A stretch of DNA of 64,000 bases. Source: Escherichia coli (GTDB lineage: Bacteria > Pseudomonadota > Gammaproteobacteria > Enterobacterales > Enterobacteriaceae). The notes beneath the pieces are model-generated. The model was given only the letters and a program-made list of their open reading frames with translations, was not told where the DNA came from and made no database searches. How positions within the stretch are numbered: the first letter of the stretch is position 1; every line of letters starts with the position of its first letter. The DNA is taken from NCBI RefSeq assembly GCF_011045215.1, contig NZ_CP049201.1; one strand, given 5' to 3'. This document shows positions 1-64,000 of the stretch, one piece after another. Both the position numbers and the translations under genes were made by a program.

Positions 1-399
1 AGATACCGCCGTCAAGTTCGGGACGAATGCGCGTGAGGATCAGCATGGCAAAGGCCAGCAATAAAATGCCAGCGCCAGTAATACCCCAGCCGATGAGCAG
101 TGCTGCCGGGCTGGCAACTGCCGCCATATTTTGCGGCAGACTGAAAACACCCGCGCCCAGCATTGAGCTTAATACCAGCGCGGTGAGTGCGCTCAGTCCC
201 AGTTTCTTTTCCATCGATATCCAGTGATTAAAACGTGATAAGAAGAATAAATATTAGGGCAAAACGCATAAAAATGGAGTTTGCCACTGAAGCGCGGGAT
301 TTTACGAAGAGATGTGTCTGCATGCAATGGTCGCAGGGAAATTTGTGACTAAAAATGCGAAAGGCGGCATCAAGCCGCCTTATAGGAGTAACTGAATAG

Positions 400-1344
400 T
401 TATTTATACAGATCTGCGCTGACGGTCAGGTTATTACCACGTTCCTGCCACTGGCGGGTGATGTGGTAATACTTAGCACCTTTCTTCGCGGCACGTTTCG
501 CAACCTGATAGGAGACTTCGGTCATGTTGCCGTAGTTGCCAGAGAATTTGATGCTGTCGAACGGGACCATCATCGCTGCTGTCGCTTTGTTCAGTTCTTC
601 GACTTTAGTGCCGTCCGGGAGCGTGACGGTGTAACGCCCGCCTTTTGATGACTGGGTTTCAAAGAAGCGACCGACTTCAGAACTTGGTGATGCGGTAGTC
701 GCAACACCCGGGATCTCAACTTTCTTCGCGGCTTCGCCACCGGCAGCCAGAGCTGCACGTCCTGCTTCGGAATCTGCCGGGATCACATCCGGGCTCTGGA
801 CGATACGTTTCTTAGCATCTTTTTTATAGATGAATGCAGTAATACGCTGGTTGCCGCCCTGGTTGGCATCGATTTGACGAACAATGTAGAAAGAGTAGGC
901 ACCTTTCGCTTTTGCCGCTTTGGTGATGGCATCATTGACTTCTGGCTGGCTACGATAGAAGCCCTGGACGGTGACCGTGTCAAACGGTTCAATCAGAACA
1001 GCCTGATCTTTCGGCAGTTCGACAACACCGTTAATTACGCGATTACTTGTTTCTTCTGCTTTTTCAGCATCGGCTTTATAGAGGTCAGCGACCACACGCC
1101 AGTTACCGCTGTTACCAAAATCAGAAGTGTCGACAACATAAAAAGAGGCGGCACCTTCTTTATCTGCGCGACGAGAAACGGCTTTCACCGCTTCGCCAAT
1201 AGCATTAAAACGACCGGTAACCACTACACGGTCAAAAGGTTTAACCGCTGCCGCTTGCTCCGGTGTCAGTTCTGTTGCTGCGTTAACGGAGAATGCCGTA
1301 GCAGAAAGCAGTGCCGACGCCAGGAGGGTGTTCTTAAGCTTCAT
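400..1344 (-). CDS. ydgH: YdgH, periplasmic DUF1471-family protein
   Basis: 314-aa ORF with N-terminal signal peptide (MKLKNTLLASALLSATAFSVNA) and repeated YdgH-type domains; position next to pntA as in E. coli K-12. Confidence 0.85.
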   Translation of the reverse strand: MKLKNTLLASALLSATAFSVNAATELTPEQAAAVKPFDRVVVTGRFNAIGEAVKAVSRRADKEGAASFYVVDTSDFGNSGNWRVVADLYKADAEKAEETSNRVINGVVELPKDQAVLIEPFDTVTVQGFYRSQPEVNDAITKAAKAKGAYSFYIVRQIDANQGGNQRITAFIYKKDAKKRIVQSPDVIPADSEAGRAALAAGGEAAKKVEIPGVATTASPSSEVGRFFETQSSKGGRYTVTLPDGTKVEELNKATAAMMVPFDSIKFSGNYGNMTEVSYQVAKRAAKKGAKYYHITRQWQERGNNLTVSADLYK

Positions 1345-1804
1345 AAAAATAATCCTTCGCCTTGCGCAAACCAGGTACTGGTATTGTTATTAACGAGAAA
1401 CGTGGCTGATTATTGCATTTAAACGGTGTAACTGTCTGCGTCATTTTTCATATCAGATTCCTTAAGCCAATTTTAATCCTGCCCAAATGACCGTCTATGC
1501 TTAAAAAACAGCCGTATCAGCATCAATACTACTGAAGCAACTGAATTGTATAAGTTAATTTAATGTTAAGTAGTGATTCGTGCCGGGGCGATGTCTCGTT
1601 TTACCTGACCGTCGAAGACAATTATCAGTCTTTATCCAGCGTTCTAAGGTGTTTATCCCACTATCACGGCTGAATCGTTAATATTTTGCGAGTTCACGCC
1701 GAAATACTGATTTTTGGCGCTAGATCACAGGCATAATTTTCAGTACGTTATAGGGCGTTTGTTACTAATTTATTTTAACGGAGTAACATTTAGCTCGTAC
1801 ATGA

Positions 1805-3400
<1,596 letters not shown>

Positions 3401-3407
3401 GGGGTAA

Positions 3408-4799
<1,392 letters not shown>

Positions 4800-4805
4800 C
4801 CCTGA

Positions 4806-4823
4806 CGGCCTCTGCGGAGGCCG
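4806..4823. terminator. hairpin between convergent pntB and tqsA
   Basis: inverted repeat cggcctc/gaggccg with 4-nt loop in the 24-bp convergent gap; weak T-run. Confidence 0.45.
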
Positions 4824-5858
4824 TCACTCTTTATTGAGATCGCTTAACAGAACGGCGATGCTTTGACCTCCCGCTGTTTGTTCAAGCGCAATTTTGACAA
4901 TAATTGTCAACGGCACGGAAAGCAGCATACCCACCGGTCCTAACAACCATCCCCAAAAAATCAACGACAAAAATACCACCAATGTCGAAAGCCCCAGCCC
5001 ACGTCCCATGATGCGCGGCTCCAGAATATTGCCGAAGACCAGATTAATCAGCAGATATCCCGCCAGCACCAGCAACGCTTCGTAGAAGCCATTAAACACC
5101 AGTACCTGAGCGATAGGGGGGATTGCCGCGAGAACTGAACCAATATTAGGGATGTAATTAAGCGCAAAGGCCAGCAATCCCCAGACAAAAGCGAAGCGAA
5201 CATCGAGTGCGGCGAGCATCGCCCAGGCGACCAGGCCGGTGATGATGCTGATGGCTGTTTTCAGCACCAGATAATGAGACACACTGTCAATCGCGCGTTG
5301 AATCGCCGCCATCCCTTCAACCGGACGCGCCATCATTTGCTGAAATTTTCCGGGCAATTGTGGCACTTCGAGCAGCATAAACAGCACCGTCAGCAGCAAT
5401 AAAAATATTGATGACATGGCATTAGATAACTGCGTCAATAAGTTGGTGAGCAACGTCATCGCCGCGTTCGGATCAATGTAATGCGCCAGTTGGTCAACTG
5501 AGACGTCAATCCCTACGCGTTGCAACAACGGCTCAAGAGCTTGCAGCGGCGTCATAATAGAGTTGCGATATTGTGGTAACGTCCGCGTCAACTCGTTGAG
5601 CGCGGAACCCAGATAAGCTAACAGCAACACCATAGCCATCACGATGATGGTCATCAAAATCGACACCGCCAGTACACGCGGCACTCGCCAGCGGACCATG
5701 TGTTGCACCAGCGGGTTAAGAATAACAGCAATAAATAATGCGAGAATAAACGGCACGATGATCTCGGCGGCAAAACGGATACCGCAGAGAATAATGACCA
5801 GCATTCCCAACATAATGACGATTTTTAGGCCATTGAGCGTGATGATCGGCTTTGCCAT
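4824..5858 (-). CDS. tqsA: AI-2 exporter family membrane protein TqsA (YdgG)
   Basis: 344-aa polytopic membrane protein; conserved position between pntB and mdtJ. Confidence 0.88.
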
Positions 5859-6266
5859 GCTTGTCCCCGTTTTTTCTTCCTTTGCTAATAATGTCTTTTT
5901 CGCTCCGTCATCATAACGAAAATCAAACCGCTCAGGTAAAGAAGTGAAAATATTTTGAGTTAATTCTTAAGCTATGATACAAATCAGGCGTGTTCAACTA
6001 CCGAGGACAATTATCATCCGCGATGACGAGAAGCAACACTGCGGATAATTGTAATATTATGGACAATTTGTTCAGGACGTTATTTTCTACATTTACCCAT
6101 CTTCGTACCTCATCCACTATCTTGCTCGTAGGTGAGCAGCACTGGCGCAACGCGCTTTAGTCCTTTCTTCTGCCAAAGCTTGCCCTATACGCGGGGCTTG
6201 ACCACTTTACTTTGGTTTCGCTGAATTAAGCGAAAATTAGAATAATTCTCTTGCAGGAGAAGGACA

Positions 6267-6632
6267 ATGTATATTTATTGGGTTTTATTAGGTCTGGCTA
6301 TTGCTACAGAAATTACCGGTACGCTGTCCATGAAATGGGCGAGCGTCAGTGAGGGAAATGGCGGCTTTATTTTAATGCTGGTGATGATTTCTCTGTCGTA
6401 TATATTTCTCTCTTTCGCCGTTAAAAAAATCGCCTTAGGCGTGGCTTATGCACTGTGGGAAGGTATCGGTATTTTATTTATTACCTTGTTTAGCGTTTTG
6501 TTATTCGACGAAAGTTTATCGCTGATGAAAATTGCCGGGTTAACCACCCTGGTCGCCGGGATAGTGTTGATCAAATCAGGTACCCGTAAAGCGCGTAAAC
6601 CTGAACTGGAGGTGAACCATGGCGCAGTTTGA
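6267..6632 (+). CDS. mdtJ: SMR-family spermidine exporter subunit MdtJ
   Basis: 121-aa 4-TM small multidrug resistance fold; overlaps mdtI start. Confidence 0.9.
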
Positions 6633-6948
6633 ATGGGTTCACGCCGCCTGGCTGGCATTGGCAATCGTGCTGGAAATCGTTGCTAACGTCTTTTTGAAAT
6701 TTTCTGACGGCTTTCGTCGCAAAATATTTGGCTTGCTCTCCCTGGCGGCGGTGCTGGCTGCCTTTAGTGCGCTTTCTCAGGCCGTTAAAGGGATCGACTT
6801 GTCTGTCGCTTATGCATTGTGGGGCGGGTTTGGTATTGCCGCCACGTTAGCCGCAGGTTGGATCTTGTTTGGTCAACGGTTAAATCGTAAAGGCTGGATT
6901 GGCCTGGTCTTGCTGTTGGCTGGAATGATCATGGTGAAACTTGCCTGA
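6619..6948 (+). CDS. mdtI: SMR-family spermidine exporter subunit MdtI
   Basis: 109-aa 4-TM SMR protein translationally coupled to mdtJ. Confidence 0.9.
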
Positions 6949-6954
6949 TGAAGA

Positions 6955-6982
6955 CGCTGCCCGCGCTGTCGGGCAGCGTTTG
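6955..6982. terminator. rho-independent terminator, mdtI/ydgD convergent gap
   Basis: 10-bp stem acgctgcccg/cgggcagcgt with 6-nt loop followed by ttt. Confidence 0.6.
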
Positions 6983-6986
6983 AACA

Positions 6987-7808
6987 TTATTTTTGCGACA
7001 GTTGATCCAGCTTGTCGCGAAAACCGGTAACAGAAATGGCCCGGTTATCGGCGCGCCAGCGATCTTTCGCGGCAGGAGCCGAACTTTGCACCCCAATTAA
7101 TTGCCAGCCGTCATCGGTATGCAACATCAGAGGCGAACCGCTGTCACCCGGCAAGGTATCGCACTGATGTGACATCACCGACGTTTGCGCCCAGCCAGTC
7201 ACTTCACAGTTTTGATGACTGTACAACGTATCGAGATGATCTTCAGGGTATCCTGCCTGAGTCACTTTACGACCTGCCGCTTTTAATGCGGCGGTAAGCG
7301 CGGCTTTATCTCCCTCAAATAACGGCAACGGCGTAATGCCAGAAGGGGGATTACGTAGCACAATCAATCCGAAGTCCCACGGCGCGGCTGCGGGAGGTAC
7401 AATCCAACCATCCCCATCTGCTTTTAACCGCTTTCCCAGTGTCGGATCAACGCGGCCTTCTATGTCGTGGATGTCATAGCGCCAAAGACCTTTATTTGAC
7501 ACAAAACGCAGCGCCACTGCTTTATCGGCTTTACCCTTTGGAGGTGTCAATAAACAGTGTCCTGCCGTTAATGCCAGATTGGGTGCAATCAGCGTCGCCG
7601 TACATAAATTGCCGCTGGCCGTTTCCAGTTGCCCAACCGCATCCCACGGTGATTGGGTCGTGTCATTCACTGGCACACGATCATCATGACCAAAAAACAG
7701 GGTGCTGACCTCATCGTTTGCCGATTTGGCAATGTCTGGTTTATCTGCAAACACAAAAGCAGACGTCAAACTAATTGCACCCAACACTACAGCAATGGTT
7801 GTACGCAT
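6987..7808 (-). CDS. ydgD: trypsin-like serine protease YdgD
   Basis: 273 aa with signal peptide and catalytic motifs TAGHC and GDSGSPL. Confidence 0.88.
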
Positions 7809-8083
7809 ATCACACTCTGGTGGGTAATTATGATTATTAAAAGCAAACCCTCATAAATACTATAGACGGGACGGGATGAAAGTGGGAGTAAAATCAGATA
7901 ACTACAGTCAGGAAAGATAAAAACGGGCGGCAATCAGTGCGCATAAAATAAGGATGATCAGAATGAACTCAAAGCGATAACGGCCCACCATACTACCCTC
8001 CGCTAAAGGCGGTGCTAAACGTTACCCGCTTAGCACCGTAATTTTCAGGCGCGAGGGGGCGCGCCAGCATTACTGTTGAAAAC

Positions 8084-8392
8084 TTACGCTGCGGGTTGTG
8101 CAGCAGGTTTTGCCGGTTGCTGATGGCTGTGTTTCTTGGCGTGTTTCTTCGCTGCCTGCGCTTTTTGTTCAGGGGCTTTCTGTTCAGCTTTCGTATTTTT
8201 ATGATGCTTTTTAGCCGCCTGCGCTTTCTGGGCAGGTGCTGCTTTATGCTGTTTTTTATGATGTGTAGTTTTCGCCGGCGCTGCTTTGGTGGTCGTCGCA
8301 GTCGGAGCAGGTGTGGTCGCAGTCTCTGCAGCAAAGGCGGCAGAAGACAGACCCATAGCAGCGGCAACAACCAGAGCTAATACTTTTTTCAT
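8084..8392 (-). CDS. asr: acid shock protein Asr
   Basis: 102-aa product from the internal ATG with GAGGG RBS; signal peptide then low-complexity Lys/Ala/His-rich repeats. Confidence 0.85.
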
Positions 8393-8815
8393 TGTCATAC
8401 CCTCAATTTGTTTTTTCATTTAACCCCACTGCGGGGCCGTTGAAATAACTATATCCCTGGGAATGGCAGACTTCCGTGAGTGGTTGGTTTCAGCGTGTAA
8501 CGATATGTACAAACGCTGAATAAATTACAGCGTTGATAATAACGTATTGTGACTTAAGGGAAATTTAGCTACCAATAATAGTAGTCTTGATCGGGTTAAC
8601 TATTTTACTACTTACAAAGCGGTAGAATAACTGCGCATCAGTAATAAATGACACACAGCAAAATGAATCCGTTTATTTGGGTACTTATAATCCTGATGAC
8701 GCTAGACGCGCTGCGGGAATTGGCTGGCGCTTCGTCTATTTTAGGATGGCTATTAACGTTGGTTTGAGCAGGCAATAAGTCCGGACGGGTATTTACCGCA
8801 GTCCGGACTTATTTT

Positions 8816-10069
8816 TCAGGCGTGCAGACGACGATGCAAACGCGTCCCGACCAGCAGAGCAATGACCAGCATCAGAGCAATAAATGCGCCGACGCCGTTC
8901 CAGCCATAGTTATGCCAGAAAACACCACCCAGCGTCCCGGCAATACTCGACCCCAGATAGTAACTGAACAGATACAGCGAGGAGGCCTGGCCTTTAGCGC
9001 GTTTTGCGCGGGGGCCGATCCAGCTGCTGGCTACTGAGTGGGCTGCGAAGAATCCGGCTGAGAAGAGTAACATTCCGGCAAAGATCAGCCACAGCGAGCT
9101 GAATAAGGTCATCAGTAAACCAAACAGCATAACCCCCGTCGAAAACAACATCACTGGACCACGCCCATAGCGGGTGGTCATGGTTCCGGCTTTGGGTGAG
9201 CTCCATGTACCGGTCAAATAAGCCAGCGATAATAAGCCAACCACGGCCTGACTGACATGCCAGGGGGAGAGCATCAACCGATAGCCGATGTAATTAAACA
9301 GCGTGACGAACGACCCCATCAGCAAAAAGCCTTCTGCGAACAATAACGGTAATCCCCGGTCACGCCAGTGCAGACGAAAGTTGATAAACAACGACTTAGG
9401 TCGCAGCGAAGTCGGGCGAAAATGGCGTGATTCCGGGAGGATTTTCCAGAACATCAACGCCGAGGCTAGCGCGAAACAACCGATTGCCGCCAGCGCAATT
9501 CGCCAGTTGAAAAAGTCCGTGAAGACACCGCTAATTAAGCGTCCGCTCATGCCGCCAATTGAGTTGCCGCTGATATACAACCCCATCGAAAAGGCCACGA
9601 AACTGGGGTGGATTTCCTCGCTAAGATAAGTCATGCCAACAGCTGCCACGCCACTTAACGAAAGCCCAATCAAGGCGCGCATAATCAAAATGCCGTGCCA
9701 GCTGGTCATCATTGTCGAAAGTAACGTACAAATGGAGGCCAACAGTAGCGCCGTGACCATCACTGGTTTGCGACCAATGGCATCGGATAGCGGACCAGTA
9801 AACAGCAAACCGATAGCCAACATCGCCGTGGAAATGGACAGTGAAATACTACTGTTCGCGGGCGTTAAGCCAAACTCCTGCGAAAGCACCGGAAGGATAG
9901 GCTGCACACAATAGAGAAGTGCAAATGTTGCCAGTCCGGCAGAGAACAGCGCCAGGGTGACGCGCATAAATTGCGGCGTACCGCGTTTAATAAATTGATT
10001 TGGCTGAGAAATGCTTTGCTTGTCAGTGTCGCTTGCCGGAGCGCCATCAACAGTTGTAGTACGGCTCAC
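8816..10069 (-). CDS. ynfM: MFS transporter YnfM
   Basis: 417-aa 12-TM major facilitator protein divergent from the LysR gene ynfL. Confidence 0.88.
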   Translation of the reverse strand: MSRTTTVDGAPASDTDKQSISQPNQFIKRGTPQFMRVTLALFSAGLATFALLYCVQPILPVLSQEFGLTPANSSISLSISTAMLAIGLLFTGPLSDAIGRKPVMVTALLLASICTLLSTMMTSWHGILIMRALIGLSLSGVAAVGMTYLSEEIHPSFVAFSMGLYISGNSIGGMSGRLISGVFTDFFNWRIALAAIGCFALASALMFWKILPESRHFRPTSLRPKSLFINFRLHWRDRGLPLLFAEGFLLMGSFVTLFNYIGYRLMLSPWHVSQAVVGLLSLAYLTGTWSSPKAGTMTTRYGRGPVMLFSTGVMLFGLLMTLFSSLWLIFAGMLLFSAGFFAAHSVASSWIGPRAKRAKGQASSLYLFSYYLGSSIAGTLGGVFWHNYGWNGVGAFIALMLVIALLVGTRLHRRLHA

Positions 10070-10175
10070 TTGAAATCCTTGCTAAATATGCCTGTGGATC
10101 AGGCTTATACATAGGGTAGGAAAATCGAATTGTTCTGTCTAATATATTAATAATCTCAAATAAGATGTTTTAAAT

Positions 10176-11069
10176 ATGAATATTGAACTTCGTCATCTGC
10201 GTTACTTTGTTGCTGTTGCGGAAGAGCTGCATTTCGGGCGCGCCGCTGCCCGCCTGAATATTTCGCAACCGCCGCTAAGTCAGCAGATTCAGGCGCTGGA
10301 GCAACAAATTGGTGCCCGACTGCTGGCACGAACCAATCGCAGTGTATTGCTGACGGCAGCAGGAAAACAGTTTCTTGCAGATAGTCGGCAAATCCTGTCT
10401 ATGGTGGATGACGCTGCCGCTCGCGCTGAAAGGCTGCATCAGGGTGAAGCGGGGGAGTTGCGTATTGGTTTTACTTCGTCCGCTCCTTTTATTCGGGCGG
10501 TGTCTGATACGTTATCGCTGTTTCGCCGTGATTATCCTGATGTCCATTTACAAACCCGCGAAATGAACACTCGCGAGCAAATCGCTCCGCTCATTGAAGG
10601 AACGCTGGATATGGGATTGCTGCGTAACACAGCGTTACCGGAGACGCTTGAACACGCAGTCATCGTCCATGAACCGCTTATGGCGATGATCCCGCACGAT
10701 CATCCCCTGGCAAATAATTCGAGTGTAACACTGGCTGAACTGGCTAAAGAACCCTTTGTCTTTTTTGATCCGCACGTCGGGACAGGGCTGTATGACGATA
10801 TTCTCGGGCTGATGCGACGTTACCATTTGACGCCCGTCATCACTCAGGAGGTGGGCGAGGCAATGACCATCATCGGTCTGGTTTCCGCCGGTCTGGGTGT
10901 TTCAATTTTGCCTGCGTCATTTAAACGTGTTCAGCTCAACGAAATGCGCTGGGTGCCGATTGCTGAAGAGGATGCGGTTTCTGAAATGTGGTTGGTCTGG
11001 CCGAAGCATCATGAACAAAGTCCAGCTGCGCGTAACTTTCGTATTCATCTGCTGAATGCTCTCAGGTGA
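10176..11069 (+). CDS. ynfL: LysR-family transcriptional regulator YnfL
   Basis: 297 aa with N-terminal LysR HTH (LRYFVAVAEELHFGRAAARLNISQPPLSQQI). Confidence 0.9.
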   Translation: MNIELRHLRYFVAVAEELHFGRAAARLNISQPPLSQQIQALEQQIGARLLARTNRSVLLTAAGKQFLADSRQILSMVDDAAARAERLHQGEAGELRIGFTSSAPFIRAVSDTLSLFRRDYPDVHLQTREMNTREQIAPLIEGTLDMGLLRNTALPETLEHAVIVHEPLMAMIPHDHPLANNSSVTLAELAKEPFVFFDPHVGTGLYDDILGLMRRYHLTPVITQEVGEAMTIIGLVSAGLGVSILPASFKRVQLNEMRWVPIAEEDAVSEMWLVWPKHHEQSPAARNFRIHLLNALR

Positions 11070-11203
11070 GGGAAATTTCAGCGAAAAAGCCCGAAAAATG
11101 TGCTGTTAATCACATGCCTAAGTAAAAATTTGACGACACGTATTGAAGTGCTTCACCATAGCCTACAGATTATTTCGGAGCGCGAAAATATAGGGAGTAT
11201 GCG

Positions 11204-12424
11204 GTGGTTGCTGAAAACCAGCCTGGGCACATTGATCAAATAAAGCAGACCAACGCGGGCGCGGTTTATCGCCTGATTGATCAGCTTGGTCCAGTCTCGC
11301 GTATCGATCTTTCCCGTCTGGCGCAGCTGGCTCCTGCCAGTATCACTAAAATTGTCCGTGAGATGCTCGAAGCACACCTGGTGCAAGAGCTGGAAATCAA
11401 AGAAGCGGGGAACCGTGGCCGTCCGGCGGTGGGGCTGGTGGTTGAAACTGAAGCCTGGCACTATCTTTCTCTGCGCATTAGTCGCGGGGAGATTTTCCTT
11501 GCTCTGCGCGATCTGAGCAGCAAACTGGTGGTGGAAGAGTCGCAGGAACTGGCGTTAAAAGATGACTCGCCATTGCTGGATCGTATCATTTCCCATATCG
11601 ATCAGTTTTTTATCCGCCACCAGAAAAAACTTGAGCGTCTAACTTCGATTGCCATAACCCTGCCGGGAATTATTGATACGGAAAATGGCATTGTACATCG
11701 CATGCCGTTCTACGAGGATGTAAAAGAGATGCCGCTCGGCGAGGCTCTGGAGCAGCATACCGGCGTTCCGGTTTATATACAGCATGATATCAGCGCATGG
11801 ACGATGGCAGAGGCCTTGTTTGGTGCCTCACGCGGGGCGCGCGATGTGATTCAGGTGGTTATCGATCACAACGTGGGGGCGGGCGTCATTACCGATGGTC
11901 ATCTGCTACACGCAGGCAGCAGTAGCCTCGTGGAAATAGGTCACACACAGGTAGACCCATATGGTAAACGCTGTTATTGCGGGAACCACGGCTGCCTCGA
12001 AACCATCGCCAGTGTGGACAGTATTCTTGAGCTGGCACAGCTGCGTCTCAATCAATCCATGAGCTCGATGTTACATGGGCAACCGTTAACCGTGGACTCA
12101 TTGTGTCAGGCGGCATTGCGCGGCGATCTGCTGGCAAAAGACATCATTACCGGGGTGGGCGCGCATGTAGGGCGCATTCTTGCCATCATGGTGAATTTAT
12201 TTAACCCACAAAAAATACTGATTGGCTCACCGTTAAGTAAAGCGGCAGATATCCTCTTCCCGGTCATCTCAGACAGCATCCGTCAGCAGGCCCTTCCTGC
12301 GTATAGTCAGCACATTAGCGTTGAGAGTACTCAGTTTTCTAACCAGGGCACGATGGCAGGGGCTGCGCTGGTAAAAGACGCGATGTATAACGGTTCTTTG
12401 TTGATTCGTCTGTTGCAGGGTTAA
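11204..12424 (+). CDS. mlc: ROK-family global repressor Mlc (DgsA)
   Basis: 406 aa from a GTG start (MVAENQPGH...); ROK zinc motif CYCGNHGCLE. Confidence 0.92.
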   Translation: MVAENQPGHIDQIKQTNAGAVYRLIDQLGPVSRIDLSRLAQLAPASITKIVREMLEAHLVQELEIKEAGNRGRPAVGLVVETEAWHYLSLRISRGEIFLALRDLSSKLVVEESQELALKDDSPLLDRIISHIDQFFIRHQKKLERLTSIAITLPGIIDTENGIVHRMPFYEDVKEMPLGEALEQHTGVPVYIQHDISAWTMAEALFGASRGARDVIQVVIDHNVGAGVITDGHLLHAGSSSLVEIGHTQVDPYGKRCYCGNHGCLETIASVDSILELAQLRLNQSMSSMLHGQPLTVDSLCQAALRGDLLAKDIITGVGAHVGRILAIMVNLFNPQKILIGSPLSKAADILFPVISDSIRQQALPAYSQHISVESTQFSNQGTMAGAALVKDAMYNGSLLIRLLQG

Positions 12425-12548
12425 CATTTTTTAACTGTTCTACCAAAATTTGCGCTATCTCAATTTGGGCCAGGAAAGCATAACTTAGACTTTCAAGGTT
12501 AATTATTTTCCTGGTTTATATTTGTGAAGCATAACGGTGGAGTTAGTG

Positions 12549-13244
12549 ATGCTGAAGCGTTTCTTTATTACCGGTACAGACACTTCTGTAGGGAAAACGG
12601 TGGTTTCCCGCGCATTGCTACAAGCGTTAGCCTCCCAGGGAAAAACGGTTGCGGGATATAAACCCGTAGCGAAGGGGAGCAAAGAGACACCCGAAGGGCT
12701 GCGTAATAAAGATGCCCTGGTGTTGCAGAGTGTTTCAACCATCGAACTGCCTTATGAAGCAGTTAATCCTATCGCGTTAAGCGAAGAAGAAAGTAGCGTG
12801 GCGCACAGTTGCCCAATCAATTACACCCTCATTTCAAACGGCCTGGCAAACCTGACCGAAAAAGTCGATCATGTCGTGGTAGAAGGGACTGGCGGCTGGC
12901 GCAGTCTGATGAATGATTTGCGTCCACTCTCTGAATGGGTGGTGCAGGAACAACTGCCGGTGTTGATGGTTGTCGGTATTCAGGAAGGTTGCATTAACCA
13001 TGCACTGCTAACAGCTCAGGCGATTGCCAACGACGGGCTGCCGCTCATTGGCTGGGTGGCTAACCGAATCAACCCAGGACTGGCGCATTATGCGGAAATC
13101 ATTGATGTGCTCGGTAAAAAACTTCCGGCACCGCTCATTGGTGAACTGCCTTATCTGCCGCGCGCCGAACAGCGTGAACTGGGGCAATACATCCGCTTAG
13201 CTATGCTGCGCAGTGTGCTGGCGGTAGATAGAGTCACGGTGTAA
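12549..13244 (+). CDS. bioD2: dethiobiotin synthetase paralogue BioD2 (YnfK)
   Basis: 231 aa; P-loop GTDTSVGKT characteristic of dethiobiotin synthetase. Confidence 0.88.
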
Positions 13245-14453
13245 CATCCGCGAGATTACCGACGCAATTACGCAGGCAATCAATAAACCGGGGAGTAGCT
13301 GATACTCCCCGGTCATTTCACATATCATCAACGTCGACATAATCGGTGCGTGCGTGGTTGCCGCCAACAGTGTCGCCATCCCGGTCAATCCGAGTAAAAG
13401 CGTAATTTCTTCGCCGTCAGGGAACCATAATCCCAGGCTACGACCATACAACATGCCAATGGCAAGACCGATAAATAGCGTCGGTGTAAAGACACCACCG
13501 GGCGCGCCGGAACCGCTACTCGCCAGCACGGCACACAGTTTACAAAGGAAGATCCCGGCAATGATCATTAACAGTGGCGGGGCGGTTAAAAAGGATTGTA
13601 CGGTGCTATAGCCGTTGCCCCACACTGCAGGTGTGAACAGGGAAAGCAGACCCACGATCAACCCGCCTAGTGCCAGTTGCCAGGGCGGTGCAAGTTTGAG
13701 ACTCACAAATCCACGATGACAGGCGTTCATTAACGTTAACAACAGTGGTCCGCACAGACCTGCCAGCACACCTGTACTGATAATCAGCGCATAGTCACGA
13801 GCCTGAACCGTCACTGAGAGTTGTACGCTGTAGAGTAACGCGTCGCTATGATTAATCAGATTGCTAACCAGCAATGCCACGACGGCGGAAATAATCACCG
13901 GGCCGAGAGAGGCCAACATCATAGTGCCAAACAGCACTTCGGCTATAAATAAACTGCCAGCAAGCGGGGCACGATAGGCCGCAGCCATTCCCGCCGCGGC
14001 CCCACAGGCGATCCATAATTTCCACTCCTGGCGTGGCGTAAAACGTTGGGCAAAACAGGAGGCGGCAAGGACAGCTAAAAGAATCATCGCACCTTCGCGA
14101 CCAATTGCACTGCCGCTGGTTACTACCAGCAGAGAGGCAAGCGATTTAACCAGGCTTGCTGCGTAATCAAACTGACCCTCGGTTTGCAACGCTTCCATAT
14201 AATCGGTCGGCGCATGAGGGCGTTGCTGGGTAAATTTCTGCCAGCCCATCAGCAACAAACCCGCCGCCAGTCCGCCGAGCGCCGGAGTTAGCAGCCGTCG
14301 CCAGGGGGAAAGGTTTGTCGCTGCATTGACCAGACTGCCGGAGTCATTATTGAGGAACAACCACTCCAGTAGCAGCATCGTATGACGAAACCCGGCAACG
14401 GCAAAGGCCGCGAGAATACCGACGACTGTTGCGATAAGCAGACGGCGGAACAT
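13197..14453 (-). CDS. clcB: voltage-gated ClC chloride channel ClcB
   Basis: 418-aa ClC fold with GREGA and GxFxP motifs; start at internal ATG ([10 protein letters not shown]...). Confidence 0.88.
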
Positions 14454-14646
14454 AGTGCGCAGATCCGGATAGGTGTGTAGATGATGCATGAGCAGAAATG
14501 GGCAATGAAACACGGGCGACTATTTTGCGGCAAAAGAGGCCAGCTGCAAAAGCAGTGCGTGCTTTAAGAGATAAAAAACGTGACACTGTAACCTATTATT
14601 GCCGAATTGCGCGTAATCGCCACTATCCGGCAATATTACGGTGATC

Positions 14647-15261
14647 CTATCGAAAGAGTGGTTTAACCGCGACAGGAATCAACAGTTGTGATTGCCATTG
14701 CGCCAGCGTTAAGCGAGCCAGTTCACCCAGTGCACGGTAGAAAGGGTGTTCTGCTTTTTCGATAAAAACGTCAAGAAAACGTGTTGACCACGGAAAAAGG
14801 TGCCATGCCAGCAATTCTTCGCATTCTGTCTGGCGACCATTCTCCGCCAACCACGCAGCCATCAACAGCAGTGAACCAAAATGATCTTCCGGTTCGTTTT
14901 GCTTCATTTCAAACTGAATGCCTTTCTCGCGCATCCACTGACGAAGTGCCAATGTTGAATCGCCAAACAGCACAGATTCGCGATCCAGCCAGACCGATCC
15001 CCACGGCGGAGACGGCAGTGCCCACGGGCCGACAAACAAACGCTGCCAGGCCTGGGCGTGAGTCTCTTCACACTGTGTCTGAAAAGCCGTCACCAGCGGC
15101 GCTAATGACGCTTCTGGTAGAGGCCACTGAGTTTCCCAGCCGTCACGGGTGAGTACCGCAACCAGAGGTGCGGCTTCCGCACTCTCTGGAGCGTAATAAA
15201 ACAGCGCGCCCAACACGCGCGCCGCGACAGAAAAATTATCTTGCTGTGAAAAATGGGTCAT
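14647..15261 (-). CDS. dmsD: Tat proofreading chaperone DmsD
   Basis: 204 aa TorD/DmsD family, adjacent to the ynfEFGH DMSO-reductase-like operon. Confidence 0.88.
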   Translation of the reverse strand: MTHFSQQDNFSVAARVLGALFYYAPESAEAAPLVAVLTRDGWETQWPLPEASLAPLVTAFQTQCEETHAQAWQRLFVGPWALPSPPWGSVWLDRESVLFGDSTLALRQWMREKGIQFEMKQNEPEDHFGSLLLMAAWLAENGRQTECEELLAWHLFPWSTRFLDVFIEKAEHPFYRALGELARLTLAQWQSQLLIPVAVKPLFR

Positions 15262-15303
15262 TCCTAACATCCTGAAATGTGCGGGTTGCCCCGCACCAAT
15301 TTG

Positions 15304-16158
15304 TTAACCTGCAATAGCCACTCCTACCGTCATGTGCAGGCCATAAAAGAGCACACGCCCGATCATCTCACCGCCAAGAATGAGGATTAACCCCAGAATA
15401 AGTCCGGCAACGTGAGGTTCACGGCGACGTATGAGCGGACAAAGCCAGCATCCTAGACCTGCACATAACAATACCACACGCCAGACCTGTAAGGAGGCGT
15501 AATCTGGTACCAGTGCGCTGGCTTGTTGCACGGATGAGTGAATAGACGACAGAGACAAACCTTGCAGCACAATCACCCCGGCACAAGCGATCAGCGCCAG
15601 AACGCTAATGATGGCAAATGGTGTGGTATTAAATGTAACGCGGGCTGCCCGCAGAATTGCGGCAGCAAGTATTGGACCACTCAACAATACCGTCAGGAAG
15701 AAAGCCAGCGTAGTGTAACCGTTATGCCAGGTTGGCACAGTGTCGATTTGATACACGCAGGTCATCATCCAGACGAAAATGACGCCGAGCGCCATGCTGA
15801 CAAGTAACCAGAGTTTCCCCAACGCTTGCGGCATTTTACCGATGACCGCCACCAGCCACCATAGTCCGCCAACGGCAAAAAATATGGAACCGGCAGCAAT
15901 CTCGTTACTCAGACCAGAAGCTCCGATTCGATTCAGCGAGTTAAACGCCCGCAGTGGCGATCCCAGGTGCATGACAGAGGCAATAAACCCGATGCCCATC
16001 AACAGCCAGAGGAAAAACATGCCACGAACAATGTGCTGACGGTCTGCGTCATTTTTGGCGGCGAACCAGCCAATTCCGCTAACAATCAGCGCGCCTACTA
16101 CGCATTGACCCAATACGGTAAAGATAACCAGTGGCCATTCATGCCATCCATTTCCCAT
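15304..16158 (-). CDS. ynfH: DMSO reductase-type membrane anchor subunit YnfH
   Basis: 284-aa DmsC-family polytopic protein starting MGNGWHEW...; the longer upstream in-frame ORF overlaps ynfG and is rejected. Confidence 0.85.
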   Translation of the reverse strand: MGNGWHEWPLVIFTVLGQCVVGALIVSGIGWFAAKNDADRQHIVRGMFFLWLLMGIGFIASVMHLGSPLRAFNSLNRIGASGLSNEIAAGSIFFAVGGLWWLVAVIGKMPQALGKLWLLVSMALGVIFVWMMTCVYQIDTVPTWHNGYTTLAFFLTVLLSGPILAAAILRAARVTFNTTPFAIISVLALIACAGVIVLQGLSLSSIHSSVQQASALVPDYASLQVWRVVLLCAGLGCWLCPLIRRREPHVAGLILGLILILGGEMIGRVLFYGLHMTVGVAIAG

Positions 16159-16159
16159 T

Positions 16160-16777
16160 TTACACTTCCTCCGGATTAGCCAGATAACCAGTGGTATCGC
16201 CGGTCGGGCGGCTGTTGGCGTTAGGTTTGATAACGATATTGGGTTTTGTGAAATGCGCGCGCGGCAGTGGCGCGACGGCAGCCAGAGTGCCGTGCTTCTG
16301 GCGCAGCTCTTCAATTGGACCGAACTCAAGTGCACGCAGCGGGCAGGATTCGACGCATATGGGTTGTTTCCCCTCGGCGACGCGCGAATAACAACCATCG
16401 CACTTCGTCATGTGCCCTTTTTCAGCATTGTACTGTGGCGCGCCGTACGGACAAGCCATGTGGCAGTAGCGGCAGCCGATACAAACATCTTCATCAACCA
16501 CCACAAAGCCATCTTCACGCTTATGCATTGCGCCGCTGGGGCAGACTTTTGTACATGCGGGGTCATCGCAATGGTTACAGGAGATGGAGAGATAATAAGC
16601 GAACACGTTCTGGTGCCAGACGCCATTATCTTCCTGCCAGTCGCCGCCAGCATATTCATAAATACGGCGGAAACTGACTTCCGGGCCAAGATCTTTAAAA
16701 TCTTTGCACGCCAGTTCGCAGGTTTTACAGCCAGTGCAGCGGCTGGAATCGATAAAAAATCCATATTGTGTGGTCAT
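16160..16777 (-). CDS. ynfG: DMSO reductase-type 4Fe-4S subunit YnfG
   Basis: 205 aa with four CxxCxxCxxxCP ferredoxin motifs. Confidence 0.92.
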   Translation of the reverse strand: MTTQYGFFIDSSRCTGCKTCELACKDFKDLGPEVSFRRIYEYAGGDWQEDNGVWHQNVFAYYLSISCNHCDDPACTKVCPSGAMHKREDGFVVVDEDVCIGCRYCHMACPYGAPQYNAEKGHMTKCDGCYSRVAEGKQPICVESCPLRALEFGPIEELRQKHGTLAAVAPLPRAHFTKPNIVIKPNANSRPTGDTTGYLANPEEV

Positions 16778-16787
16778 GGGCTACTCC

Positions 16788-19214
16788 TTAAACCTTTTCG
16801 ATCTGGACAAGATTGCTGTGCGACGGGTTTCCCTTTGCCAGCGGTGAAGGGCGGTGAGAGGTCAGAATATTAATACTGCCGCCGTGATCGACCCGGTCAC
16901 CAAACATATCCGCTTTAAGCCACGCACCTTGCCCGATGGCGGTAACGCCAGGCAGAATACGCGGAGTCACTTTTGCGGCAATCAGCATTTCTCCATTATT
17001 GTTAAATACCCGCACGGTATCGCCATGACGGATACCGCGAGCCTGAGCATCAATGGGGTTGATCCACACCTCTTGTGGGCAGGCCTGCTGTAACACATCA
17101 ATATTGCCGTAGCTGGAGTGGGTACGCGCTTTGTAGTGGAAGCCCGTTAACTGCAGTGGATAGGTTTTCCGCAGGGGATCGTCCCAGCCATCAAAACCTG
17201 GGGTATACGCAGGAAGGGGATGAATAATTTCATCTTTTTTCAATTCCCAGGTATCTGCAATCTTCGCCAGTCGTTCAGAATAAATTTCGATTTTCCCCGA
17301 AGGTGTTTTCAACGGGTTTGCCTGTGGATCTTCACGGAATGCGCGGAAAGCGACGTAGTGTTCTTCCGGGCATTTTTTCTTAAAGATCCCGGTCGTTTTC
17401 ATCTCCTCGTAGTCGGGCATCTCAGGGTTACGTTCCTTCGTTTTCGCATGGAGATATTTGATCCATTCATGCTGACTGCGACCTTCAGTAAAGGTTTGAT
17501 AAACGTCCGGTCCTAAGCGGTTGGCGACTTCACTCAGCATCCAGTAGATGGGTTTGCGTTCAAATTTTGCTGAGGTTGCGGGTTGGGCGAGGATCACATA
17601 GCCCATATTCCCTGCAGATTCATGAGAGATAAGGTCTTCTTGCTCTGTTGGCATCAGGTCGGGCAACAGGATATCGCAATACTTAGCCGAGGCCGTCATG
17701 AAGTGGTCAATGCCAACAATCATCTCGCACTTGCTGTCATCCTGAAGCACCTCATGGGTGTGATTGATGTCGCCATGTTGATTGATCAATGTGTTACTGG
17801 CGTAGCACCATAAAAACTTGATGGGGACATCCAGTTTTTCTTTTCCACGAACACCATCACGGGTCGCGGTCATTTCCGTACCATGGTCGATGGCATCTGT
17901 CCATGTAAAGACGGAAATCTGCGTTTTAACAGGATTCTCGAGCATCGGGAACCATTCTACCCCCAGATCCCAGCTACCTTCGCGTACGCCTGAGTTGCCG
18001 CCGTTTATGCCGACGTTACCGGTGAGAACGGAAAGCATGGCAATAGCGCGGGATGTTTGTTCGCCGTTGGAGTGTCGTTGTGGCCCCCAACCCTGACAAA
18101 TATAAGCAGGTTTTGCTGAACCGATCTCTCGTGCCAACTGGATAATTTTTTCTGCCGGGATGCTGGTGATTTTTGCTGCCCATTCCGGCGTTTTAGCTAT
18201 GCCGTCAGGCCCTTCGCCCAGAATATAGGCTTTATAATGCGCGTTACGTGGTGCGTTGGCGGGAAGCGTTTTTTCATCGTAACCAACACAATATTTGTCG
18301 AGAAATGGCTGATCGACCATGTTTTCAGTAATCAGTACCCAGGCAATCGCACAGGCCAGTGCGCCATCGGTGCCAGGGCGAATGGGCAGCCATTCATCTT
18401 CACGTCCGGCAGCTGTGTCGTTATAACGTGGATCGATGACGATCATGCGTGCGTTTGAACGTTCGCGGGCTTGCTCGACGTAGTAAGTGACACCACCACC
18501 GCTCATCCGCGTTTCTGCCGGGTTATTTCCGAACATAACGACCAGTTTCGTATTGGCGATATCATCCGGGCTGTTGCCATCATTGGCACCGAACATATAA
18601 CTCATTGCGGCACTGATCTGTGCGGTACTGTAGCTGCCATAGCGACTGAGAAAACCACCGCAAGAGTTCATCAGACGGTACGGGACGTTTGAGTTGGTGA
18701 TGTTTCCGCCATCTACACCTGTTCCGTACAGGACATGTACAGCCTCATTGCCGTAATCTTTTAGGATCTGCCGAAGATTATCACTGATGGTATCCAGGGC
18801 TTCGTCCCAACTTATCCGTTCAAATTTACCTTCACCGCGCTTGCCGACGCGCTTCATGGGATATTTCAACCTATCAGGATGATTCATCCGTCGGCGGATA
18901 GAGCGCCCGCGTAAACACGCTCGAACCTGATGATTACCGTAGACGTCGTCACCTGTCGTATCAGACTCCACCCAGTACACGGTGTCATCTTTCACATGCA
19001 AACGTAACAGACAGCGGCTCCCGCAGTTAACGGTGCAGGAACTCCAGACCGCTTTCTCTTCTACCGGAGCCTCTGCCGCCCGGACCATTTGGGAAAATGG
19101 CAGAGTGAAAGCACTGCTTGCCAGCGCAAGACTGCCAAGTGCGGAGGTTTTCATCAGACTTCTACGGCTGATTTCAGCCTTCATGAGCGCCTCTGTGGTA
19201 TGGATTTTCATCAT
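16788..19214 (-). CDS. ynfF: Tat-exported molybdopterin oxidoreductase catalytic subunit YnfF
   Basis: 808 aa with twin-arginine signal (SRRSLMK) and DmsA-type Cys cluster; paralogue of ynfE. Confidence 0.9.
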   Translation of the reverse strand: MMKIHTTEALMKAEISRRSLMKTSALGSLALASSAFTLPFSQMVRAAEAPVEEKAVWSSCTVNCGSRCLLRLHVKDDTVYWVESDTTGDDVYGNHQVRACLRGRSIRRRMNHPDRLKYPMKRVGKRGEGKFERISWDEALDTISDNLRQILKDYGNEAVHVLYGTGVDGGNITNSNVPYRLMNSCGGFLSRYGSYSTAQISAAMSYMFGANDGNSPDDIANTKLVVMFGNNPAETRMSGGGVTYYVEQARERSNARMIVIDPRYNDTAAGREDEWLPIRPGTDGALACAIAWVLITENMVDQPFLDKYCVGYDEKTLPANAPRNAHYKAYILGEGPDGIAKTPEWAAKITSIPAEKIIQLAREIGSAKPAYICQGWGPQRHSNGEQTSRAIAMLSVLTGNVGINGGNSGVREGSWDLGVEWFPMLENPVKTQISVFTWTDAIDHGTEMTATRDGVRGKEKLDVPIKFLWCYASNTLINQHGDINHTHEVLQDDSKCEMIVGIDHFMTASAKYCDILLPDLMPTEQEDLISHESAGNMGYVILAQPATSAKFERKPIYWMLSEVANRLGPDVYQTFTEGRSQHEWIKYLHAKTKERNPEMPDYEEMKTTGIFKKKCPEEHYVAFRAFREDPQANPLKTPSGKIEIYSERLAKIADTWELKKDEIIHPLPAYTPGFDGWDDPLRKTYPLQLTGFHYKARTHSSYGNIDVLQQACPQEVWINPIDAQARGIRHGDTVRVFNNNGEMLIAAKVTPRILPGVTAIGQGAWLKADMFGDRVDHGGSINILTSHRPSPLAKGNPSHSNLVQIEKV

Positions 19215-19271
19215 TACTCACTTATTGCTTTTCAAACAAAATGTCATGCCAGAATTTATGTTTGTAGTGGG

Positions 19272-21698
19272 TTATATTTTTTCGATCTCGACCAGATTAG
19301 TGTGCTGCGGGTTTCCCTTCGCCAGTGGTGAAGGGCGCAGAGTGGTTAGCGTATTCACACAGCCTCCATGGTCGATTTTATCGCCAGACATATCGGCCTC
19401 GTGCCAGGCTCCCTGGCCCATAGCGCTAACTCCAGGGAGAATACGTGGTGTCACTTTGGCTGGTAGCCGAACTTCGCCACGATGGTTAAACACCCGCACC
19501 ATATCGCCGTTGGCAATCCCACGTTTCTGCGCATCTATAGGGTTGATCCACACCTCCTGACGGCAGGCAGCCTTCAGGAGATCAATATTGCCGTAGGTCG
19601 AGTGAGTACGGGATTTGTAATGGAAACCAAACAGTTGCAGTGGGAAGGTTCTACGTTCAGGGGAGTCCCAGCCTTCAAAGGTTGAGGCATAAACTGGCAG
19701 TGGGCTTATCACTTCATCTTTTTCCAGTTCCCAGGTACGGGCAATTTCCGCCAGCCTGCTGGAATAAATTTCAATCTTACCGGAAGGCGTTTTAAGTGGA
19801 TTTGCCTCGGGGTCGTCACGAAATGCTTTGTAGGCGACAAAATGACCATTGGGATCTTTACGCTTATAGATACCCATTTTTTTCAGTTCGTCGTAAGACG
19901 GTAACGCCGGATCTTTGGCAAGCATTTTGGCGTACAGATGTTGTAACCATTGTTCCTGCGTGCGACCTTCTGTGAACTTTTGATAGACGTCAGGTCCAAG
20001 ACGTTTCGCGACTTCACTCAGGATCCAGTAAATCGGTTTGCGTTCGAATTTTTCGCTGGTGACAGGCTGGAGGAAAATGAGATATCCCATGTTACCGGCG
20101 TAGTCGTTAGGAATAATATCTTCCTGCTCAACGGTCATCAGGTCTGGCAGCAGAATGTCGGCATATTTTGCCGATGAGGTCATAAAGTTTTCGATGACCA
20201 CAATCATTTCGCATTTCGATTCGTCTTGCAGAATTTCATGCGTTTTGTTGATGTCAGAATGCTGATTAACGAGGGTATTTCCCGCGTAGTTCCAGATGAA
20301 CTTAATGGGCACATCCAGTTTATCTTTGCCCCGGACGCCGTCGCGGATTGCCGTCATTTGCGGGCCATGATCGATAGCATCTGTCCAGCTGAAGCAGGAG
20401 ATTGACGTTTTGACCGGATTGTCCAGCACCGGCAGGCGTTCTATGGTAATGGTATAGGTCGATTCACGCGCGCCACTATTTCCGCCGCTGATGCCGACAT
20501 TGCCCGTCAGAATAGGCAACATAGCAATAGCGCGTGCGGTCAGCTCGCCGTTTGCCTGGCGTTGTGGCCCCCAGCCCTGGCAGATATAAGCGGGTTTTGC
20601 TGTGCCAATTTCACGCGCCAGTTTGATGATACGGTCCACCGGGATACCGGTAATTTGCGAAGCCCACTGCGGCGTTTTCGCTGTTTTATCGTCACCTTCA
20701 CCAAGAATATAGGCTTTATAGTGACCATTTTTGGGGGCATCTGCGGGTAAGGTTTTTTCGTCATAGCCGACGCAGTATTTATCGAGAAAAGGTTGATCAA
20801 CGAGATTTTCGTTAATCAATACCCAGGCAATACCCGCAACCAGCGCGGCATCGGTGCCCGGGCGAATAGGAAGCCATTCATCTTCACGACCAGCAGCCGT
20901 ATCGGTATATCGCGGATCGATAACAATCATTTTTGCGTTCGATTTTTCGCGCGCTTTTTCAAGAAGATAAGTGATGCCACCGCCGCTCATGCGGGTTTCT
21001 GCCGGGTTGTTACCAAACATCACGACCAGCTTGCTGTTTTCAATATCCGTGGTGCTGTTGCCATCATTACTGCCGTAGGTGTAGGGCATGGCACAGGAAA
21101 TTTGCGCGGTGCTGTAGGAGCCATACTGATTGAGTGAACCGCCGTAGCAGTTCATCAGGCGTTTGACCGCCGAGGCTGATGGCGAAGAGCGGGTCATATT
21201 GCCGCCAACGATCCCCGAAGAGTACTGAATATATACAGCCTCATTGCCATATTGTTCGACGGTTTTCTTCAGGCTACTGGCGATAGTATCCAGGGCTTCA
21301 TCCCAGCTAATCCGTTCGAATTTGCCTTCGCCGCGTTTGCCCGCGCGTTTCATTGGGTAATTCAAGCGATCGGGATGATTAATACGCCGGCGGATGGAGC
21401 GACCGCGCAAACAGGCGCGTACCTGATGGTTGCCGTACTCATCGCTGCCGGTATTGTCAGTTTCCACCCAGGTCACTTCATTATCTTTAACATGTAGACG
21501 AAGTGCACAGCGGCTACCACAGTTGACGGAACAGGCACCCCAGACCACTTTTTCGCTGGCCTGTTGTACCGCTGCCGCTGCACTGCGCAGGGTGAACGGT
21601 AAAGAAAAACCGCCTGCAGCCAGGGCCAGAGAACCTATCGCGGTAGATTTAACGAGTGTTCTGCGGCTGATGCCCACCATTTGTTCATTTTTGGACAT
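19272..21698 (-). CDS. ynfE: Tat-exported molybdopterin oxidoreductase (selenate reductase) catalytic subunit YnfE
   Basis: 808 aa with twin-arginine signal (SRRTLVK); tandem paralogue of ynfF. Confidence 0.9.
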   Translation of the reverse strand: MSKNEQMVGISRRTLVKSTAIGSLALAAGGFSLPFTLRSAAAAVQQASEKVVWGACSVNCGSRCALRLHVKDNEVTWVETDNTGSDEYGNHQVRACLRGRSIRRRINHPDRLNYPMKRAGKRGEGKFERISWDEALDTIASSLKKTVEQYGNEAVYIQYSSGIVGGNMTRSSPSASAVKRLMNCYGGSLNQYGSYSTAQISCAMPYTYGSNDGNSTTDIENSKLVVMFGNNPAETRMSGGGITYLLEKAREKSNAKMIVIDPRYTDTAAGREDEWLPIRPGTDAALVAGIAWVLINENLVDQPFLDKYCVGYDEKTLPADAPKNGHYKAYILGEGDDKTAKTPQWASQITGIPVDRIIKLAREIGTAKPAYICQGWGPQRQANGELTARAIAMLPILTGNVGISGGNSGARESTYTITIERLPVLDNPVKTSISCFSWTDAIDHGPQMTAIRDGVRGKDKLDVPIKFIWNYAGNTLVNQHSDINKTHEILQDESKCEMIVVIENFMTSSAKYADILLPDLMTVEQEDIIPNDYAGNMGYLIFLQPVTSEKFERKPIYWILSEVAKRLGPDVYQKFTEGRTQEQWLQHLYAKMLAKDPALPSYDELKKMGIYKRKDPNGHFVAYKAFRDDPEANPLKTPSGKIEIYSSRLAEIARTWELEKDEVISPLPVYASTFEGWDSPERRTFPLQLFGFHYKSRTHSTYGNIDLLKAACRQEVWINPIDAQKRGIANGDMVRVFNHRGEVRLPAKVTPRILPGVSAMGQGAWHEADMSGDKIDHGGCVNTLTTLRPSPLAKGNPQHTNLVEIEKI

Positions 21699-21896
21699 AA
21701 CTCACTCCCTGTTCTTTATCGTTATATAAATGTTTATATATTGAATATTTAGCGCGCTAACAATAGAGGGAGTCTACCCATTTTGGGTTAAGAATTATTA
21801 ATCCACATCAATAGAAGGGTATGAGTAATATGGTGGGATTATGTTGTATGTTCAAATCGCCGGATGTGTCATATCCGGCGTTCAGTCGATAATGTG

Positions 21897-22202
21897 TTAC
21901 TGCGGTTCGGCAGGCGCGCCATCCTGGGTAGACTGCGCGGGAGCAGAGACGTTACCGCTGGTGGTGCGGGTGTAGAGAATTTTATGCGTATCATTAGCAC
22001 AATGCCCGACGACCTGGGAATCAGGCTGATCAACCTGGTCATTGGGTACAATACTTAACGTGAAGCTGCTTTCGGGTACGCCATTATTGATAATGCGCTG
22101 TGATATATCGCTCTGTATGCGCTCACAGGATCCCGGCGCGGCGAGTACCGTGGGTGAGGAGAGGGCGAGCAGAAGCGCGGCACAGCAGGCTGAGAGTTTC
22201 AT
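21897..22202 (-). CDS. ynfD: DUF1161-family periplasmic protein YnfD
   Basis: 101 aa from internal ATG (MKLSACCAALLL...) with signal peptide. Confidence 0.8.
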   Translation of the reverse strand: MKLSACCAALLLALSSPTVLAAPGSCERIQSDISQRIINNGVPESSFTLSIVPNDQVDQPDSQVVGHCANDTHKILYTRTTSGNVSAPAQSTQDGAPAEPQ

Positions 22203-22309
22203 CATAAGCTCCTTACGCGAAGATAACTTCTTTAAGCATAGCATTTAACGTGTAAAGTACTGTATTTGCTACTATGATTGAGAATCATCTCTACTCTCTG
22301 GTGACTGAT

Positions 22310-23020
22310 GTGAAATACAAATTACTGCCATGCTTACTCGCGATATTACTCACAGGATGTGACCGCACAGAGGTAACACTTTCATTTACTCCTGAGATGG
22401 CCAGTTTCTCTAATGAATTCGATTTTGATCCGCTGCGTGGTCCGGTAAAAGATTTCACTCAGACATTAATGGATGAGCAAGGTGAAGTGACGAAACGTGT
22501 TTCGGGGACTTTGTCGGAAGAAGGCTGTTTTGATTCACTCGAATTACTGGATCTGGAAAATAATACCGTGGTCGCTCTGGTACTGGACGCCAATTATTAC
22601 CGTGATGCCGAGACGCTGGAGAAGAGAGTACGTTTACAGGGAAAATGCCAGCTAGCGGAATTACCTTCCGCCGGGGTGAGTTGGGAAACCGATGATAATG
22701 GCTTCGTGATTAAAGCCAGCAGCAAACAGATGCAGATGGAATATCGCTATGATGATCAGGGGTATCCGCTGGGTAAAACCACGAAAAGTAACGACAAAAC
22801 ATTATCTGTCAGCGCCACGCCATCAACGGATCCGATCAAAAAATTAGATTACACAGCGGTTACTTTACTGAACAATCAACGGGTTGGTAATGTAAAACAG
22901 AGCTGTGAATATGACAGTCACGCCAATCCGGTGGACTGTCAGCTGATCATTGTTGATGAAGGAGTAAAACCCGCCGTCGAACGGGTTTACACCATCAAAA
23001 ATACAATCGATTATTATTAA
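22310..23020 (+). CDS. ynfC: UPF0257 lipoprotein YnfC
   Basis: 236 aa from a GTG start; lipobox LLTGC. Confidence 0.8.
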   Translation: MKYKLLPCLLAILLTGCDRTEVTLSFTPEMASFSNEFDFDPLRGPVKDFTQTLMDEQGEVTKRVSGTLSEEGCFDSLELLDLENNTVVALVLDANYYRDAETLEKRVRLQGKCQLAELPSAGVSWETDDNGFVIKASSKQMQMEYRYDDQGYPLGKTTKSNDKTLSVSATPSTDPIKKLDYTAVTLLNNQRVGNVKQSCEYDSHANPVDCQLIIVDEGVKPAVERVYTIKNTIDYY

Positions 23021-23022
23021 TG

Positions 23023-23583
23023 CTATTGTGCGGTCGGCTTCAGGAGAGTCTGACCCGGTGTTTTGTGCTCTGCCAGATACTGATGCTGGAATATACACAT
23101 GCGAATGGCATTACGATATTGACCATTAATAAAGAACTCATGCATCAATTCACCTTCAACCGTAAAGCCAAGCTTGCGGTAAATGTGAATCGCTTTTTCA
23201 TTCTCTTTATCGACGATCAGATACAGCTTATAGAGATTGAGAACGGTGAAGCCATAGTCCATTGCTAATTTGGCGGCACGGGTTGCCAGACCTTTCCCCT
23301 GATACTCCGGGGAGATAATTATCTGAAATTCTGCGCGGCGATGAACATGGTTAATTTCCACCAGCTCCACCAGACCGGCTTTTTCGCCGTCACATTCCAC
23401 CACAAAGCGCCGTTCGCTCTGATCGTGAATATGCTTATCATACAGATCAGAGAGTTCAACAAAGGCTTCGTAGGGTTCCTCAAACCAGTAACGCATCACA
23501 CTGGCGTTATTGTCGAGTTGATGTACATAGCGTAAATCTTCACGCTCCAGCGGGCGTAGCTTAACACTGTGGGCGCTTGGCAT
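23023..23583 (-). CDS. speG: spermidine N-acetyltransferase
   Basis: 186-aa GNAT acetyltransferase in conserved position. Confidence 0.92.
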
Positions 23584-23617
23584 AACGTGTCCTTACATTC
23601 CTTAAATCAATAACAGG

Positions 23618-23959
23618 TTAGGGGGTAATAACGCGGCCAGTTCGACGGTCCAGGCAGCGCAAAGTATTGGGCTCCCAGTAGGCATTGATGTTGGCGCTTT
23701 GCTCACATTTATCGCGGTTATCAAAAGCGGCGTCGGCTTTATCCCACTCTTTTTCAGTGCGTTTATTCACTTTCTGGCGCAGATTGCGCGTGTCATTCCA
23801 TTGCTCTTTTTCCATAGCGGCGTGCTGGCGGCTTTGTGCACTGTCGCCAGACTCAATCACCAGTTTGTTAGTTTCGGCATGAACAGTTGTGCTCAATGCC
23901 AGTGCGCAAGGCAGCAGAAAAGCGAGCAGGCCGATTCGTTTGCTGAGAGTGATTTTCAT
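23618..23959 (-). CDS. ynfB: DUF1283 secreted protein YnfB
   Basis: 113 aa with signal peptide. Confidence 0.85.
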
Positions 23960-24093
23960 AATTCATTCCCTGTGTGAATGATTAAAGGTGATTCTACACC
24001 ATCCACTGCGAACGCAAAACGTACCAGGAGGGTGTTTATATTGATGATATTATGTCGCCCTATAACTATACATGATGTCAATAAGTGACAAAG

Positions 24094-24420
24094 ATGATTA
24101 AAACAACGTTACTATTTTTTGCTACTGCGCTGTGTGAAATTATTGGATGCTTTCTGCCCTGGTTGTGGTTAAAACGAAACGCCAGTATCTGGCTGTTGCT
24201 TCCGGCGGGGATTTCTCTGGCGCTGTTTGTCTGGTTGTTAACGTTGCATCCTGCGGCGAGTGGGCGTGTTTACGCCGCTTATGGTGGCGTTTATGTCTGC
24301 ACGGCGTTGATGTGGCTGCGCGTTGTGGATGGCGTGAAACTGAGTCTTTATGACTGGACGGGGGCGTTGATTGCGCTTTGCGGCATGTTGATCATTGTTG
24401 CCGGCTGGGGGCGCACGTAA
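24094..24420 (+). CDS. ynfA: UPF0060 inner membrane protein YnfA
   Basis: 108-aa 4-TM protein. Confidence 0.85.
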
Positions 24421-24625
24421 GGACATAAATCTATTTTATCAATAAGATACGAGGAAGCGTCAGCTGATAAAAGGTACTCTATTTCATCTTTTGTCAACCA
24501 TTCATGGCGAAAATATACGCCTTTTTTTGTGATCACTCCGGCTTTTTTTGATCTTCATACTTGTATGGTAGTAGCTCAGTTGCGTAGATTTCATGCATCA
24601 CGACAAGCGATGCAAGGAATCGAAC

Positions 24626-25840
24626 ATGAAGATCGTAAAGGCTGAAGTTTTTGTTACCTGTCCGGGGCGTAATTTCGTCACATTAAAAATCACCACTAAG
24701 GACGGTATTACGGGCCTTGGGGATGCCACCCTCAATGGACGTGAGCTTTCCGTGGCCTCTTATTTGCAGGATCACCTTTGTCCGCAGCTTATTGGTCGCG
24801 ATGCGCACCGTATCGAAGATATCTGGCAGTTTTTCTATAAAGGTGCTTACTGGCGTCGCGGTCCGGTTACGATGTCGGCCATTTCAGCGGTTGATATGGC
24901 GCTGTGGGATATTAAAGCCAAAGCTGCCAACATGCCGCTTTACCAGTTACTCGGCGGCGCGTCTCGTGAAGGGGTGATGGTTTATTGCCATACCACCGGT
25001 CACAGTATTGATGAAGCTCTGGATGATTATGCCCGTCATCAGGAGCTGGGATTCAAAGCCATCCGCGTGCAGTGCGGCATCCCTGGTATGAAAACCACCT
25101 ACGGCATGTCGAAAGGTAAAGGTCTGGCTTATGAACCCGCAACCAAAGGACAGTGGCCGGAAGAGCAGCTGTGGTCGACGGAGAAATACCTCGATTTCAT
25201 GCCGAAATTGTTTGACGCGGTACGTAACAAGTTTGGTTTTAATGAACATTTGCTGCATGACATGCACCATCGCTTAACGCCTATTGAAGCGGCGCGCTTT
25301 GGTAAAAGCATTGAAGATTATCGCATGTTCTGGATGGAAGACCCGACGCCTGCGGAAAACCAGGAATGCTTCCGTCTCATTCGCCAACATACCGTCACAC
25401 CCATCGCAGTGGGTGAAGTCTTCAACAGCATCTGGGACTGCAAACAACTGATTGAAGAGCAACTCATCGATTATATCCGCACCACGCTGACCCATGCAGG
25501 CGGAATTACCGGTATGCGCCGGATTGCCGATTTTGCTTCGTTGTATCAGGTACGTACTGGCTCACACGGTCCTTCCGATTTGTCACCAGTCTGCATGGCT
25601 GCGGCGCTGCACTTTGATCTGTGGGTCCCCAATTTCGGTGTCCAGGAATACATGGGTTATTCCGAACAAATGCTCGAAGTCTTCCCGCACAACTGGACTT
25701 TCGATAACGGCTATATGCATCCGGGAGACAAACCGGGTCTTGGCATCGAATTAGATGAAAAGCTGGCGGCGAAATATCCCTATGAACCTGCTTATCTACC
25801 AGTCGCACGTCTGGAAGATGGCACGCTGTGGAACTGGTAA
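24626..25840 (+). CDS. rspA: starvation-sensing protein RspA (enolase-superfamily mannonate dehydratase-like)
   Basis: 404 aa from [10 protein letters not shown]...; enolase superfamily. Confidence 0.92.
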
Positions 25841-25851
25841 GGAGTAAGATA

Positions 25852-26871
25852 ATGAAAAGCATATTAATTGAAAAACCGAATCAACTGGCGATTGTCGAAC
25901 GTGAAATACCCACCCCGTCAGCGGGTGAAGTACGAGTAAAAGTGAAACTTGCCGGAATTTGTGGTTCAGATAGCCATATTTATCGTGGGCATAATCCTTT
26001 TGCGAAATATCCGCGCGTCATTGGACATGAATTCTTTGGCGTCATTGATGCGGTGGGTGAAGGTGTGGAAAGCGCCAGAGTCGGTGATCGTGTTGCTGTC
26101 GATCCGGTGGTCAGCTGTGGTCATTGCTATCCGTGCTCAATAGGTAAGCCGAACGTTTGTACGACACTCGCTGTATTAGGTGTGCACGCTGACGGTGGTT
26201 TCAGTGAATATGCTGTGGTTCCGGCAAAAAATGCGTGGAAAATTCCTGAAGCATTGGCCGATCAATATGCGGTAATGATCGAACCTTTTACCATTGCGGC
26301 TAACGTAACCGGTCATGGTCAACCGACTGAAAATGATACCGTTCTGGTTTATGGTGCCGGTCCAATCGGCCTGACGATCGTTCAGGTATTAAAAGGCGTC
26401 TATAACGTTAAAAATGTGATTGTTGCCGATCGCATTGATGAACGACTGGAAAAAGCGAAAGAGAGCGGGGCTGACTGGGTGATTAATAACAGCCAGACAC
26501 CGCTTGGCGAGATTTTCGCTGAAAAAGGCATAAAGCCGACATTAATTATCGATGCGGCTTGTCATCCTTCTATCCTGAAAGAGGCCGTAACGCTGGCTTC
26601 TCCAGCGGCACGTATTGTATTGATGGGCTTCTCCAGTGAACCGTCTGAAGTGATTCAGCAAGGAATTACCGGAAAAGAACTCTCTATTTTCTCTTCACGC
26701 TTAAATGCAAATAAATTCCCGGTCGTTATCGACTGGTTAAGTAAAGGGTTAATTAAACCAGAAAAATTAATTACCCATACGTTTGATTTCCAGCATGTTG
26801 CTGATGCCATTAGTTTATTTGAACAGGATCAAAAACATTGCTGCAAAGTCTTACTCACTTTTTCTGAATAA
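25852..26871 (+). CDS. rspB: zinc-type alcohol dehydrogenase-like starvation-sensing protein RspB
   Basis: 339-aa MDR-family dehydrogenase with GHE zinc motif and NAD-binding GAGPIG. Confidence 0.92.
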   Translation: MKSILIEKPNQLAIVEREIPTPSAGEVRVKVKLAGICGSDSHIYRGHNPFAKYPRVIGHEFFGVIDAVGEGVESARVGDRVAVDPVVSCGHCYPCSIGKPNVCTTLAVLGVHADGGFSEYAVVPAKNAWKIPEALADQYAVMIEPFTIAANVTGHGQPTENDTVLVYGAGPIGLTIVQVLKGVYNVKNVIVADRIDERLEKAKESGADWVINNSQTPLGEIFAEKGIKPTLIIDAACHPSILKEAVTLASPAARIVLMGFSSEPSEVIQQGITGKELSIFSSRLNANKFPVVIDWLSKGLIKPEKLITHTFDFQHVADAISLFEQDQKHCCKVLLTFSE

Positions 26872-26928
26872 TACCAATAACGGCGAGTAAGTAGTACGCA
26901 TCTTACCTCTTTTTTAGAGATAACCATT

Positions 26929-27039
26929 ATGACAATAGAAAAACACGAAAGAAGCACTAAGGATTTGGTGAAAGCAGCGGTATCGGGATGGCTGGGCACT
27001 GCGCTTGAATTTATGGATTTCAAGAGTCATGCGTATTAA
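26929..27039 (+). pseudogene. ydfJ: 5' fragment of MFS transporter gene ydfJ, truncated by prophage insertion
   Basis: encodes MTIEKHERSTKDLVKAAVSGWLGTALEFMDF then runs into a stop after 36 codons where integrase-proximal DNA begins; K-12 ydfJ is known to be split by Qin at this locus. Confidence 0.6.
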
Positions 27040-27058
27040 CTATTTGATAAATATTAAA

Positions 27059-28339
27059 TTAATTTTTCATTGCTTCGTTATGGGGCATGGTTGGGGCAAA
27101 CTCGCTTAACTGTGTATTTAACAAAGCTACCTGTGCATTATTGTTTTCAGACATCCATTTTCCGTATACCTGAAATACCATTTGCGCATCTGCATGGCCC
27201 ATCTGGTTTGCTATAAATGCCGGGTTAGCACCAGCTGTCAGCGACCAGCAGGCATAAGTATGTCTCGACTGATATGATTTTCGATGGCGGAGTCCGGCAC
27301 GTTTTATCGCTGCGTCCCACATCTGCCTTATTGAGTCAACGGTAAAATGGTCACCATAATTTTTTACTCTCGCTGACACTTCAGGTTGAAAAACAAAGGT
27401 GCATTTTTGTTTTTCTGTTCTGCCATACTCTCTGAGGTGAACATCAATGATATGCTCTTTGCTCAGTCTCGTTAATGTCATCTGACTCCGGAGAGCGTCG
27501 ATTGCTGGCTTAATAAGATGAATGACCCGATTGGTTCCCGCCTGTGTTTTTGGTACCGTGAAACGGTCTTTTGCTAAATTTCTCCTGATCATCATTGTTC
27601 CATTTTTCAGATCTATGTCCTCCCATCCAAGTGCACACAGCTCACCAGGGCGAACGCCAGTATAAACAGAAACACACCATAAATTTTTTGCTTGCTGATT
27701 TCTGCACGCATCGATAAGACGGATAAATTCTTCCCGCGAAAGAGGATCCGGAATGGTTCTTGATTCCTTTAATGGCGAGATCCCCTTAAACGGATTATCT
27801 GCCAGGTAACCGTTATCAACACCAAACTGGAACACGGCGTTAAGATTTGTCATGTAATTATTTACAGTTACAGCCGATCTCCCTGGTTGTGTAACAATAT
27901 AGTTACTTTTGGGGGTCTGGTATCCAGTCAGTAGCTCTTTACGAACCTCCAGTAATTTTTCTTTATTAATCGATGAGGCAAGATTTTTTTCACCGATTAT
28001 GCTCAGGATATTTTTGATGACGGCACGGTATGTGTTGAGTGATGTTTTGGCGACTTCAGTTTCTTTCAGTGCCAGAAATTTTTCAGCCAGTTCTTTTATG
28101 GTTAAATCTTGTCGGGCCTCACCAAATTTTTCCAGATTGCGTGAGGAGGGAAACTGTTTTGCATAGTCGAAAACACCAGTTTTTATTGCGTAACAAACAG
28201 AGGAGCGTAGTTCACCTGCAACGCGCCTGTTTTTTGCTGTGTCAGGAACCCCCAGATTTTCCCTGACTCTTACGCCTTTATAAACAAACCAGATACGTAA
28301 TTTCCCTCCATGGTTTTCCACGCCTGTCGGATATTTCAT
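27059..28339 (-). CDS. int: phage integrase, tyrosine recombinase
   Basis: C-terminal catalytic region with R..HxxR..Y arrangement (RHTYACWSL...HADAQMVFQVYGKW); first gene inside the insertion. Confidence 0.9.
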   Translation of the reverse strand: MKYPTGVENHGGKLRIWFVYKGVRVRENLGVPDTAKNRRVAGELRSSVCYAIKTGVFDYAKQFPSSRNLEKFGEARQDLTIKELAEKFLALKETEVAKTSLNTYRAVIKNILSIIGEKNLASSINKEKLLEVRKELLTGYQTPKSNYIVTQPGRSAVTVNNYMTNLNAVFQFGVDNGYLADNPFKGISPLKESRTIPDPLSREEFIRLIDACRNQQAKNLWCVSVYTGVRPGELCALGWEDIDLKNGTMMIRRNLAKDRFTVPKTQAGTNRVIHLIKPAIDALRSQMTLTRLSKEHIIDVHLREYGRTEKQKCTFVFQPEVSARVKNYGDHFTVDSIRQMWDAAIKRAGLRHRKSYQSRHTYACWSLTAGANPAFIANQMGHADAQMVFQVYGKWMSENNNAQVALLNTQLSEFAPTMPHNEAMKN

Positions 28340-28373
28340 TTCAACTTCTCTCATTAGTTAGTGTGGCTTTTAG

Positions 28374-28625
28374 TCAAGTAAGATGACGTCTTGGTCTCGC
28401 TGATGCCTGGCGCTCAATCCAGCGATCAATTTCTTCCAGGTTGTAAAAGCATGGACTGTTATCCCATGGCATACCGTCATGAGCGACATGCTTATATTCC
28501 CTTCCTTCCATAAACGATTTTTCCCGGGCCTTTTTTAACGTACCTTTTTTTATTCCTTTCAGCGCAATTAACTGCTCTTCGGATACCCATTTGCCGGGAG
28601 AGACAATCATGATTACTTCGCTCAT
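28374..28625 (-). CDS. xis: excisionase-like protein
   Basis: 83-aa ORF immediately upstream of int on the same strand; small basic DNA-binding-type protein. Confidence 0.65.
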   Translation of the reverse strand: MSEVIMIVSPGKWVSEEQLIALKGIKKGTLKKAREKSFMEGREYKHVAHDGMPWDNSPCFYNLEEIDRWIERQASARPRRHLT

Positions 28626-28697
28626 CGATTTCTTTATCTCTTACATCAGACGAGCGCCGGTTGCAGAATACCAGTCACAACCGGCGACAGTTGAACA

Positions 28698-31169
28698 TTA
28701 AGAATCAGCCTGACTCGGGATCAGTTTTTGCCAGATAACTGAAACGTATTTTGCCTGGTAACGGGCGTCATCAAGTGCATTATGGCGCTCACCTTCGAAT
28801 GGAATAGCCGTTCTGGGATCGAAGTCTATGGCTTTCCCCAGCTCAACGATTGTGCGTACATCGCGATCGTTGTAGTAACGCCACGGGCAGGGGATCCCCT
28901 GCCGTTCGTATGAACGGCGCAAAATCGTGTTGTCGAAGTTGGCTCCATTTCCCCAGACCTGAACAAAAAATTCACCGGAGTTTTCGTCGATAAATTCCCG
29001 CAATTGTAACAGTGCATCATCTAACGGGATTTCATCGGTCATAATGGCAGATTGCGCTTCGCGTGATTGCTTAAGCCACCATTTAATGGTGTCCCGATCA
29101 ATGACTCCGCCAGCAGTTTCCAGATCGATAGTCTTACTAAATTCCGGTCCCATATCTCCGGTTTGCGGATCGAAAAATATTGCACCTATTGAGATGATCG
29201 GGGCATCAGGATTTTTTCCCATGGTTTCAAGGTCGATCATTAGATGGTCACACGTCCTGCTGGTGGATGTGATTTCGTGATGACCGTTCACCTTAATTGA
29301 GTGATCTGCCGTCTCGCCAGTTTCATTATCGCTATTGTGATGCTGATTGCCGCCAGTGTTCTCCTTGTGTGGATGTTCAGCGCCTTCCATTTCCTCCGGA
29401 TCATCTTCCTGAACTTCAACCTGATACTCTTCATCGAATGTTTCTTGGTATGTTGCGTCGCCCATCACCGCGCCACAATCAGGGCAGTTGCCGCCGCCGG
29501 TCTGACCGCAGGCGGTGCAGACTTTTTCCACTTCCTGTTGCGCCACTGGTTCAGGCTGTTTCGTTTCTGGCTCGTTTTGTAACGCATTTGGGCTGTTTTG
29601 TTCCGCTTTTTGGTAGTTCCGTTCCGATTCATGCTGGTTCTGGTTCACAGAATCGCGGGTCTGGATCCCCTTAACCCATTTCGGATCATTCGGGTCACTA
29701 ATCCCTTCAACAAATTCACCACGTGATGCAGCAAGCAACTTATCGGCGTCAGGCTGGCTGATATTGGCTGCCTGCATAATTTTGTTTACTTCGTCAGCGG
29801 TAACTTTTATCGGCTCTGGTTGTTCTGAATCTTCAGCGGTATCTACATTTTGCGGTAAGCCCGTGTATGTGCCATTTTTTCGGGCAAAATATTCTTCTTT
29901 TGTGATTTCAGTGGCGCCAGCAGCCAGTGCCTTATCCAGACCAGAAAGTTTGTTTGCGCGACCGTATTTTTCTCCGTCCTTATCTGCGAAGAGGAAATAG
30001 AACGGCCCCTCACGCTCTACAGATGGTTCAGCTTCCGGCGCGGTTTCATTTTTTGGGATATCAGATACCTCAGTTTCCACTGCATCAGTTTGTGTTTCTG
30101 ATGACTGGAGAACATCAACAGTGCCCAGGTCTGTTTCTTCATTCTCAAACACGCCCTTTGTCGTCAGGTATTCGCAGATATATTTGTTCAGTGCTACGGG
30201 ATCTTTGTGAATGTCGATCGGACGCTCACGGACAAGGCCAAAAATAGTTTGGCGGTCGTAGCGAAGGGCATCAGGCTGTTTGCGCATTGATGCCGAGATA
30301 CGCTTCCAGTCTTCGCGGTCGTTGTCGATAACTTCTTTTTTTGCCCAGCGATGGATGCTGCCGTCAATGTTTCCGGCATCCACATCACCAGGCCAGAGAG
30401 CGTAGGCCAGTTCGTCATCCAGTGTTTTCCATGTCTGCTTGTATTCGCGATGAATGGCAGCAATGACCGGGCTGATTTTTCCTGTTGAATTTTCAGTGTA
30501 CTGTTGATTGGCTCTGGCGCGGGCGAGATCAACAACAGACGTGTATTTTCCGGTTTCCTTGCGTTCACCTTCGCGACGTTTTTTCCAGATGCGCATCTCT
30601 GTCTGAATTTCGGGCCATTTAGCACCAGGAATACATTTATGCTTAACCCACCCAATGGCGTGCAACTTAAGCTCCGGATACATGGCGTTAACTTCTGGCA
30701 TTTTCATCAACGCTTCAACGATATGTCCGTCGAATGTTGCCATGTCTTCCTGCAACAATTCCTGTGTGCTAATAACCATATCAACGGTGATGTTTTCACA
30801 TGTGTCGAACTTAACCATGACAGCGTTCTGTACTTCAGGGGCCAGCTTGTCAAAAGTGACGTTCATCGGATCGGATTCAGTCTCAACCGGGACAAAAGAA
30901 GCAGACTCCTCATCCCAGCGGTTTTCCTGCATATATTCAGCATCCCATGAATCGAGGGCAGGGCGGGGTATGCCAGGTTTATCCTCGCAGATAATAAATT
31001 TATAAGCGCAGTCCTGAGCAGCCGGATAATGTTCCAGGAACTGCCAGTGAAATTTTGCTCGAGCACGGCGTTCGTCGCCAGCTTCAATGGCTGTGGCTAC
31101 AGCCACCGCGCCTTCTCCCCTTGTTGCCAGTTCGTCAGGAATAGCGGCGCAAATAAAGACTTTACTCAT
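28698..31169 (-). CDS. large phage exonuclease with C-terminal DnaQ/DEDDh-like 3'-5' exonuclease domain
   Basis: 823 aa; C-terminal motifs DLETMG, GNGANFD and HNALDDA consistent with DEDDh; long acidic low-complexity central region. Confidence 0.75.
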   Translation of the reverse strand: MSKVFICAAIPDELATRGEGAVAVATAIEAGDERRARAKFHWQFLEHYPAAQDCAYKFIICEDKPGIPRPALDSWDAEYMQENRWDEESASFVPVETESDPMNVTFDKLAPEVQNAVMVKFDTCENITVDMVISTQELLQEDMATFDGHIVEALMKMPEVNAMYPELKLHAIGWVKHKCIPGAKWPEIQTEMRIWKKRREGERKETGKYTSVVDLARARANQQYTENSTGKISPVIAAIHREYKQTWKTLDDELAYALWPGDVDAGNIDGSIHRWAKKEVIDNDREDWKRISASMRKQPDALRYDRQTIFGLVRERPIDIHKDPVALNKYICEYLTTKGVFENEETDLGTVDVLQSSETQTDAVETEVSDIPKNETAPEAEPSVEREGPFYFLFADKDGEKYGRANKLSGLDKALAAGATEITKEEYFARKNGTYTGLPQNVDTAEDSEQPEPIKVTADEVNKIMQAANISQPDADKLLAASRGEFVEGISDPNDPKWVKGIQTRDSVNQNQHESERNYQKAEQNSPNALQNEPETKQPEPVAQQEVEKVCTACGQTGGGNCPDCGAVMGDATYQETFDEEYQVEVQEDDPEEMEGAEHPHKENTGGNQHHNSDNETGETADHSIKVNGHHEITSTSRTCDHLMIDLETMGKNPDAPIISIGAIFFDPQTGDMGPEFSKTIDLETAGGVIDRDTIKWWLKQSREAQSAIMTDEIPLDDALLQLREFIDENSGEFFVQVWGNGANFDNTILRRSYERQGIPCPWRYYNDRDVRTIVELGKAIDFDPRTAIPFEGERHNALDDARYQAKYVSVIWQKLIPSQADS

Positions 31170-31262
31170 TTTGTTTGAACCTCATGACAGATTTAAGGAT
31201 GAACAAATCCCTGCCATTGCTGGCATATAAGAATGAAACCGGATATTTATTACGGAACTGTT

Positions 31263-31454
31263 TTAAAGACCTGCCGGGATTTCGATATTATCCTGGTGAA
31301 TAACTTTATCGACCGGGTAACAGTTACCGGGAATTTTCTGTTCGGTTGCTGCAGTCATACACTCCTGCATTGTCCTGTGAACACTGACTGCAATATCAAC
31401 TGGCTCTCCGGAAACAAGAAAAACTGTCAGAACAAGCGCAAATGCTGAATTCAT
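31263..31454 (-). CDS. ydfD: YdfD (63-aa Qin-type small lysis-associated protein)
   Basis: 63 aa from internal ATG with AAGGA RBS; N-terminal hydrophobic segment; overlaps dicB stop. Confidence 0.75.
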   Translation of the reverse strand: MNSAFALVLTVFLVSGEPVDIAVSVHRTMQECMTAATEQKIPGNCYPVDKVIHQDNIEIPAGL

Positions 31455-31639
31455 TGTGCACATCCTTTTGGCATCAGACGTAAACGAGCCAGCATTGAAA
31501 CAATGCATATTTTATTTAATAGCTCCCGTTCTTGTTTTCTCTTGTTAATGGCATCTTCAGTAAATACAGGGTTACTGATAGTGACACCAATTTCAAAACA
31601 ACCTTCAGACGTATTAACGTTTGGTAATAACGTTTTCAT
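31451..31639 (-). CDS. dicB: cell division inhibitor DicB
   Basis: 62 aa (MKTLLPNVNTSEGCFEIGV...LMPKGCAQ) with GAGGA RBS; directly downstream of dicF. Confidence 0.85.
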   Translation of the reverse strand: MKTLLPNVNTSEGCFEIGVTISNPVFTEDAINKRKQERELLNKICIVSMLARLRLMPKGCAQ

Positions 31640-31807
31640 TATCGCGTCCTCAACAATGAATTTTGTGATGCAGTGCCTGGTGCCTCCAGGTGACGTTAAC
31701 CAGTTAACAATTAACGCCGGATACAGAGAATCCACCCATAACACTGTTTTTGGTTTTAACTGTTCCGCGTGCGCTTAGCCGCATTCACCGCATCACAAAA
31801 TTCACTT

Positions 31808-31865
31808 TAAAAACGGCGGCAGAGCAGTCACGGAGTAAAACTGATACCGCCAAACGTCACCAGAA
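31808..31865 (-). ncRNA. dicF: DicF small regulatory RNA
   Basis: minus-strand sequence UUUCUGGUGACGUUUGGCGGUAUCAGUUUUACUCCGUGACUGCUCUGCCGCC followed by a U-run matches DicF (53 nt plus terminator tail). Confidence 0.88.
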
Positions 31866-32125
31866 AATTGATAACAGAGGGCGTTGCAGCGGGGTTGTCA
31901 CTTAAGCGTATGGTCAACCTGACAACTCGGTGTCCTCAACGGGGAAGGAATAACCCCGCCATACTTACCGCCGCGCCATTTCGCGGATTGCCACAACCGG
32001 AAGCGCACGGTCGAATTAAATTTACCGACACCGTACAGTTAGACGAATTTCGCCGTGCGCTTTCGTGTTGTGTGCCTGCTTTTAACCACGTCAGGCGAGG
32101 TGGTATCCTTAAAATCACCACAGTT

Positions 32126-32701
32126 TTAAGGATTCATTAAGCAATGTCGCAACCACCAATAAATCCGCTTAAGAACATGAAAATTGATTACTGGTATAAA
32201 GCGCTTACAGTTGTTGGCGCTGCGTTGTTTGTCTTTAATGGAACGTCTTTTTTTGACAGATATCCCGTTGTTCCATTGGGTTTTTTGTCCTCCGGCATCT
32301 TTTTTATTGGTTTGGGGGAGTGGATTAATCACCCTCTCAAAGTGAGATTTATTGGTCCTGGGGTTTGGACTCGTGGATATAATCGTTCTTCGTGCGCACT
32401 CGGCATCATCTTCGACATACTTGGTTGTTTCCTGATTGTTACAGGAGTCGTCAAGTTCTTCTGATGTAAAACCGCAAATGGGGCACGTAACGGGAATTTT
32501 GAAAAGCGTTTCTCCGGGTTCCAGAACAAAATTTTCTGCGGTCTGATTTTGCTTCTCATATTTGTGCTCCGCGTCATTGTGAGAGCACATTCTTATTCTG
32601 AGTGCCTGTTTAAACTCACTGAAGCTGAGAGCTTCTTCGCCTTCGGCAAGGCCTTCGAAGTATTCTTCGTAAGCCTTTTCCATGATTGTGTCGAAATCCA
32701 T
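32126..32701 (-). CDS. hypothetical protein in the ydfB/ydfC position, possible zinc-ribbon
   Basis: 191-aa ORF translationally coupled to ydfA (AGGTGA RBS, 1-nt gap); CPICGF...C motif; C-terminal third is low-complexity and overlaps an antisense 106-aa ORF, so the true extent is uncertain. Confidence 0.5.
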   Translation of the reverse strand: MDFDTIMEKAYEEYFEGLAEGEEALSFSEFKQALRIRMCSHNDAEHKYEKQNQTAENFVLEPGETLFKIPVTCPICGFTSEELDDSCNNQETTKYVEDDAECARRTIISTSPNPRTNKSHFERVINPLPQTNKKDAGGQKTQWNNGISVKKRRSIKDKQRSANNCKRFIPVINFHVLKRIYWWLRHCLMNP

Positions 32702-32702
32702 A

Positions 32703-32858
32703 TCACTCACCTGAGTTTCTTTCCAGCCAGCGACGGGCACCATTTTCGGTTTTAAACGTTTTGCTTTTGGTATACGTCATCGCGGTGAACGTGCCGTCCT
32801 GGTTGGGGAACACGCCACATACCAGAGATTCGCTGTTGCCAAGATCGATAGTATCCAT
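32703..32858 (-). CDS. ydfA: YdfA (51-aa DicA-operon protein)
   Basis: 51 aa from internal ATG with GAGG RBS; first gene downstream of dicA. Confidence 0.75.
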   Translation of the reverse strand: MDTIDLGNSESLVCGVFPNQDGTFTAMTYTKSKTFKTENGARRWLERNSGE

Positions 32859-33026
32859 GCTGACCTCATTTCCCCTTAACGCCTGGGTAGCGGAACTGTT
32901 TGCTGAGAACACCGTGCGGTGTCTTGATGGAAATTAATTTAGAATAATCTAACATGATAGGCAAGTGTTTTTTGTTAGGTTAGTCTAACAAAAAGAGTGA
33001 GCGCAACTAATCACTTGAAAAGAATG

Positions 33027-33434
33027 TTATTTTATTGATTTATTTTTACGCGCTTTAAGCATTTCTTCGAAGAGTTTGTTGAAGTTTTCTACTCTTGCGC
33101 GCATTTCAGACAGCAAGGCTTCCTGCTCGGAAGATGGAAGAGCATCGAATAATTCGATCAATTCTTTGTGGTTGGGAGTTAGCTCTGTTTCCACATGAAG
33201 TTCTTGTGCAGGCACTGGTGCCTTGTCTTCATCACCAAACATTAGCCATGTAGGTGAGCACTTCAGAGCATCCGCTAAAGCAAACAATCGTTTTCCGACT
33301 GGCTGGGTTTCGTCTCTTTCCCATTGTGAAATTGTGACGTGAGCAACTCCAGCGAGGCGCGCAGCTTCTCGTTGTGTTAAGCGTAATTCTTTTCGTCGCG
33401 CCAGAACTCGCTGGCCTAGGGTTCTTGTATCCAT
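33027..33434 (-). CDS. dicA: HTH XRE-family repressor DicA
   Basis: 135 aa with N-terminal HTH (LTQREAARLAGVAHVTISQWERDETQP); divergent from dicC. Confidence 0.88.
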   Translation of the reverse strand: MDTRTLGQRVLARRKELRLTQREAARLAGVAHVTISQWERDETQPVGKRLFALADALKCSPTWLMFGDEDKAPVPAQELHVETELTPNHKELIELFDALPSSEQEALLSEMRARVENFNKLFEEMLKARKNKSIK

Positions 33435-33511
33435 AGTTAGGTAATTCTAATTTTTCTTGACTTAGGTATCCCGCGCACAATAATGTTAGAAAAGTCTAAC
33501 AAGAGGGGGCT

Positions 33512-33742
33512 TTGATGCTTAAAGTTGACGCAATTACTTTTTTTGGCAGCAAAACAAAGCTTGCCAATGCCGCAGGAGTGAGACTGGCAAGTGTTGCTGC
33601 TTGGGGGATACTGGTTCCTGAAGGTCGCGCGATGCGTCTACAGGAGGCATCTGGCGGGGAGCTTCAGTATGATCCCAAAGTTTATGACGAATATCGTAAG
33701 ACGAAGCGGACGGGGCGGTTGAACAATGAAAATCACTCCTGA
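33512..33742 (+). CDS. dicC: Cro-like regulator DicC
   Basis: 76 aa transcribed divergently from dicA across a short operator-containing gap. Confidence 0.85.
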   Translation: MMLKVDAITFFGSKTKLANAAGVRLASVAAWGILVPEGRAMRLQEASGGELQYDPKVYDEYRKTKRTGRLNNENHS

Positions 33743-34247
33743 ACAGGCTCGTGAGGCTCTGGATGCCTGGATATGTCGACCAGGAATGACACAGGAGCAG
33801 GCGACGATATTAATCACTGAAGCATTCTGGGCTTTGAAAGAGCGCCCGAACATCGATGTTCAGCGTGTCACATATGAAGGTGGCGCGGTTGATCAGCGAG
33901 CGCTTAGCGTTAATCGAGTGAAGATATTCGAACGCTGGAAGGCTATCGACACCAGGGATAAGCGTGAAAAGTTCACAGCGCTAGTGCCTGCAATTATGGA
34001 GGCTATCCGGATTAGTGATTTCAGGTTGTATCGTGAGATCAGTGATGGAAAAAGTATTACGTACATGATCGCCGGGTTAAATAAAGAATATGGCGATGTG
34101 GTGGAATCTGGACTGCTTTTTGCAGATCCTGCCGTTGTAGATCGTGAAACTGACGAACTTATAGAAAAAGCAATTGCTTTCAAGCTTGCGTATCGACAGC
34201 AATACCAACAAAAAGCTGGATGGAATTATGAGTCTTCTTTTTGCTGA
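33726..34247 (+). CDS. hypothetical early-region protein (YdaT-like position)
   Basis: 173-aa ORF overlapping the dicC stop; no recognisable catalytic motif. Confidence 0.65.
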   Translation: MKITPEQAREALDAWICRPGMTQEQATILITEAFWALKERPNIDVQRVTYEGGAVDQRALSVNRVKIFERWKAIDTRDKREKFTALVPAIMEAIRISDFRLYREISDGKSITYMIAGLNKEYGDVVESGLLFADPAVVDRETDELIEKAIAFKLAYRQQYQQKAGWNYESSFC

Positions 34248-35193
34248 ACGCCCACTGGTTATAAACACGCAGCTGGCAATGAAAATCGGCTTAAACGAAG
34301 CCATTGTTTTGCAACAACTGCACTACTGGTTGAGAGATACCAACTCCGGTATGGAATGTGATGGTGTTCGCTGGATTTATAACACAACGGAACAATGGCT
34401 GGAACAGTTCCCATTCTGGTCAGAGTCAACGTTAAAACGCGCGTTTGCAAGTCTGAAAACGCTGGGGCTTTTGCGTTGTGAAAAGCTCAATAAATCAAAG
34501 CGCGATATGACCAATTTCTACACGATCAACTATGGGAGCGAGCTTTTAGATGGTGGCAAATTGAACGAATCCATCGGTTCAAAATGCGCCGCTCCATCAG
34601 GTCAAAATGACACGATGGAAGAGGTCAAAATGAAACGCTCCATTGGTTCAAAACGACCCAATGTCATCGGGTCAAAATGGCCTGATGATCTTACAGAGAA
34701 TACAACAGAGATTACTACAGAGAATAAAAACACTTTTCGTCCGGAAGCTTCGCAACCGGACCCGCAGACGACTGAACAGGATTTTTTAACCCGGAACCCC
34801 GACGCGGTTGTGTTTAGTGTGAAAAAACGCCAGTGGGGTAGCAGGGAGGATTTGGCGTGTGCGCAGTGGATTTGGGGGCGGATCGTGAACCTTTACGAAC
34901 AGGCTGCCAGCGACGATGGAGAGATCATGCGACCAAAAGAGCCTAACTGGACAGCCTGGGCCAATGACGTGCGCACAATGCGGATGCTGGATGGCAGAAG
35001 CCACAGACAAATTTGCGAAATGTTTGGTCGGGTACAGCGGGATCCATTCTGGGTAAAAAACATCATGAGCCCGTCAAAACTCCGCGAAAAATGGGACGAA
35101 CTGGTCATCCGCCTGGGACGTTCACCTGTACAGCGTTGTGTGAATCATATTTCTGAACCGGATACAGAAATTCCGCCTGGTTTCAGAGGATAA
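34228..35193 (+). CDS. replication initiator, lambda O-like
   Basis: 321 aa with N-terminal DNA-binding-type region; gene contains five regularly spaced iterons, as in lambda O/ori. Confidence 0.75.
   Translation: MSLLFAERPLVINTQLAMKIGLNEAIVLQQLHYWLRDTNSGMECDGVRWIYNTTEQWLEQFPFWSESTLKRAFASLKTLGLLRCEKLNKSKRDMTNFYTINYGSELLDGGKLNESIGSKCAAPSGQNDTMEEVKMKRSIGSKRPNVIGSKWPDDLTENTTEITTENKNTFRPEASQPDPQTTEQDFLTRNPDAVVFSVKKRQWGSREDLACAQWIWGRIVNLYEQAASDDGEIMRPKEPNWTAWANDVRTMRMLDGRSHRQICEMFGRVQRDPFWVKNIMSPSKLREKWDELVIRLGRSPVQRCVNHISEPDTEIPPGFRG
34575..34680. repeat. phage replication origin iterons (5 direct repeats of GGTCAAAATG-like motif, about 23-bp period)
   Basis: copies at about 34576, 34600, 34623, 34645 and 34669 inside the O-like gene, producing repeated IGSK peptide motifs. 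Confidence 0.75.
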
Positions 35194-35233
35194 GTTTTGA
35201 TTTCAGGTCATGAGGTAATTTTAAGGGGGACTT

Positions 35234-35635
35234 GTGGCAAAAGTTTTTACACAAGAAGAGCGGGAAAAAATTAAAGGGCAGGTGGTGGAACTCGTGCGCC
35301 AGAGCGGTCGTGAGACGTTACGGCAACTGGAAGCTAAAACAGGTGCGACTAGATATCTGATGAGCGTTCTTGCCAGAGAGCTGGTAGCCAGTGGCGATGT
35401 ATACAACTCCGGCTACGGGTTATTCCCGTCTGAACAGGCGCGTAAGGACTGGCAAAACGCCCGCAAAAAACTATCGAGGGCAAAGGTGAAGAAAACAGCT
35501 GTGGTTGATCCGGACCTTATCTGGTCGTTACCTGATGGAGAAATACGTCGCTACGACAGTCGCCTAAACATAATCTGTCGCGAGTGCCGGATGAGTGAAG
35601 TTATGCAGCGCATACTGGCATTTTATCAGGGATAA
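35234..35635 (+). CDS. hypothetical phage protein
   Basis: 133-aa ORF with GTG start preceded by AAGGGGGA RBS; follows the O-like gene. Confidence 0.65.
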   Translation: MAKVFTQEEREKIKGQVVELVRQSGRETLRQLEAKTGATRYLMSVLARELVASGDVYNSGYGLFPSEQARKDWQNARKKLSRAKVKKTAVVDPDLIWSLPDGEIRRYDSRLNIICRECRMSEVMQRILAFYQG

Positions 35636-35831
35636 TGTTAGGTATTTTAGACGTTACTAGATTAAAAAGCATTAGTTCAGGAGTGAATTGACATTCTCAT
35701 TTTTCATGGCACAGGGTAGATCTGGCGTGGTTGTCCGCTTTGTGCCAGAAGCGGACATAGCAGGTGCCAGATGCATTTGTTATTCTTCATTGAATTGAGC
35801 AGTATCCTTAACAGGAACTCTGAATACATAA

Positions 35832-36470
35832 ATGAAGATGAAAAACATGTCTGAAGTGTTGACCCAAGAAAAGCTTATTTTTGTTGCCCAGAGACTAAAG
35901 GCCCTCGCGCAGTCAGGCCTGACCTATTCAAAAGACGTCTTTGACAAGGAACGCTATGAAGCCTTGCGTGAAATTGCCGCTGGACTGCTGAGTTCGCAGT
36001 TTGATATTAGCCGCAATGATTTGTTTCATGTATCGGAAACGGGTTACGCGACGCCCAAAACAGATGTGCGTGCGTTTATCCTGCGTAATAATCGTATTCT
36101 GATGGTGAAAGAGGCTGCAGATGGATTATGGAGTCTTCCTGGCGGATGGGCAGATGTTGGAGATACACCTTCTGAAGCTGTGCGTCGAGAGGTCGAAGAA
36201 GAAACCGGATTAAAAGTCAGAGTGACTAAACTATTGGGAGTTTGGGATCGTAATCTTCACGGCCATCCGCCTTTACCCTGGCATGTTTACAAGCTGATTT
36301 TTCTCTGTGAAGAAGTAGGTGGCAGCCTGTCAATCAGCCATGAGTCACTCGATGCTGATTTTTTTGATGTCAACGACCTGCCTGAATTGTCGCTTTCAAG
36401 AATTGTGCCTGAGCAGATTGCTGTCAGCCTGAGAGTAGCGAAAGGTGATGAAAAAACATGGTTTGATTAA
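35832..36470 (+). CDS. Nudix hydrolase with N-terminal extension domain
   Basis: 212 aa; Nudix-box core GGWADVGDTPSEAVRREVEEETGL. Confidence 0.85.
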   Translation: MKMKNMSEVLTQEKLIFVAQRLKALAQSGLTYSKDVFDKERYEALREIAAGLLSSQFDISRNDLFHVSETGYATPKTDVRAFILRNNRILMVKEAADGLWSLPGGWADVGDTPSEAVRREVEEETGLKVRVTKLLGVWDRNLHGHPPLPWHVYKLIFLCEEVGGSLSISHESLDADFFDVNDLPELSLSRIVPEQIAVSLRVAKGDEKTWFD

Positions 36471-36493
36471 CTTTCTTCTGCAACCATTAAGGA

Positions 36494-37138
36494 ATGGCAA
36501 TGATATTCAACGCTAAGGGTTTTTTATTCGATATGGACGGTACGCTGGTTGATTCAACAGCCGTAGTGGAAAACGTCTGGAGAGATTTTTGTGCAGAATA
36601 CGGTCTTGATTCTCAGGCTGTGATTGCTTACGCACACGGGCGGCAAACGATTGATACACTAACGCATTTTATTGGTGCAGGTGAGAAAACCAATAAAATC
36701 GCGGCCTCACTCGAAGAGGTTGAAATCAACACGACAGAAGGCGTTACTGAAGTAAAAGGGGCCGCTGCACTCTTATCAAAACTGCCACCGGATAGCTGGG
36801 CACTTGTCACTTCTGCAGGCAGAATGCTTGCCGAAAACAGGATGAAAGCGGCTAATCTCCCCTTACCCAGAGTAATGGTGTGTGCAGAAGATGTAATGAC
36901 GGGAAAACCAAGTCCCGAGGGTTACATCAAAGCAGCTTTGGCTTTGGGCCTTGAGCCTGGTGAATGCGTGGTATTTGAGGATGCATCTGCGGGTATAAAA
37001 GCAGGGCTGGCAAGTGGAGCTTCGGTAATAGCTGTTCAGCCTGACGCTCTGGGATCATCTGAAGCCCATGCCGTCAGCGAACTGTCTGACATTATGGTCA
37101 AGATTTCCGGAGAACGTTTCAATATCATCTGTGGTTAA
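36494..37138 (+). CDS. HAD-superfamily phosphatase (beta-phosphoglucomutase-like subfamily)
   Basis: 214 aa; motif I FDMDGTLVDS, motif III lysine region and downstream acidic motif (EDASAG); 24 bp after the Nudix gene. Confidence 0.85.
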   Translation: MAMIFNAKGFLFDMDGTLVDSTAVVENVWRDFCAEYGLDSQAVIAYAHGRQTIDTLTHFIGAGEKTNKIAASLEEVEINTTEGVTEVKGAAALLSKLPPDSWALVTSAGRMLAENRMKAANLPLPRVMVCAEDVMTGKPSPEGYIKAALALGLEPGECVVFEDASAGIKAGLASGASVIAVQPDALGSSEAHAVSELSDIMVKISGERFNIICG

Positions 37139-37386
37139 TCACGTTACACAATACGCATCAATGGACGCTGAGTAGTTCGCGAGTTTTAAACTTCCAACGT
37201 CCGCTTTTCGCTCAAAGCGGACTAGAAGGTTAGCTTGTATCGGACTTTGCGTATTAAATGACTAGTGGTTGAGCCCCATTTCCACAGAAAAAATCAGAGA
37301 AACTATACCCAATAGTTGTATTGAATCACTGACGAGACAGCCTCATATTCATCAGGACTGGTGTACGTCCAATACAGGAGGTTGTG

Positions 37387-37476
37387 GTGCTGGTTCTCAA
37401 ATGTGCGCTGGCTATTACGGCTGTAATGGCGATTTATTGTCTTGCTATTGTTCTTATGGATCGCCTTTCTGACTGA
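37387..37476 (+). CDS. candidate small hydrophobic membrane peptide (about 29 aa), possible type I toxin
   Basis: consensus AGGAGG at 37376-37381, 5 nt before GTG; encodes (M)LVLKCALAITAVMAIYCLAIVLMDRLSD, one TM helix with charged tail; a different frame of the same region gives the 67-aa Cys/Gly-rich ORF in the track. Confidence 0.3.
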   Translation: MLVLKCALAITAVMAIYCLAIVLMDRLSD

Positions 37477-37687
37477 TTTCATATTGGCGAGGTAACGGTA
37501 GTTAAGTAGAATGGCTGCGGGTGCTTGAGGCTATCTGCCTCGGGCATGAACACCAACGGCAGATAGAGAAAAGCCCCAGTTAACATTACGCGTCCTGCAA
37601 GACGCTTAACATTAATCTGAGGCCAATTTCATGCTAGACACATGTAGGTTAGCCTCTTACGTGCCGAAAGGCAAGGAGAAGCAGGCT

Positions 37688-37843
37688 ATGAAGCAGCAAA
37701 AGGCGATGTTAATCGCCCTGATCGTCATCTGTTTAACCGTCATAGTGACGGCACTGGTAACGAGGAAAGACCTCTGCGAGGTACGAATCCGAACCGGCCA
37801 GACGGAGGTCGCTGTCTTCACAGCTTACGAACCTGAGGAGTAA
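37688..37843 (+). CDS. hok: Hok/Gef-family type I toxin
   Basis: 51 aa MKQQKAMLIALIVICLTVIVTALVTRKDLCEVRIRTGQTEVAVFTAYEPEE, typical Hok; in-frame upstream ATG at 37631 could act as a mok-like leader. Confidence 0.88.
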   Translation: MKQQKAMLIALIVICLTVIVTALVTRKDLCEVRIRTGQTEVAVFTAYEPEE

Positions 37844-37911
37844 GAGACCCGGCGAGGGATAAATCCCTCGCCACCTCTGATGTGGCAGGCATCCTCAACG
37901 CACCCGCACTT

Positions 37912-37940
37912 AACCCGCTTCGGCGGGTTTTTGTTTTTAT
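37912..37940 (+). terminator. rho-independent terminator of hok transcript
   Basis: stem cccgc/gcggg with ttcg loop followed by tttttgttttt. Confidence 0.75.
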
Positions 37941-38059
37941 TTTCAACGCGTTTGAAGTTCTGGACGGTGCCGGAATAGAATCAAAAATACTTAAGTAGCG
38001 CGCAGGGATAAGAGGGATGGTCCCTTAAAGGGGAGAGCTAATTATCCGGAAGGATTCTG

Positions 38060-38311
38060 ATGATGAACATCGAAGAACTGCGTAAAATTTTTTGTGAAGA
38101 TGGCCTCTATGCTGTGTGCGTTGAAAATGGAAACATTGTTAGTCATTACCGCATTCTGTGTTTGCGAAAGAATGGGGCTGCGTTAATTAATTTTATGGAT
38201 GCTCGGGTCACGGACGGATTTATCTTGCGCGAAGGTGAGTTTGTCACTTCATTACAGGCACTGAAAGAGATCGGAATAAAAGCAGGCTTTTCAGCTTTTG
38301 CAGAAGAATAA
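38060..38311 (+). CDS. small phage protein in the Rem position (83 aa)
   Basis: 83-aa ORF between hok and the DUF968 gene, same order as hokD-rem-ydfU in Qin. Confidence 0.6.
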   Translation: MMNIEELRKIFCEDGLYAVCVENGNIVSHYRILCLRKNGAALINFMDARVTDGFILREGEFVTSLQALKEIGIKAGFSAFAEE

Positions 38312-38377
38312 ACTCATCTACAATCTTGCGCGGGGCTGAACTCCCGCTGAGTAACACCGTGCCACCGGAGAAAACCG

Positions 38378-38656
38378 ATGGCACGCAACGTAAAATATTA
38401 CAATTCTGATAATTCGCCCGTTCTTGCCTGCACGCACGAGCGGTATTCTCACGCATTCAAGTCTGAATGGTTCCAGCACCCTCCATGCACTGAAGAGCAG
38501 GCTGAATGGATAATTCAGTGTTACCGCAGGCGCGGATACGAGGTTAAGAAAGCCCTTAGTCTCGACTACCGTCACTGGATAATCTCAGTCAGATTGCCTT
38601 ACTCCGAACGCCCACCGCGTCCGTCCCGTACATTCCAGCAACGCATCTGGAGGTAA
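38378..38656 (+). CDS. hypothetical phage protein
   Basis: 92-aa ORF abutting the start of the DUF968 gene. Confidence 0.55.
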   Translation: MARNVKYYNSDNSPVLACTHERYSHAFKSEWFQHPPCTEEQAEWIIQCYRRRGYEVKKALSLDYRHWIISVRLPYSERPPRPSRTFQQRIWR

Positions 38657-38657
38657 C

Positions 38658-39707
38658 GTGCGGGTATTACTTCGACCTGTTCTGGTACCGGAACTCGGGC
38701 TGGTGGTCGTTAAGCCGGGCCGTGAATCCATGCCGGTATTCCACAATACCCGGGTACTGGTGGAGCCGGAACCGAAAAGCATGCGTAATCTGCCGTCCGG
38801 GATCGTTCCTGCCGTTCGCCAGCCGCTGGTGGAAGACAAAACATTGCTGCCGTTTTTCAGTAATGCACGGGTAATTCGTGCTGCTGGTGGTGCTGGTGCA
38901 TTGTCTGACTGGCTGTTGCGCCATATTAAATCCTGCCAGTGGCCACACGGCGATTATCATCACAGCGAAACCGTTATTCACCGTTATGGTACCGGCGCAA
39001 TGGTGTTGTGCTGGCACTGCGACAACCAGCTGCGTGACCAGACATCCGAATCACTCGAGCAACTTGCTCATCAAAACCTGTCAGCATGGATGATTGACGT
39101 CATCGGTCACGCAATAAGCGGTACGCAGGAGCGTGAATTATCTCTGGCTGAATTATCCTGGTGGGCGGTCCGCAATCAGGTGGCGGACGCGCTACCGGAA
39201 GCGGTATTACGTCGTTCGCTGGGGTTGCGTGCGGAAAAAATCCGCTCCATGTACCGTGAAAGCGACATCGTACCGGGAGAGCAGACCGCCACCAGCATAC
39301 TGAAACAGCGCACAAAAAATCTTGCGCCGCTGCCTCACGCCCACCAGCAACAGAACCCACCACAGGAAAAGACGGTGGTCAGCATTGCCGTTGATCCTGA
39401 GTCTCCGGAATCTTTCATGAAACGACCTAAACGTCGCCGCTGGGTTAATGAAAAGTACACGCGCTGGGTTAAGACACAGCCGTGTGCATGTTGTGGAAAG
39501 CCCGCTGATGATCCCCACCACCTGATAGGCCACGGTCAGGGGGGAATGGGTACAAAAGCGCATGACCTCTTTGTGTTGCCTTTGTGCAGAAAGCATCACG
39601 ACGAGCTGCATGCGGATACCGTGGCATTTGAAGAGAAGTATGGCTCCCAGCTGGAGCTGATATTTCGTTTTATCGATCGTGCGCTGGCAATTGGCGTGCT
39701 GGCCTGA
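38658..39707 (+). CDS. ydfU: YdfU-like DUF968 protein with C-terminal HNH-like zinc motif
   Basis: 349 aa; C-terminal CACCGK...HHLIGHGQGG...CRKHHDELH; immediately upstream of Q as in Qin. Confidence 0.8.
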   Translation: MRVLLRPVLVPELGLVVVKPGRESMPVFHNTRVLVEPEPKSMRNLPSGIVPAVRQPLVEDKTLLPFFSNARVIRAAGGAGALSDWLLRHIKSCQWPHGDYHHSETVIHRYGTGAMVLCWHCDNQLRDQTSESLEQLAHQNLSAWMIDVIGHAISGTQERELSLAELSWWAVRNQVADALPEAVLRRSLGLRAEKIRSMYRESDIVPGEQTATSILKQRTKNLAPLPHAHQQQNPPQEKTVVSIAVDPESPESFMKRPKRRRWVNEKYTRWVKTQPCACCGKPADDPHHLIGHGQGGMGTKAHDLFVLPLCRKHHDELHADTVAFEEKYGSQLELIFRFIDRALAIGVLA

Positions 39708-39724
39708 TTTTGTGGAGAAAGTTG

Positions 39725-40069
39725 ATGCGTGATATGTATGAAGTTTTAGACCGCTGGGGAGCGTGGGCTGCAGCAGATAACAGTGGTGTGGACTGGCAGC
39801 CGATAGCAGCAGGCTTTAAGGGGCTTTTACCTCATGGTAAAAAAATACGCCTTCAGTGTGATGATGATGAAGGCATCATGATAGACGGCTGTGTTGCCCG
39901 CCTGTGTAAGTATAAACCAGACGAATATGAGCTGATCATTGCTCACTTCGTTATAGGTATTTCACTGCGTTCTATTGCGAAGAGACGCAGATGCTCAGAT
40001 GGAACAATCCGGAAGCAATTGCAGACTGCGTTAGGTTTCATTAATGGGGTTATGTACATGCTCAAGTAA
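39725..40069 (+). CDS. Q: late-gene antiterminator Q (933W/82-type)
   Basis: 114 aa from ATG with GGAG RBS (MRDMYEVLDRWGAWAA...), N-terminus resembles small Q antiterminators. Confidence 0.8.
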   Translation: MRDMYEVLDRWGAWAAADNSGVDWQPIAAGFKGLLPHGKKIRLQCDDDEGIMIDGCVARLCKYKPDEYELIIAHFVIGISLRSIAKRRRCSDGTIRKQLQTALGFINGVMYMLK

Positions 40070-41288
40070 TATTTGGCATTAATTTAAATAAAATACCGAT
40101 GATGCCTATGAATGTAGGCATCCATGCTAGTGATAATAAACTGTCAAGCACCTTATGACAAAAATCCTCATTGTCATTTAATTTTTTAATAGCCTCTTCT
40201 AAGCTCTCTTTAAGATCGCTGGTGTCATCCTTTATTCTATATCTTAATTGTCCAAAAAGTATTTCTTTAGAGTGTGAAATACGAGCAAGTTGTTTTTTTT
40301 GTGACACAATCATTGCAGATGTTATTATTGCTGTGATAATCAATCCAATTAAAGCAATAATCCAATCAGCTTTTGTTGTTAATTTGAAAATAGCAATTGA
40401 ACCAGCTAGTGAAATAGGTATTGCAAGAGCTTTGTTAGAAATTTCTGAAATTATTTTTGACAGTTTTTCTGAGTAATCGAGTTCAGCATCAACAACTTCT
40501 TTCCTTGCTTTATGAAAAGAAAATGCCGATATATAAGCAGCTAAGTTGTTCGTATAAAGTTCGCATATGAAATCCCACTTGTTAATTAACTCGACAAAGG
40601 AATTTCCATTTTTATTAACATACTCAATAACTGTGTTTCTGAAAGTGTTAATCTTTTCAATGTGATGGGCATCAGTAGTAGCTTCACTACTTACTAATGT
40701 TTTAACTAACTGAGTATTTACTGTTTTATCATTAAAAATTTCTTCTGTAATATTTGTTTCAATTACAGCAGAAGAAGATTTAGACTCTGAGTTTAAAATA
40801 AAGACTAAACGATAAAATGTACCTTTGCTATCTTTTTTTATATCATGGAAATGAGCAAGCATGGAAAGAGCATTGATTAGCTCACAAATGTCCTCAATTT
40901 TTTGGATATAAGAAGGTTTTGGTGTTTCTAATGAATAGAAATCATCCTCTATAATATAGAAATACTCTGGCATTATGCCTTTCTTGAGCGTGTTTATTTT
41001 TACAAACTCGTTTTTATTTTTATAAAAACGATTCGCACTTCCTTGTGAAATTTTAAACGAGTATGTAAGAAAATTTCCCTTTTCAGGAAAGTCTTCATAA
41101 TCATAAATTAAATGACCATCCACCTCTATTTCGTCAGCTGTACCAGCTTGAAAAGTAGGGTTCAAAATTCTTTTGAACAATGATTTTACGTCTGCATTAT
41201 AAGCTATACGCGCAGAAAACTTAGCCCCGTCAAAATGAGGATAGCTTGATAATCTATACAGATTAACTATTATACTAAAATCATTCAT
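40062..41288 (-). CDS. candidate defence effector: protein with soluble N-terminal domain and C-terminal transmembrane helices
   Basis: 408 aa, AT-rich; hydrophobic segments ALAIPISLAGSIAIFKL, WIIALIGLIITAIITSAMIVS and WMPTFIGIIGILFKL; start overlaps upstream gene stop (ATGA). Confidence 0.75.
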   Translation of the reverse strand: MNDFSIIVNLYRLSSYPHFDGAKFSARIAYNADVKSLFKRILNPTFQAGTADEIEVDGHLIYDYEDFPEKGNFLTYSFKISQGSANRFYKNKNEFVKINTLKKGIMPEYFYIIEDDFYSLETPKPSYIQKIEDICELINALSMLAHFHDIKKDSKGTFYRLVFILNSESKSSSAVIETNITEEIFNDKTVNTQLVKTLVSSEATTDAHHIEKINTFRNTVIEYVNKNGNSFVELINKWDFICELYTNNLAAYISAFSFHKARKEVVDAELDYSEKLSKIISEISNKALAIPISLAGSIAIFKLTTKADWIIALIGLIITAIITSAMIVSQKKQLARISHSKEILFGQLRYRIKDDTSDLKESLEEAIKKLNDNEDFCHKVLDSLLSLAWMPTFIGIIGILFKLMPNIT

Positions 41289-42451
41289 TCTTTATCTTCT
41301 TCATTACTCGGGTTATCAGTTTCTTTCAACGCTCTTCTTATCTTAGTTAATGCTTCAACAGGCAAATTATTAAATGTTAGGCTTTGGTTTTCGTCATCAT
41401 AATATATTTTAGCATCAGTTGTGACACCGAGTAAATCCTTGTCGAAGTGAAAGCTCAATGATGGGGTTTTATATATCACATTGCGGATTTTATCTAAGGA
41501 GTTTTTATTGATTACGAACTCTGATGGGATTCTGACTTCCTCACTATTGAGGTGTTTCATTAATTTATCAACAAGTTCTGTTTTTTCTTCCTCTTTTAAA
41601 TAGGACATATGGCCTGAAGCAAGCGATTCGATATCAGAAAGCCTTGCAGAGTGCTCGTTGTCAAATTGCTTTTCTAAGTATTTGATAACATCATTTCTAA
41701 ATGACTCTGCTTGATTTTTTAAAAGAGGTTCTTTCTTAAAGAAACGCCTTATTTCATCTGGTAACTTACGGGTTGCGCCTGCTGAAGCAATCCCCTTGTC
41801 ACATCCTAATGCTGCTATAAAATATGCTGCCGCTGACTGTCCCGTAGTTTTGCTTATAAAGCTTAGATAACTTAAGTCTGTTTTTTTTAAATCATCTGCT
41901 TTTTGGTATTCTTCATAATATCTGAAATTTATTTTTGCTGCTTGGTTAATATTACCAAGTTCTAAGTGAATCATTTCCTCTGGCTCTAAATTTTCACTAA
42001 TAGTTACGCCATTAGTTTTTTTGATCATTGTAACCAATAGATAACGGAAACCAGATAAAATATAATCAGTAAAAACAACATATCCTCCAGAAGCCCAAAT
42101 CTGCTCTTGAGCAGATTTATACATTTGTTTCATAACTTCCTTCGATAATTCAATGAAATCATTTGAAACAGATTGTTGAACTAAAGAGTATTTATGAAAT
42201 AGTTCTGGTATAGGGCCTTGTTTTGTTTTATTTTTAATAAAAACACCATAATGCGCTGAGTTCCCTTTTGAACCATACAAATCAATAACACCGTCTACTA
42301 ATTTTTTTACTATATCATTTGTTTTATCTAGTTCTGTATCACGAAGATTGTATGGTTTGGAGTGATCGAAGTCTTTATTAGATTCTTTTAAGAGCTCATG
42401 AACGATTACGTGGCGTATGCTTGCTTTGCTCATTTTTTTGGTCAATTCCAT
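41285..42451 (-). CDS. YejK/NdpA-like (NA37 family) nucleoid-associated-type protein
   Basis: 388 aa, AT-rich; blocks resembling E. coli YejK (IRHVIVHELLK; SGGYVVFTDY..FRYLLVTMIK...ISENL; YLSFISKTTG..AAYFIAALG); start may be the internal ATG at 42433. Confidence 0.75.
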   Translation of the reverse strand: MELTKKMSKASIRHVIVHELLKESNKDFDHSKPYNLRDTELDKTNDIVKKLVDGVIDLYGSKGNSAHYGVFIKNKTKQGPIPELFHKYSLVQQSVSNDFIELSKEVMKQMYKSAQEQIWASGGYVVFTDYILSGFRYLLVTMIKKTNGVTISENLEPEEMIHLELGNINQAAKINFRYYEEYQKADDLKKTDLSYLSFISKTTGQSAAAYFIAALGCDKGIASAGATRKLPDEIRRFFKKEPLLKNQAESFRNDVIKYLEKQFDNEHSARLSDIESLASGHMSYLKEEEKTELVDKLMKHLNSEEVRIPSEFVINKNSLDKIRNVIYKTPSLSFHFDKDLLGVTTDAKIYYDDENQSLTFNNLPVEALTKIRRALKETDNPSNEEDKE

Positions 42452-42550
42452 GCGGTTAAGCTAACAATTGTAAAGAGCATAATAAATTACTAACGCGTAC
42501 GCAAAAACTATCATAATCTGTTAAGAGTGGTTACTTCGCCACACAGCTTA

Positions 42551-42577
42551 AACCCGCCGTCGAGCGGTTTTTTTGTA
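42551..42577. terminator. hairpin plus T-run upstream of the AT-rich operon
   Basis: aaacccgccgtcgagcggttttttt: bulged stem flanked by A-run and T-run, possibly bidirectional. Confidence 0.4.
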
Positions 42578-42672
42578 CCTGTAAAACTGGTGCAGTACAG
42601 TAAACACGCTGGTGGTCGTGAATACTGACTTTTTATCTTGCTGGCTTTTTAGACAAGAGTTATTGGTATGTC

Positions 42673-42900
42673 ATGTTAACCAGAAGGGAAAAAGACATGC
42701 TAAAACAGCAAGATATGACAGAAACCGCCGCCGCAGTCCTTCATTTCTTACCTGCTGACAAGTGGGTAACGCCACGCATGATGACGAGAACTACCGGAGT
42801 AAGCGAAGCCCGGTGCCAGTTAATACTGACTCAGTTAGTTCTGGCGGGTCTGGCGAAGGATAACGGCGGGTACGGGAATAAATTCAGACGCTGCCAGTAA
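42673..42900 (+). CDS. small hypothetical protein, possible winged-helix DNA binding
   Basis: 75-aa ORF upstream of the methyltransferase gene. Confidence 0.5.
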   Translation: MLTRREKDMLKQQDMTETAAAVLHFLPADKWVTPRMMTRTTGVSEARCQLILTQLVLAGLAKDNGGYGNKFRRCQ

Positions 42901-43050
42901 TGGCGGTTTCCTGCTGTGAAAATGGGCGGCTGGTGGGTGTTGGTAGCACCTGCCAGCCATTCGCTCATGCTTACTGGTCACAAGCGAACCACGGCCCACT
43001 GCTTTAGCGCAAAAGCAGAGTGAGCCTACCAGAGTTACGCTTACTGATCC

Positions 43051-44103
43051 ATGAAAAATACTGTAAAAATAAACAGTGTTGATTTAATCAACGCTGATTG
43101 CCTGCATTTTATTCAGTCCTTGCCTGATGATTCCATTGATCTGATTGTTACCGATCCGCCGTACTTCAAAGTGAAGCCCAACGGCTGGGACAATCAGTGG
43201 AAAGGGGACGAAGATTACCTGAAGTGGCTGGACTACTGTCTGGCCCAGTTCTGGCGGGTACTGAAACCAGCCGGAAGCCTTTACCTGTTCTGTGGACATC
43301 GCCTGGCATCTGATATTGAGATCATGATGCGTGAACGTTTCAACGTGCTTAACCATATCATCTGGGCGAAGCCGTCCGGACGTTGGAATGGGTGTAATAA
43401 AGAAAGTCTGCGCGCATATTTTCCTGCCACAGAGCGCGTTCTGTTTGCTGAACATTACCAGGGGCCATATCGCGGCAAAAGTGACGGCTATGCGGCAAAA
43501 GAAAGGGAACTCAAACAGCACATAATGGCACCGCTGATATCGTATTTCAGGGATGCTCGTGCCGAACTGGGTATAACGGCAAAACAAATTGCCGAAGCCA
43601 CAGGTAAGAAAAATATGGTTTCCCACTGGTTTGGTGCCAGTCAGTGGCAGTTGCCGAATGAGGCTGACTATCGGAAGTTACAGGCACTGTTTTCCCGTAT
43701 AGCGGCAGAGAAGTTTCAGGAACAACAACTGGAACAACCACACCACCAGCTGGTGGCATCTTATGATTCACTGAATCGCAAATATTCTGAATTGCTGGAT
43801 GAGTTTAAATCTCTCCGGCGCTATTTCTCCGTATCAGTCTCCGTGCCTTATACCGATGTCTGGATGCATAAACCCGTTCAGTTCTACCCGGGTAAACATC
43901 CGTGTGAGAAACCTGCGGATATGCTCCGGCAAATAATCAATGCCAGTAGTCGACCTGGTGATCTGGTTGCTGATTTTTTTATGGGATCCGGTTCCACAAT
44001 AAAAGCAGCAATGGCGCTGGGGCGTCGGGCCTTAGGTGTTGAGCTTGAGTCAGAGCGGTTTAACCAGACAGTGAAAGAGATATACGAGCTGGTGGGGAAA
44101 TAA
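43051..44103 (+). CDS. DNA N6-adenine/N4-cytosine methyltransferase
   Basis: 350 aa with DPPY catalytic motif near N-terminus and AdoMet motif FFMGSGST near C-terminus (beta-class arrangement). Confidence 0.88.
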   Translation: MKNTVKINSVDLINADCLHFIQSLPDDSIDLIVTDPPYFKVKPNGWDNQWKGDEDYLKWLDYCLAQFWRVLKPAGSLYLFCGHRLASDIEIMMRERFNVLNHIIWAKPSGRWNGCNKESLRAYFPATERVLFAEHYQGPYRGKSDGYAAKERELKQHIMAPLISYFRDARAELGITAKQIAEATGKKNMVSHWFGASQWQLPNEADYRKLQALFSRIAAEKFQEQQLEQPHHQLVASYDSLNRKYSELLDEFKSLRRYFSVSVSVPYTDVWMHKPVQFYPGKHPCEKPADMLRQIINASSRPGDLVADFFMGSGSTIKAAMALGRRALGVELESERFNQTVKEIYELVGK

Positions 44104-44109
44104 TCTGGT

Positions 44110-44130
44110 GGCCACGTAGGTGGCCTTTTT
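44110..44130 (+). terminator. rho-independent terminator after methyltransferase gene
   Basis: stem ggccac/gtggcc, loop gtag, followed by ttttt. Confidence 0.7.
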
Positions 44131-44169
44131 ATTTCCATTACACAGCACCCGCATCTGCGAGGTGGGGTT

Positions 44170-44385
44170 ATGAAATCCATGGATAAGTTAACAACGGGTG
44201 TCGCCTATGGCACCTCAGCAGGTAGTGCCGGGTACTGGTTTTTACAGTTGCTCGATAAAGTCACGCCCTCACAGTGGGCGGCAATAGGTGTGCTGGGTAG
44301 TCTGGTATTTGGCTTGCTGACGTATCTGACAAACCTTTATTTCAAGATTAAAGAAGATAAGCGTAAGGCTGCGAGAGGTGAATAA
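44170..44385 (+). CDS. phage holin
   Basis: 71-aa two-TM protein with charged C-terminus, directly upstream of lysozyme. Confidence 0.85.
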
Positions 44386-44882
44386 TGTCGCCATCATTAC
44401 GCAAGGCTGTTGCTGCTGCTATTGGTGGTGGGGCTGTTGCCATAGCGTCTGTGCTCATCACTGGTCCGAGTGGTGACGATGGCCTGGAAGGTGTCAGCTA
44501 CATACCATACAAAGATATCGTTGGCGTATGGACTGTATGTCACGGACACACCGGAAAAGACATCATGCTAGGTAAAACGTATACCGAAGCAGAATGCAAA
44601 GCCCTCCTGAATAAAGACCTTGCCACGGTCGCCAGACAAATTAACCCGTACATCAAAGTCGATATACCGGAAACAACGCGCGGCGCTCTTTACTCGTTCG
44701 TCTACAACGTGGGTGCTGGCAATTTCAGAACATCGACGCTTCTTCGCAAAATAAACCAGGGCGATATCAAAGGCGCATGTGACCAGCTACGTCGCTGGAC
44801 ATACGCTGGCGGTAAGCAATGGAAAGGCCTGATGACTCGTCGTGAGATTGAGCGTGAAGTCTGTTTGTGGGGGCAACAATGA
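44385..44882 (+). CDS. phage lysozyme (T4 lysozyme/GH24 family) with N-terminal signal-anchor
   Basis: 165 aa; hydrophobic N-terminus ([18 protein letters not shown]) then lysozyme core with catalytic E-D-T spacing; ATG overlaps holin stop. Confidence 0.88.
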
Positions 44883-45346
44883 GCAGAGTAACCGCGATTA
44901 TCTCCGCTCTGGTTATCTGCATCATCGTCTGCCTGTCGTGGGCGGTCAATCATTACCGTGATAACGCCATCGCCTACAAAGAACAGCGAGATAAAAAAGT
45001 CAGTGAGCTGAAGCAGGCGACCGCCACCATCGCTGACATGCAGCAGCGTCAGCGTGATGTTGCTGCGATCGATGCAAAATACACGAAGGAGTTAGCCGAT
45101 GCGAAAACTGAAAATGAAACTCTGCGCGCTGATGTTGCCGCTGGTCGTAAGCGCCTGCGGGTCAATGCCAGTTGCTCCGCAGCCGTGCGTGAAGCCACCG
45201 GACCCACCAGCATGGATAATGCAACCAGCCCCCGACTGGCAGACACCGCTGAACGGGATTATTTCATCCTCAGAGAACGGTTGATGACGATGCAGAAGCA
45301 ACTGGAAGGGGCGCAGGAATATATCCGCACCCAGCGCATTAAGTAG
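44879..45346 (+). CDS. Rz: i-spanin Rz
   Basis: 155 aa with N-terminal TM and coiled-coil periplasmic domain; overlaps lysozyme stop. Confidence 0.85.
45099..45284 (+). CDS. Rz1: o-spanin Rz1 lipoprotein, embedded in Rz
   Basis: 61 aa in +1 frame inside Rz; lipobox LVVSAC; proline-rich. Confidence 0.8.
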
Positions 45347-45367
45347 CTGGAGAAAAAACACGAATCT

Positions 45368-45730
45368 GTGGTTTTTACTGAGCGCGGTGTACACGGTGGA
45401 ACATATGGCGGGAAGTTTGTTGCTTATGATTATGCAGCATGGCTAAACCCCGGATTTAAATATGCAGCCTATAAAGTCCTGGATGACTACTTCACCGGAG
45501 AACTTCAGCATCGCAACAGCTTAAGTGCGCAGCTCAATATGAAGTGTCATGAGTTTGATCAGAAAAAAGATATGGCGAGCTTCTGTGGACAAGGGCTGGC
45601 GGCATGGCGCTATACGAAGCCAGTGTTGGTCGCTGAGATTAACTCCCTGGCTAACCAGCTGCAGATAACGATCCCCGGGCTGTCCGGTATTTGCCGGTAT
45701 GAAATTACCGGAAGGCGCGGTCGTTACTGA
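45368..45730 (+). CDS. hypothetical phage protein
   Basis: 120-aa ORF after the lysis cassette. Confidence 0.55.
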   Translation: MVFTERGVHGGTYGGKFVAYDYAAWLNPGFKYAAYKVLDDYFTGELQHRNSLSAQLNMKCHEFDQKKDMASFCGQGLAAWRYTKPVLVAEINSLANQLQITIPGLSGICRYEITGRRGRY

Positions 45731-46184
45731 GTAACAGCAGGCATTACAGCAGCCCTTCACTGAGGGGCTGCGATAATGTGAGGAATAAAAAACCGGCAGG
45801 GGAAATCCATTGAAGATTTGCCGGTGGCAAAAGATGGCCATGCTTTTAACCTTAGTAGCAGAGTTACGGAGTTCAACAACGACCGTCGCCGTTATCTTGC
45901 TGAAAGGCGTTTCAATGATTTTCATCAATTTATTCATCAGCAATGGTGATAATCACTCTCATTTTGGCGGGTCCTTCCGGTGGGGTGGCCTGCCACGGGG
46001 CGGGAGCGTCGCGGAAAAAGGCTAGTTTTTGAAATTTCATTCGTCATCACCACCACTGTAATAGATTGATATTACAGTGGTTTTATTTTTATGGTGTCGA
46101 TTTTGATTGTTTTTTTGTTCACCACTAACACCGTTTGCCTAAAGTTGTTCGCAAGATGCATGTTTAAAACATTCTGGAGCGGGT

Positions 46185-46679
46185 ATGGATCGAGAGTTAA
46201 AAAATCTGACGCTGAATATCAGTCAACTGGCGGCACTGTCAGGTGTACATCGCCAGACTGCTGCGGCAAGGCTGCAAAATCTACCCGTTGCAGGGGGGCA
46301 TGAAAGCAACCTCAAGCTTTATCGGGTGGTTGATATTGTGTCGGCATTTCTGGCATTGCCACCGCCGGTTGCAGAAGGCGAAATGGACGCGCATGAGCGC
46401 AAAGCCTGGTATCAGTCTGAACGTGAGCGTCTTAAGTTCGAACAGGAAACGGCACAACTCATTCCGGCCAGTGATGTCAGACGGGAGTTTGCCATCTGGG
46501 CAAAAGCGGTCGTGCAGGTGCTGGAGACATTACCGGATATTCTGGAACGTGACTGCGGTCTGCAGCCTGCCGCTGTGAGCCGTGTTCAGTCCATTATTGA
46601 TGATCTGCGCGATCAGATAGCCCTGCGGGTGACTGAAGCAGGTGCGGATGATGAGGAGGAATTACAGCAGGAGGAGTAA
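46185..46679 (+). CDS. terminase small subunit
   Basis: 164 aa with N-terminal HTH-like segment (LNISQLAALSGVHRQTAAARL) and acidic C-terminus; directly precedes large terminase. Confidence 0.8.
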   Translation: MDRELKNLTLNISQLAALSGVHRQTAAARLQNLPVAGGHESNLKLYRVVDIVSAFLALPPPVAEGEMDAHERKAWYQSERERLKFEQETAQLIPASDVRREFAIWAKAVVQVLETLPDILERDCGLQPAAVSRVQSIIDDLRDQIALRVTEAGADDEEELQQEE

Positions 46680-48781
46680 TGCTGAATCAGGAAACCGCAA
46701 AGGCAGCACGAACCGATTCAGGTTATATCCTTCGCGCACCGAGACGAATGCGGGTTGCTGATGCCGTTGCTCAGTATATGCGGGTGCCCATGGGGGCAGG
46801 GAACTCAGTCCCGTGGGATCCGCTGGTGGCACCGTATGTTATTGAGCCGATGAACTGCCTGGCCTCGCGTGAATACGACGCAGTGATATTTGTTGGCCCG
46901 GCACGAACCGGCAAGACTATCGGCCTGATTGACGGCTGGGTGATTTACAACGTGATTTGCGATCCTGCTGATATGCTGATCATTCAGATGACGGAGGAAA
47001 AAGCCCGCGAACACTCCAAAAAACGACTCGCCAGAACGTTTCGCGTCAGCCCGGAAGTGGTCAGTCGCCTGAGTCCGAACAAAAATGACAACAACGTTTA
47101 TGACAGAACATTCCTTGCTGGTAACTACCTGAAAATCGGCTGGCCGTCAGTCAATATCATGTCCTCATCAGATTATAAATGCGTCGCGCTGACGGATTAT
47201 GACCGTTTTCCGGAAGATATTGATGGCGAGGGGGATGCTTTCTCTCTTGCCTCAAAACGTACCACCACATTTATGTCCAGCGGTATGACGCTGGTGGAGA
47301 GTTCCCCCGGCAGGGATGTGAAGGATGTGAAATGGCGACGGACTTCACCGCATGAGGCTCCACCAACCACGGGGATCCTGTCGCTCTATAACCGTGGTGA
47401 TCGCCGTCGCTGGTACTGGCCCTGTCCACACTGTGGTGAGTATTTTCAGCCCTGCGGCGATGTGGTTGCTGGTTTCCGTGATATTGCCGATCCCGTGCTG
47501 GCAAGTGAGGCGGCTTATATTCAGTGTCCTTCCTGTTCAGGACGGATTATGCCTGAACAAAAACGTGAGCTGAACGGACGTGGGGTCTGGTTGCGGGATG
47601 GTGAATCCATCAATGCGGATGGCAGTCGTTATGGTGATCCCCGACGCTCACGTATTGCGTCATTCTGGATGGAGGGTCCGGCAGCTGCTTACCAGACACT
47701 CTCGCAACTCGTTTACAAACTGCTTACTGCAGAACAGGAATACGAGACAACCGGAAGTGAAGAAACACTCAAGACGGTTATCAATACCGACTGGGGATTA
47801 CCTTATCTTCCCCGCGCCAGCATGGAGCAACGAAAAAGTGAACTGCTTGAGCAGCGGGCAGAGCCAGTTCCTTCCCGCAGTGTGCCGGATGGCGTTAATT
47901 TCCTTGTGGCGACAGTGGATGTGCAGGCGGGACGTCATCGCCGTTTTGTGGTTCAGGTAACGGGCTATGGCAGCCGTGGCGAACGCTGGATTATTGATCG
48001 TTACAACATCACGCAGTCATTGCGCGGTGACAGCGACGGGGAGAGCCAGCGAATTGATCCGGCCAGCTATCCGGAAGACTGGGATGTCCTGCTGACGGAT
48101 GTTTTTCATAAAAGCTGGCCGCTGGCCTCCGATCCTTCTCAACAAATGCGACTGATGGCAATGGCGGTGGACTCCGGCGGTGAAGACGGGGTCACTGATA
48201 ATGCCTATAAATTCTGGCGTCGTTGCCGTCGTGATGGCCTTGGTAAACGTATTTACCTGTTTAAGGGCGACAGCATCCGGCGCGCAAAACTGATCACCCG
48301 TACATTCCCTGATAACACCGGACGAACGGGCCGACGGGCGCAGGCCGCAGGTGATGTGCCGCTCTGGCTTCTTCAGACGGATGCACTGAAAGACCGGGTG
48401 AATAACGCGTTATGGCGTGACTCGCCAGGTCCCGGCTATGTGCATTTCCCTGACTGGCTGGGGAGCTGGTTTTACGACGAACTGACGTATGAAGAGCGGA
48501 GCAGTGACGGGAAATGGAGTAAGCCGGGTCGCGGTGCCAACGAAGCTTTTGACCTGATGGTGTATGCCGAGGCTCTGGTCATTCTGCATGGATACGAAAA
48601 GATCCGCTGGCCGGATGCACCGGAGTGGGCGAGCCGGGAAACCTGGCTGGAGTGTGTCCCGGACAGTACCGAACCGTCATCCTCACCGGAACCGGTATCC
48701 ACGCCTGTTAAAAAACAAAAACGGAAGAAAACAGTAACTGACGATGTTAACCCCTGGCTGACTTCCGGAGGATGGTTATGA
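46679..48781 (+). CDS. terminase large subunit (lambda gpA family)
   Basis: 700 aa; Walker A-like VGPARTGKT; ATG overlaps small-subunit stop. Confidence 0.9.
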   Translation: MLNQETAKAARTDSGYILRAPRRMRVADAVAQYMRVPMGAGNSVPWDPLVAPYVIEPMNCLASREYDAVIFVGPARTGKTIGLIDGWVIYNVICDPADMLIIQMTEEKAREHSKKRLARTFRVSPEVVSRLSPNKNDNNVYDRTFLAGNYLKIGWPSVNIMSSSDYKCVALTDYDRFPEDIDGEGDAFSLASKRTTTFMSSGMTLVESSPGRDVKDVKWRRTSPHEAPPTTGILSLYNRGDRRRWYWPCPHCGEYFQPCGDVVAGFRDIADPVLASEAAYIQCPSCSGRIMPEQKRELNGRGVWLRDGESINADGSRYGDPRRSRIASFWMEGPAAAYQTLSQLVYKLLTAEQEYETTGSEETLKTVINTDWGLPYLPRASMEQRKSELLEQRAEPVPSRSVPDGVNFLVATVDVQAGRHRRFVVQVTGYGSRGERWIIDRYNITQSLRGDSDGESQRIDPASYPEDWDVLLTDVFHKSWPLASDPSQQMRLMAMAVDSGGEDGVTDNAYKFWRRCRRDGLGKRIYLFKGDSIRRAKLITRTFPDNTGRTGRRAQAAGDVPLWLLQTDALKDRVNNALWRDSPGPGYVHFPDWLGSWFYDELTYEERSSDGKWSKPGRGANEAFDLMVYAEALVILHGYEKIRWPDAPEWASRETWLECVPDSTEPSSSPEPVSTPVKKQKRKKTVTDDVNPWLTSGGWL

Positions 48782-48990
48782 ACCAGAATGATATCGAAGC
48801 CATGATTCAGCGTTATACGGAAGCTGAAATGGCGGTGCTGGACGGAAAATCCGTCACCTTTAATGGTCAGCAGATGACCATGGAAAACTTATCTGAGATC
48901 CGGCAGGGACGGCAGGAGTGGGAGCGCCGCCTTGCGGCTCTGATTACACGACGACGGGGGCATCCCGGGTATCGGCTGGCGAGGTTCTGA
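48772..48990 (+). CDS. W: head-tail joining protein, gpW-like
   Basis: 72 aa with gpW-type pattern and C-terminal RRRGHPG. Confidence 0.75.
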   Translation: MVMNQNDIEAMIQRYTEAEMAVLDGKSVTFNGQQMTMENLSEIRQGRQEWERRLAALITRRRGHPGYRLARF

Positions 48991-50498
48991 TGGCAATTCT
49001 TGATGATGTGATTGGCGTTTTTTCACCAGGATGGAAAGCGGCAAGGCTGCGTTCCCGTGCGGTGATCCAGGCTTATGAGGCCGTAAAAACGACGCGGACA
49101 CACAAAGCCCGACGGGAGAACCGAACTGCCGACCAGTTAAGCCAGTACGGGGCCGTGTCGTTACGTGAGCAGGCCCGTTACCTTGATAACAACCACGATC
49201 TGGTTATTGGTGTATTTGACAAGCTGGAAGAACGGGTGGTGGGGAAAAACGGGATTATTGTCGAGCCACATCCGGTATTACGCAATGGGGCCATTGCCCG
49301 TGACCTGGCTGCGGAGATTCGCACCCGATGGAGTGAATGGTCTGTCAGCCCGGAAGTCACCGGGCAGTTTACCCGTCCGATGCTGGAACGTCTGATGCTT
49401 CGTACCTGGCTGCGCGATGGTGAGGTGTTTGCCCAGATGGTTTCCGGGCGCATAAACAGCCTGACGCCTTCTGCCGGTGTTCATTTCTGGCTGGAGGCGC
49501 TCGAGCCGGACTTTATTCCCATGACCAGTGATGAGAGCAACAGGCTGAATCAGGGCGTGTTTGTTGATGACTGGGGGCGTCCCGAAAAATATCTGGTGTA
49601 TAAAAGCCGTCCCGTATCCGGACGGCAGATGGAAACCAAAGAAGTGGATGCAGAGCGAATGCTGCATCTTAAATTTGTTCGCCGTCTGCACCAGATGCGC
49701 GGGACGTCTTTATTGTCCGGTGTGCTGATCCGCCTCAGTGCCCTGAAAGAGTATGAAGATTCTGAGCTGACTGCAGCAAGGATCGCCGCCGCTCTGGGGA
49801 TGTACATCCGGAAAGGCGACGGGCAGAGCTATGAAGCGGATGGTAATGGCAGCAAGGATAAGGAACGCGAGCTTACCATTCAGCCAGGCATTATTTACGA
49901 TGATCTGAAACCCGGCGAAGAAATCGGAATGGTGAAGTCGGATCGCCCAAATCCTAACCTTGAAACTTTTCGTAATGGTCAGTTGCGTGCCGTGGCGGCG
50001 GGCAGTCGTCTGAGTTTTTCCAGTACAGCGCGCAACTATAACGGCACTTACAGCGCCCAGCGTCAGGAGCTGGTTGAATCCACTGATGGCTACCTGATCC
50101 TGCAGGACTGGTTTATTGGTGCCGTCACCCGTCCGATGTATCGTGCCTGGCTGAAACAGGCTGTGGCATCCGGTGTTATCAGGCTACCCCGCGATCTTGA
50201 CCTTTCTTCACTGTATACCGCGGTGTATTCCGGACCGGTGATGCCGTGGATTGACCCTGTTAAGGAGGCTGAGGCCTGGAAAATCCAGATTCGTGGTGGA
50301 GCGGCGACAGAATCAGACTGGGTACGTGCTGGTGGTCGTAATCCGGATGATGTCAAACGTCGGCGCAAGGCCGAAATTGATGAAAACCGCAAGCTGGATC
50401 TGGTATTTGATACCGATCCGGCCAGTGATAAAGGAGGCAGCAGTGCCGCAACGAAACGACAGGAGCCGCAGCACACCGACGACCAGTCCGAAGAATAA
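48990..50498 (+). CDS. portal protein (lambda gpB family)
   Basis: 502 aa from ATG overlapping W stop (TGATG); position after terminase and W. Confidence 0.85.
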   Translation: MAILDDVIGVFSPGWKAARLRSRAVIQAYEAVKTTRTHKARRENRTADQLSQYGAVSLREQARYLDNNHDLVIGVFDKLEERVVGKNGIIVEPHPVLRNGAIARDLAAEIRTRWSEWSVSPEVTGQFTRPMLERLMLRTWLRDGEVFAQMVSGRINSLTPSAGVHFWLEALEPDFIPMTSDESNRLNQGVFVDDWGRPEKYLVYKSRPVSGRQMETKEVDAERMLHLKFVRRLHQMRGTSLLSGVLIRLSALKEYEDSELTAARIAAALGMYIRKGDGQSYEADGNGSKDKERELTIQPGIIYDDLKPGEEIGMVKSDRPNPNLETFRNGQLRAVAAGSRLSFSSTARNYNGTYSAQRQELVESTDGYLILQDWFIGAVTRPMYRAWLKQAVASGVIRLPRDLDLSSLYTAVYSGPVMPWIDPVKEAEAWKIQIRGGAATESDWVRAGGRNPDDVKRRRKAEIDENRKLDLVFDTDPASDKGGSSAATKRQEPQHTDDQSEE

Positions 50499-50511
50499 TT
50501 CCTGGTTCAGG

Positions 50512-52470
50512 ATGCAGGCTGGTCACCAGAGTGACGCGGATATTTATATTTATGACGAGATTGGTTTCTGGGGTGTTACAGCGAAGCAGTTTATCAGTGA
50601 TCTGAATGCACTGGGCGATATCACCCATATTAATCTCCATATTAATTCACCGGGTGGCGATGTCTTTGAAGGCATCGCCATTTTTAATGCACTGAAAACA
50701 CATGGTGCGTCCATTACCGTTTATGTCGACGGTGTGGCGGCGTCAATGGCGTCGGTCATTGCGATGGTGGGAAACCCGGTCATTATGCCGGAAAACACCT
50801 TCATGATGATTCATAAACCATTTGGCTTTACGGGCGGTGATGCGGAGGACATGCGCACCTATGCCGACCTGCTCGATAAAGTTGAGGCGGTTCTGTTACC
50901 CGCTTATGCACAGAAAACCGGGAAAACCACCGATGAAATTGCTGCCATGCTGGCGGATGAGACCTGGATGTCCGGTGCCGAATGTCTGGCACATGGATTT
51001 GCTGATCAGGTAACGCCAGCCGTTAAGGCAATGGCATGTATTCAGTCAAAACGTACAGAGGAATTTAAAAAGATGCCGGAATCCATTCGAAACATGATTA
51101 CTCCGCCACGCAACAGTGCTCCACGCGTACAGGATAATGAACCTGAAGCCTCCCGGACGCCAGTGCAGGCAGCAGCACCCGTGGTGGATGAAAACAGCAT
51201 CCGTGCGCAGGTACTGGCAGAGCAAAAAGCGCGTGTAAACGGTATTAATGATCTGTTTGCCATGTTTGGCGGGCGTTATCAGACGCTGCAGGCTCAGTGT
51301 CTTGCCGATCCTGAATGTTCGCTGGAGCAGGCCCGCGAAAAGCTGTTGAACGAGATGGGGCGCGAGTCCACGCCATCCAATAAAAATACCCCGGCTCATA
51401 TTTATGCCGGTAACGGTAATTTTGTGGGGGACGGGATCCGCCAGGCGCTGATGGCGCGTGCCGGATTTGAAAAAACCGAACGTGATAATGTCTACAACGG
51501 GATGACCCTGCGTGAATATGCCCGTATGTCACTGACTGAACGGGGTATTGGGGTTTCCAGTTATAACCCGATGCAGATGGTCGGTGCGGCGTTCACACAC
51601 AGTACGTCTGACTTCGGTAATATTCTGCTGGATGTTGCGAACAAAGCCATTCTGCAGGGCTGGGAAGATGCCCCTGAAACCTATGAACAGTGGACGCGGA
51701 AAGGTCAGTTGTCTGATTTTAAAATTGCCCATCGTGTGGGTATGGGGGGCTTCAGTGCTCTGCGTCAGGTGCGTGAAGGGGCGGAATATAAATACGTCAC
51801 CACCGGAGATAAACAGGCCACTATTGCACTGGCGACCTATGGCGAGCTGTTCAGTATCACCCGTCAGGCCATTATCAATGATGATCTGAATATGCTGACC
51901 GATGTCCCGATGAAACTGGGCCGTGCGGCGAAATCCACTATTGCCGATCTGGTTTATGCCATTCTGACGTCTAACCCGAAAATCTCCACAGATAATGTAA
52001 GTCTGTTCGATAAAGCGAAACATGCAAACGTACTGGAGAGCGCTGCAATGGACGTGGCATCGCTGGATAAAGCCCGCCAGTTGATGCGCGTTCAGAAAGA
52101 GGGGGAGCGTCATCTGAATATTCGTCCTGCGTTCGTACTGGTACCGACGGCGATGGAGTCTGTTGCTAACCAGGTCATTCGCTCCTCAAGTGTCAAGGGG
52201 GCTGACATTAACGCCGGTATTATTAACCCGGTGAAAGATTTTGCGACCGTTATTGCAGAGCCTCGTCTTGATGATAACAGCCAGACCACCTTCTACCTGG
52301 CTGCGTCAAAAGGCTCCGATACGATTGAAGTGGCTTATCTCAACGGTGTGGATACGCCATATATTGATCAGATGGAGGGCTTCAGTGTGGATGGCGTGAC
52401 AACGAAAGTGCGTATTGACGCCGGTGTCGCGCCAGTTGATCACCGCGGTCTGGTGAAATGTACGGCGTAA
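50512..52470 (+). CDS. prohead protease (ClpP/S14-like) fused to major capsid protein
   Basis: 652 aa; N-terminal ClpP-like region (NSPGGDVFEGIAIFNAL...GVAASMASVIAM) and C-terminal capsid-like domain; upstream in-frame extension overlaps portal and is rejected. Confidence 0.8.
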   Translation: MQAGHQSDADIYIYDEIGFWGVTAKQFISDLNALGDITHINLHINSPGGDVFEGIAIFNALKTHGASITVYVDGVAASMASVIAMVGNPVIMPENTFMMIHKPFGFTGGDAEDMRTYADLLDKVEAVLLPAYAQKTGKTTDEIAAMLADETWMSGAECLAHGFADQVTPAVKAMACIQSKRTEEFKKMPESIRNMITPPRNSAPRVQDNEPEASRTPVQAAAPVVDENSIRAQVLAEQKARVNGINDLFAMFGGRYQTLQAQCLADPECSLEQAREKLLNEMGRESTPSNKNTPAHIYAGNGNFVGDGIRQALMARAGFEKTERDNVYNGMTLREYARMSLTERGIGVSSYNPMQMVGAAFTHSTSDFGNILLDVANKAILQGWEDAPETYEQWTRKGQLSDFKIAHRVGMGGFSALRQVREGAEYKYVTTGDKQATIALATYGELFSITRQAIINDDLNMLTDVPMKLGRAAKSTIADLVYAILTSNPKISTDNVSLFDKAKHANVLESAAMDVASLDKARQLMRVQKEGERHLNIRPAFVLVPTAMESVANQVIRSSSVKGADINAGIINPVKDFATVIAEPRLDDNSQTTFYLAASKGSDTIEVAYLNGVDTPYIDQMEGFSVDGVTTKVRIDAGVAPVDHRGLVKCTA

Positions 52471-52493
52471 ACGTCGCAGACAACAACTCTGAT

Positions 52494-52513
52494 GGCCCGT
52501 AAGGGCTTTTTTT
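52494..52513 (+). terminator. terminator-like hairpin after capsid gene
   Basis: short stem gccc/gggc with 7-T run. Confidence 0.5.
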
Positions 52514-52556
52514 GTACCTGAAATCAGCCCCTGAACGGGGCTGTGCGGAGACAGTT

Positions 52557-52880
52557 ATGGCAAAGAATTTTGTAGAAGAAGGAAAAACGGTGGCGATTGT
52601 TGCCAGTGCAGCCATCAGCAGCGGAGATCTGGTGCAGGTGGGTGATGTTTTTGCGGTGGCGCTGACCGATATTCCACAGGGTGAAACAGGCGACGGCATG
52701 ACCGAAGGTGTGTTTATCCTGCCTAAACTGAAAACGGATGACATGAAAACGGGTAAGAAGGTTTATCTGAAGTCCGGAAAAGTTCAGCTGACTAACAGCG
52801 GCTCTGATCCGCTGGTCGGGGTTGTCTGGGCAGATGCCGGAACCAGTGCAGAAGAAGTGCCGGTAAAACTCAATGTCTGA
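52557..52880 (+). CDS. small head structural/decoration-type protein
   Basis: 107 aa directly after the capsid gene. Confidence 0.6.
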   Translation: MAKNFVEEGKTVAIVASAAISSGDLVQVGDVFAVALTDIPQGETGDGMTEGVFILPKLKTDDMKTGKKVYLKSGKVQLTNSGSDPLVGVVWADAGTSAEEVPVKLNV

Positions 52881-53148
52881 TCCCTTTTCCCGGCTGGCAG
52901 CGCGTATGGATGCGATCACGGTCAGAAAGATGGGAAAGACAGCCTCGATTAATGATGTCGATATGACTGTGATCCCGGGAGAAACACTGGCAGAGCTGAA
53001 TGCTCTGTCCGGACCTGCGGTCTCTCTGGTGGTGTTTTCTTCGGGATACCGCCCACGGCGCGGGGATCGCGTTGTTTATGACGGACAACATTGGACGGTC
53101 ACACGGCATGAACGCTTTAACGGTAAGCCAATGATCTTTATTGAGTAA
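52873..53148 (+). CDS. head-tail connector protein (FII-like position)
   Basis: 91-aa ORF overlapping previous stop, immediately before Z. Confidence 0.6.
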   Translation: MSDPFSRLAARMDAITVRKMGKTASINDVDMTVIPGETLAELNALSGPAVSLVVFSSGYRPRRGDRVVYDGQHWTVTRHERFNGKPMIFIE

Positions 53149-53159
53149 AGAGGTGTGGG

Positions 53160-53738
53160 ATGAAGGGGCTTGAGAATGCCATCCGCAATCTGAACAGCCT
53201 TGATACCCGTATGGTGCCACAGGCCAGCGCATGGGCGATAAACCGTGTGGCACAGAAAGCGGTCTCGGTTGCCACCCGGCAGGTTGCCGGGAATACCGTT
53301 GCGGGAGATAACCAGGTGAAAGGGATACCCCTGAAACTGGTACGTCAGCGTGTCCGGGTGTTTAAAGCCAGTCCGTCAGGAAAAATGACGGCCAGGATCC
53401 GCGTTAACCGGGGCAATCTGCCTGCCATTAAGCTGGGGACCGCCCGGGTCAGACTGACCCGACGTGGTGGAAAACTGCAGTACCGTGGCAGCGTGCTGAA
53501 GGTGGGTAAATATCTTTTCCGGGATGCGTTTATTCAGCAACTGGCGAATGGTCGCTGGCATGTGATGCGGCGTATTGATGGCAAAAATCGTTACCCCATT
53601 GATGTGGTGAAAATCCCTCTGTCCGGACCGCTGACACAGGCATTTGAAGATGCCCGCGACCGCATCATTGCTGCGGAAATGCCGAAACAGCTGGGGTATG
53701 CACTGAAACAACAACTGAGGTTATGGCTGACCCGATGA
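53160..53738 (+). CDS. Z: tail completion protein Z
   Basis: 192 aa, same length and position as lambda gpZ. Confidence 0.8.
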   Translation: MKGLENAIRNLNSLDTRMVPQASAWAINRVAQKAVSVATRQVAGNTVAGDNQVKGIPLKLVRQRVRVFKASPSGKMTARIRVNRGNLPAIKLGTARVRLTRRGGKLQYRGSVLKVGKYLFRDAFIQQLANGRWHVMRRIDGKNRYPIDVVKIPLSGPLTQAFEDARDRIIAAEMPKQLGYALKQQLRLWLTR

Positions 53739-54136
53739 ACCGACATACACAAATCCGCCAGGTCGTACTGGCACGCCTTCGGGAACAGTGTGGAGACAGC
53801 GCCACGTTTTTTGACGGGCTTCCGGCATTTGTTGATGCGCAGGAACTGCCTGCCGTGGCGGTGTGGCTGAGTGATGCTCAGTACACCGGAAAAATGACGG
53901 ATGACGATGACTGGCAGGCTGTTCTGCATATTGCTGTCTTCATCCGGGCACAGGCACCGGATTCAGAGCTGGATATGTGGATGGAGAGCACCATTTTCCC
54001 GGCCCTGAATGATGTACCGGCACTTTCCGGACTCATCGACACCCTGATCCCACTCGGTTTTAACTATCAACGTGATAATGAGATGGCCACCTGGGCGATG
54101 GCGGAAATCACGTACCAGATCACGTACACGAATTAA
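53735..54136 (+). CDS. U: tail terminator protein U
   Basis: 133 aa from ATG overlapping Z stop (ATGA). Confidence 0.8.
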   Translation: MNRHTQIRQVVLARLREQCGDSATFFDGLPAFVDAQELPAVAVWLSDAQYTGKMTDDDDWQAVLHIAVFIRAQAPDSELDMWMESTIFPALNDVPALSGLIDTLIPLGFNYQRDNEMATWAMAEITYQITYTN

Positions 54137-54146
54137 GGAGGTGGCA

Positions 54147-54890
54147 ATGACCACACCAAATCCACTGGCAAAAACGAAAGGTGCGGGAACGACGTTCTGG
54201 ATGTACACCGGCAAGGGCGATGCGTTTGCGAACCCTTTATCGGACACTGACTGGCTGCGTCTTGCGATGGTGAAGGATCTGCAGCCTGGCGAAATGACCG
54301 CTGATGCAGAAGATGACACTTATCTCGATGATGAAGATGCAGACTGGAAAACGACAACCCAGGGGCAGAAATCCGTCGGTGATACTTCGGCGACGCTGGC
54401 CTGGCGTCCGGGTGACAGCGGGCAGAAAAAACTGGTTCAGTTGTTCGACGCCGGTGAAGTCTGCGCGTTTCGTATCAAATATCCCAACGGTACTGTTGAT
54501 GTTTTCCGTGGCTGGCTGAGTTCACTGGGTAAAACCATTGCCTCAAAAGACGTGATGACCCGCACAGTGAAAATCAGCGGTGTGGGGCGTCCGTATCTGG
54601 CAGAAGAAGGTACTGAAACCGTGGGCGTTACCGGGCTGACGGTGGCACCGGCATCTGCCAGTGTAAAAGTGGGAGCAACCACCACGCTGACCTTTACAGT
54701 AAAACCTGACGGAGCCAGTGACAAAGCGATCAGTGTGCATTCGACAGATCCACAGACTGCCACGGTGACCCTGAACGGGCTTGTGGCCACGGTGAAAGGC
54801 GTGAAGCAGGGCAGTGTCAGCATTGTGGGCATGACTTCTGACGGCGATTTTGTGGCAGTGGCTGCGGTGGCTGTCAGCGCAGCAGGTTAA
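54147..54890 (+). CDS. V: major tail protein V with C-terminal Ig-like domain
   Basis: 247 aa with strong RBS TAAGGAGG; C-terminal Thr/Val-rich Big_2-like segment. Confidence 0.85.
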   Translation: MTTPNPLAKTKGAGTTFWMYTGKGDAFANPLSDTDWLRLAMVKDLQPGEMTADAEDDTYLDDEDADWKTTTQGQKSVGDTSATLAWRPGDSGQKKLVQLFDAGEVCAFRIKYPNGTVDVFRGWLSSLGKTIASKDVMTRTVKISGVGRPYLAEEGTETVGVTGLTVAPASASVKVGATTTLTFTVKPDGASDKAISVHSTDPQTATVTLNGLVATVKGVKQGSVSIVGMTSDGDFVAVAAVAVSAAG

Positions 54891-54910
54891 CAGGACGATA
54901 CTCATCATTT

Positions 54911-54934
54911 GCCCCGGTTATCCGGGGCTTTTTT
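54911..54934 (+). terminator. rho-independent terminator after V
   Basis: stem gccccgg/ccggggc, loop ttat, then tttttt. Confidence 0.7.
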
Positions 54935-54947
54935 GCAGGTGGAGAAC

Positions 54948-55337
54948 ATGATGTTTCTGAAACAGGGCACGTTTAATTATGAAAAGCAGTCCGTGGTGCT
55001 CAGTGAGCTGTCCGGGCTGCAGAGAATTGAATATCTGGCGTTTGTTCAGCAGCGAACGGCAAAGTTTGATGCCGAAGAGGGAGAACTGCCGGAGGCTGAA
55101 CGACAGATTGCTTTTCTGCGGATGGGGATGGATATCAATGCCTGGCTGGTTTCCCGCTCACTGTGGAATGCGGATCAGTCTAAGGATGTTGAGACGCTTT
55201 GCGCATCCGTTATTACAACATGGTCGTATGATGCCCTGGGAGCGGGGGCGGAGATGGTTCTGTCGCTGAGCGGTATGGGAGCCATTGAGAATGCCGGGGA
55301 TTTGGAGCATGAGGTGCTGACGCCGGAAAAGTCCTGA
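54948..55337 (+). CDS. G: tail assembly chaperone G
   Basis: 129 aa preceding the tape measure gene. Confidence 0.8.
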   Translation: MMFLKQGTFNYEKQSVVLSELSGLQRIEYLAFVQQRTAKFDAEEGELPEAERQIAFLRMGMDINAWLVSRSLWNADQSKDVETLCASVITTWSYDALGAGAEMVLSLSGMGAIENAGDLEHEVLTPEKS

Positions 55338-55345
55338 CGCGGGAA

Positions 55346-55675
55346 ATGCAGTTTGTCATGCGGCTTGCCCGGGAGTTCCGGCGGGCAGACTGGCGGCGGA
55401 TGCTGTCGGAAATGTCGGCCACTGAGCTTGGTGAGTGGGGCGATTATTTCCGGATGCAGAGCTTCAGTGATGTGTGGATGGATGCGCAGTTTGCCTCGCT
55501 GAAGGCATTGATCGTGAGAATGGTGTCCGGTAGCAGTGATGCTGCGGTGGCTGATTTCAGCCTTTTACCGGAAGAGAACGGGATACCGGAGCGAACGGAC
55601 GAAGAACTGATGCATCTTGGGGAAGGTATTTCCGGAGGTGTGCGTTATGGACCAGATAGCCAACCTGGTCATTGA
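55346..55675 (+). CDS. T: T segment of tail assembly chaperone GT (expressed by -1 frameshift from G)
   Basis: ORF in -1 frame relative to G, open upstream into the G 3' end around an A-rich slippery site (GGAAAAG, 55325-55331). Confidence 0.65.
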   Translation: MQFVMRLAREFRRADWRRMLSEMSATELGEWGDYFRMQSFSDVWMDAQFASLKALIVRMVSGSSDAAVADFSLLPEENGIPERTDEELMHLGEGISGGVRYGPDSQPGH

Positions 55676-58600
55676 TTTGGGGATTGATGCGGCAGAGTTT
55701 AAAAATGAAATTCCCCGTATCAAAAACCTTCTGAATGGTGCAGCCAGCGATGCAGAACGGTCTTCTGCCCGTATGCAGCGTTTTATGGAGCGTCAGACTC
55801 AGGCCGCCCGGCAGACAATGCAGGCGGCTTCTTCGGCTGCAACAGCCGCATCCGTCCATGCGCAGACGGTGGAGAAGAGCGCACAGGCTCATGAACGCAT
55901 GGCCCGCGAGGTGGAGCAAACCCGCCAGCGTATGGAGGCACTGAGCCAGAAAATGCGCGAGGAACAGGCGCAGGCCATGGCTCTGGCGGAGGCTCAGGAT
56001 AAAGCGGCTGCTGCGTTTTATCGTCAGATTGACAGTGTGAAACAGGCCAGTGCGGGGCTGCAGGAATTACAGCGTATTCAGCAGCAGATCCGACAGGCCA
56101 GAAACAGTGGCGGGATTGGTCAGCAGGATTATCTGGCGCTGATTTCTGAGGTTACTGCGAAAACTCGAGTTCTTACACAGGCTGAGGAAGAGGCTACCCG
56201 ACAGAAAGTGGCGTTTATCCGTCAGCTTAAAGAGCAGGCAACCCGCCAGAATCTTTCATCTTCTGAGTTGCTTCGTGCTAAGGCAGCCCAGCTGGGGGTA
56301 AGCAGTGCTGCAGAAGTGTATATCCGCAAAATGGAGCAGGCAGGAAAAGCCACGCATTCGCTGGGGCTGAAAAGTGCAGCGGCCCGCCAGGAGATAGGCG
56401 TTCTGATAGGTGAACTGGCCCGCGGCAATTTAGGGGCGCTGAGAGGATCCGGGATAACGCTGGCTAACCGTGCCGGATGGATAGACACACTGATGTCACC
56501 GAAAGGCATGATGCTGGGCGGGGTTATTGGCGGTATTACCGCGGCCGTCTATGGTCTGGGTAAAGCCTGGTATGACGGTCAGAAGGAGGGGGAAGAATTT
56601 AACCGCCAGCTGTCGCTGACGGGGCACTATGCCGGAGTCACTGCCGGGCAACTGTGGACGCTCAGTCGTGCTATTTCCGGGAATGGTATCACGCAACATG
56701 CTGCAGCCGGTGCGCTGGCTCAGGTGGTGGGGAGTGGCGCATTTCGTGGAAACGATATCGGTATGGTGGCGAGAGCTGCCGCACAGATGGAGCGATCGGT
56801 TGGCCAGTCGGTCAGCGATACCATAAATCAGTTTAAGCGGCTGAAGGATGATCCTGTAAATGCCGCGAAGGCTCTGGACAATGAGCTGCATTTTCTTACT
56901 GCCACTCAGCTTGAGCAGATACGCGTCCTTGGGGAGCAGGGGCGGTCCAGTGATGCTGCACGGATAGCCATGTCTGCACTGGCAGAGGAAACCGGTCGGC
57001 GTACTGCGGATATTGATAATAACCTCAATGCGCTTGGCAGTACGCTGAAGTATCTGTCTGATTTGTGGAGTCGTTTCTGGGATGCGGCCATGAATATTGG
57101 TCGTGAAGACTCGCTGGATGAACAGATTGCCGCTTTACAGGAGAAAGTGTCGCGGGCGAAAAGACTCCCCTGGACGGCATCATCTTCTCAGGTTGAATAC
57201 GATCAGCAGCGTCTTAACGATCTTCAGGAGAAAAAACGCCAGAAGGATTTGCAGGATGCAAAAGAGCAGGCAGAGCGGAATTATCAGGAGCAACAGAAAC
57301 GACGTAATGCTGAAAATGCTGCACTGAACCGGATGAATGAAACGGAAGCAGCACGACATCAGCGTGAAATTGCGCGTATTAATGCCATGCAGTACGCCGA
57401 TCAGGCTGTCAGGGATGCGGCGATACAACGTGAAAATGAACGTTACGAGAAAGCCCTGGCATCCGGTAAGAAAAAAACACGCGAACCCCGTAATGATGAG
57501 GCCACCCGGTTATTGCTGCAGTACAGTCAGCAACAGGCACAGGTGGAAGGGCAGATTGCTGCTGCCAGACAGTCAGCAGGCATTGCCACGGAAAGGATGA
57601 CAGAAGCGCATAAACAGCTTCTGGCTCTGCAGCAGCGCATCAGCGACCTGGACGGGAAAAAACTGACGGCAGATGAAAAGAGTGTGCTGGCCCGTAAAGA
57701 TGAACTGATTCAGGCACTGACGCTGCTGGATGTAAAACAGCAGGAGCTTCAGAAACAGACGGCACTCAACGAGCTGAAGAAAAAAACAATTCAGCTGACC
57801 AGTCAACTGGCTGAAGAAGAGCGCGCTCAGCGTCAGCAACATGACCTGGATATCGCCACGGTGGGTATGGGTGATCAGCAGCGGCAGCGATATCAGGTAC
57901 AACTGAGTCTTCGCCAGAAATACCAGCAACAGCTGGAGCAGTTGAGGCGGGATAGTGAGCAGAAAGGAACATATAACACGGATGACTACAGAAAGGCCGA
58001 GCAGGCGCTGACGGAGAGCCTGAACCGACAACTGAATGAGAATCGCCGTTATTGGCAACAGCTTGAAATTGCTCAGGGTGACTGGAAAAACGGAGTCCTG
58101 CGTGCACTCCAGAATGTCACTGAGAAAGCGGATAACACAGCCGGGACAGTGGAACAGTTGTTCACGTCTGCGTTCAGTAGCATGAGTGACTGGCTGGCGA
58201 CATTCTGTACTACAGGCAAACTCAATTTCAAATCCTTCACCTCTTCTGTGCTGTCAGATATGTCCAGAATCATGGCTCAGATAGCTTTAATGAAAGCGGT
58301 AAAAGGTATTGCTTCCGCGCTGCCTTTTGATTTTGTAGCCAATGCTGATGGCGGTGTTTATCAGTCGGCTGATTTGAGTCGCTACAGTGGCACGGTGGTT
58401 AACCGTCCGACGTTTTTTGCTTTTGCAAAAGGCGCGGGTGTGATGGGGGAAGCTGGACCTGAAGCCATTCTGCCACTGCGTCGTGGTGCTGACGGTAAGC
58501 TGGGGGTTGTGGCGGATATTGGTGGTTCAGGTATGGCGATGTTTGCCCCGCAGTACAACATTGAGATCAATAACGATGGCACGAACGGGCAGATAGGTCC

Positions 58601-58703
58601 GGCTGCCCTGAAGGTGGTTTATGACCTTGGGAAAAAAGCGGCAGCGGACTTTATGCAACAGCAGGCCCGTGATGGTGGTCGGTTAAGTGGAGCATATCGG
58701 TAA
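55647..58703 (+). CDS. H: tail tape measure protein H
   Basis: about 1018 aa, highly alpha-helical Ala/Gln/Arg-rich with glycine-rich segments. Confidence 0.88.
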   Translation: MDQIANLVIDLGIDAAEFKNEIPRIKNLLNGAASDAERSSARMQRFMERQTQAARQTMQAASSAATAASVHAQTVEKSAQAHERMAREVEQTRQRMEALSQKMREEQAQAMALAEAQDKAAAAFYRQIDSVKQASAGLQELQRIQQQIRQARNSGGIGQQDYLALISEVTAKTRVLTQAEEEATRQKVAFIRQLKEQATRQNLSSSELLRAKAAQLGVSSAAEVYIRKMEQAGKATHSLGLKSAAARQEIGVLIGELARGNLGALRGSGITLANRAGWIDTLMSPKGMMLGGVIGGITAAVYGLGKAWYDGQKEGEEFNRQLSLTGHYAGVTAGQLWTLSRAISGNGITQHAAAGALAQVVGSGAFRGNDIGMVARAAAQMERSVGQSVSDTINQFKRLKDDPVNAAKALDNELHFLTATQLEQIRVLGEQGRSSDAARIAMSALAEETGRRTADIDNNLNALGSTLKYLSDLWSRFWDAAMNIGREDSLDEQIAALQEKVSRAKRLPWTASSSQVEYDQQRLNDLQEKKRQKDLQDAKEQAERNYQEQQKRRNAENAALNRMNETEAARHQREIARINAMQYADQAVRDAAIQRENERYEKALASGKKKTREPRNDEATRLLLQYSQQQAQVEGQIAAARQSAGIATERMTEAHKQLLALQQRISDLDGKKLTADEKSVLARKDELIQALTLLDVKQQELQKQTALNELKKKTIQLTSQLAEEERAQRQQHDLDIATVGMGDQQRQRYQVQLSLRQKYQQQLEQLRRDSEQKGTYNTDDYRKAEQALTESLNRQLNENRRYWQQLEIAQGDWKNGVLRALQNVTEKADNTAGTVEQLFTSAFSSMSDWLATFCTTGKLNFKSFTSSVLSDMSRIMAQIALMKAVKGIASALPFDFVANADGGVYQSADLSRYSGTVVNRPTFFAFAKGAGVMGEAGPEAILPLRRGADGKLGVVADIGGSGMAMFAPQYNIEINNDGTNGQIGPAALKVVYDLGKKAAADFMQQQARDGGRLSGAYR

Positions 58704-59032
58704 TGGAGACGTTTCACTGGAAAGTGCGCCCGGATATGAATGTGGTATCAGAGCCGAAAGTGGTGACAGTGAAGCTGGGCGATGGTTATGAACAGCGTCG
58801 TGCGGCGGGACTGAATAACCAGTTGTCGACTTACAGCGTGACGATACGTGTTCGTAAATGTGAACACCCATCTTTAAAAGCCTTTCTGGAACGGCACGGT
58901 GGCGTCCGCGCATTTCAGTGGACGCCACCTTATGACTGGAAACCGATTAGGGTGGTTTGTCGTAAATGGTCGGCAAGCGTGGGGGCGCTGTGGGTAACCA
59001 TAACGGCAGATTTTGAACAGGTCGTGGCATAG
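58703..59032 (+). CDS. M: minor tail protein M
   Basis: 109 aa, as lambda gpM; ATG overlaps H stop. Confidence 0.85.
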   Translation: METFHWKVRPDMNVVSEPKVVTVKLGDGYEQRRAAGLNNQLSTYSVTIRVRKCEHPSLKAFLERHGGVRAFQWTPPYDWKPIRVVCRKWSASVGALWVTITADFEQVVA

Positions 59033-59041
59033 GAGGCTCTG

Positions 59042-59740
59042 ATGCAGGATATTCCACAGGAAACACATCATGAGACGACACGCCTCACTCAGTCAGCCCA
59101 GGTGGTGCTCTGGGAAATCGATCTGACAGAGGTCGGTGGTGAACGTTATTTTTTCTGTAATGAGCAGAACGAAAAAGGTGAGCCGGTTACCTGGCAGGGG
59201 CGGCAGTATCAGGCATACCCCATTCAGGGGACGGGATTTGAACTGAACGGCAAGGGCAGTGCTGCCCGTCCGACACTGACGGTTTCTAACCTGCACGGCA
59301 TGGTCACGGGGATGGCGGAAGACCTGCAGAGTCTGGTCGGCGGAACGGTGGTCAGGCGTAAGGTTTACGCCCGTTTTCTGGATGCGGTGAACTTCGTCAA
59401 CGGAAACAGCGACGCCGATCCGGAGCAGGAGGTGATCAGCCGCTGGCGCATAGAGCAGTGCAGCGAACTGAGTGCGGTCAGTGCCTCCTTTGTGTTGTCC
59501 ACACCGACGGAAACGGATGGTGCCGTTTTTCCGGGGCGCATCATGCTGGCTAATACCTGCACCTGGACCTATCGCGGCGATGAGTGCGGTTATCACGGTC
59601 CGGCGGTCGCGGATGAATATGACCAGCCAACGTCCGATATCACGAAGGATAAATGCAGCAAATGCCTGAGCGGCTGTAAGTTTCGCAATAACGTCGGCAA
59701 CTTTGGCGGCTTCCTTTCCATTAACAAACTTTCGCAGTAA
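59042..59740 (+). CDS. L: minor tail protein L
   Basis: 232 aa, as lambda gpL; C-terminal Cys cluster. Confidence 0.85.
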   Translation: MQDIPQETHHETTRLTQSAQVVLWEIDLTEVGGERYFFCNEQNEKGEPVTWQGRQYQAYPIQGTGFELNGKGSAARPTLTVSNLHGMVTGMAEDLQSLVGGTVVRRKVYARFLDAVNFVNGNSDADPEQEVISRWRIEQCSELSAVSASFVLSTPTETDGAVFPGRIMLANTCTWTYRGDECGYHGPAVADEYDQPTSDITKDKCSKCLSGCKFRNNVGNFGGFLSINKLSQ

Positions 59741-59745
59741 ATCCC

Positions 59746-60489
59746 ATGACAGAGACAGAATCAGCGATTCTGGCGCACGCCCGGCGATGTGCGCCAGCGG
59801 AGTCGTGCGGCTTCGTGGTGAGAACGCCGGAAGGGGAAAGATATTTTCCCTGCGTGAATATCTCCGGTGAGCCGGAGGAGTATTTCCGGATGTCGCCGGA
59901 GGACTGGCTGCGGGCAGAGATGCAGGGTGAGATTGTGGCGCTGGTCCACAGCCACCCCGGTGGTCTGCCCTGGCTGAGTGAGGCTGACCGGCGGCTGCAG
60001 GTGCAGAGTGATTTGCCGTGGTGGCTGGTCTGCCGGGGTGAGATTCATAAATTCCGCTGTGTGCCGCATCTCACCGGGCGGCGCTTTGAGCACGGGGTGA
60101 CGGACTGTTACACGCTGTTCCGGGATGCTTATCATCTGGCGGGGATTGAGATGCCGGATTTTCATCGTGAGGATGACTGGTGGCGTCACGGTCAGAATCT
60201 CTATCTGGATAATCTGGAGGCAACGGGGCTATATCAGGTGCCGTTGTCAGCGGCGCAGCCGGGCGATGTGCTGCTGTGCTGTTTTGGTTCATCGGTGCCG
60301 AATCATGCCGCTATTTACTGCGGCGACGGCGAGCTGCTGCACCATATTCCTGAACAACTGAGCAAACGAGAGAGGTATACCGACAAATGGCAGCGACGCA
60401 CACACTCCCTCTGGCATCACCGGGCATGGCACGCATCTGCCTTTACGGGGATTTGCAACGATTTGGCCGCCGCATCGACCTTCGTGTGA
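59746..60489 (+). CDS. K: tail assembly protein K (JAMM/MPN plus NlpC/P60-like)
   Basis: 247 aa; HSHP JAMM-type motif and Cys/His peptidase residues. Confidence 0.85.
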   Translation: MTETESAILAHARRCAPAESCGFVVRTPEGERYFPCVNISGEPEEYFRMSPEDWLRAEMQGEIVALVHSHPGGLPWLSEADRRLQVQSDLPWWLVCRGEIHKFRCVPHLTGRRFEHGVTDCYTLFRDAYHLAGIEMPDFHREDDWWRHGQNLYLDNLEATGLYQVPLSAAQPGDVLLCCFGSSVPNHAAIYCGDGELLHHIPEQLSKRERYTDKWQRRTHSLWHHRAWHASAFTGICNDLAAASTFV

Positions 60490-61034
60490 AAACGGGGGCC
60501 GAAGCCATCCGGGCGCTGGCCACACAGCTCCCGGTGTTTCGTCAGAAACTGAATGAGGGCTGGTATCAGGTGCGCATTGCCGGGCGTGATGCAGGCGAAA
60601 ATGAATTATCTGCCCGTCTTAATGAGCCGCTGGCAAATGGTGCCGTGATCCACATCGTGCCGCGTCTGGCGGGAGCTAAAAGTGGCGGTGTGTTTCAGGT
60701 GGTGCTTGGGGCGGCGCTGATTGCGGTGGCATGGTGGAATCCTGTGGGTTGGCTGGGTGCCGCGGCTGTATCGGGCATGTATGCGGCAGGGGCCAGTATG
60801 ATCCTGGGCGGAGTGGCGCAGATGCTGGCACCGAAAGCCAGGACGCCCACGGCAGCCAGTACAGATAACGGCAAACAGAACACGTATTTCTCCTCACTGG
60901 ATAACATGGTTGCCCAGGGCAATGTTCTGCCTGTTCTGTACGGTGAAATGCGCGTGGGGTCACGTGTGGTTTCTCAGGAGATCAGCACGGCAGACGAAGG
61001 GGATGGTGGTCAGGTTGTGGTGATTGGTCGCTGA
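60426..61034 (+). CDS. I: tail assembly protein I
   Basis: about 202 aa overlapping K 3' end, as in lambda. Confidence 0.75.
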   Translation: MARICLYGDLQRFGRRIDLRVKTGAEAIRALATQLPVFRQKLNEGWYQVRIAGRDAGENELSARLNEPLANGAVIHIVPRLAGAKSGGVFQVVLGAALIAVAWWNPVGWLGAAAVSGMYAAGASMILGGVAQMLAPKARTPTAASTDNGKQNTYFSSLDNMVAQGNVLPVLYGEMRVGSRVVSQEISTADEGDGGQVVVIGR

Positions 61035-61094
61035 TGCAAAACATTTTATGTGAAACCGCCTGCGGGCGGTTTTGTCATTTATGGAGCGTGAGGA

Positions 61095-64000
61095 ATGGGT
61101 AAAGGCAGCAGTAAGGGGCATACCCCGCGCGAAGCGAAGGACAACCTGAAGTCCACGCAGCTGCTGAGTGTGATCGATGCCATCAGCGAAGGGCCGGTTG
61201 AAGGTCCGGTGGATGGATTAAAAAGCGTGCTGCTGAACAGTACGCCGGTGCTGGACACTGAGGGGAATACCAACATCTCCGGTGTCACGGTGGTGTTCCG
61301 TGCCGGTGAGCAGGAGCAGACACCGCCGGAGGGGTTTGAATCCTCCGGCTCCGAGACGGTGCTGGGTACGGAAGTGAAATATGACACGCCGATCACCCGC
61401 ACCATTACGTCTGCAAACATCGACCGTCTGCGCTTTACCTTCGGCGTGCAGGCACTGGTGGAAACCACCTCAAAGGGGGACCGGAATCCGTCGGAAGTCC
61501 GCCTGCTGGTTCAGATCCAGCGTAATGGTGGCTGGGTGACGGAAAAAGACATCACCATTAAGGGCAAAACCACCTCGCAGTATCTGGCCTCGGTGGTGGT
61601 GGGTAACCTGCCGCCGCGCCCGTTCAATATACGGATGCGCAGGATGACGCCGGACAGCACCACAGACCAGCTGCAGAACAAAACGCTCTGGTCGTCATAC
61701 ACCGAAATCATCGATGTGAAACAGTGCTACCCGAACACGGCACTGGTCGGCGTGCAGGTGGATTCGGAGCAGTTCGGCAGCCAGCAGGTGAGCCGTAATT
61801 ATCATCTGCGCGGGCGCATTCTGCAGGTGCCGTCGAACTATAACCCGCAGACGCGGCAATACAGCGGTATCTGGGACGGAACGTTTAAGCCAGCATACAG
61901 CAACAACATGGCCTGGTGTCTGTGGGATATGCTGACCCATCCGCGCTACGGCATGGGGAAACGTCTTGGTGCGGCGGATGTGGACAAATGGGCGCTGTAT
62001 GTCATCGGCCAGCATTGCGATCAGTCGGTGCCGGACGGTTTTGGCGGCACGGAGCCGCGCATCACCTGTAATGCGTACCTGACCACACAGCGCAAGGCGT
62101 GGGATGTGCTCAGTGATTTCTGCTCTGCGATGCGCTGTATGCCGGTATGGAACGGGCAGACGCTGACGTTCGTGCAGGACCGACCGTCGGATAAGGTGTG
62201 GACCTATAACCGCAGTAATGTGGTGATGCCGGATGATGGTGCGCCGTTCCGCTACAGCTTCAGCGCCCTGAAGGACCGCCATAATGCCGTTGAGGTGAAC
62301 TGGATTGACCCGAATAACGGCTGGGAGACGGCGACAGAGCTTGTGGAGGACACGCAGGCCATTGCCCGTTACGGTCGTAACGTCACGAAGATGGATGCTT
62401 TTGGCTGTACCAGCCGGGGGCAGGCACACCGCGCCGGGCTGTGGCTGATTAAAACAGAACTGCTGGAAACGCAGACCGTGGACTTCAGCGTGGGTGCCGA
62501 AGGGCTTCGCCATGTACCGGGCGATGTCATTGAAATCTGCGATGATGACTATGCCGGTATCCGCACCGGCGGGCGCGTGCTGGCGGTAAACAGCCAGACC
62601 CGGACGCTGACGCTCGACCGTGAAATCACGCTGCCATCTTCCGGCACCACGCTGATAAGCCTGGTTGACGGGCAGGGGAGTCCGGTCAGCGTGGAGGTTC
62701 AGTCCGTCACCGACGGCGTGAAGGTGAAAGTGAGCCGTGTTCCTGACGGCGTTGCTGAATACAGCGTATGGGGGCTGAAGCTGCCGACGTTGCGCCAGCG
62801 CCTGTTCCGCTGCGTGAGTATCCGTGAGAACGACGACGGCACGTATGCCATCACCGCCGTGCAGCATGTACCGGAAAAAGAGGCCATCGTGGATAACGGG
62901 GCGCACTTTGACGGCGACCAGAGCGGCACGGTAAATGGTGTCACGCCGCCAGCGGTGCAGCACCTGACCGCAGAAGTCACCGCAGACAGCGGGGAATACC
63001 AGGTGCTGGCGCGCTGGGACACGCCGAAGGTGGTGAAGGGCGTGAGCTTCCTGCTTCGCCTGACCGTGGCAGCGGATGACGGCCGTGAGCGGCTGGTCAG
63101 CACGGCCCGGACGACGGAAACCACTTACCGCTTCACACAACTGGCTCTGGGGAACTACAGGCTGACAGTCCGGGCAGTAAATGCGTGGGGGCAGCAGGGC
63201 GATCCGGCGTCGGTATCGTTCCGGATTGCCGCACCGGCAGCGCCGTCGCGGATTGAGCTGACGCCGGGCTATTTTCAGATAACCGCCACGCCGCATCTTG
63301 CGGTTTATGACCCGACGGTACAGTTTGAGTTCTGGTTCTCGGAAAAACGGATTGCGGATATCAGGCAGGTTGAAACCAGCGCGCGTTATCTTGGTACGGC
63401 ACTGTACTGGATAGCCGCCAGTATCAATATCAAACCGGGCCATGATTATTATTTTTACGTTCGCAGTGTGAACACCGTTGGCAAATCGGCATTCGTGGAG
63501 GCTGTCGGTCAGCCGAGTGATGATGCATCAGGCTATCTGGATTTTTTCAAAGGCGAGATAGGGAAAACCCATCTGGCTCAGGAGCTGTGGACGCAGATTG
63601 ATAACGGTCAGCTTGCGCCTGACCTGACTGAAATCAGGACGTCCATAACGGATGTCAGCAATGAAATAACACAGACCGTCAATAAGAAACTGGAAGACCA
63701 GAGTGCAGCGATCCAGCAGATACAGAAGGTTCAGGTTGATACAAATAATAACCTGAACAGCATGTGGGCAGTGAAGCTGCAGCAGATGCAGGACGGACGC
63801 CTTTATATTGCGGGTATCGGTGCCGGTATTGAGAACACCCCTGACGGCATGCAGAGTCAGGTGCTGCTGGCAGCAGACAGGATTGCGATGATTAATCCTG
63901 CGAATGGCAACACAAAGCCGATGTTTGTTGGTCAGGGCGATCAGATATTCATGAATGAAGTGTTCCTGAAACGCCTGACGGCCCCCACCATTACCAGCGG
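61095..64000 (+). CDS. J: host specificity/central tail fibre protein J (5' partial in window, continues beyond end)
   Basis: begins [41 protein letters not shown]..., near-identical to lambda J N-terminus; open to window end; absent from ORF track because it is truncated. Confidence 0.9.

Follow-up and report, generated by a model that had tools for sequence, protein, structure and literature searches.

The window, the whole 64,000-nt stretch of DNA that was analysed, is co-linear with the E. coli chromosome over positions 1-25248 (98.8% identity). Just beyond the host gene rspB, the reading frame of ydfJ breaks off and a lambdoid prophage begins, occupying the remainder of the sequence. The features of the locus are as follows.

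25852-26871, plus strand: rspB, the left-flanking host gene (ADH_N and ADH_zinc_N domains; annotation in matching genomes)
26929-27039, plus strand: ydfJ', comprising ydfJ codons 1-31 (26929-27021), five phage codons (KSHAY) and a stop (translation and alignment)
27011-27021, unstranded: attL core TTATGGATTTC (exact attB/attP identity in a four-way att comparison)
27022-27150, unstranded: attL P' arm (TGGGGCA pair and a second core-region copy, from a repeat search on the HannyBb attP)
27059-28354, minus strand: intact IntQ-type tyrosine integrase, 431 aa (Arm-DNA-bind_2 and Phage_integrase domains)
28374-28625, minus strand: excisionase of the DUF1233 family (Pfam E 1.6e-31; 83/83 residues identical to HannyBb Xis)
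28698-31169, minus strand: exonuclease, 823 aa (Rv2179c-like 3'-5' exoribonuclease domain; 817/823 residues identical to HannyBb)
31263-31865, minus strand: ydfD, dicB and the DicF sRNA, a cell-division inhibition block (98.8% to K-12 Qin; Ec-U11 annotation)
33027-35635, unstranded: immunity and replication region (Pfam; about 85% DNA identity to K-12 dicA/dicC)
37519-40069, plus strand: sok/hokD, rem, ydfU (DUF968) and the Q antiterminator (92% to Qin; Pfam DUF968 and Phage_antitermQ)
44170-45346, plus strand: lysis cassette of holin, lysozyme and Rz (Phage_lysozyme domain; Ec-U11 annotation)
46185-52470, plus strand: non-lambda head and packaging module (Pfam; 96-98% DNA identity to phi458, mEp460, cdtI and Ayreon)
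53160-58703, plus strand: tail shaft, with diverged homologues of lambda Z, U, V, G, T and H (26-55% aa identity; tape-measure domains)
58703-64000, plus strand: M, L, K, I and J of the tail tip (DNA 89% identical to lambda 12965-18002)

The junction between ydfJ and the prophage

The first-pass annotation had placed the left prophage junction within ydfJ, next to rspB, at the locus that carries the defective prophage Qin in K-12, and had read about 31 codons of ydfJ before the divergence. Alignment to an uninterrupted ydfJ (strain 1916D18) bears this out: identity runs from the ATG at 26929 to 27021, exactly 31 codons (MTIEKHERSTKDLVKAAVSGWLGTALEFMDF), and divergence begins at 27022. From there onward the sequence is the int-proximal DNA of K-12 Qin, with 2 differences in 211 aligned nucleotides, such that the junction sequence as well as the locus is shared. 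The junction is thus real and the left end of the prophage was correctly recognised; the insertion explains the pseudogene status of ydfJ here. The 3' part of ydfJ is absent from the window, which stops inside J. A scan of 26750-27250 returned no promoters or terminators, and we therefore claim no position for a ydfJ promoter or an int terminator. A tRNA scan found no tRNA gene, and the integrase is therefore not tRNA-targeting.

The attachment core and its arms

To define the core we compared attL from the window, attB from the intact ydfJ of 1916D18, attP from the free phage HannyBb, and attR from K-12 and Ec-U11. These sites fit the four forms B-core-P', B-core-B', P-core-P' and P-core-B', with an 11-bp core, TTATGGATTTC, that occurs once in the window, contains ydfJ codon 29 (ATG) and is followed on its 3' side by one mismatch and then AG. 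The earlier placement of attL near 27020-27040 was essentially right, with the core lying about 10 bp further left, and the left boundary of the prophage is now fixed at 27011-27021. An attR carrying the core and the 3' part of ydfJ is present in K-12 and Ec-U11; the direct repeat of the core is demonstrated in these relatives only, because the prophage's own attR, whose form is predicted, lies beyond the window.

The heptamer TGGGGCA occurs twice in direct orientation in the P' arm, at 27081-27087 and, 11 bp on, at 27092-27098, and pairs of this heptamer are present in both arms of attP. The P' arm also contains a second copy of the attP core region, matching at 18/21 positions (27129-27149) and overlapping the terminal part of int. 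Over the 18-kb phage locus as a whole, TGGGRCA is not enriched (7 observed versus 4.8 expected), but 4 of the 7 heptamers in those 18 kb sit within 225 bp of the core (Poisson P about 5e-7); only the clustering at attP, not the locus-wide number, is significant. The integrase has an N-terminal arm-binding domain as well as the catalytic Phage_integrase domain, as would a heterobivalent, lambda-Int-like tyrosine recombinase, and the TGGGGCA heptamers clustered at attP are candidate arm-type integrase sites.

Early genes of the Qin type

The integrase shares 429/431 residues with HannyBb Int and 99% DNA identity with the retained part of K-12 intQ, whereas lambda Int has no detectable similarity to it. 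The Qin-type early genes dicB, DicF, ydfD, hokD/sok, rem and ydfU are all present (92-99% by BLAST), with DicF at 31814-31865 (Rfam 72.5 bits), sok at 115 bits in Rfam, and the Q antiterminator at 39710-40069. The immunity and replication genes comprise a DicA-like HTH repressor (33027-33434, minus strand), Cro/DicC-like and YdaT-like genes, an O-like replication gene (34% aa identity to lambda O) and a DUF977 gene. Between Q and the lysis genes sits a candidate defence cassette of a YejK-like NAP and a membrane protein; it has no match in PADLOC v2, and in NCBIfam its paired DS1 matches score under the curated cut-offs.

A late region close to lambda only at the tail tip

The late region had been described as lambda-like, with a J nearly identical to lambda J at its N-terminus. 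The statement about J is accurate: J starts at 61095, is visible through residue 968 with coding continuing beyond the window end, and is identical to lambda J at 785 of its first 800 residues (98%), with 96-100% identity per 100-residue bin up to residue 800 and 36-69% beyond. The wider description holds for L, K, I and J (93%, 96%, 79% and 89.7% aa identity, respectively) but not for the head module or the other tail genes, where M (56%), Z, U and V fall at 50-56% and G and H at 26-33%. Rz is 77% identical to its lambda counterpart. The head module encodes a DUF1441 small terminase, a GpA-type large terminase, a lambda-family portal and a fusion of a ClpP-like protease to the major capsid protein; terminase A and portal B match lambda weakly (24.6% and 21%), and lambda Nu1, W, C, D, E, FI and FII have no match in the window at E<=1e-3. 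By contrast, positions 45001-64000 align to phages of the mEp460/cdtI/phi458 type at 96.4-98.3% DNA identity over 91-97% of that stretch. Judged by its sequence, the late module is of this type from terminase through J.

Relatives of the prophage and the origin of its modules

K-12 Qin has the same core at the same ydfJ site, and its int, exo 3' part, ydfD, dicB and DicF are about 99% identical to those of the window, falling to 92% in rem/ydfU and about 85% in the dicA/dicC region. It differs in being only 20.5 kb long, with int and exo disrupted by IS2 (exo surviving as a truncated copy, against the full 823 aa here), without replication genes, and with its virion genes deleted except nohA, stfQ' and tfaQ, whereas the window holds at least 37 kb of intact genes. 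Closer overall are HannyBb (PP925841), mEp460_ev081, Tritos and the Ec-U11 ydfJ prophage, which have the same integrase, Xis and attP as the window. The three free lambdoid phages among them are 95-98% identical to it in the early region and 96-97% in the late region. The Ec-U11 prophage (38.9 kb, at the ydfJ site between two cores) is 98.7-99.7% identical in three blocks. What separates the HannyBb/Ec-U11 group from the window is the immunity region (about 32030-33604) and the cargo between Q and a methylase gene (about 39832-42519). Lambda shares the overall lambdoid gene order, but it integrates between gal and bio rather than in ydfJ, the window integrase is of the Arm-DNA-bind_2 type and the window capsid a ClpP-protease/capsid fusion, and lambda Int, Xis, N, cI, cro, P, Q, S and R have no similarity in the window at E<=1e-3.

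These comparisons bear on the first-pass proposal that the prophage is a recombinant between a Qin-type early region and a lambda-type virion module. Two findings favour it: identity to Qin reaches about 99% across the early block, and lambda DNA is matched at 89% between the 3' end of H and J, with J at 98% protein identity over its first 800 residues. A distinctive recombinant of this kind is nevertheless improbable. Lambda aligns to only about 19% of the prophage DNA in the window, the head genes of lambda are missing, and the whole late module is 96-98% identical to mEp460/cdtI/phi458-type phages; furthermore, HannyBb, mEp460_ev081 and Tritos each carry both the int/early region and the late module in a single genome, so that free phages already combine the two. 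The contrast between Qin and lambda itself fails, because Qin's own small terminase gene, nohA, is of the lambda Nu1 type (98% identical), in place of the DUF1441 small terminase found here. The two att arms of Qin align to HannyBb at 98.5-99.5%. From these sequences, the best reading of Qin is as a relative of the HannyBb phage type that has undergone internal deletion and would therefore define no separate early-region type. A better label for the element, which occupies the Qin site, is a lambdoid phage of the HannyBb/mEp460 type that is close to lambda in its tail tip only. It is an ordinary lambdoid mosaic: int and the early region are of the Qin/HannyBb type, the immunity allele is its own, the head is of the mEp460/cdtI type, and the tail joins a lambda-like but diverged shaft to an L-K-I-J tip close to lambda.

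Site-specific integration and the state of the prophage

Positions 26929-28625 are almost certainly the attL end of a lambdoid prophage integrated site-specifically into ydfJ, at the Qin or 'PPydfJ' site. In this model, the IntQ-type tyrosine integrase, with its N-terminal arm-binding domain, would recombine phage attP with host attB, strand exchange taking place within the shared core TTATGGATTTC at ydfJ codons 28-31. On the left this leaves attL, made up of the promoter and first 31 codons of ydfJ, then the core, then a phage P' arm overlapping the 3' end of int. The expected attR, 2-9 kb past the window end, would carry the P arm, TTATGGATTTC and CAGTTATATTCGCTCGG, the last being the remainder of ydfJ from codon 32 on. 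Because the core includes codon 29 (ATG), the attR side would hold a promoter-less ydfJ lacking 28 codons. We considered whether the phage supplies an in-frame N-terminus for ydfJ at attR and rejected this on reading the sequence, as the first ATG met upstream, within the P arm, does not share the ydfJ frame.

It is exceedingly improbable that the junction is instead an assembly artefact or a rearrangement that was not site-specific. A 60-nt junction probe, counted at >=80% coverage, is found in 2,704 of 5,426 complete E. coli genomes and is therefore not a chance match; the identical junction thus recurs in independent complete genomes, and it agrees exactly with the attP of free phages that have been sequenced. 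A less remote alternative, though one we consider doubtful, accepts site-specific integration but sees in the element a defective, grounded remnant of the K-12 Qin kind, with the same junction and no capacity for excision or particle production. Decay is common among elements at this site: the K-12 element has an IS2-truncated int and has largely lost its virion genes, the element of B4103-1 is 15 kb long with ydfJ deleted, and J is truncated in the closest relative, Ec-U11. Frequent mutations of intQ have, moreover, been reported (PMC6379469). Against it, all genes visible in the 37 kb within the window are full-length (int, xis, exo, repressor, O, Q, lysis, terminase, portal, capsid and tail genes, and J through residue 968), and the Int, Xis and Exo proteins share 99-100% of their residues with those of a free phage. 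We favour integration of a phage whose Int and Xis are presumably active and which is presumably complete to the right. B4103-1 offers the best junction match, but its deleted ydfJ makes this remnant unusable as a model of the right end.

A bolder and tentative extension, which we regard as unlikely on present evidence, is that the prophage is a complete, inducible 'live Qin'; the 18/21 core copy within the 3' end of int could, in addition, be a functional secondary integrase site. The particular mosaic brings together early genes of the IntQ/DicB kind, a DicA-like immunity allele of its own, a head of the mEp460 type, the lambda-close L-J tail tip, and the candidate defence cassette of YejK-like NAP and membrane protein. 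The whole combination occurs in none of the complete E. coli genomes in the collection. Ec-U11 comes closest, and among the records compared it alone reaches at least 80% coverage of the first 25 kb (85%).

Prevalence and published accounts of the site

With the junction present in half of complete E. coli genomes, and an empty ydfJ site in 2,011 of the same 5,426, the observation is correct but ordinary, and its significance beyond correct annotation is small. The ydfJ site, the logic of the core and a prevalence of about 50% in E. coli are already published. Qin has been placed at the 5' end of ydfJ with 28 codons removed, and prophages of 11-97 kb have been reported at the Qin locus in 48% of 638 strains (PMC6379469). 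Nakamura et al. 2021 (PMC8112680) describe prophages at ydfJ in many strains, K-12 included, and derive a ydfJ att of 18-19 bp from attP, attB, attL and attR. That length is consistent with TGAATT(T)ATGGATTTC(C/A)AG around the 11-bp core. The PPydfJ prophages of STEC described there resemble the one studied here in being lambda-like phages in ydfJ; nested attB sites and loci for type III effectors (nleC/nleG) are features of that STEC group.

Left junction and attachment core

The host flank is co-linear with the E. coli chromosome over 1-25248 (ydgI, pntAB, ynfEFGH, rspA; 98.8%), and a tRNA scan found no tRNA gene in the window. The features around the junction are:

24593-25840, + strand, rspA
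ending at 26871, + strand, rspB
27059-28354, - strand, integrase ORF, 431 aa (Arm-DNA-bind_2 and Phage_integrase domains)
28374-28625, excisionase ORF, 83 aa (DUF1233)

Translated from the ATG at 26929, the frame reads MTIEKHERSTKDLVKAAVSGWLGTALEFMDF-KSHAY-stop. Alignment with the intact ydfJ of strain 1916D18 (annotated 'MHS family MFS transporter YdfJ', 455 aa) showed the window to be identical up to 27021, which makes exactly 31 codons, and no longer related from 27022. There the window continues as integrase-proximal DNA of Qin, the cryptic K-12 prophage (two differences in a 211-nt aligned stretch), and the match of several sequenced free phages begins exactly at the same nucleotide. The first-pass annotation, which had read some 31 codons of ydfJ followed by integrase-proximal DNA and had named the Qin locus as the insertion site, is confirmed on both points; the K-12 attL has a like structure.

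As that annotation had suggested, we defined the core against an uninterrupted ydfJ, comparing four att sites with the free lambdoid phage HannyBb (PP925841) taken as attP:

attL (window, K-12, Ec-U11): ydfJ 5' part, core, P' arm
attR (K-12, Ec-U11): P arm, core, ydfJ 3' part
attP (HannyBb): P arm, core, P' arm
attB (1916D18): uninterrupted ydfJ

All four share an exact 11-mer, TTATGGATTTC, followed on its 3' side by one mismatch (C in attB, A in attP) and then AG; published att sites at ydfJ, defined from attP, attB, attL and attR, are 18-19 bp long (PMC8112680). The 11-mer occurs once in the window, at 27011-27021, so the earlier placement of attL near 27020-27040 was essentially right and its exact position is now refined. 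Because the core contains the ATG of ydfJ codon 29, the attR-side gene is usually described as being without 28 codons (PMC6379469). The ydfJ 3' part was not found in the window, and attR therefore lies beyond it; from core-to-core distances of 20,469 bp in K-12 and 38,910 bp in Ec-U11 (the strain with the closest prophage at ydfJ), and from the 45.3-kb HannyBb genome, we expect it roughly 2-9 kb past 64000.

The integrase, excisionase and 823-aa exonuclease match those of HannyBb at 429/431, 83/83 and 817/823 residues, and protein comparison detected no similarity to lambda Int in the window. TGGGGCA-type heptamers form two direct pairs in attP, one in each arm (P, P') with 11-bp spacing, and the P' pair falls within the last codons of int (27081-27087 and 27092-27098). 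Of seven copies across the 18-kb locus, four cluster no more than 225 bp from the core (Poisson about 5e-7), and we read them as candidate arm-type sites. The last codons of int also hold ACCTGTGCATTATTGTTTTCA (27129-27149), which is separated from the core by 127 bp and is an 18/21 second copy of the attP core region ACCTGTGAATTATGGATTTCA; by a rough estimate such pairs arise by chance about 0.002 times per 700 bp. It may be either a relic or a secondary integrase site.

This junction is known from earlier work, and it is very common. Among 5,426 complete genomes of E. coli, a 60-nt probe with the break at its midpoint was found in 2,704 (at least 80% coverage) and the matching empty-site probe in 2,011. 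The stretch 26000-29000, which begins inside rspB, takes in ydfJ', int and xis and reaches into the exo 3' end, was present at at least 80% coverage in 2,204. Published work agrees: ydfJ commonly harbours prophages, K-12 included (PMC8112680), and Qin-locus prophages of 11-97 kb occur in 48% of 638 strains (PMC6379469).

Relationship to Qin and lambda

The first-pass annotation also described a recombinant between a Qin-type early region and a lambda-like late region. Alignment to both, a check that it had proposed for the whole prophage, yielded DNA matches to lambda in three regions of the window only: 58565-63591, from the end of H through J (89%), Rz (84%) and the Z-U-V stretch (66%). Protein identities to lambda were:

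K, 96%
L, 93%
J, residues 1-940, 89.7%
I, 79%
Z, U, V, M, 50-56%
G, H, 26-33%
A, B, 21-25%

Nu1, W, C, D, E, FI and FII had no protein match in the window. The lambda-like description thus holds only for the tail tip (L, K, I, J), and the head and other tail genes are diverged or unmatched. By Pfam, the small terminase of the head module is a DUF1441 protein, the other terminase is of GpA type, the portal belongs to the lambda family and the capsid is fused to a ClpP protease. Identity to phi458, vB_EcoS-569R4, Ayreon, mEp460 and cdtI is 96-98% for the late region as a whole. The near-identity claimed for the J N-terminus stands, at 96-100% per 100-residue bin up to residue 800. Past about residue 800 (about 63495-64000) identity drops from ~97% to 36-69%, a mosaic joint within J, and the receptor-binding C-terminus lies outside the window.

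Qin matches the window at 99% DNA identity over 25678-28218 (rspB to int), 98.8% over 30403-32030 (exo 3' part, ydfD, dicB, DicF), 85-86% around the repressor, 92% over 37674-39719 (rem, ydfU) and 86% in a short holin stretch. RNA and repressor features here are:

31814-31865, DicF (Rfam)
33027-33434, DicA-like HTH repressor
37519-37693, sok (Rfam)

Three observations undo the recombinant label. HannyBb, mEp460_ev081 and Tritos each carry the window's int and early region together with its late module; both Qin arms match HannyBb (99.5% and 98.5%); and the Qin nohA product and lambda Nu1 share 98.3% identity across 176 residues, which places Qin's lost packaging module closer to lambda than the window's own. 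On these sequence comparisons Qin is best read as an internally deleted relative of a HannyBb-type phage. The window element belongs to that family too, in a fuller form, and setting 'Qin-early' against 'lambda-late' is not meaningful. All genes visible in the window are full-length, with the element's right end outside it.

Immunity region and accessory genes

The Ec-U11 prophage (NZ_CM192138), at the same site, is 99.3% (24749-32030), 98.7% (33604-39832) and 99.66% (42519-63281) identical to the window; among complete genomes, no other reaches 80% coverage of the first 25 kb. The two differ in the immunity region and in the slot that separates Q from the methylase. The former (32030-33604) either aligns at only ~85% to K-12 Qin, Ec-U11 and HannyBb or does not align, against 96-99% in its flanks, and by sequence is a distinct immunity allele. 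The latter holds different genes in Ec-U11; in the window it holds a two-gene cassette (40062-42451, - strand) between the Q antiterminator and the DNA methylase. Accessory genes in the window include:

35832-37138, + strand, NUDIX hydrolase, 212 aa (Nudix_N and NUDIX; weak PADLOC match to candidate PDC-S07, E 6.6e-10), beside a HAD-family sugar-phosphatase-like protein, 214 aa
41285-42451, - strand, YejK/NA37-family nucleoid-associated protein (NAP), 388 aa
43051-44103, + strand, N6/N4 DNA methyltransferase, 350 aa (PADLOC Type II MTase model, E 4e-151)

The NAP gene is overlapped by that of its 408-aa partner, which has hydrophobic C-terminal segments (about 287-330 and 381-405) and no Pfam match. 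The cassette gave no PADLOC v2 match. Its paired NCBIfam matches, to DS1_1 ('nucleoid-associated anti-phage protein') and DS1_2 ('anti-phage protein'), have an E of about 1e-28, but their scores of about 100 bits fall below the cut-offs, which exceed 315. The cassette resembles defence operons of a NAP and an effector that recent work has reported. These are a YejK-domain system, validated in DefensePredictor (PMC13092281), and 'PANGU' type II, in which the NAP is accompanied by a transmembrane effector (bioRxiv 10.64898/2026.04.06.716658). The methyltransferase sits between Q and holin with no restriction gene seen adjacent. The NUDIX/HAD pair, shared with Ec-U11, lies in the nin-equivalent region past the replication genes. 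At the attR-proximal end of the Ec-U11 prophage (38226-40439 of that locus, L008), genes for manganese catalase, ferritin-like, YciE/YciF and con-10 stress proteins adjoin a truncated J and are read as stress-protection cargo.

What the first reader, a model, noticed from the sequence alone, without database searches (positions are those of the whole stretch)
28698..31169. Unusually large early-region exonuclease with acidic low-complexity core
The 823-aa protein has a clear DEDDh-type 3'-5' exonuclease domain only in its last 200 residues. The central region is highly acidic and repetitive, and the N-terminus has no motif I can identify. No bet/recT-like partner is evident in the window.
Basis: partly seen in the sequence, partly recalled or inferred. 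Interest (0 to 1): 0.3.

Follow-up and report, generated by a model that had tools for sequence, protein, structure and literature searches.

The report
RecE-scaffold prophage protein with swapped exonuclease
This is the intact form of the E. coli Qin-prophage gene ydfE: a protein built on the same long N-terminal scaffold as the recombination nuclease RecE but ending in a 3'-5' DnaQ/DexA-type exonuclease, with no DNA-annealing partner. It is a very common, already annotated, biochemically untested prophage gene rather than a new kind of system.

Summary
The 823-aa ORF at 28698-31169 (minus strand) is real, intact and under purifying selection. It is WP_164475706.1 "exonuclease", in a 90%-identity cluster of 23,183 sequences. 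Its exonuclease module occurs in 4054 of 5426 complete E. coli genomes. In K-12 the ortholog is the IS2-truncated pseudogene ydfE.

Residues 636-823 are a canonical DEDDh 3'-5' exonuclease (Pfam Rv2179c-like, E=1.5e-67). All five catalytic residues are present, and the best sequence and fold match is T4 DexA.

The first 635 residues are not motif-free. They are the YdfE_N/YdfE_C scaffold, homologous to the N-terminal region of RecE, whose function is unknown. Residues 475-622 are about 85% identical to Rac RecE and end at the boundary of RecE's nuclease domain.

Relatives with the same scaffold carry a PD-(D/E)XK nuclease and a downstream gene in the recT position (RecT-type in four of five). 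The DEDDh variants run straight into xis-int.

The centre is acidic and predicted disordered, but it is not repetitive.

The closest stand-alone homologs sit in Erf-SSB-exonuclease-Abc2 recombination modules. A 2025 paper already lists phage Tritos, which carries a 99% identical gene, as a nuclease-only, Chi-rich module type.

Most likely it is a scaffold-tethered 3'-5' DNA exonuclease of the early-left operon working with host recombination. This is a domain-swapped variant of a known family and of modest interest.

The parts
28698..31169 (-). Whole gene, the intact ortholog of K-12 pseudogene ydfE. It encodes 823 aa and is identical to WP_164475706.1 'exonuclease'.
   Evidence: ORF. Exact database match in a cluster of 23,183 members. 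K-12 ydfE is cut by IS2E at the same locus next to rspB. dN/dS is 0.23.
30555..31169 (-). Residues 1-205 (YdfE_N): a small alpha/beta domain (about residues 1-100) followed by a helical domain (about 105-205).
30150..30434 (-). Residues 246-340: a helical domain. This is where direct BLASTP homology to RecE begins (RecE ~278-340).
   Evidence: AF2 pLDDT 93-98. BLASTP to Rac RecE. dN/dS for the 241-345 bin is 0.12.
30012..30149 (-). Residues 341-386: acidic linker (about 30% D+E).
   Evidence: Composition. Low pLDDT at the end of the N-terminal model.
29871..30011 (-). Residues 387-433: small folded beta-hairpin/helix domain with the family-conserved motif GPFY...RANK...EIxxEExxARK.
   Evidence: AF2 model mb153d7c03214 has pLDDT 93-96 here. 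Conserved in the consensus of alignment A5.
29304..29747 (-). Residues 475-622: a 'hinge' shared with RecE. It holds the conserved motif LLAASRGEFVEGISDPNDPKWV, a disordered Q/E/P-rich stretch, a CxxC-x7-CxxC zinc knuckle and an acidic tail. It acts as the recombination linker between scaffold and nuclease modules.
   Evidence: About 85% identical to Rac RecE 450-591. blastn shows homology to the PD-(D/E)XK variant ending at gene nt 1867. Homology to Rac recE spans nt 1425-1867, and homology to a Rac-type-N/DEDDh variant starts at nt 1447.
29475..29519 (-). Residues 551-565: CTACGQTGGGNCPDC, a putative zinc knuckle also present in Rac RecE.
   Evidence: Regular-expression match. Conserved in RecE. 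Not confidently modelled by AF2, pLDDT 52-58.
28701..29264 (-). Residues 636-823: DEDDh (DnaQ/DexA-like) 3'-5' exonuclease domain.
   Evidence: Pfam PF16473 E=1.5e-67. Sequence match to PDB 8KEL, T4 DexA, E=6e-8. Foldseek best hit 8KEL at E=2.5e-10, then RNase T, REXO2/Orn and Cap18. Catalytic residues conserved.
29259..29266 (+). Chi site (GCTGGTGG, phage top strand) in the codons for S-T-S at the hinge/exonuclease junction, 32 nt before the DLETMG motif.
   Evidence: It is at the same relative position in 6 of 8 DEDDh variants, including lineages saturated at synonymous sites. It is absent from all 5 PD-(D/E)XK variants.
31263..31454 (-). ydfD-like lysis gene, immediately upstream in the same operon.
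   Evidence: ORF. Annotation of near-identical loci.
31451..31639 (-). dicB (cell-division inhibitor), upstream in the same operon.
   Evidence: ORF translation. Annotation.
31814..31865 (-). DicF small RNA, upstream in the same operon.
   Evidence: Rfam RF00039, 72.5 bits against a gathering score of 48.
28374..28625 (-). Excisionase, 72 nt downstream of the exonuclease stop. No recT lies between them.
   Evidence: ORF. Annotation.
27059..28354 (-). Integrase. The prophage is inserted next to rspB, the Qin locus.
   Evidence: ORF. Annotation.
33027..33434 (-). DicA/CI-like repressor that controls the leftward early operon containing the gene.
   Evidence: ORF. Annotated dicA in near-identical loci.

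Best explanation
The gene encodes a modular early-operon nuclease of a lambdoid (Qin/Tritos-type) prophage. A RecE-family scaffold of about 635 residues is fused to a DEDDh 3'-5' exonuclease domain that stands where RecE has its 5'-3' PD-(D/E)XK nuclease. The scaffold consists of two well-folded N-terminal domains, a small beta/alpha domain, a disordered acidic hinge and a zinc knuckle.

Shown: the architecture, the intact catalytic site, purifying selection on every module, and the module swap at a conserved hinge. Also shown are the consistent absence of an annealase in this variant and the position of the gene in the DicA-repressed dicF-dicB-ydfD-exo-xis-int operon.

Inferred: after induction or infection the protein removes nucleotides from free 3' ends of DNA, using two-metal DEDDh chemistry. 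The scaffold supplies whatever targeting or tethering it also supplies to RecE. Because the phage has no annealase, SSB or RecBCD inhibitor but is rich in correctly oriented Chi sites, the enzyme most likely works with host RecBCD/RecA recombination, for example by trimming 3' tails or flaps. It is not a self-contained exonuclease-plus-annealase recombinase.
For: Exonuclease identity:
- Pfam PF16473 at E=1.5e-67.
- DEDDh residues present, conserved in 105/106 homologs and aligned to DexA's catalytic residues.
- AF2 domain pLDDT about 90.
- Best fold match is T4 DexA, a 3'-5' DNA exonuclease, at E=2.5e-10.

Scaffold shared with RecE:
- BLASTP E=9e-62.
- NCBIfam RecE model matches residues 246-625 only.
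- An iterated profile search links YdfE_N to the RecE N-terminal region.
- All four combinations of N-terminal type and nuclease type exist.

Module swap:
- Nucleotide homology to the PD-(D/E)XK variant stops at gene nt 1867. A Rac-type-N/DEDDh variant shares only nt 1447-2472.

Partner pattern:
- PD-(D/E)XK variants have a 269-313-aa gene next to or overlapping the nuclease gene in 5 of 5 loci. It is RecT-type in 4 of 5.
- DEDDh variants go straight to xis/int in 10 of 10 loci.

Link to DNA recombination:
- The closest stand-alone homologs (56-59% identical) lie between SSB and Abc2, next to Erf/Rad52-like annealases, in epsilon34 and mEpX2.
- PMC12315714 treats such DnaQ-like nucleases as Rec-module members. 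It lists Tritos, which carries a 99% identical gene, as a nuclease-only, Chi-rich class.

Reliance on the host:
- The prophage part of the window has 15 Chi sites, 11 on the top strand. They are concentrated at 38.7-47.3 kb around the cos/terminase region, against about 2 expected in the whole window.
- The window has no Gam, Abc2, SSB or annealase.

Selection:
- dN/dS is 0.11-0.39 in every module.
Against: - No biochemistry exists for this protein or for any fused relative.
- The Pfam family is named after an exoribonuclease, and NCBI often names these proteins '3'-5' exoribonuclease'. After DexA, the nearest folds are RNase T and oligoribonucleases.
- According to PMC12315714, 3'-5' DnaQ-type exonucleases usually inhibit homologous recombination. 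The same paper calls one- or two-gene Rec modules 'somewhat suspect'.
- The gene is dispensable for the host and for some prophages. It is IS2-truncated in K-12, IS600-interrupted in some EHEC strains and frameshifted in PPompW_EH1846.
- The function of the scaffold is unknown even in RecE, so the 'targeting' step is pure inference.
- The N-terminal folds match nothing informative.
Confidence: 0.55

Rival explanations
1. It is a prophage-borne anti-phage nuclease of the DexA-like 'HREX' type. It would digest the modified (5hmC) DNA of superinfecting T-even phages while sparing host DNA.
For: PMC12153337 shows that a stand-alone E. coli DexA homolog, EcD, degrades T4 DNA but not unmodified dsDNA and protects cells from T4. 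This domain's best sequence and fold match in PDB is DexA. Acidic residues D782 and D784 flank the position aligned to DexA D169, which that paper implicates in 5hmC recognition. The gene is extremely common in E. coli prophages.
Against: EcD is a different protein. Its cloning primers show that it starts MIDTET and ends TIPETYD. DexA W152 is a Tyr here, Y766. The gene sits in the repressor-controlled early-left operon, not in a lysogen-expressed moron position. PADLOC gives no hit. The model does not explain the 635-residue RecE scaffold. The closest stand-alone homologs sit inside recombination modules.
Confidence: 0.12
2. It is an exoribonuclease that trims or degrades RNA 3' ends, either phage or host transcripts, for example processing in the dicF-dicB operon. 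This follows Rv2179c, the enzyme that gives the Pfam family its name.
For: The Pfam family PF16473 is named '3'-5' exoribonuclease Rv2179c-like'. NCBI names include '3'-5' exoribonuclease'. RNase T, REXO2 and oligoribonuclease are strong structural matches. The DicF small RNA is encoded in the same operon.
Against: The best sequence and fold match is a DNA exonuclease, DexA. The domain replaces a dsDNA exonuclease on a RecE scaffold. Stand-alone homologs lie beside SSB, annealase and Abc2 genes. Substrate type cannot be read from DEDDh sequence.
Confidence: 0.12
3. It is a RecE-like recombination exonuclease whose annealase partner is simply elsewhere, encoded outside the window or supplied by co-resident prophages.
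For: The scaffold is shared with RecE. E. coli genomes carry a median of 2 and up to 10 matching places. About 32% also carry a Rac-type recE-recT cassette.
Against: The polarity is opposite to every known exonuclease-annealase pair. A 3'-5' enzyme destroys the 3' tail that an annealase needs. Complete phage genomes with this gene have no annotated annealase: 39.5 kb of the 45-kb HannyBb genome was inspected, and PMC12315714 classes Tritos as lacking one. The recT-position gene is lost together with the PD-(D/E)XK domain in every DEDDh variant examined.
Confidence: 0.08
4. It is a functionless hitch-hiking remnant of a degraded recombination module, kept only because lambdoid prophages are abundant.
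For: Inactivated copies are frequent. Many cluster members are partial. PMC12315714 calls single-gene Rec modules 'somewhat suspect'.
Against: dN/dS is 0.11-0.39 across all modules against a 13%-diverged ortholog. Catalytic residues are kept in 105/106 homologs. Intact copies occur in viable isolated phages: HannyBb, Tritos, Evi and mEp460. The DEDDh module has been recombined onto at least two scaffold types.
Confidence: 0.08

Closest known systems
RecE (exodeoxyribonuclease VIII) of the Rac prophage, with RecT
   Same: Same position in the early-left operon just upstream of xis-int. The N-terminal and central scaffold is homologous: residues 262-625 align with RecE 278-591, about 85% identical over the last 150 residues, including the CxxC-x7-CxxC knuckle and acidic tail. 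The N-terminal part is remotely related. The scaffold ends at the boundary of RecE's nuclease domain, placed at about residue 564 in the review PMC11611040 and at 615 by Pfam PF12684.
   Different: The nuclease domain is DEDDh with 3'-5' polarity instead of PD-(D/E)XK (PF12684) with 5'-3' polarity. There is no recT downstream. The protein scores 283 bits against the NCBIfam RecE equivalog, whose cut-off is 1269. The N-terminal domain is of the YdfE_N type rather than PF06630.
Stand-alone DnaQ-like nucleases of lambdoid/P22-like Rec modules (Salmonella phage epsilon34 gp34, E. coli phage mEpX2_032)
   Same: 56-59% identical over the whole exonuclease domain, in the same Pfam family and with the same catalytic residues. 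Also encoded in the early-left operon.
   Different: They are 182-aa single-domain proteins flanked by Erf/Rad52-like annealase, SSB and Abc2. Here the domain is fused to a 635-residue RecE-type scaffold, and no annealase, SSB or anti-RecBCD gene is present. They keep Trp at the DexA W152 position, whereas this protein has Tyr.
T4 DexA (exonuclease A; PDB 8KEL) and the E. coli DexA homolog EcD ('HREX')
   Same: DexA is the best sequence match (E=6e-8) and best fold match (E=2.5e-10, TM about 0.65-0.72 on the target) in PDB. The five catalytic residues are identical.
   Different: Identity is only 27%. DexA's extra loops are absent. The residue aligned to DexA W152 is Tyr, and the DexA D169 position aligns to Phe flanked by two Asp. 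DexA and EcD are stand-alone proteins. EcD is a different sequence.
Mycobacterium tuberculosis Rv2179c (the protein that names Pfam PF16473)
   Same: Full-length match to the family model, positions 2-177 of 177.
   Different: Rv2179c did not appear among PDB sequence matches even at E<=10. It is a stand-alone bacterial exoribonuclease, not a phage fusion protein; that statement rests on the Pfam description and my own knowledge.
'Tritos-type' nuclease-only Rec module (class B in PMC12315714)
   Same: Phage Tritos carries a 99.0% identical gene. The window prophage shows the same features: no annealase, SSB or anti-RecBCD gene, and many top-strand Chi sites clustered near the cos/terminase region.
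   Different: None in kind; the window prophage appears to belong to this class. In the text available to me, the paper does not describe the nuclease as a RecE-scaffold/DnaQ chimera. Its supplementary tables could not be read.

Membership tests
DEDDh (DnaQ-like) 3'-5' exonuclease superfamily / Pfam PF16473 Rv2179c-like | Exo I motif D-x-E | tested here: met
   D646 and E648 in MIDLETMG. Invariant in the alignment with DexA D7/E9. Conserved in 105/106 homologs.
DEDDh (DnaQ-like) 3'-5' exonuclease superfamily / Pfam PF16473 Rv2179c-like | Exo II acidic residue | tested here: met
   D746 in GNGANFD, aligned to DexA D119.
DEDDh (DnaQ-like) 3'-5' exonuclease superfamily / Pfam PF16473 Rv2179c-like | Exo III motif H-x4-D (the 'h' subtype) | tested here: met
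   H796 and D801 in RHNALDD, aligned to DexA H186/D191.
DEDDh (DnaQ-like) 3'-5' exonuclease superfamily / Pfam PF16473 Rv2179c-like | Profile score above the curated threshold, and an RNase H-like fold | tested here: met
   227 bits against a cut-off of 27. AF2 domain pLDDT about 90. Foldseek gives probability 1.00 to DexA, RNase T, Orn and Cap18.
DEDDh (DnaQ-like) 3'-5' exonuclease superfamily / Pfam PF16473 Rv2179c-like | Metal-dependent 3'-5' exonuclease activity, and substrate (DNA or RNA) | not testable with these tools
   Needs enzyme assays.
RecE / exodeoxyribonuclease VIII (NCBIfam NF007259 equivalog) | Full-length match above the equivalog cut-off | tested here: not met
   283 bits against a cut-off of 1269. 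Only residues 246-625 match model positions 271-602.
RecE / exodeoxyribonuclease VIII (NCBIfam NF007259 equivalog) | C-terminal PD-(D/E)XK 5'-3' nuclease domain (PF12684) | tested here: not met
   Absent from the Pfam scan. It is present in Rac RecE at 615-850 and in P0103 at 649-884. tblastn with the RecE C-terminal domain found nothing in the window.
RecE / exodeoxyribonuclease VIII (NCBIfam NF007259 equivalog) | Homologous N-terminal/central scaffold | tested here: met
   BLASTP E=9e-62 over residues 262-625. The profile link further towards the N-terminus is partly by construction, because RecE-type rows are in the profile.
RecE / exodeoxyribonuclease VIII (NCBIfam NF007259 equivalog) | Cognate annealase (recT) immediately downstream | tested here: not met
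   xis follows after 72 nt. No RecT, Bet or Erf match in the window.
Pfam YdfE_N (PF27430) + YdfE_C (PF27432) | Match to both family models | tested here: inconclusive
   The local Pfam copy lacks these models. Precomputed hits are on record for the 92%-identical cluster representative P0010 and for relatives. The K-12 pseudogene ydfE is the truncated ortholog at the same locus.
Two-component phage recombinase (5'-3' exonuclease + single-strand annealing protein) | 5'-3' dsDNA exonuclease (lambda Exo / RecE / PD-(D/E)XK type) | tested here: not met
   The only nuclease domain is DEDDh. No lambda Exo or RecE nuclease match in the window.
Two-component phage recombinase (5'-3' exonuclease + single-strand annealing protein) | Adjacent annealase gene | tested here: not met
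HREX (DexA-like nuclease specific for 5hmC DNA; PMC12153337) | Residues equivalent to DexA W152 and D169, proposed to recognise 5hmC | tested here: inconclusive
   W152 aligns to Y766. D169 aligns to F783, flanked by D782 and D784. The alignment is uncertain by one residue either way.
HREX (DexA-like nuclease specific for 5hmC DNA; PMC12153337) | Selective digestion of modified phage DNA and protection against T4 | not testable with these tools
   Needs assays. The tested protein EcD is a different sequence.

The most novel reading that the evidence does not exclude
The scaffold-tethered 3'-5' exonuclease is the single phage-encoded component of a host-dependent recombination strategy. It would trim 3' tails on phage DNA ends so that host RecBCD can load and be switched on by the phage's own Chi sites. 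One of those Chi sites is conserved inside the gene, exactly at the scaffold/nuclease junction. The natural swap between nucleases of opposite polarity on one scaffold would also show that the long-unexplained RecE N-terminal region works independently of nuclease polarity and of RecT.
Probability: 0.2. Interest if true: 0.55.

Novelty: new variant of a known kind. Interest (0 to 1): 0.33.

Why it matters
RecE-RecT is a workhorse of recombineering, yet the function of RecE's first ~590 residues is still unknown.

In complete E. coli genomes the DEDDh module of this variant is found more than twice as often as the Rac-type nuclease-recT cassette: 4054 genomes against 1728. By number of places the ratio is over four to one, 8109 against 1841. 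No functional study of this variant turned up in the literature searches.

The two forms share the scaffold but differ in nuclease polarity and in having a recT-position gene. That makes them a ready-made comparison for asking what the scaffold does. It also offers a way to ask how Chi-rich lambdoid phages without an annealase use host recombination.

If the enzyme instead turns out to be a DexA-like defence nuclease, most E. coli strains would carry an unrecognised anti-T-even factor.

As it stands this is a clarified annotation, not a discovery. The gene, its exonuclease domain, the Pfam scaffold families and the nuclease-only module class are all already on record.

Tried and rejected
- PADLOC gave no hit for the exonuclease or for the two ORFs of the low-GC island.
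- I looked for internal repeats to test 'repetitive' and found none.
- The first global alignment of all family members (A2, 2679 columns) was too fragmented by mosaicism to use. I rebuilt domain-trimmed alignments A3 and A5 instead.
- The A5 profile match to DexA is by construction, because DexA is a row of A5. It is not used as evidence.
- The hhalign link of A3 to the RecE N-terminus is partly by construction for the same reason.
- I tried to recover the EcD gene of PMC12153337 from its reverse primer in viral contigs. The single match was a chance hit with no exonuclease ORF. From the primers, EcD starts MIDTET and ends TIPETYD, so it is not this protein.
- One literature search was wasted on prefix matching of 'RecE' to 'receptor'.
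- Supplementary tables of PMC12315714 are not held, so I could not see how Tritos's nuclease was typed.
- I considered and rejected a RecE annotation ('exodeoxyribonuclease VIII', as several phage records name it). The equivalog score, the nuclease domain and the partner gene all fail.


Full report
**1. What is there**

The window carries a lambdoid prophage inserted next to rspB, the site of the cryptic prophage Qin in K-12. On the minus strand the order is:
- a DicA/CI-like repressor (33027-33434)
- the small RNA DicF (31814-31865; Rfam 72.5 bits)
- dicB
- ydfD
- the 823-aa ORF (28698-31169)
- xis (28374-28625)
- int (27059-28354)

The ORF has a GAGG ribosome-binding motif, and no promoter-like site on the gene's strand was found in 28.3-33.6 kb. 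I therefore read it as part of the repressor-controlled leftward early operon. In K-12 the same position holds the pseudogene ydfE, truncated by IS2E, so the window has the intact form of ydfE.

The protein is identical to WP_164475706.1, named 'exonuclease'. It belongs to a 90%-identity cluster of 23,183 sequences, variously named exonuclease, 3'-5' exonuclease or 3'-5' exoribonuclease. DNA matching at least 80% of the gene is present in 3536 of 5426 complete E. coli genomes, with up to 10 matching places per genome. It also occurs in isolated phages at 99.0-99.5% identity (HannyBb, PhiR42_1, Tritos) and 87-92% identity (mEp460, Evi).

**2. The observation**

Coordinates, length and strand are exact.

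The C-terminal domain is a DEDDh exonuclease:
- Pfam PF16473 matches residues 642-813 at E=1.5e-67.
- The motifs are D646/E648, D746 and H796/D801. They are kept in 105 of 106 homologs.
- They align column for column with the catalytic D7/E9/D119/H186/D191 of T4 DexA.
- AlphaFold2 models residues 636-823 at pLDDT about 90.
- Foldseek ranks DexA (8KEL) first at E=2.5e-10, followed by RNase T, REXO2/oligoribonuclease and Cap18.

The protein is acidic, with net charge -64, and residues 561-600 are 35% D+E. Residues 440-479 and 500-635 are predicted disordered. It is not repetitive: self-BLASTP gives only the self-hit.

No annealase, SSB, Gam, Abc2 or 5'-3' exonuclease is detectable anywhere in the 64-kb window. 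Pfam scans of the early-region ORFs show only a YdaT-like protein, an unassigned 339-aa ORF in the position that PGAP and the HannyBb annotation call replication protein O in related prophages, DUF977, NUDIX, HAD, DUF968 and a methylase.

**3. The N-terminal 635 residues**

The local Pfam copy sees nothing here. Newer Pfam models, precomputed for the cluster representative, call it YdfE_N plus YdfE_C.

BLASTP aligns residues 262-625 with Rac RecE 278-591 (E=9e-62). Identity is about 85% from residue 470 on, including a CxxC-x7-CxxC knuckle (551-565) and the acidic tail. An iterated profile search pulls RecE-type N-terminal regions in as well.

AlphaFold2 with a trimmed 41-sequence alignment gives a confident model of residues 1-350, mean pLDDT 91.6. 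It shows:
- an alpha/beta domain at about residues 1-100
- a helical domain at about 105-205
- a poorly ordered basic linker
- a second helical domain at 246-340

The second model adds a small beta-hairpin/helix domain at 387-433 (pLDDT above 90) and an ordered conserved motif at 480-499.

**4. A module swap**

The family is small: 248 cluster representatives at E<=0.001 among 1.84 billion, apparently all from enterobacterial-type prophage contexts. It is also mosaic.

Among 49 long representatives, 13 match the PD-(D/E)XK nuclease model PF12684 and 6 match the DEDDh model PF16473. PF06630 'Exonuc_VIII' turns out to be the Rac-type N-terminal domain (RecE residues 2-178), not the nuclease. All four combinations exist:

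| N-terminal type | Nuclease | Example |
|---|---|---|
| PF06630 | PD-(D/E)XK | Rac RecE |
| PF06630 | DEDDh | P0128 |
| YdfE_N | PD-(D/E)XK | P0103 |
| YdfE_N | DEDDh | this protein |

At the DNA level:
- The gene is 91.7% identical to the P0103 gene over nt 1-1867, with no similarity beyond.
- It matches Rac recE only at nt 1425-1867.
- It matches the P0128 gene only at nt 1447-2472.

Residues 475-622 are therefore a conserved hinge at which scaffolds and nucleases are exchanged. The swap point coincides with the start of RecE's nuclease domain.

The exchange carries the partner gene with it. All five PD-(D/E)XK variants examined have a 269-313-aa gene abutting or overlapping the 3' end. It is RecT-type in four and an unannotated phrog_3657 protein in one. 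All ten DEDDh-variant loci run directly into xis/int.

In complete E. coli genomes the DEDDh module is found in 4054 genomes (8109 places). The Rac-type nuclease-plus-recT cassette is found in 1728 genomes (1841 places).

**5. Is it functional?**

Against the phage Evi ortholog, dN/dS is:
- 0.23 overall
- 0.11 for residues 1-240
- 0.12 for residues 241-345
- 0.39 for residues 346-470
- 0.33 for residues 471-630
- 0.175 for the exonuclease domain

Every module is therefore under purifying selection. The linker and hinge bins, which contain the disordered stretches, are the least constrained. Against this, inactivated copies are common: IS2 in K-12, IS600 in some EHEC strains and a frameshift in PPompW_EH1846. 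The gene is thus dispensable for the lysogen.

**6. What it most likely does**

The closest relatives of the exonuclease domain outside the fused family are 182-aa stand-alone proteins of P22-like and lambdoid phages, 56-59% identical. In epsilon34 and mEpX2 they lie in the order Kil, Erf/Rad52-like annealase, SSB, exonuclease, Abc2.

PMC12315714 (Genome Res 2025) independently reports DnaQ-like 3'-5' nucleases as members of lambdoid recombination modules. It notes that such enzymes usually inhibit recombination. Its Table 1 lists a 'Tritos' type of four phages with a nuclease but no annealase, SSB or RecBCD inhibitor, and with many Chi sites. Tritos carries a 99% identical copy of this gene.

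The window prophage fits that class. It has 15 Chi sites, 11 of them on the top strand, concentrated at 38.7-47.3 kb around the cos/terminase region. About 2 would be expected in the whole window.

I therefore commit to the following. The protein is a 3'-5' exonuclease acting on DNA 3' ends during the early programme. It is delivered by the RecE-type scaffold and works with host RecBCD/RecA rather than with a phage annealase. Architecture, catalytic site, selection, operon position and partner loss are shown. Activity, DNA as substrate, the role of the scaffold and the link to RecBCD are inferred. A specific version, in which the enzyme trims 3' tails so that RecBCD can load, is plausible from what is known of E. 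coli single-strand exonucleases. That part rests on my own knowledge and is untested.

**7. Rivals**

(a) A DexA-like defence nuclease. PMC12153337 shows that an E. coli stand-alone DexA homolog, EcD, digests 5hmC T4 DNA and protects against T4. But EcD is another sequence. The residue at the DexA W152 position is Tyr here. The operon position argues against expression in the lysogen. The scaffold is left unexplained.

(b) An exoribonuclease, as the Pfam and NCBI names suggest. This cannot be excluded from sequence.

(c) A RecE-like enzyme with a distant partner. This is contradicted by the polarity and by complete phage genomes that lack an annealase.

(d) A decaying remnant. This is contradicted by selection and by repeated re-assortment of the intact module.

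**8. Comparison and novelty**

The protein works like a DnaQ/DexA-family exonuclease and meets every sequence and fold criterion of that family. It is not a RecE: three of the four defining features tested fail.

It belongs to the Pfam YdfE_N/YdfE_C architecture and to the published nuclease-only, Chi-rich Rec-module class. The analysis adds four things:
- the explicit RecE-scaffold/DEDDh chimera
- the hinge as the exchange point
- the coupled loss of the recT-position gene
- the numerical dominance of this form in E. coli

None of this is a new kind of system. It is a domain-swapped variant of a known family, already annotated and never assayed.

Noticed in passing
window 29259-29266 (+), inside the gene; also L002, L007, L009, L015, L016: A top-strand Chi site (GCTGGTGG) lies in the S-T-S codons at the hinge/exonuclease junction, 32 nt before the DLETMG motif. 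It is at the same relative position in 6 of 8 DEDDh variants, including lineages saturated at synonymous sites. None of the 5 PD-(D/E)XK variants has any Chi site in the gene.
   Followed up: partly
window 38699-50335: Chi sites are strongly enriched in the prophage: 15 in 37 kb, 11 of them on the top strand. Seven top-strand sites lie at 38.7-44.1 kb, just left of the terminase/cos region. The whole window has 19 against 2.1 expected. This matches the Chi-rich, Rec-module-poor phage class of PMC12315714.
   Followed up: partly
window 40062-42451 (-): A low-GC island (32% GC against about 50% around it) holds two co-oriented ORFs that overlap by 4 nt. One is a 388-aa NA37 nucleoid-associated-like protein (Pfam E=2e-50). 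The other is a 408-aa protein with no Pfam family (phrog_5023) and a hydrophobic C-terminus. The island lies between the Q-like antiterminator and the methylase and lysis genes. It looks like a moron and possibly a defence pair, but PADLOC gives no hit.
   Followed up: partly
window 35832-37138 (+): An adjacent NUDIX hydrolase (with a Nudix_N domain) and a HAD-family hydrolase sit in the replication/nin region. The NUDIX protein has a weak PADLOC match to candidate system PDC-S07 at E=7e-10.
   Followed up: no
window 37519-37693 (+): A sok antitoxin RNA of a hok/sok-type toxin-antitoxin locus (Rfam 115 bits). The related prophage annotates hokD here.
   Followed up: no
window 32126-32743 (-): A 205-aa ORF in the early-left operon between the repressor and DicF has no Pfam family (phrog_35040, function unknown). 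Its first ~48 residues match a separate small phrog. Related prophages have ydfA/ydfB/ydfC at this position instead.
   Followed up: no
L012 6565-7380 (+): In one PD-(D/E)XK RecE-family locus the gene in the recT position encodes a 271-aa protein with no Pfam hit, matching only phrog_3657 (function unknown). It is a candidate for an unrecognised annealase type.
   Followed up: partly
L008 5001-7418 compared with window 28698-31169: The exonuclease domain of P0128 is nearly identical to the window's (pN 0.011, pS 0.056), while its N-terminal 470 residues are diverged to saturation. This points to recent transfer of the DEDDh module between scaffold types.
   Followed up: yes
window 43051-44103 (+): A 350-aa N6/N4 DNA methyltransferase lies just upstream of the lysis cassette (Pfam E=5e-42).
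   Followed up: no

Follow-up and report, generated by a model that had tools for sequence, protein, structure and literature searches.

The region 31263-33742 is best read, at a probability of roughly 0.8, as the immunity region of a lambdoid prophage of the mEp460/Ayreon/HannyBb group, situated by rspB, together with the portion of its leftward early (PL-type) operon that lies nearest the promoter. Alignment shows that it is no mere copy of Qin from K-12, as it has another allele of the immunity core and a replacement for the ydfB 3' end and ydfC. A dicBF module within an inducible phage is already known from isolated phages and from print, and the context of the dic module is ordinary because these isolated phages already show the same context. 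The exception is a small unannotated membrane-protein gene that lies, in reversed orientation, within the operon. In the window (the whole stretch of 64000 nucleotides that was analysed), all the named dic elements were found at the coordinates given in Table 1, with scores far above chance. The leftward unit is composed, in order, of ydfA, ydfB' (the read-through ORF), dicF, dicB, ydfD and then exonuclease, xis and int, and the DicA-family repressor gene and the Cro-like dicC form a divergent pair.

Table 1. Features of the dic region and of the surrounding prophage (positions in the window)
Feature	Coordinates	Strand	Basis
int, 431 aa	27059-28354	-	Pfam
xis, 83 aa	28374-28625	-	ORF
exonuclease, 823 aa	28698-31169	-	Pfam
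ydfD, 63 aa, DUF1482, 'lysis protein YdfD'	31263-31454	-	PF07358, E 2.1e-26
dicB, cell-division inhibitor, 62 aa	31451-31639	-	PF05358, E 1.9e-40
dicF sRNA with stem-loop and T-run terminator	31813-31865	-	Rfam RF00039
Leader upstream of dicF, untranslated	31866-32030	-	K-12 nucleotide identity
570-bp cassette	32031-32600	.	Without K-12 homology, between blastn blocks
ydfB' read-through ORF, 191 aa (205 aa as listed)	32126-32701	-	phrog_35040 match
106-aa membrane-protein gene, antisense to the operon	32144-32464	+	Homologs, dN/dS, AF2 model
ydfA, 51 aa, DUF1391, first gene of the operon	32703-32858	-	PF07151, E 8.8e-28
dicBp-equivalent promoter with two operator palindromes	32936-32988	-	Sequence reading and K-12 alignment
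DicA-family repressor, 135 aa	33027-33434	-	NF007257
dicA-dicC intergenic control region, palindromes 33437-33450 and 33486-33499	33437-33499	.	Sequence
dicC, Cro-like	33515-33742 (ATG, 75 aa) or 33512-33742 (TTG, 76 aa)	+	P22_Cro, NF007282
rem, 83 aa, homolog of the K-12 DicA antirepressor	38060-38311	+	Translation compared
Virion module, terS to gpI	46185-61034	+	tblastn of Ayreon proteins
J, cut by the window end	from 61095 to 64000	+	First 968 aa open

The distal part of the module is nearly that of K-12, with about 99% nucleotide identity over dicF, dicB and ydfD. The Rfam check proposed in the first-pass annotation came out clearly, since the DicF covariance model (RF00039, gathering score 48) is matched at 31814-31865 on the minus strand over its full length (model positions 1-52 of 52) with 72.5 bits and an E-value of 4.8e-14. 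The K-12 dicF gene (53 nt) maps to 31813-31865 with a sole mismatch, the last base before the T-run. DicB is 100% identical to its K-12 counterpart (PF05358, 136.8 bits against a cut-off of 27; NF049927, 132.8 bits against a cut-off of 100), and YdfD and YdfA differ from theirs by one and two substitutions, respectively. The identity extends 5' of dicF, the interval 30403-32030, which covers the leader, being 98.8% identical to K-12 at the nucleotide level. In K-12, DicF is cut from a polycistronic ydfA-to-dicB transcript, its upstream leader being processed to release the sRNA, and represses ftsZ through Hfq (PMC5069750). Leader and terminator are both conserved here; by analogy with K-12, DicF would be released and would repress ftsZ in this prophage as well.

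The first-pass annotation had described an intact dicA/dicC switch and an intact ydfA-[ydfB/C]-dicF-dicB-ydfD operon, with all elements at their Qin sizes. Switch and operon are indeed intact at the level of ORFs and operators, and neither dicB nor dicF is disrupted in the alignment with Qin. The sizes were recovered for DicF, DicB, YdfD, YdfA and DicA, with a reservation for DicC, which has 76 residues if started at the TTG and 75 from the ATG at 33515, the codon homologous to the K-12 start and the one called by PGAP in near-identical genomes. The alignment shows near-identity for dicF, dicB, ydfD and ydfA, and divergence in the immunity core. The ydfB/C element has to be withdrawn: ydfC is absent, and ydfB retains the first 101 nt homologous to K-12 before its frame enters a foreign cassette, so that the complete ydfB and ydfC that stand between ydfA and dicF in a K-12-type operon were not found. 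The region thus resembles Qin in chromosomal site, in the order and sizes of ydfA, dicF, dicB, ydfD, dicA and dicC, in operator layout and in the presence of rem and hokD/sok downstream; it differs in DicA (57% identical), in DicC (84%), in an inner operator base and in a cassette with an antisense membrane-protein gene. Moreover, Qin has lost or broken its int, exonuclease, cII-like, replication, lysis and virion genes, whereas these are intact here within the window.

The prophage occupies the Qin position: rspA and rspB directly adjoin int on its left, an arrangement shared with L001, L004 and K-12, and the attL junction lies near 27022. From int to ydfA (27006-32942), it is 99.3% identical to phage HannyBb (PP925841) at the nucleotide level, with the same gene lengths and the same int-xis-exo-ydfD-dicB-dicF-cassette-ydfA arrangement; HannyBb differs by another repressor (a 459-nt gene) and by its Q and lysis regions. 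Over the late region, identity to mEp460, Ayreon and phi458 amounts to 97-98%, and each Ayreon protein from terS to gpI gave one full-length tblastn match (96-100% amino acid identity). Consistent with the complete prophage announced by the first-pass annotation, int, xis, exonuclease, the O-like initiator, Q, the lysis genes and terS-gpI are all full length within the window. The terms 'complete prophage' and 'full virion module' go further than the window, which ends within J at 64000 (968 aa open, of an expected length of about 1,150 aa) and includes neither the side tail fibres nor attR. Judged from its genes, the prophage looks undamaged within these limits.

A serious competing explanation, which we consider a real if minority possibility, is that the element is cryptic despite this intact look, owing either to a subtle point defect or to damage beyond the window, in the J C-terminus, the side tail fibres or attR; the dic module would then have been domesticated by the host, as in K-12 Qin, and would not be part of an active phage. 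The genome closest in the dic region (B4103-1, 99.8%) has a heavily decayed prophage at this place, in which frameshifts occur and genes for lysis and tail are truncated, and the cut through J points the same way. So does the search for the whole early region in a collection of 5426 genomes, which gave 0 places at a coverage of at least 80% (best 78%); as there is no twin genome in this collection, completeness cannot be deduced from a relative. Against this, 37 kb of prophage sequence contain no truncated gene in comparison with viable phages (Ayreon for terS-gpI; HannyBb for int, xis and exonuclease), the cII-like YdaT gene that is split in K-12 is whole here, and the viable HannyBb likewise lacks a separate helicase loader.

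An inducible-phage context for the cell-division-inhibition module had been put forward as what this locus offers. Such a context is already available: besides HannyBb, the isolated phages mEp460_ev081 (LR597641) and Tritos (OV696610) carry dicB and dicF as here, and mEp460_ev081 is discussed in print as a functional phage with dicB, dicF, dicAC and rem (PMC10448788). With dicBF in viable temperate phages already public, and hundreds of E. coli genomes carrying near-identical sequences, little is gained from the main finding in itself; useful points come from the immunity allele and the cassette.

The immunity core, which extends approximately from 32943 to 33610, comprises dicA, the two pairs of operators and that half of dicC which encodes the DNA-binding part. 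With respect to both K-12 and HannyBb it represents a block exchange, with conserved flanks and sharp junctions near 32943 and 33610. The repressor is recognised by the DicA profile NF007257 with 224.7 bits (cut-off 101; K-12 DicA scores 234.3), and its sole Pfam domain type is HTH_3, without an S24 peptidase domain. DicC is matched by NF007282 (164 bits, cut-off 130) and by P22_Cro (PF14549, 45.9 bits against 30.2, E 5e-12), and its differences from K-12 are confined to the N-terminal half. Palindromes of the form TTAGN6CTAA occur four times in the window against 0.42 expected, and all four flank dicA; the spacing is 6, and the same pattern with a 7-nt spacer had no match. Two of them (cores 32939-32952 and 32975-32988) overlap the leftward promoter upstream of ydfA, read by eye as a -35 TTGCCT (32964-32959), a 17-nt spacer and a -10 TAAATT (32941-32936). 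This dicBp-equivalent aligns with the K-12 region but was missed by a consensus scan, and the counts of the promoter and terminator scan over the region equalled the shuffled expectation. The other two bracket the rightward (dicC) promoter at 33457-33484 (TTGACT, 16 nt, AATAAT). Three operators per side have been described in K-12 (PMC10448788), compared with two strict-core palindromes per side here.

The fifth palindrome base also differs, the form being TTAGR..YCTAA here and TTAGY..RCTAA in K-12. This difference, together with the other allele, suggests an immunity specificity other than that of K-12, and this DicA would be expected, by analogy, to bind the four putative operators. It is very unlikely that DicA and DicC are a mismatched recombinant in which control of the operon is lost and dicBp stands under a foreign repressor or none: the region is mosaic with sharp junctions, but both junctions lie outside the four operators, which all carry the allele-specific inner bases, and dicB and dicF are toxic when unrepressed (PMC5069750), yet a query of this immunity allele with the cassette is covered to at least 80% in 292 complete genomes. 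As the operators are alike and the junctions outside them, we infer that the repressor, the DNA-binding half of Cro and the operators moved as one block. Among complete phage records none carries this DicA allele (best 94%, in a partial record; next 66%). DicA and DicC exist as exchangeable immunity alleles to which the operator subtypes are matched, and the results obtained with K-12 DicA and Rem may not transfer to every gene annotated as 'dicA'.

By analogy with K-12, for which control by DicA, DicC and Rem without the SOS response has been modelled (PMC10448788) and the processing and targets of the operon described (PMC5069750), DicA would repress both promoters in the lysogen and would not be cleavable by RecA. 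Derepression could come from the Rem antirepressor or from stochastic or environmental flips of the DicA/DicC switch; urea and heat are the inducers of dicBp in K-12. The derepressed operon would then deliver DicF, as an Hfq-dependent sRNA against ftsZ and other mRNAs, and DicB, which would block division via MinC and inhibit inner-membrane phage receptors; with YdfD, they would form the counterpart of lambda kil or Rac kilR in host takeover. Rem is described as an antirepressor of DicA (PMC10448788), and the protein encoded here shows 7 differences in 83 aa by eye, i.e. it is ~92% identical to K-12 Rem; on this analogy it may act on the present DicA, despite the 57% identity of the latter to K-12 DicA. 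The mitomycin C induction proposed by the first-pass annotation is probably the wrong test, because this DicA lacks the S24 domain and DicA is unresponsive to mitomycin C in K-12. An antirepressor under SOS control was considered and rejected: the two CTGT-N8-ACAG LexA boxes of the window (22113 and 43061) are not near rem, and their number is that of chance (18 of 100 shuffles).

The analogy between the dic and lambda immunity regions has been drawn before (PMC10448788). In both, a divergent repressor/Cro switch is combined with operators at each of the early promoters, and the leftward operon encodes a division inhibitor (kil in lambda). However, the repressor here is devoid of the RecA-cleavable C-terminal domain, and the gap between dicA and ydfA contains no gene where lambda has N.

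The cassette stands where K-12 has the ydfB 3' end, ydfC and 176 nt downstream of ydfC. It is present in phage HannyBb and in 794 of 5426 complete E. coli genomes; in these ~15%, the dicBF operon carries it in place of ydfB/ydfC and the place is annotated as empty or as a pseudogene (PGAP labels ydfB a pseudogene in the near-identical genomes). What has been overlooked is a conserved and widely distributed membrane protein of 106 aa, with the motifs IDYWYKA and GLGEWINHPLQ, whose homologs (34-58% identity, 98-111 aa) were found in Yersinia, Herminiimonas, Reinekea and metagenomes. The AF2 model (pLDDT 88) consists of three helices and a beta hairpin. Pfam, PHROG, NCBIfam and PADLOC gave no match to the protein, and a comparison of the model with BFVD and PDB gave none at E <=0.001, with TM-scores <=0.4. 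The same gene stands beside the repressor, in the same opposite orientation, in other lambdoid prophages, and outside phages it lies in non-prophage surroundings, in Reinekea among small genes of cassette type.

The closest parallel in position is Rac, where the order is racR-ydaG-ydaF(DUF1391)-[sieB, opposite strand]-kilS-kilR. Both regions combine a repressor with an HTH and without S24, a DUF1391 gene, an opposite-strand membrane gene, an sRNA and an FtsZ/division inhibitor, and Rac-like prophages carry the cassette itself beside KilR. Unlike their positions, the sequences are unrelated: dicF/dicB do not resemble kilS/kilR, and homology of the 106-aa protein to SieB was rejected (hhalign probability 0.3%, without a Pfam match), position and orientation alone being in common. 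Going by this position and orientation, the 106-aa gene would most likely be a moron, expressed in the lysogen, that takes the place which sieB has in Rac.

Opposite this gene runs the ydfB' ORF, made of 101 nt of ydfB (33 complete codons), a segment with an IPxxCPxCGF motif and a tail lying antisense to the 106-aa gene, codon against codon. That this minus-strand ORF is the real gene and the 106-aa plus-strand ORF a chance shadow is highly improbable: the ORF is annotated in phage genomes (phrog_35040; HannyBb CDS0038), it is open across all the prophage copies and its motif is conserved beyond the overlap, but full-length homologs of the plus-strand protein exist in unrelated bacteria, dN/dS over the overlap in close pairs is 0.12-0.19 for the plus frame against 1.3-1.6 for the minus frame, and the three-helix model of the plus-strand protein is confident. 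We therefore keep the 106-aa ORF as the gene.

The minus frame itself is stop-free in 5 of 5 prophage copies, while each of the 6 homologs from outside prophages has 3-17 stops in it, the probability of 0 stops being 0.02-0.04 per lineage; over the 45 nt beyond the overlap, it is mainly the minus-frame third positions that differ (49/42/77). As the antisense frames of the prophage copies are free of stops, ribosomes coming from upstream (ydfB and the IPxxCPxCGF segment) could cross them. Possibly, although we hold it to be rather unlikely, the cassette is a selected antisense arrangement and not a simple insertion, with a horizontally mobile membrane-protein gene placed on the other strand within the early-left operon. 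Translation of the minus frame would then either shield this N-less operon from Rho-dependent polarity upstream of dicF/dicB or yield a second protein by overprinting; under both options, expression of the two strands would alternate between the lysogenic and the induced state. If the stop-free frame is a true adaptation, it would be a compact case of a lysogen-expressed gene fitted into an unbroken lytic operon. Finally, a hairpin was noted upstream of the 106-aa gene; indels in the alignment shift its arms out of register.

The six elements of the dic locus that the first-pass annotation had placed at 31263-33742 (DicF, DicB, YdfD, YdfA, DicA and DicC) were all recovered by Rfam, ORF listing and profile searches, and the Rfam score of DicF compares with a gathering score of 48 bits. 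The protein sizes it gave were also found, except that a 76-aa DicC requires a TTG start one codon upstream of the ATG homologous to the K-12 start, from which the protein has 75 aa. DicA and DicC score 224.7 bits (cut-off 101; K-12 DicA, 234.3) and 164 bits (cut-off 130; K-12 DicC, 159.5) against their respective NCBIfam subfamilies.

Features of the dic locus and of the surrounding prophage
Feature	Position	Strand	Size	Evidence or remark
int			431 aa	
xis			83 aa	
exonuclease			823 aa	
ydfD	31263-31454		63 aa	DUF1482 (ORF listing, profile search)
dicB	31451-31639		62 aa	PF05358, E 1.9e-40 (ORF listing, profile search)
DicF RNA	31814-31865	-		Rfam scan of whole window, full-length, 72.5 bits, E 4.8e-14
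minus ORF	32126-32701	-	191 codons	continues ydfB; phrog_35040
106-aa membrane protein gene	32144-32464	+	106 aa	homologs, dN/dS, AlphaFold model
ydfA	32703-32858		51 aa	DUF1391 (ORF listing, profile search)
operator palindromes, left of dicA	32939-32952, 32975-32988			TTAG-N6-CTAA
dicA	33027-33434		135 aa	HTH_3; DicA subfamily (NCBIfam)
operator palindromes, right of dicA	33437-33450, 33486-33499			TTAG-N6-CTAA
dicC	33515-33742			P22_Cro type; DicC subfamily (NCBIfam)
cII-like/YdaT gene	33726-34247	+	173 aa	single ORF
NUDIX and HAD hydrolases	35832-37138	+		between replication genes and hok/sok
hok/sok-type toxin-antitoxin	37519-37843			Rfam sok 115 bits (37519-37693); mok/hokD-like ORF 37631-37843
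rem	38060-38311	+	83 aa	7 differences from K-12; K-12 homolog is DicA antirepressor
low-GC gene pair	40062-42451	-		GC3 0.23-0.27; between Q and methyltransferase
N6/N4 DNA methyltransferase	43051-44103	+	350 aa	PADLOC MTase_II, E 4e-151; directly upstream of lysis cassette

Aligned with the region of Qin, the cryptic prophage of K-12 MG1655, the locus is a mosaic of near-identical and diverged blocks. Identity is about 99% over 30403-32030 (5' part of the exonuclease gene, ydfD, dicB, dicF and leader) and over ydfA with the first 101 nt of ydfB, and the 3' half of dicC and the start of the YdaT-like gene are near-identical as well. DicB is 100% identical to its K-12 counterpart, YdfD has one residue changed and YdfA two. 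This alignment, proposed earlier as a check, shows dicB and dicF undisrupted, but the dicA allele differs and the ydfB 3' end and ydfC are replaced. The diverged block (~32943-33610) takes in the promoter and operators upstream of ydfA and the entire dicA gene, together with the dicA-dicC intergenic region and the 5' half of dicC; identity to the K-12 proteins is 57% for DicA and 84% for DicC. Comparison with the isolated temperate phage HannyBb, whose repressor differs again, gives identical block boundaries, the sequence pattern of a classical exchangeable immunity unit. All four TTAG-N6-CTAA palindromes in the 64 kb (0.42 expected) flank dicA, the left pair overlapping a promoter predicted from the sequence (TTGCCT, 17 nt, TAAATT) and the right pair bracketing another (TTGACT-16-AATAAT). 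Since the K-12 Qin operators have a matching layout with Y..R instead of R..Y adjoining the half-sites, we infer that repressor, DNA-binding half of Cro and operators changed together.

By analogy with K-12 (PMC10448788, PMC5069750), DicA would repress both early promoters and DicC would reinforce the switched-on state; derepression would then yield DicF, DicB and YdfD, in the role of lambda kil or kilR of the K-12 prophage Rac. DicA lacks a RecA-cleavage domain, the domain search giving no S24 match. In K-12 the dicBp promoter is insensitive to mitomycin C and recA, and is switched on by the antirepressor Rem, spontaneous switching, urea or heat (PMC10448788). By the same analogy, mitomycin C would be a questionable induction test for this prophage. 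The rem gene is kept although the DicA allele is so distant from that of K-12, and Rem might act on it as in K-12. HannyBb, whose repressor is different again, carries at the rem position a gene of 252 nt, as long as rem, in a block aligned at ~96%.

The 452 bp of K-12 that hold the ydfB 3' end, ydfC and 176 nt are swapped here for a 570-bp cassette (32031-32600), in which two long ORFs on opposite strands overlap in one codon register. Homologs of the 106-aa protein (98-111 aa, 34-58% identity) occur in Yersinia, Herminiimonas, Reinekea and many metagenomes; W17-Y-K-A20 is invariant among them, as is the core of GLGEWINHP, and the IDYWYKA motif is invariant in a smaller alignment of 20 sequences. 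For close pairs of prophage copies, this frame has a dN/dS of 0.12-0.19, against 1.3-1.6 for the opposite one. AlphaFold models the protein confidently (pLDDT 88), as three long helices plus a beta hairpin, and searches of family, defence and structure databases returned no family, defence-system or fold match. The plus-strand ORF is, on this evidence, a real gene. In Yersinia and other lambdoid prophages it adjoins the repressor, opposite to the early-left genes, and in Rac-like elements it is next to kilR, again beside the repressor and opposite to the early-left strand. In K-12 Rac the corresponding slot, on the opposite strand between the DUF1391 gene on one side and the sRNA and division inhibitor on the other, is filled by sieB. 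The product is probably a membrane protein expressed in the lysogen, possibly for exclusion, and transcribed against the silent operon. Coverage of the cassette reaches at least 80% in 794 of the 5426 complete E. coli genomes; PGAP's calls there are limited to a ydfB pseudogene or a hypothetical protein, and the antisense cassette is the sole part beyond current annotation. A perfect 10-bp inverted repeat (32105-32133; ATCCTTAAAA, 9-nt loop, TTTTAAGGAT) lies just ahead of the 106-aa gene, with that gene's Shine-Dalgarno sequence and the minus-ORF stop codon inside it. In other lineages the arms near the loop read AAAA/TTTT, AAGC/GCTT or AAGG/CCTT; these changes appear to be compensating, and indels shift the arms out of register in the alignment.

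Within the overlap the minus ORF is unconstrained in sequence, yet free of stops in each of the five prophage copies examined. Near-saturated synonymous divergence separates at least three of these lineages, and the probability of zero stops, given the prophage's own codon usage, is 0.02-0.04 per lineage. The corresponding frame of non-prophage homologs contains 3-17 stops (6/6). Just outside the overlap, differences in the stretch that encodes the conserved minus-frame segment IPxxCPxCGF concentrate on third positions of that frame (49/42/77). The frame is not indispensable, because the prophage copy L021 has a stop directly after CPVC. A stop-free opposite frame could let ribosomes traverse the cassette once the operon fires. 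That this may protect from polarity is a reasonable reading, because these operons have nothing in the position of lambda N and because the equivalent kilR region of Rac is known to be silenced by Rho/NusG (PMC5793797).

The prophage had also been described as complete, with int, replication, lysis and a full virion module. The int, replication and lysis genes were found, the Ayreon structural proteins from terS to gpI each give one full-length alignment at 96-100% identity, and the stretch from int to ydfA shares 99.3% identity with HannyBb. The replication genes (O-like and Ren-like, without a separate loader) are arranged as in HannyBb, so that the missing loader is not a defect. Completeness is nevertheless plausible rather than proven, because J is open over its first 968 aa and then runs past the end of the window, none of the 5426 genomes has the whole early region, and the best match to the dic region alone, strain B4103-1, has a decayed prophage. 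The observation is confirmed, and its interpretation as an inducible-phage context for the dic module is partly supported. This context is already known: the dicBF locus was described across many prophage contexts in 2016 (PMC5069750), attention was drawn in 2023 to a functional phage that has dicB, dicF, dicAC and rem (PMC10448788), and the module is present in the records of phages HannyBb, mEp460_ev081 and Tritos.

Directly left of int lie rspA and rspB, the arrangement also seen where Qin is inserted in K-12 and at this site in other strains. The YdaT gene, split into ydfX and ydfW in K-12 Qin, is whole here, a further sequence-level sign of less decay. Further early genes are the O-like initiator, a DUF977/Ren-like gene and DUF968 (ydfU). 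Between ydfW/ydfX and hokD, whose counterpart is the hok/sok locus, Qin has flxA, ydfV and relBE instead of the two hydrolases; the NUDIX hydrolase weakly matches the PADLOC candidate PDC-S07 (E 6.6e-10). The late-control and lysis genes comprise a 119-aa Q, the low-GC pair, the methyltransferase, holin, lysozyme and Rz/Rz1. No partner endonuclease of the methyltransferase was seen, and a LexA-box-like CTGT-N8-ACAG inside its start (43061) is at chance level. The low-GC pair encodes a 388-aa NA37-family nucleoid-associated protein and a 408-aa protein without Pfam or PADLOC match; it resembles a moron, and its position is taken by different genes in other phages.

What the first reader, a model, noticed from the sequence alone, without database searches (positions are those of the whole stretch)
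32126..32743. Antisense-overlapping ORFs in the ydfB/ydfC position
A 191-aa minus-strand ORF (translationally coupled to ydfA, with a CPICGF Cys motif but a low-complexity C-terminal third) overlaps a 106-aa plus-strand ORF encoding a convincing two-TM membrane protein (32144..32464). The locus is about 400 bp longer than the ydfB+ydfC region of K-12. Either one frame is spurious or the locus is dual-coding, and the minus gene may really be two shorter genes.
Basis: seen in the sequence. Interest (0 to 1): 0.4.

Follow-up and report, generated by a model that had tools for sequence, protein, structure and literature searches.

The report
Two real genes on opposite strands
In this E. coli prophage, a conserved small membrane-protein gene lies wholly inside, and antisense to, an early-operon gene whose overlapping part has been kept free of stop codons across many diverged phages while its amino-acid sequence drifts freely, so neither ORF is spurious.

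Summary
A 106-aa plus ORF (32144..32464) lies codon-for-codon in register inside a 191-aa minus ORF (32126..32701).

The plus ORF is a real gene. It belongs to an unnamed family of about 105-aa proteins with three hydrophobic helices and invariant DYWYK and GEWINHP motifs. The family has 488 cluster representatives and no Pfam, NCBIfam, PHROG or PADLOC model.

The minus ORF is a chimera. YdfB codons 1-34 are fused in frame to a cassette gene I call "X". X's 45 non-overlapping codons (PGE...CPICGF) show a clean coding signature across relatives.

The 112 overlapping codons of X show no amino-acid constraint of their own, yet the frame stays open. In 16 diverged enterobacterial-phage homologues, none of 205 Leu and 67 Ser codons is TTA, CTA or TCA (the complements of stop codons). 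Flanking genes use these at about 21-22%. One relative, in which X stops at the edge of the overlap, has 8 further antisense stops.

The locus is therefore dual-coding, but asymmetrically. The likeliest reason is that the early transcript must stay translated across the counter-oriented insert, but no expression data were available.

Two details of the finding are wrong: the locus is about 120 bp longer than K-12, not about 400 bp, and the model shows three helices, not two.

The parts
32144..32464 (+). Gene for a 106-aa small membrane protein. Invariant motifs DYWYK(A) and G-GEW-NHP. Three predicted hydrophobic helices and one beta-hairpin.
   Evidence: ORF. Sixty homologues at 34-100% identity in Escherichia, Yersinia, Herminiimonas, Reinekea and metagenomes. 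Alignment with 14 invariant columns. Profile search gave 488 representatives at E<=1e-3. AF2 mean pLDDT 85.5. Substitution pattern d3>>d1>d2 in this frame.
32082..32109 (+). Promoter-like element for the membrane gene: TTAACC (32082-32087), 16-nt spacer, TG-extended -10 TGgTATCCT (32101-32109). The -10 hexamer ends 34 nt before the ATG.
   Evidence: Found at the same distance (34-36 nt) upstream of the ATG in window, L068, L072, L075 and L074, although those proteins are only 48-61% identical to the window's, apart from L068 at 89%. This is a consensus match only; function is inferred.
32126..32701 (-). 191-aa chimeric early-operon ORF, stop included: YdfB(1-34) + cassette gene X.
   Evidence: ORF. 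K-12 comparison. PHROG hits: phrog_2061 on residues 1-34 and phrog_35040 over the full length. Phage HannyBb annotates this ORF as a CDS.
32600..32701 (-). YdfB-derived N-terminal 34 codons. The ATG lies 1 nt after the ydfA stop.
   Evidence: 97% nucleotide identity to K-12 down to 32604. PGAP annotates exactly this stretch as a ydfB pseudogene fragment.
32465..32599 (-). Non-overlapping conserved segment of gene X (45 codons: RIRMCSHND...LEPGETLFKIPVTCPICGFT), with an internal ATG at 32590-32588.
   Evidence: Motif conserved in L068, L072, L075, L078 and L074, and homologous to the PGSVxID...VTLxGW segment of the mEp390-type loci. Coding signature in this frame: d3 0.66-0.68 > d1 > d2, and aa identity 0.42-0.44 against 0.18-0.23 in the other frames.
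32126..32464 (-). The 112 codons of X (plus stop) that run antisense, in register, through the whole membrane gene. The frame is kept open but is not constrained in sequence.
   Evidence: Zero in-register stops here and in 15 further diverged enterobacterial loci. Antisense aa identity is no higher than in relatives that do carry antisense stops. AF2 pLDDT <50 over most of it.
32031..32603 (.). The cassette that replaces the K-12 ydfB 3' end and ydfC. The left edge is fuzzy (32031-32083).
   Evidence: blastn against K-12 Qin.
32703..32858 (-). ydfA (DUF1391), the upstream gene of the same operon.
   Evidence: Pfam PF07151, E=2e-27. PGAP annotation.
31814..31865 (-). DicF sRNA, the next known element downstream in the operon.
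   Evidence: Rfam RF00039, 72.5 bits against a gathering score of 48.

Best explanation
Both ORFs are real, but they are real in different ways.

Shown:
- The plus-strand ORF encodes a conserved small membrane protein with three helices. Its family is prophage-associated and unnamed.
- The gene sits as a cassette, in the opposite orientation, inside the DicA-controlled early-left operon (ydfA-ydfB'-...-dicF-dicB). The cassette replaces the ydfB 3' end and ydfC of K-12.
- The minus-strand ORF is the operon-sense reading frame across that cassette. It consists of YdfB codons 1-34, fused in frame to a cassette gene X.
- X's 45 non-overlapping codons are under protein-level purifying selection.
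- X's remaining 112 codons run antisense and codon-in-register through the entire membrane gene. There the only detectable selection is against stop codons.

Inferred (most likely mechanism):
- The operon-sense transcript must stay translated across the counter-oriented insert. An untranslated 320-nt stretch would invite Rho-dependent termination and loss of translational coupling.
- Staying translated would protect expression of downstream early functions: cII and replication genes in the cro-X-cII context, and DicF/DicB here.
- It could also let early transcription run right across the membrane gene and its promoter, silencing that gene during lytic growth.

Inferred (function of the membrane protein):
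- The membrane gene is probably expressed in the lysogen from its own promoter, or from a pRE-like promoter in mEp390-type phages. It probably acts as a lysogeny-phase accessory function such as superinfection exclusion or defence.
For: Plus frame is real:
- Homologues of about 100-110 aa at 34-58% identity occur across several proteobacterial genera and in phages.
- The alignment has 14 invariant columns.
- The profile search found 488 representatives.
- The structural model is confident.
- Substitutions follow d3>>d1>d2 in this frame.
- Relatives with 3-17 antisense stops keep this frame intact.

Minus frame is kept open:
- Sixteen enterobacterial-phage homologues, 36-92% identical to one another, have 0 of 205 Leu codons as TTA/CTA and 0 of 67 Ser codons as TCA. 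Flanking genes use these at 21% and 22%.
- Each locus expects 2.2-5.3 antisense stops and shows none.
- The same trinucleotides occur 157 and 57 times in the other two registers.
- Other rare codons are used freely, for example AGA 0.37 and GGA 0.26.
- At least 56 synonymous switches at aligned Leu/Ser columns never landed on a stop complement.
- In L074, X stops two codons into the overlap, and 8 further antisense stops follow against 5.4 expected.

X is a real gene:
- Its non-overlapping segment is conserved with a coding signature. Of 648 identical-residue pairs, 399 use different codons.

X and the membrane gene travel together:
- They occur as a pair in three contexts: cro-X-cII, first gene after the repressor, and next to a repressor-linked accessory-gene cluster.

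The tail is unconstrained:
- Antisense identity is 0.20-0.28 at sense identity 0.36-0.55, the same as in the group that has stops.
- AF2 pLDDT is <50 over most of the tail.

Coupling geometry:
- X stops 4-22 nt before the next gene in L096, mEp390 and L080.
- X runs in frame into ydfC in L068/L070.
Against: - No expression data were available for either strand. Translation of the minus frame through the overlap is inferred only from stop avoidance.
- The antisense RNA shows no C>G skew that would mark a rut site.
- In L078 nothing lies downstream of X on its strand, yet the frame is still open. Protection of downstream genes therefore cannot be the whole reason.
- In this window about 260 nt of untranslated RNA follow X's stop before DicF anyway.
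- GTA and ATA codons are also depleted in the sense genes (0.05 vs 0.21 and 0.08 vs 0.16). Some broader NTA avoidance contributes, although it cannot explain 0 of 67 TCA or the total absence of TTA/CTA.
- Among near-identical E. coli prophage alleles, both frames carry occasional nonsense or frameshift variants. Neither gene is indispensable in resident, possibly cryptic, prophages.
- Control codon usage came from long ATG-initiated ORFs in the flanks, not from verified genes.
Confidence: 0.55

Rival explanations
1. Only the plus-strand membrane gene is functional. The minus ORF downstream of the conserved PGE...CPICGF segment is a meaningless shadow frame that is open by chance or through codon or dinucleotide bias in the sense gene.
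For: - In-register antisense frames are the ones most prone to long shadow ORFs (general knowledge).
- The tail shows no amino-acid constraint and is predicted disordered.
- NTA codons are depleted generally.
- L074 shows that X can end at the edge of the overlap.
- PGAP annotates no gene here.
Against: - Zero of 272 Leu/Ser codons are stop complements across 16 diverged sequences, against about 21-22% in flanking genes.
- The avoidance is specific to one register.
- TCA is absent although it carries no TA dinucleotide.
- Once L074 has a first stop, more accumulate at the neutral rate.
- Independence-bounded probabilities run from about 1e-6 (56 switches) to about 1e-28 (all codons).
Confidence: 0.12
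2. The whole 191-aa minus-strand product, tail included, is a functional protein. The tail would act as a composition-dependent disordered region. One possibility is an antagonist or partner of the membrane protein encoded on the other strand. The two share DNA, so the tail's sequence automatically tracks the membrane protein, and only openness needs to be selected.
For: - X's N-terminal domain and the membrane gene travel as a unit in three different genomic contexts, including L078, where no downstream gene needs read-through.
- The pattern "open but unconstrained" is what a self-tracking complementary peptide would show.
Against: - L074 and the variants P0068 and P0070 carry the X domain without the tail.
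- No structure is predicted for the tail.
- Sense-antisense peptide recognition is a contested idea (own knowledge).
- There is no direct evidence of interaction.
Confidence: 0.2
3. The minus ORF is the only real gene, and the plus ORF is the shadow frame.
For: Phage annotators call the minus ORF (HannyBb CDS0038, mEp390 gp39), and PHROGs holds it as phrog_35040.
Against: - The plus frame is intact and conserved in relatives whose minus frame is full of stops.
- Invariant motifs, family-wide length conservation and d3>>d1>d2 in the plus frame all point to the plus frame.
- Bcep176 gp33 is annotated in the plus frame.
Confidence: 0.01

Closest known systems
Embedded antisense overlapping genes proposed in E. 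coli O157:H7 (e.g. ano/ECs2385; PMC5960689, PMC9927249, bioRxiv 10.1101/2020.11.18.388249)
   Same: A protein-coding ORF lies fully embedded in, and antisense to, another ORF in an E. coli genome. Standard annotation keeps at most one of the two.
   Different: - The ano ORF is short (186 bp), and all of these cases rest on RNA-seq and Ribo-seq evidence (abstracts). By my recollection they are also taxonomically narrow.
- Here the evidence is comparative, spanning about 8 clades down to 36% identity.
- The embedded gene is the older and more conserved partner.
- The embedding ORF shows selection only for openness within the overlap.
K-12 Qin dicBF operon ydfA-ydfB-ydfC-dicF-dicB-ydfD (PMC5069750)
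   Same: Same operon and same flanks: ydfA, the first 34 codons of ydfB, DicF, dicB and ydfD at about 97% nucleotide identity.
   Different: The ydfB 3' end and all of ydfC are replaced by a cassette holding gene X and the counter-oriented membrane gene. The paper notes variable ydfB content among strains but does not describe this cassette.
Lysogeny-expressed accessory ("moron") membrane proteins next to phage immunity regions, such as lambda RexB/SieB and P22 SieA/SieB (own knowledge)
   Same: - A small membrane protein encoded beside the repressor/cro region.
- It is oriented against the lytic operons, or with the repressor.
- In L074 it sits beside AbiH and DUF2971 genes, and in L078 it sits downstream of a CI-type repressor.
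   Different: No sequence or fold similarity was found: no PADLOC, PHROG or Pfam hit and no significant fold match. An exclusion or defence function is untested.
Rho-dependent polarity and Rho suppression of untranslated antisense transcription in E. coli (own knowledge, e.g. Peters et al. 2012)
   Same: It supplies the rationale for why an operon-sense frame across a reverse-oriented insert would need to stay translated.
   Different: A roughly 110-codon reading frame maintained across an embedded gene purely to keep ribosomes on the transcript has, to my knowledge, not been described. It was not tested here, and no rut-like C>G skew was seen.

Membership tests
YdfB (K-12 b1572, 42 aa) | N-terminal sequence MDFDTIMEKAYEEYFEGLAEGEEALSFSEFKQAL, with the start adjacent to the ydfA stop | tested here: met
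   Identical 34 residues. 97% nucleotide identity down to 32604. phrog_2061 matches residues 1-34, E=3e-21.
YdfB (K-12 b1572, 42 aa) | C-terminal SSSAKSNG and a stop at codon 43 | tested here: not met
   Homology ends at codon 34 and the frame continues for 157 more codons. PGAP flags it as a pseudogene missing its C-terminus.
YdfC (K-12 b1573) | Sequence homologous to MQKREPVIIAPDYTDDELYEW... | tested here: not met
   No blastn match in the window between 32083 and 32604. ydfC is present downstream of the cassette in L068/L070 instead.
DYWYK/GEWINHP small membrane protein family (unnamed) | About 100-115 aa; invariant Y16 W17 Y18 K19 A20, G56 G58 E59 W60 N62 H63 P64, G87, G94; three hydrophobic helices | tested here: met
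   Alignment A1. Profile search. AF2 model.
Antisense overlapping gene pair (both strands protein-coding) | Both frames open over the overlap | tested here: met
Antisense overlapping gene pair (both strands protein-coding) | Selection acting on each frame | tested here: inconclusive
   Sense frame: clear purifying selection. Antisense frame: purifying selection in the non-overlapping part, and stop avoidance but no amino-acid constraint in the overlap.
Antisense overlapping gene pair (both strands protein-coding) | Transcription and translation of both frames | not testable with these tools
   No RNA-seq or Ribo-seq data were available.
Known anti-phage defence or superinfection-exclusion proteins | Match to a PADLOC, Pfam or PHROG model of a defence or exclusion protein | tested here: not met
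   No hits for either product. Only the genomic neighbourhood is suggestive.
Type I toxin-antitoxin (small hydrophobic toxin plus antisense RNA) | Toxin usually under 60 aa, with a dedicated non-coding antisense sRNA | tested here: not met
   The protein is 106 aa. The antisense strand is a conserved coding ORF. Rfam finds only DicF nearby. Toxicity was not tested.

The most novel reading that the evidence does not exclude
The X tail is a self-updating partner of the membrane protein. Because it is read from the exact complement, in register, its hydropathy profile mirrors the membrane protein's whatever mutations occur. Selection then only has to keep the frame open. Early-expressed X would bind and neutralise, or otherwise control, the lysogeny-expressed membrane protein during lytic growth. 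A weaker version needs no binding: a long ORF is maintained solely as a track for ribosomes, to license transcription across a counter-oriented gene.
Probability: 0.07. Interest if true: 0.9.

Novelty: new variant of a known kind. Interest (0 to 1): 0.62.

Why it matters
Conserved cases of long antisense overlaps in bacteria and phages are rare and contested. This locus offers a comparative signal that does not depend on expression data. Across about 8 clades of temperate phages, one strand is under ordinary protein selection. The other is under selection only to contain no stop codons. If the signal holds, it is a natural example of a frame being selected for translation as such, not for its product.

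It also exposes a systematic annotation gap. A family with 488 cluster representatives has no model in Pfam, NCBIfam or PHROGs. PGAP left it unannotated in the two RefSeq records examined, and the two phage records examined annotate the opposite strand. The cassette is present in about 15% of complete E. coli genomes (788 of 5426).

The mechanism is directly testable with sense-synonymous mutations that create antisense stops.

Tried and rejected
- Rut-site composition. I looked for C>G skew in the antisense RNA of the overlap. Ratios were 0.72-1.18, the same as in relatives with antisense stops, so this gives no support either way.
- Terminator after the membrane gene. The scan found only a weak hairpin inside the ydfB part. 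Folding 32455-32575 gave z=0.41. No terminator is identified.
- Fold comparison of the membrane-protein model. There is nothing at E<=0.001 in BFVD or PDB; the best hits were E=0.02 and 0.67. afdb50 was unavailable.
- Family libraries. PADLOC, NCBIfam and Pfam have no model for either product.
- Literature. Searches on antisense overlapping genes in prophages, on ydfB/ydfC and on mEp390 found nothing describing this cassette.
- X N-terminal domain search. It returned mostly short or junction-truncated variants from short contigs. These show that the domain occurs with other C-termini, but they are not clean enough to count.
- General codon optimisation as the cause of stop avoidance. Rejected, because AGA, AGG, GGA and CCC are used at or above flank frequency.
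- The 61-aa ORF 31936..32121 (GTG 4 nt after X's stop). It has no family hit and lies in the region homologous to the K-12 untranslated ydfC-dicF spacer, so I did not treat it as a gene.

Full report
**Setting.** The finding lies in the immunity/early-left region of a Qin-like lambdoid prophage of E. coli. On the minus strand, in order, are:
- a DicA-like repressor (33027..33434);
- ydfA (32703..32858; PF07151);
- the ORF in question;
- DicF sRNA (31814..31865; Rfam 72.5 bits);
- dicB (PF05358) and ydfD (PF07358);
- an 823-aa ORF (28698..31169) that RefSeq annotates as an exonuclease at the matching position.

The 1.1-kb stretch around the finding occurs at >=80% coverage in 788 of 5426 complete E. 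coli genomes.

**Observation.** Both ORFs exist as described. The plus ORF is 32144..32464 (106 aa). The minus ORF is open from 32743 (205 aa). Its biologically sensible start is the ydfB ATG at 32701, which lies 1 nt after the ydfA TGA stop and gives 191 aa.

The two frames are exactly codon-in-register, since 32144 - 32126 = 18. A stop in the minus frame therefore corresponds to a plus-frame TTA, CTA or TCA codon.

**What the locus is relative to K-12.** blastn against the K-12 Qin region shows 97% identity from upstream of ydfA down to window 32604, which is ydfB codon 34. Identity resumes from about 32083/32030 through dicF.
- About 520-573 bp here replace about 400-455 bp of K-12 (the ydfB 3' end plus ydfC).
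- The locus is therefore about 120 bp longer than K-12, not about 400 bp.
- PGAP annotates only a 34-codon ydfB pseudogene fragment, and nothing between it and dicB.
- Phage HannyBb annotates the 205-aa minus ORF, and PHROGs holds it as phrog_35040.

**The plus ORF is a real gene.**
- tblastn and protein searches found relatives of about 100-110 aa at 34-58% identity in Yersinia, Herminiimonas, Reinekea and many metagenomes. Relatives also occur in phage mEp390 and in Burkholderia phage Bcep176 gp33.
- Further loci come from Pantoea, Pseudomonas, Marinobacter, Variovorax, Desulfobacterota MAGs and 119 viral contigs.
- The alignment has 14 invariant columns (Y16 W17 Y18 K19 A20; G56 G58 E59 W60 N62 H63 P64; G87; G94).
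- A profile search of 1.84 billion representatives gave 488 hits at E<=1e-3 and 217 at E<=1e-10, nearly all 95-115 aa.
- AlphaFold gives mean pLDDT 85.5, with helices at residues 17-32, 42-62 and 85-105 and a hairpin at 65-79.
- There is no significant fold match in PDB or BFVD, and no Pfam, NCBIfam, PHROG or PADLOC model.
- Pairwise substitutions follow the single-gene pattern in this frame. At 85% protein identity, for example, d1=0.12, d2=0.07 and d3=0.38.

**The unexpected part: the antisense frame.** For about 35 non-redundant homologues I counted in-register antisense stops inside the sense CDS. The distribution is bimodal.

| Group | Loci | Antisense stops |
|---|---|---|
| With stops | L008, L010, L011, L012, L015, L017, L022, L074, L090 | 3-17 each, roughly as expected from local codon usage |
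| Without stops | window, mEp390, Pantoea L009, L068/70, L072, L075, L077-L080, L085, L094-L100, and a few GC-rich loci | none over about 107 codons |

In the group without stops, the open antisense interval runs 134-280 codons. In the enterobacterial loci it begins about 100-290 nt beyond the sense stop. It ends 15-69 nt upstream of the sense start, except in L068/L070, where it runs on into ydfC.

**Controls on the stop avoidance.**
- From the codon usage of flanking long ORFs, each enterobacterial-type locus expects 2.2-5.3 antisense stops, with P(0) of 0.001-0.09 per locus.
- Pooling 16 such sequences (36-92% identical to one another): 0 of 205 Leu codons are TTA or CTA (flanks 21%), and 0 of 67 Ser codons are TCA (flanks 22%).
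- The same trinucleotides occur 157 and 57 times in the other two registers.
- Other rare codons are used freely: AGA 0.37, AGG 0.15, GGA 0.26.
- At aligned Leu/Ser columns, at least 56 synonymous switches occurred among CTT, CTC, CTG, TTG, TCT, TCC and TCG. None went to a stop complement.
- Treating only those switches as independent gives P of about 1e-6. Treating all codons as independent gives about 1e-28. The true value lies in between.
- One caveat: GTA and ATA are also depleted (0.05 vs 0.21; 0.08 vs 0.16). Some broader NTA avoidance exists, but it cannot account for the complete absence of TTA/CTA or for TCA.

**The natural control.** L074 is 61% identical to the window protein. There the minus-strand gene ends "...IPVICPICGFTSE*", two codons into the overlap, and the rest of the frame carries 8 stops against 5.4 expected. 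Once the frame is broken it decays at the neutral rate. In the other lineages its openness is therefore being maintained.

**Is the minus ORF a gene?** Upstream of the overlap, the antisense ORFs share a conserved peptide.
- mEp390-type loci have FFERLxxxxPGSVxIDxxxxxVTLxGW, followed by LEKF.
- Window-type loci have xPGExxxxIPxxCPxCGF, followed by SEE.
- L074 carries both elements.

In that frame d3 (0.66-0.68) > d1 (0.45-0.48) > d2 (0.34-0.43). Amino-acid identity is 0.42-0.44, against 0.18-0.23 in the other two frames. Of 648 identical-residue pairs, 399 use different codons. That is a coding signature. I call this gene X.

Inside the overlap, X shows no constraint of its own. Antisense identity is 0.20-0.28 at sense identity 0.36-0.55, the same as in the group that has antisense stops (0.18-0.25). 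Sense third positions are near saturation. AlphaFold gives pLDDT <50 for most of the tail.

**Anatomy of the window ORF.**
- Codons 1-34 are YdfB.
- Codons 35-79 (32599..32465) are the conserved X segment. An internal ATG at 32590 is probably X's ancestral start; compare L072, whose X begins MKMKANKQN.
- Codons 80-191 are the overlap.
- The recombination junction is in frame, so translation starting at ydfB continues uninterrupted.
- In L068/L070 the same cassette starts at the ydfA ATG position and runs in frame into ydfC, giving 279-280 open codons.

**Contexts.**
- X is co-oriented with an early operon in most loci. It lies between cro and a cII-like gene in mEp390, L080, L096 and L077, and its stop is 4-22 nt before the next gene in the three loci where I measured it (L096, mEp390, L080). 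It is the first minus-strand ORF after the repressor in L072, L075 and L009; in the window, ydfA and the ydfB start precede it.
- The membrane gene is always counter-oriented to X.
- In mEp390-type loci the membrane gene points the same way as the repressor. It sits just downstream of the cII start, where lambda has pRE. TAGAAT/TAAAAT hexamers lie 30-43 nt upstream of its ATG. It may therefore ride on an establishment transcript; this is inference.
- In window-type loci, a TTAACC-N16-TGgTATCCT element sits 34-36 nt upstream of the ATG in five loci. These include L075 and L074, at 48-61% protein identity to the window.
- In L078 the membrane gene follows an S24-type repressor and three small plus-strand genes, one of them a BssS family member.
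- In L074 its neighbours are AbiH and DUF2971 genes.

These neighbourhoods suggest a lysogeny-phase accessory or defence role. No homology supports that.

**Mechanism.** What is shown: two frames, both under selection, with the minus frame selected for openness only within the overlap.

My preferred reading is that the operon-sense transcript has to remain translated across the reverse-oriented insert. Untranslated RNA of this length is a substrate for Rho and breaks translational coupling (established knowledge; not tested here). Two things could benefit:
- the downstream early genes; and
- silencing of the membrane gene by read-through transcription over its promoter. X's stop at 32126-32128 lies just inside the predicted 5' UTR of the membrane gene.

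Evidence against this reading:
- there is no rut-like C>G skew;
- in L078 nothing lies downstream of X;
- in this window about 260 nt of untranslated RNA follow X's stop anyway.

The main rival is that the tail itself is functional in a composition-dependent way. That would fit the fact that X and the membrane gene always travel together.

**Population view.** Among about 50 near-identical E. coli prophage alleles, both frames carry occasional knock-outs:

| Variant | Effect | Loci |
|---|---|---|
| 32391 C>A | sense stop | L059, L063, L064 |
| 32396 G>T | antisense stop | L053, L056, L067 |
| 32302 T>A | antisense stop | L049 |
| 32515 C>A | antisense stop in the PGE motif | L057 |
| 1-bp deletion at 32278 | frameshift in both frames | L073 |

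Neither product is indispensable in resident prophages. The selection described above is a long-term property of the phage lineages.

**Verdict.** The case is a new variant of a known kind, the antisense overlapping gene pair. It has unusually broad comparative support and an unusual selection pattern. Expression data are the missing piece.

Noticed in passing
window 31814..31865 (-): Full-length DicF sRNA (Rfam RF00039, 72.5 bits). This confirms that the finding sits in a dicBF-type operon.
   Followed up: yes
window 31607..31816 (-): Sub-threshold match to Rfam STnc100 (34.5 bits against a gathering score of 47) in the DicF-dicB spacer and the start of dicB.
   Followed up: no
window 31866..32600; L001, L002: In the two RefSeq records examined (L001, L002), PGAP leaves about 730 bp unannotated here. 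The two phage records examined (HannyBb, mEp390 gp39) and PHROGs (phrog_35040) annotate the antisense ORF. The conserved membrane-protein family has no PHROG, Pfam or NCBIfam model, which is a systematic annotation gap.
   Followed up: partly
L068 3692..4426 and L070 3692..4429 (-): The same cassette sits in a different slot. X starts at the ydfA ATG position and reads in frame, with no stop, into an intact ydfC (279-280 open codons).
   Followed up: partly
L074 1500..7000: The membrane gene lies in an accessory island with AbiH (PF14253) and DUF2971 genes. The 3' end of X ("...ICPICGFTSE*") is present twice (2306..2536 and 4313..4666), as if it were a recombination joint between cassettes.
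   Followed up: partly
L005 (mEp390) 2939..3000; L080, L079, L097 equivalents: The start of the membrane gene lies about 55-60 nt from the start of the divergent cII-like gene. A -10-like TAGAAT/TAAAAT sits between them, with a poor -35 overlapping the cII ATG. This resembles the position of lambda pRE.
   Followed up: no
window-equivalent positions 32278, 32302, 32391, 32396, 32515 in L049, L053, L056, L057, L059, L063, L064, L067, L073: Nonsense or frameshift alleles of either frame segregate among near-identical E. coli prophages. This is consistent with relaxed selection in resident or cryptic prophages.
   Followed up: partly
window 31936..32121 (-): A 61-aa GTG-initiated ORF starts 4 nt after X's stop. 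It has no family hit and lies largely in sequence homologous to the K-12 untranslated ydfC-dicF spacer, so it is probably not a gene.
   Followed up: partly
proteins P0068, P0070, P0074: The X N-terminal domain also occurs fused to a different conserved C-terminus ("...PNKFGLEVLETLTNEEIQKAR..."). In one variant an in-frame internal deletion of the overlap still leaves X's frame open.
   Followed up: no
16 sense CDS of the enterobacterial group: GTA and ATA codons are also depleted relative to the flanks, and third positions favour pyrimidines. This gives the antisense frame a purine-rich first codon position. The cause is unresolved.
   Followed up: no
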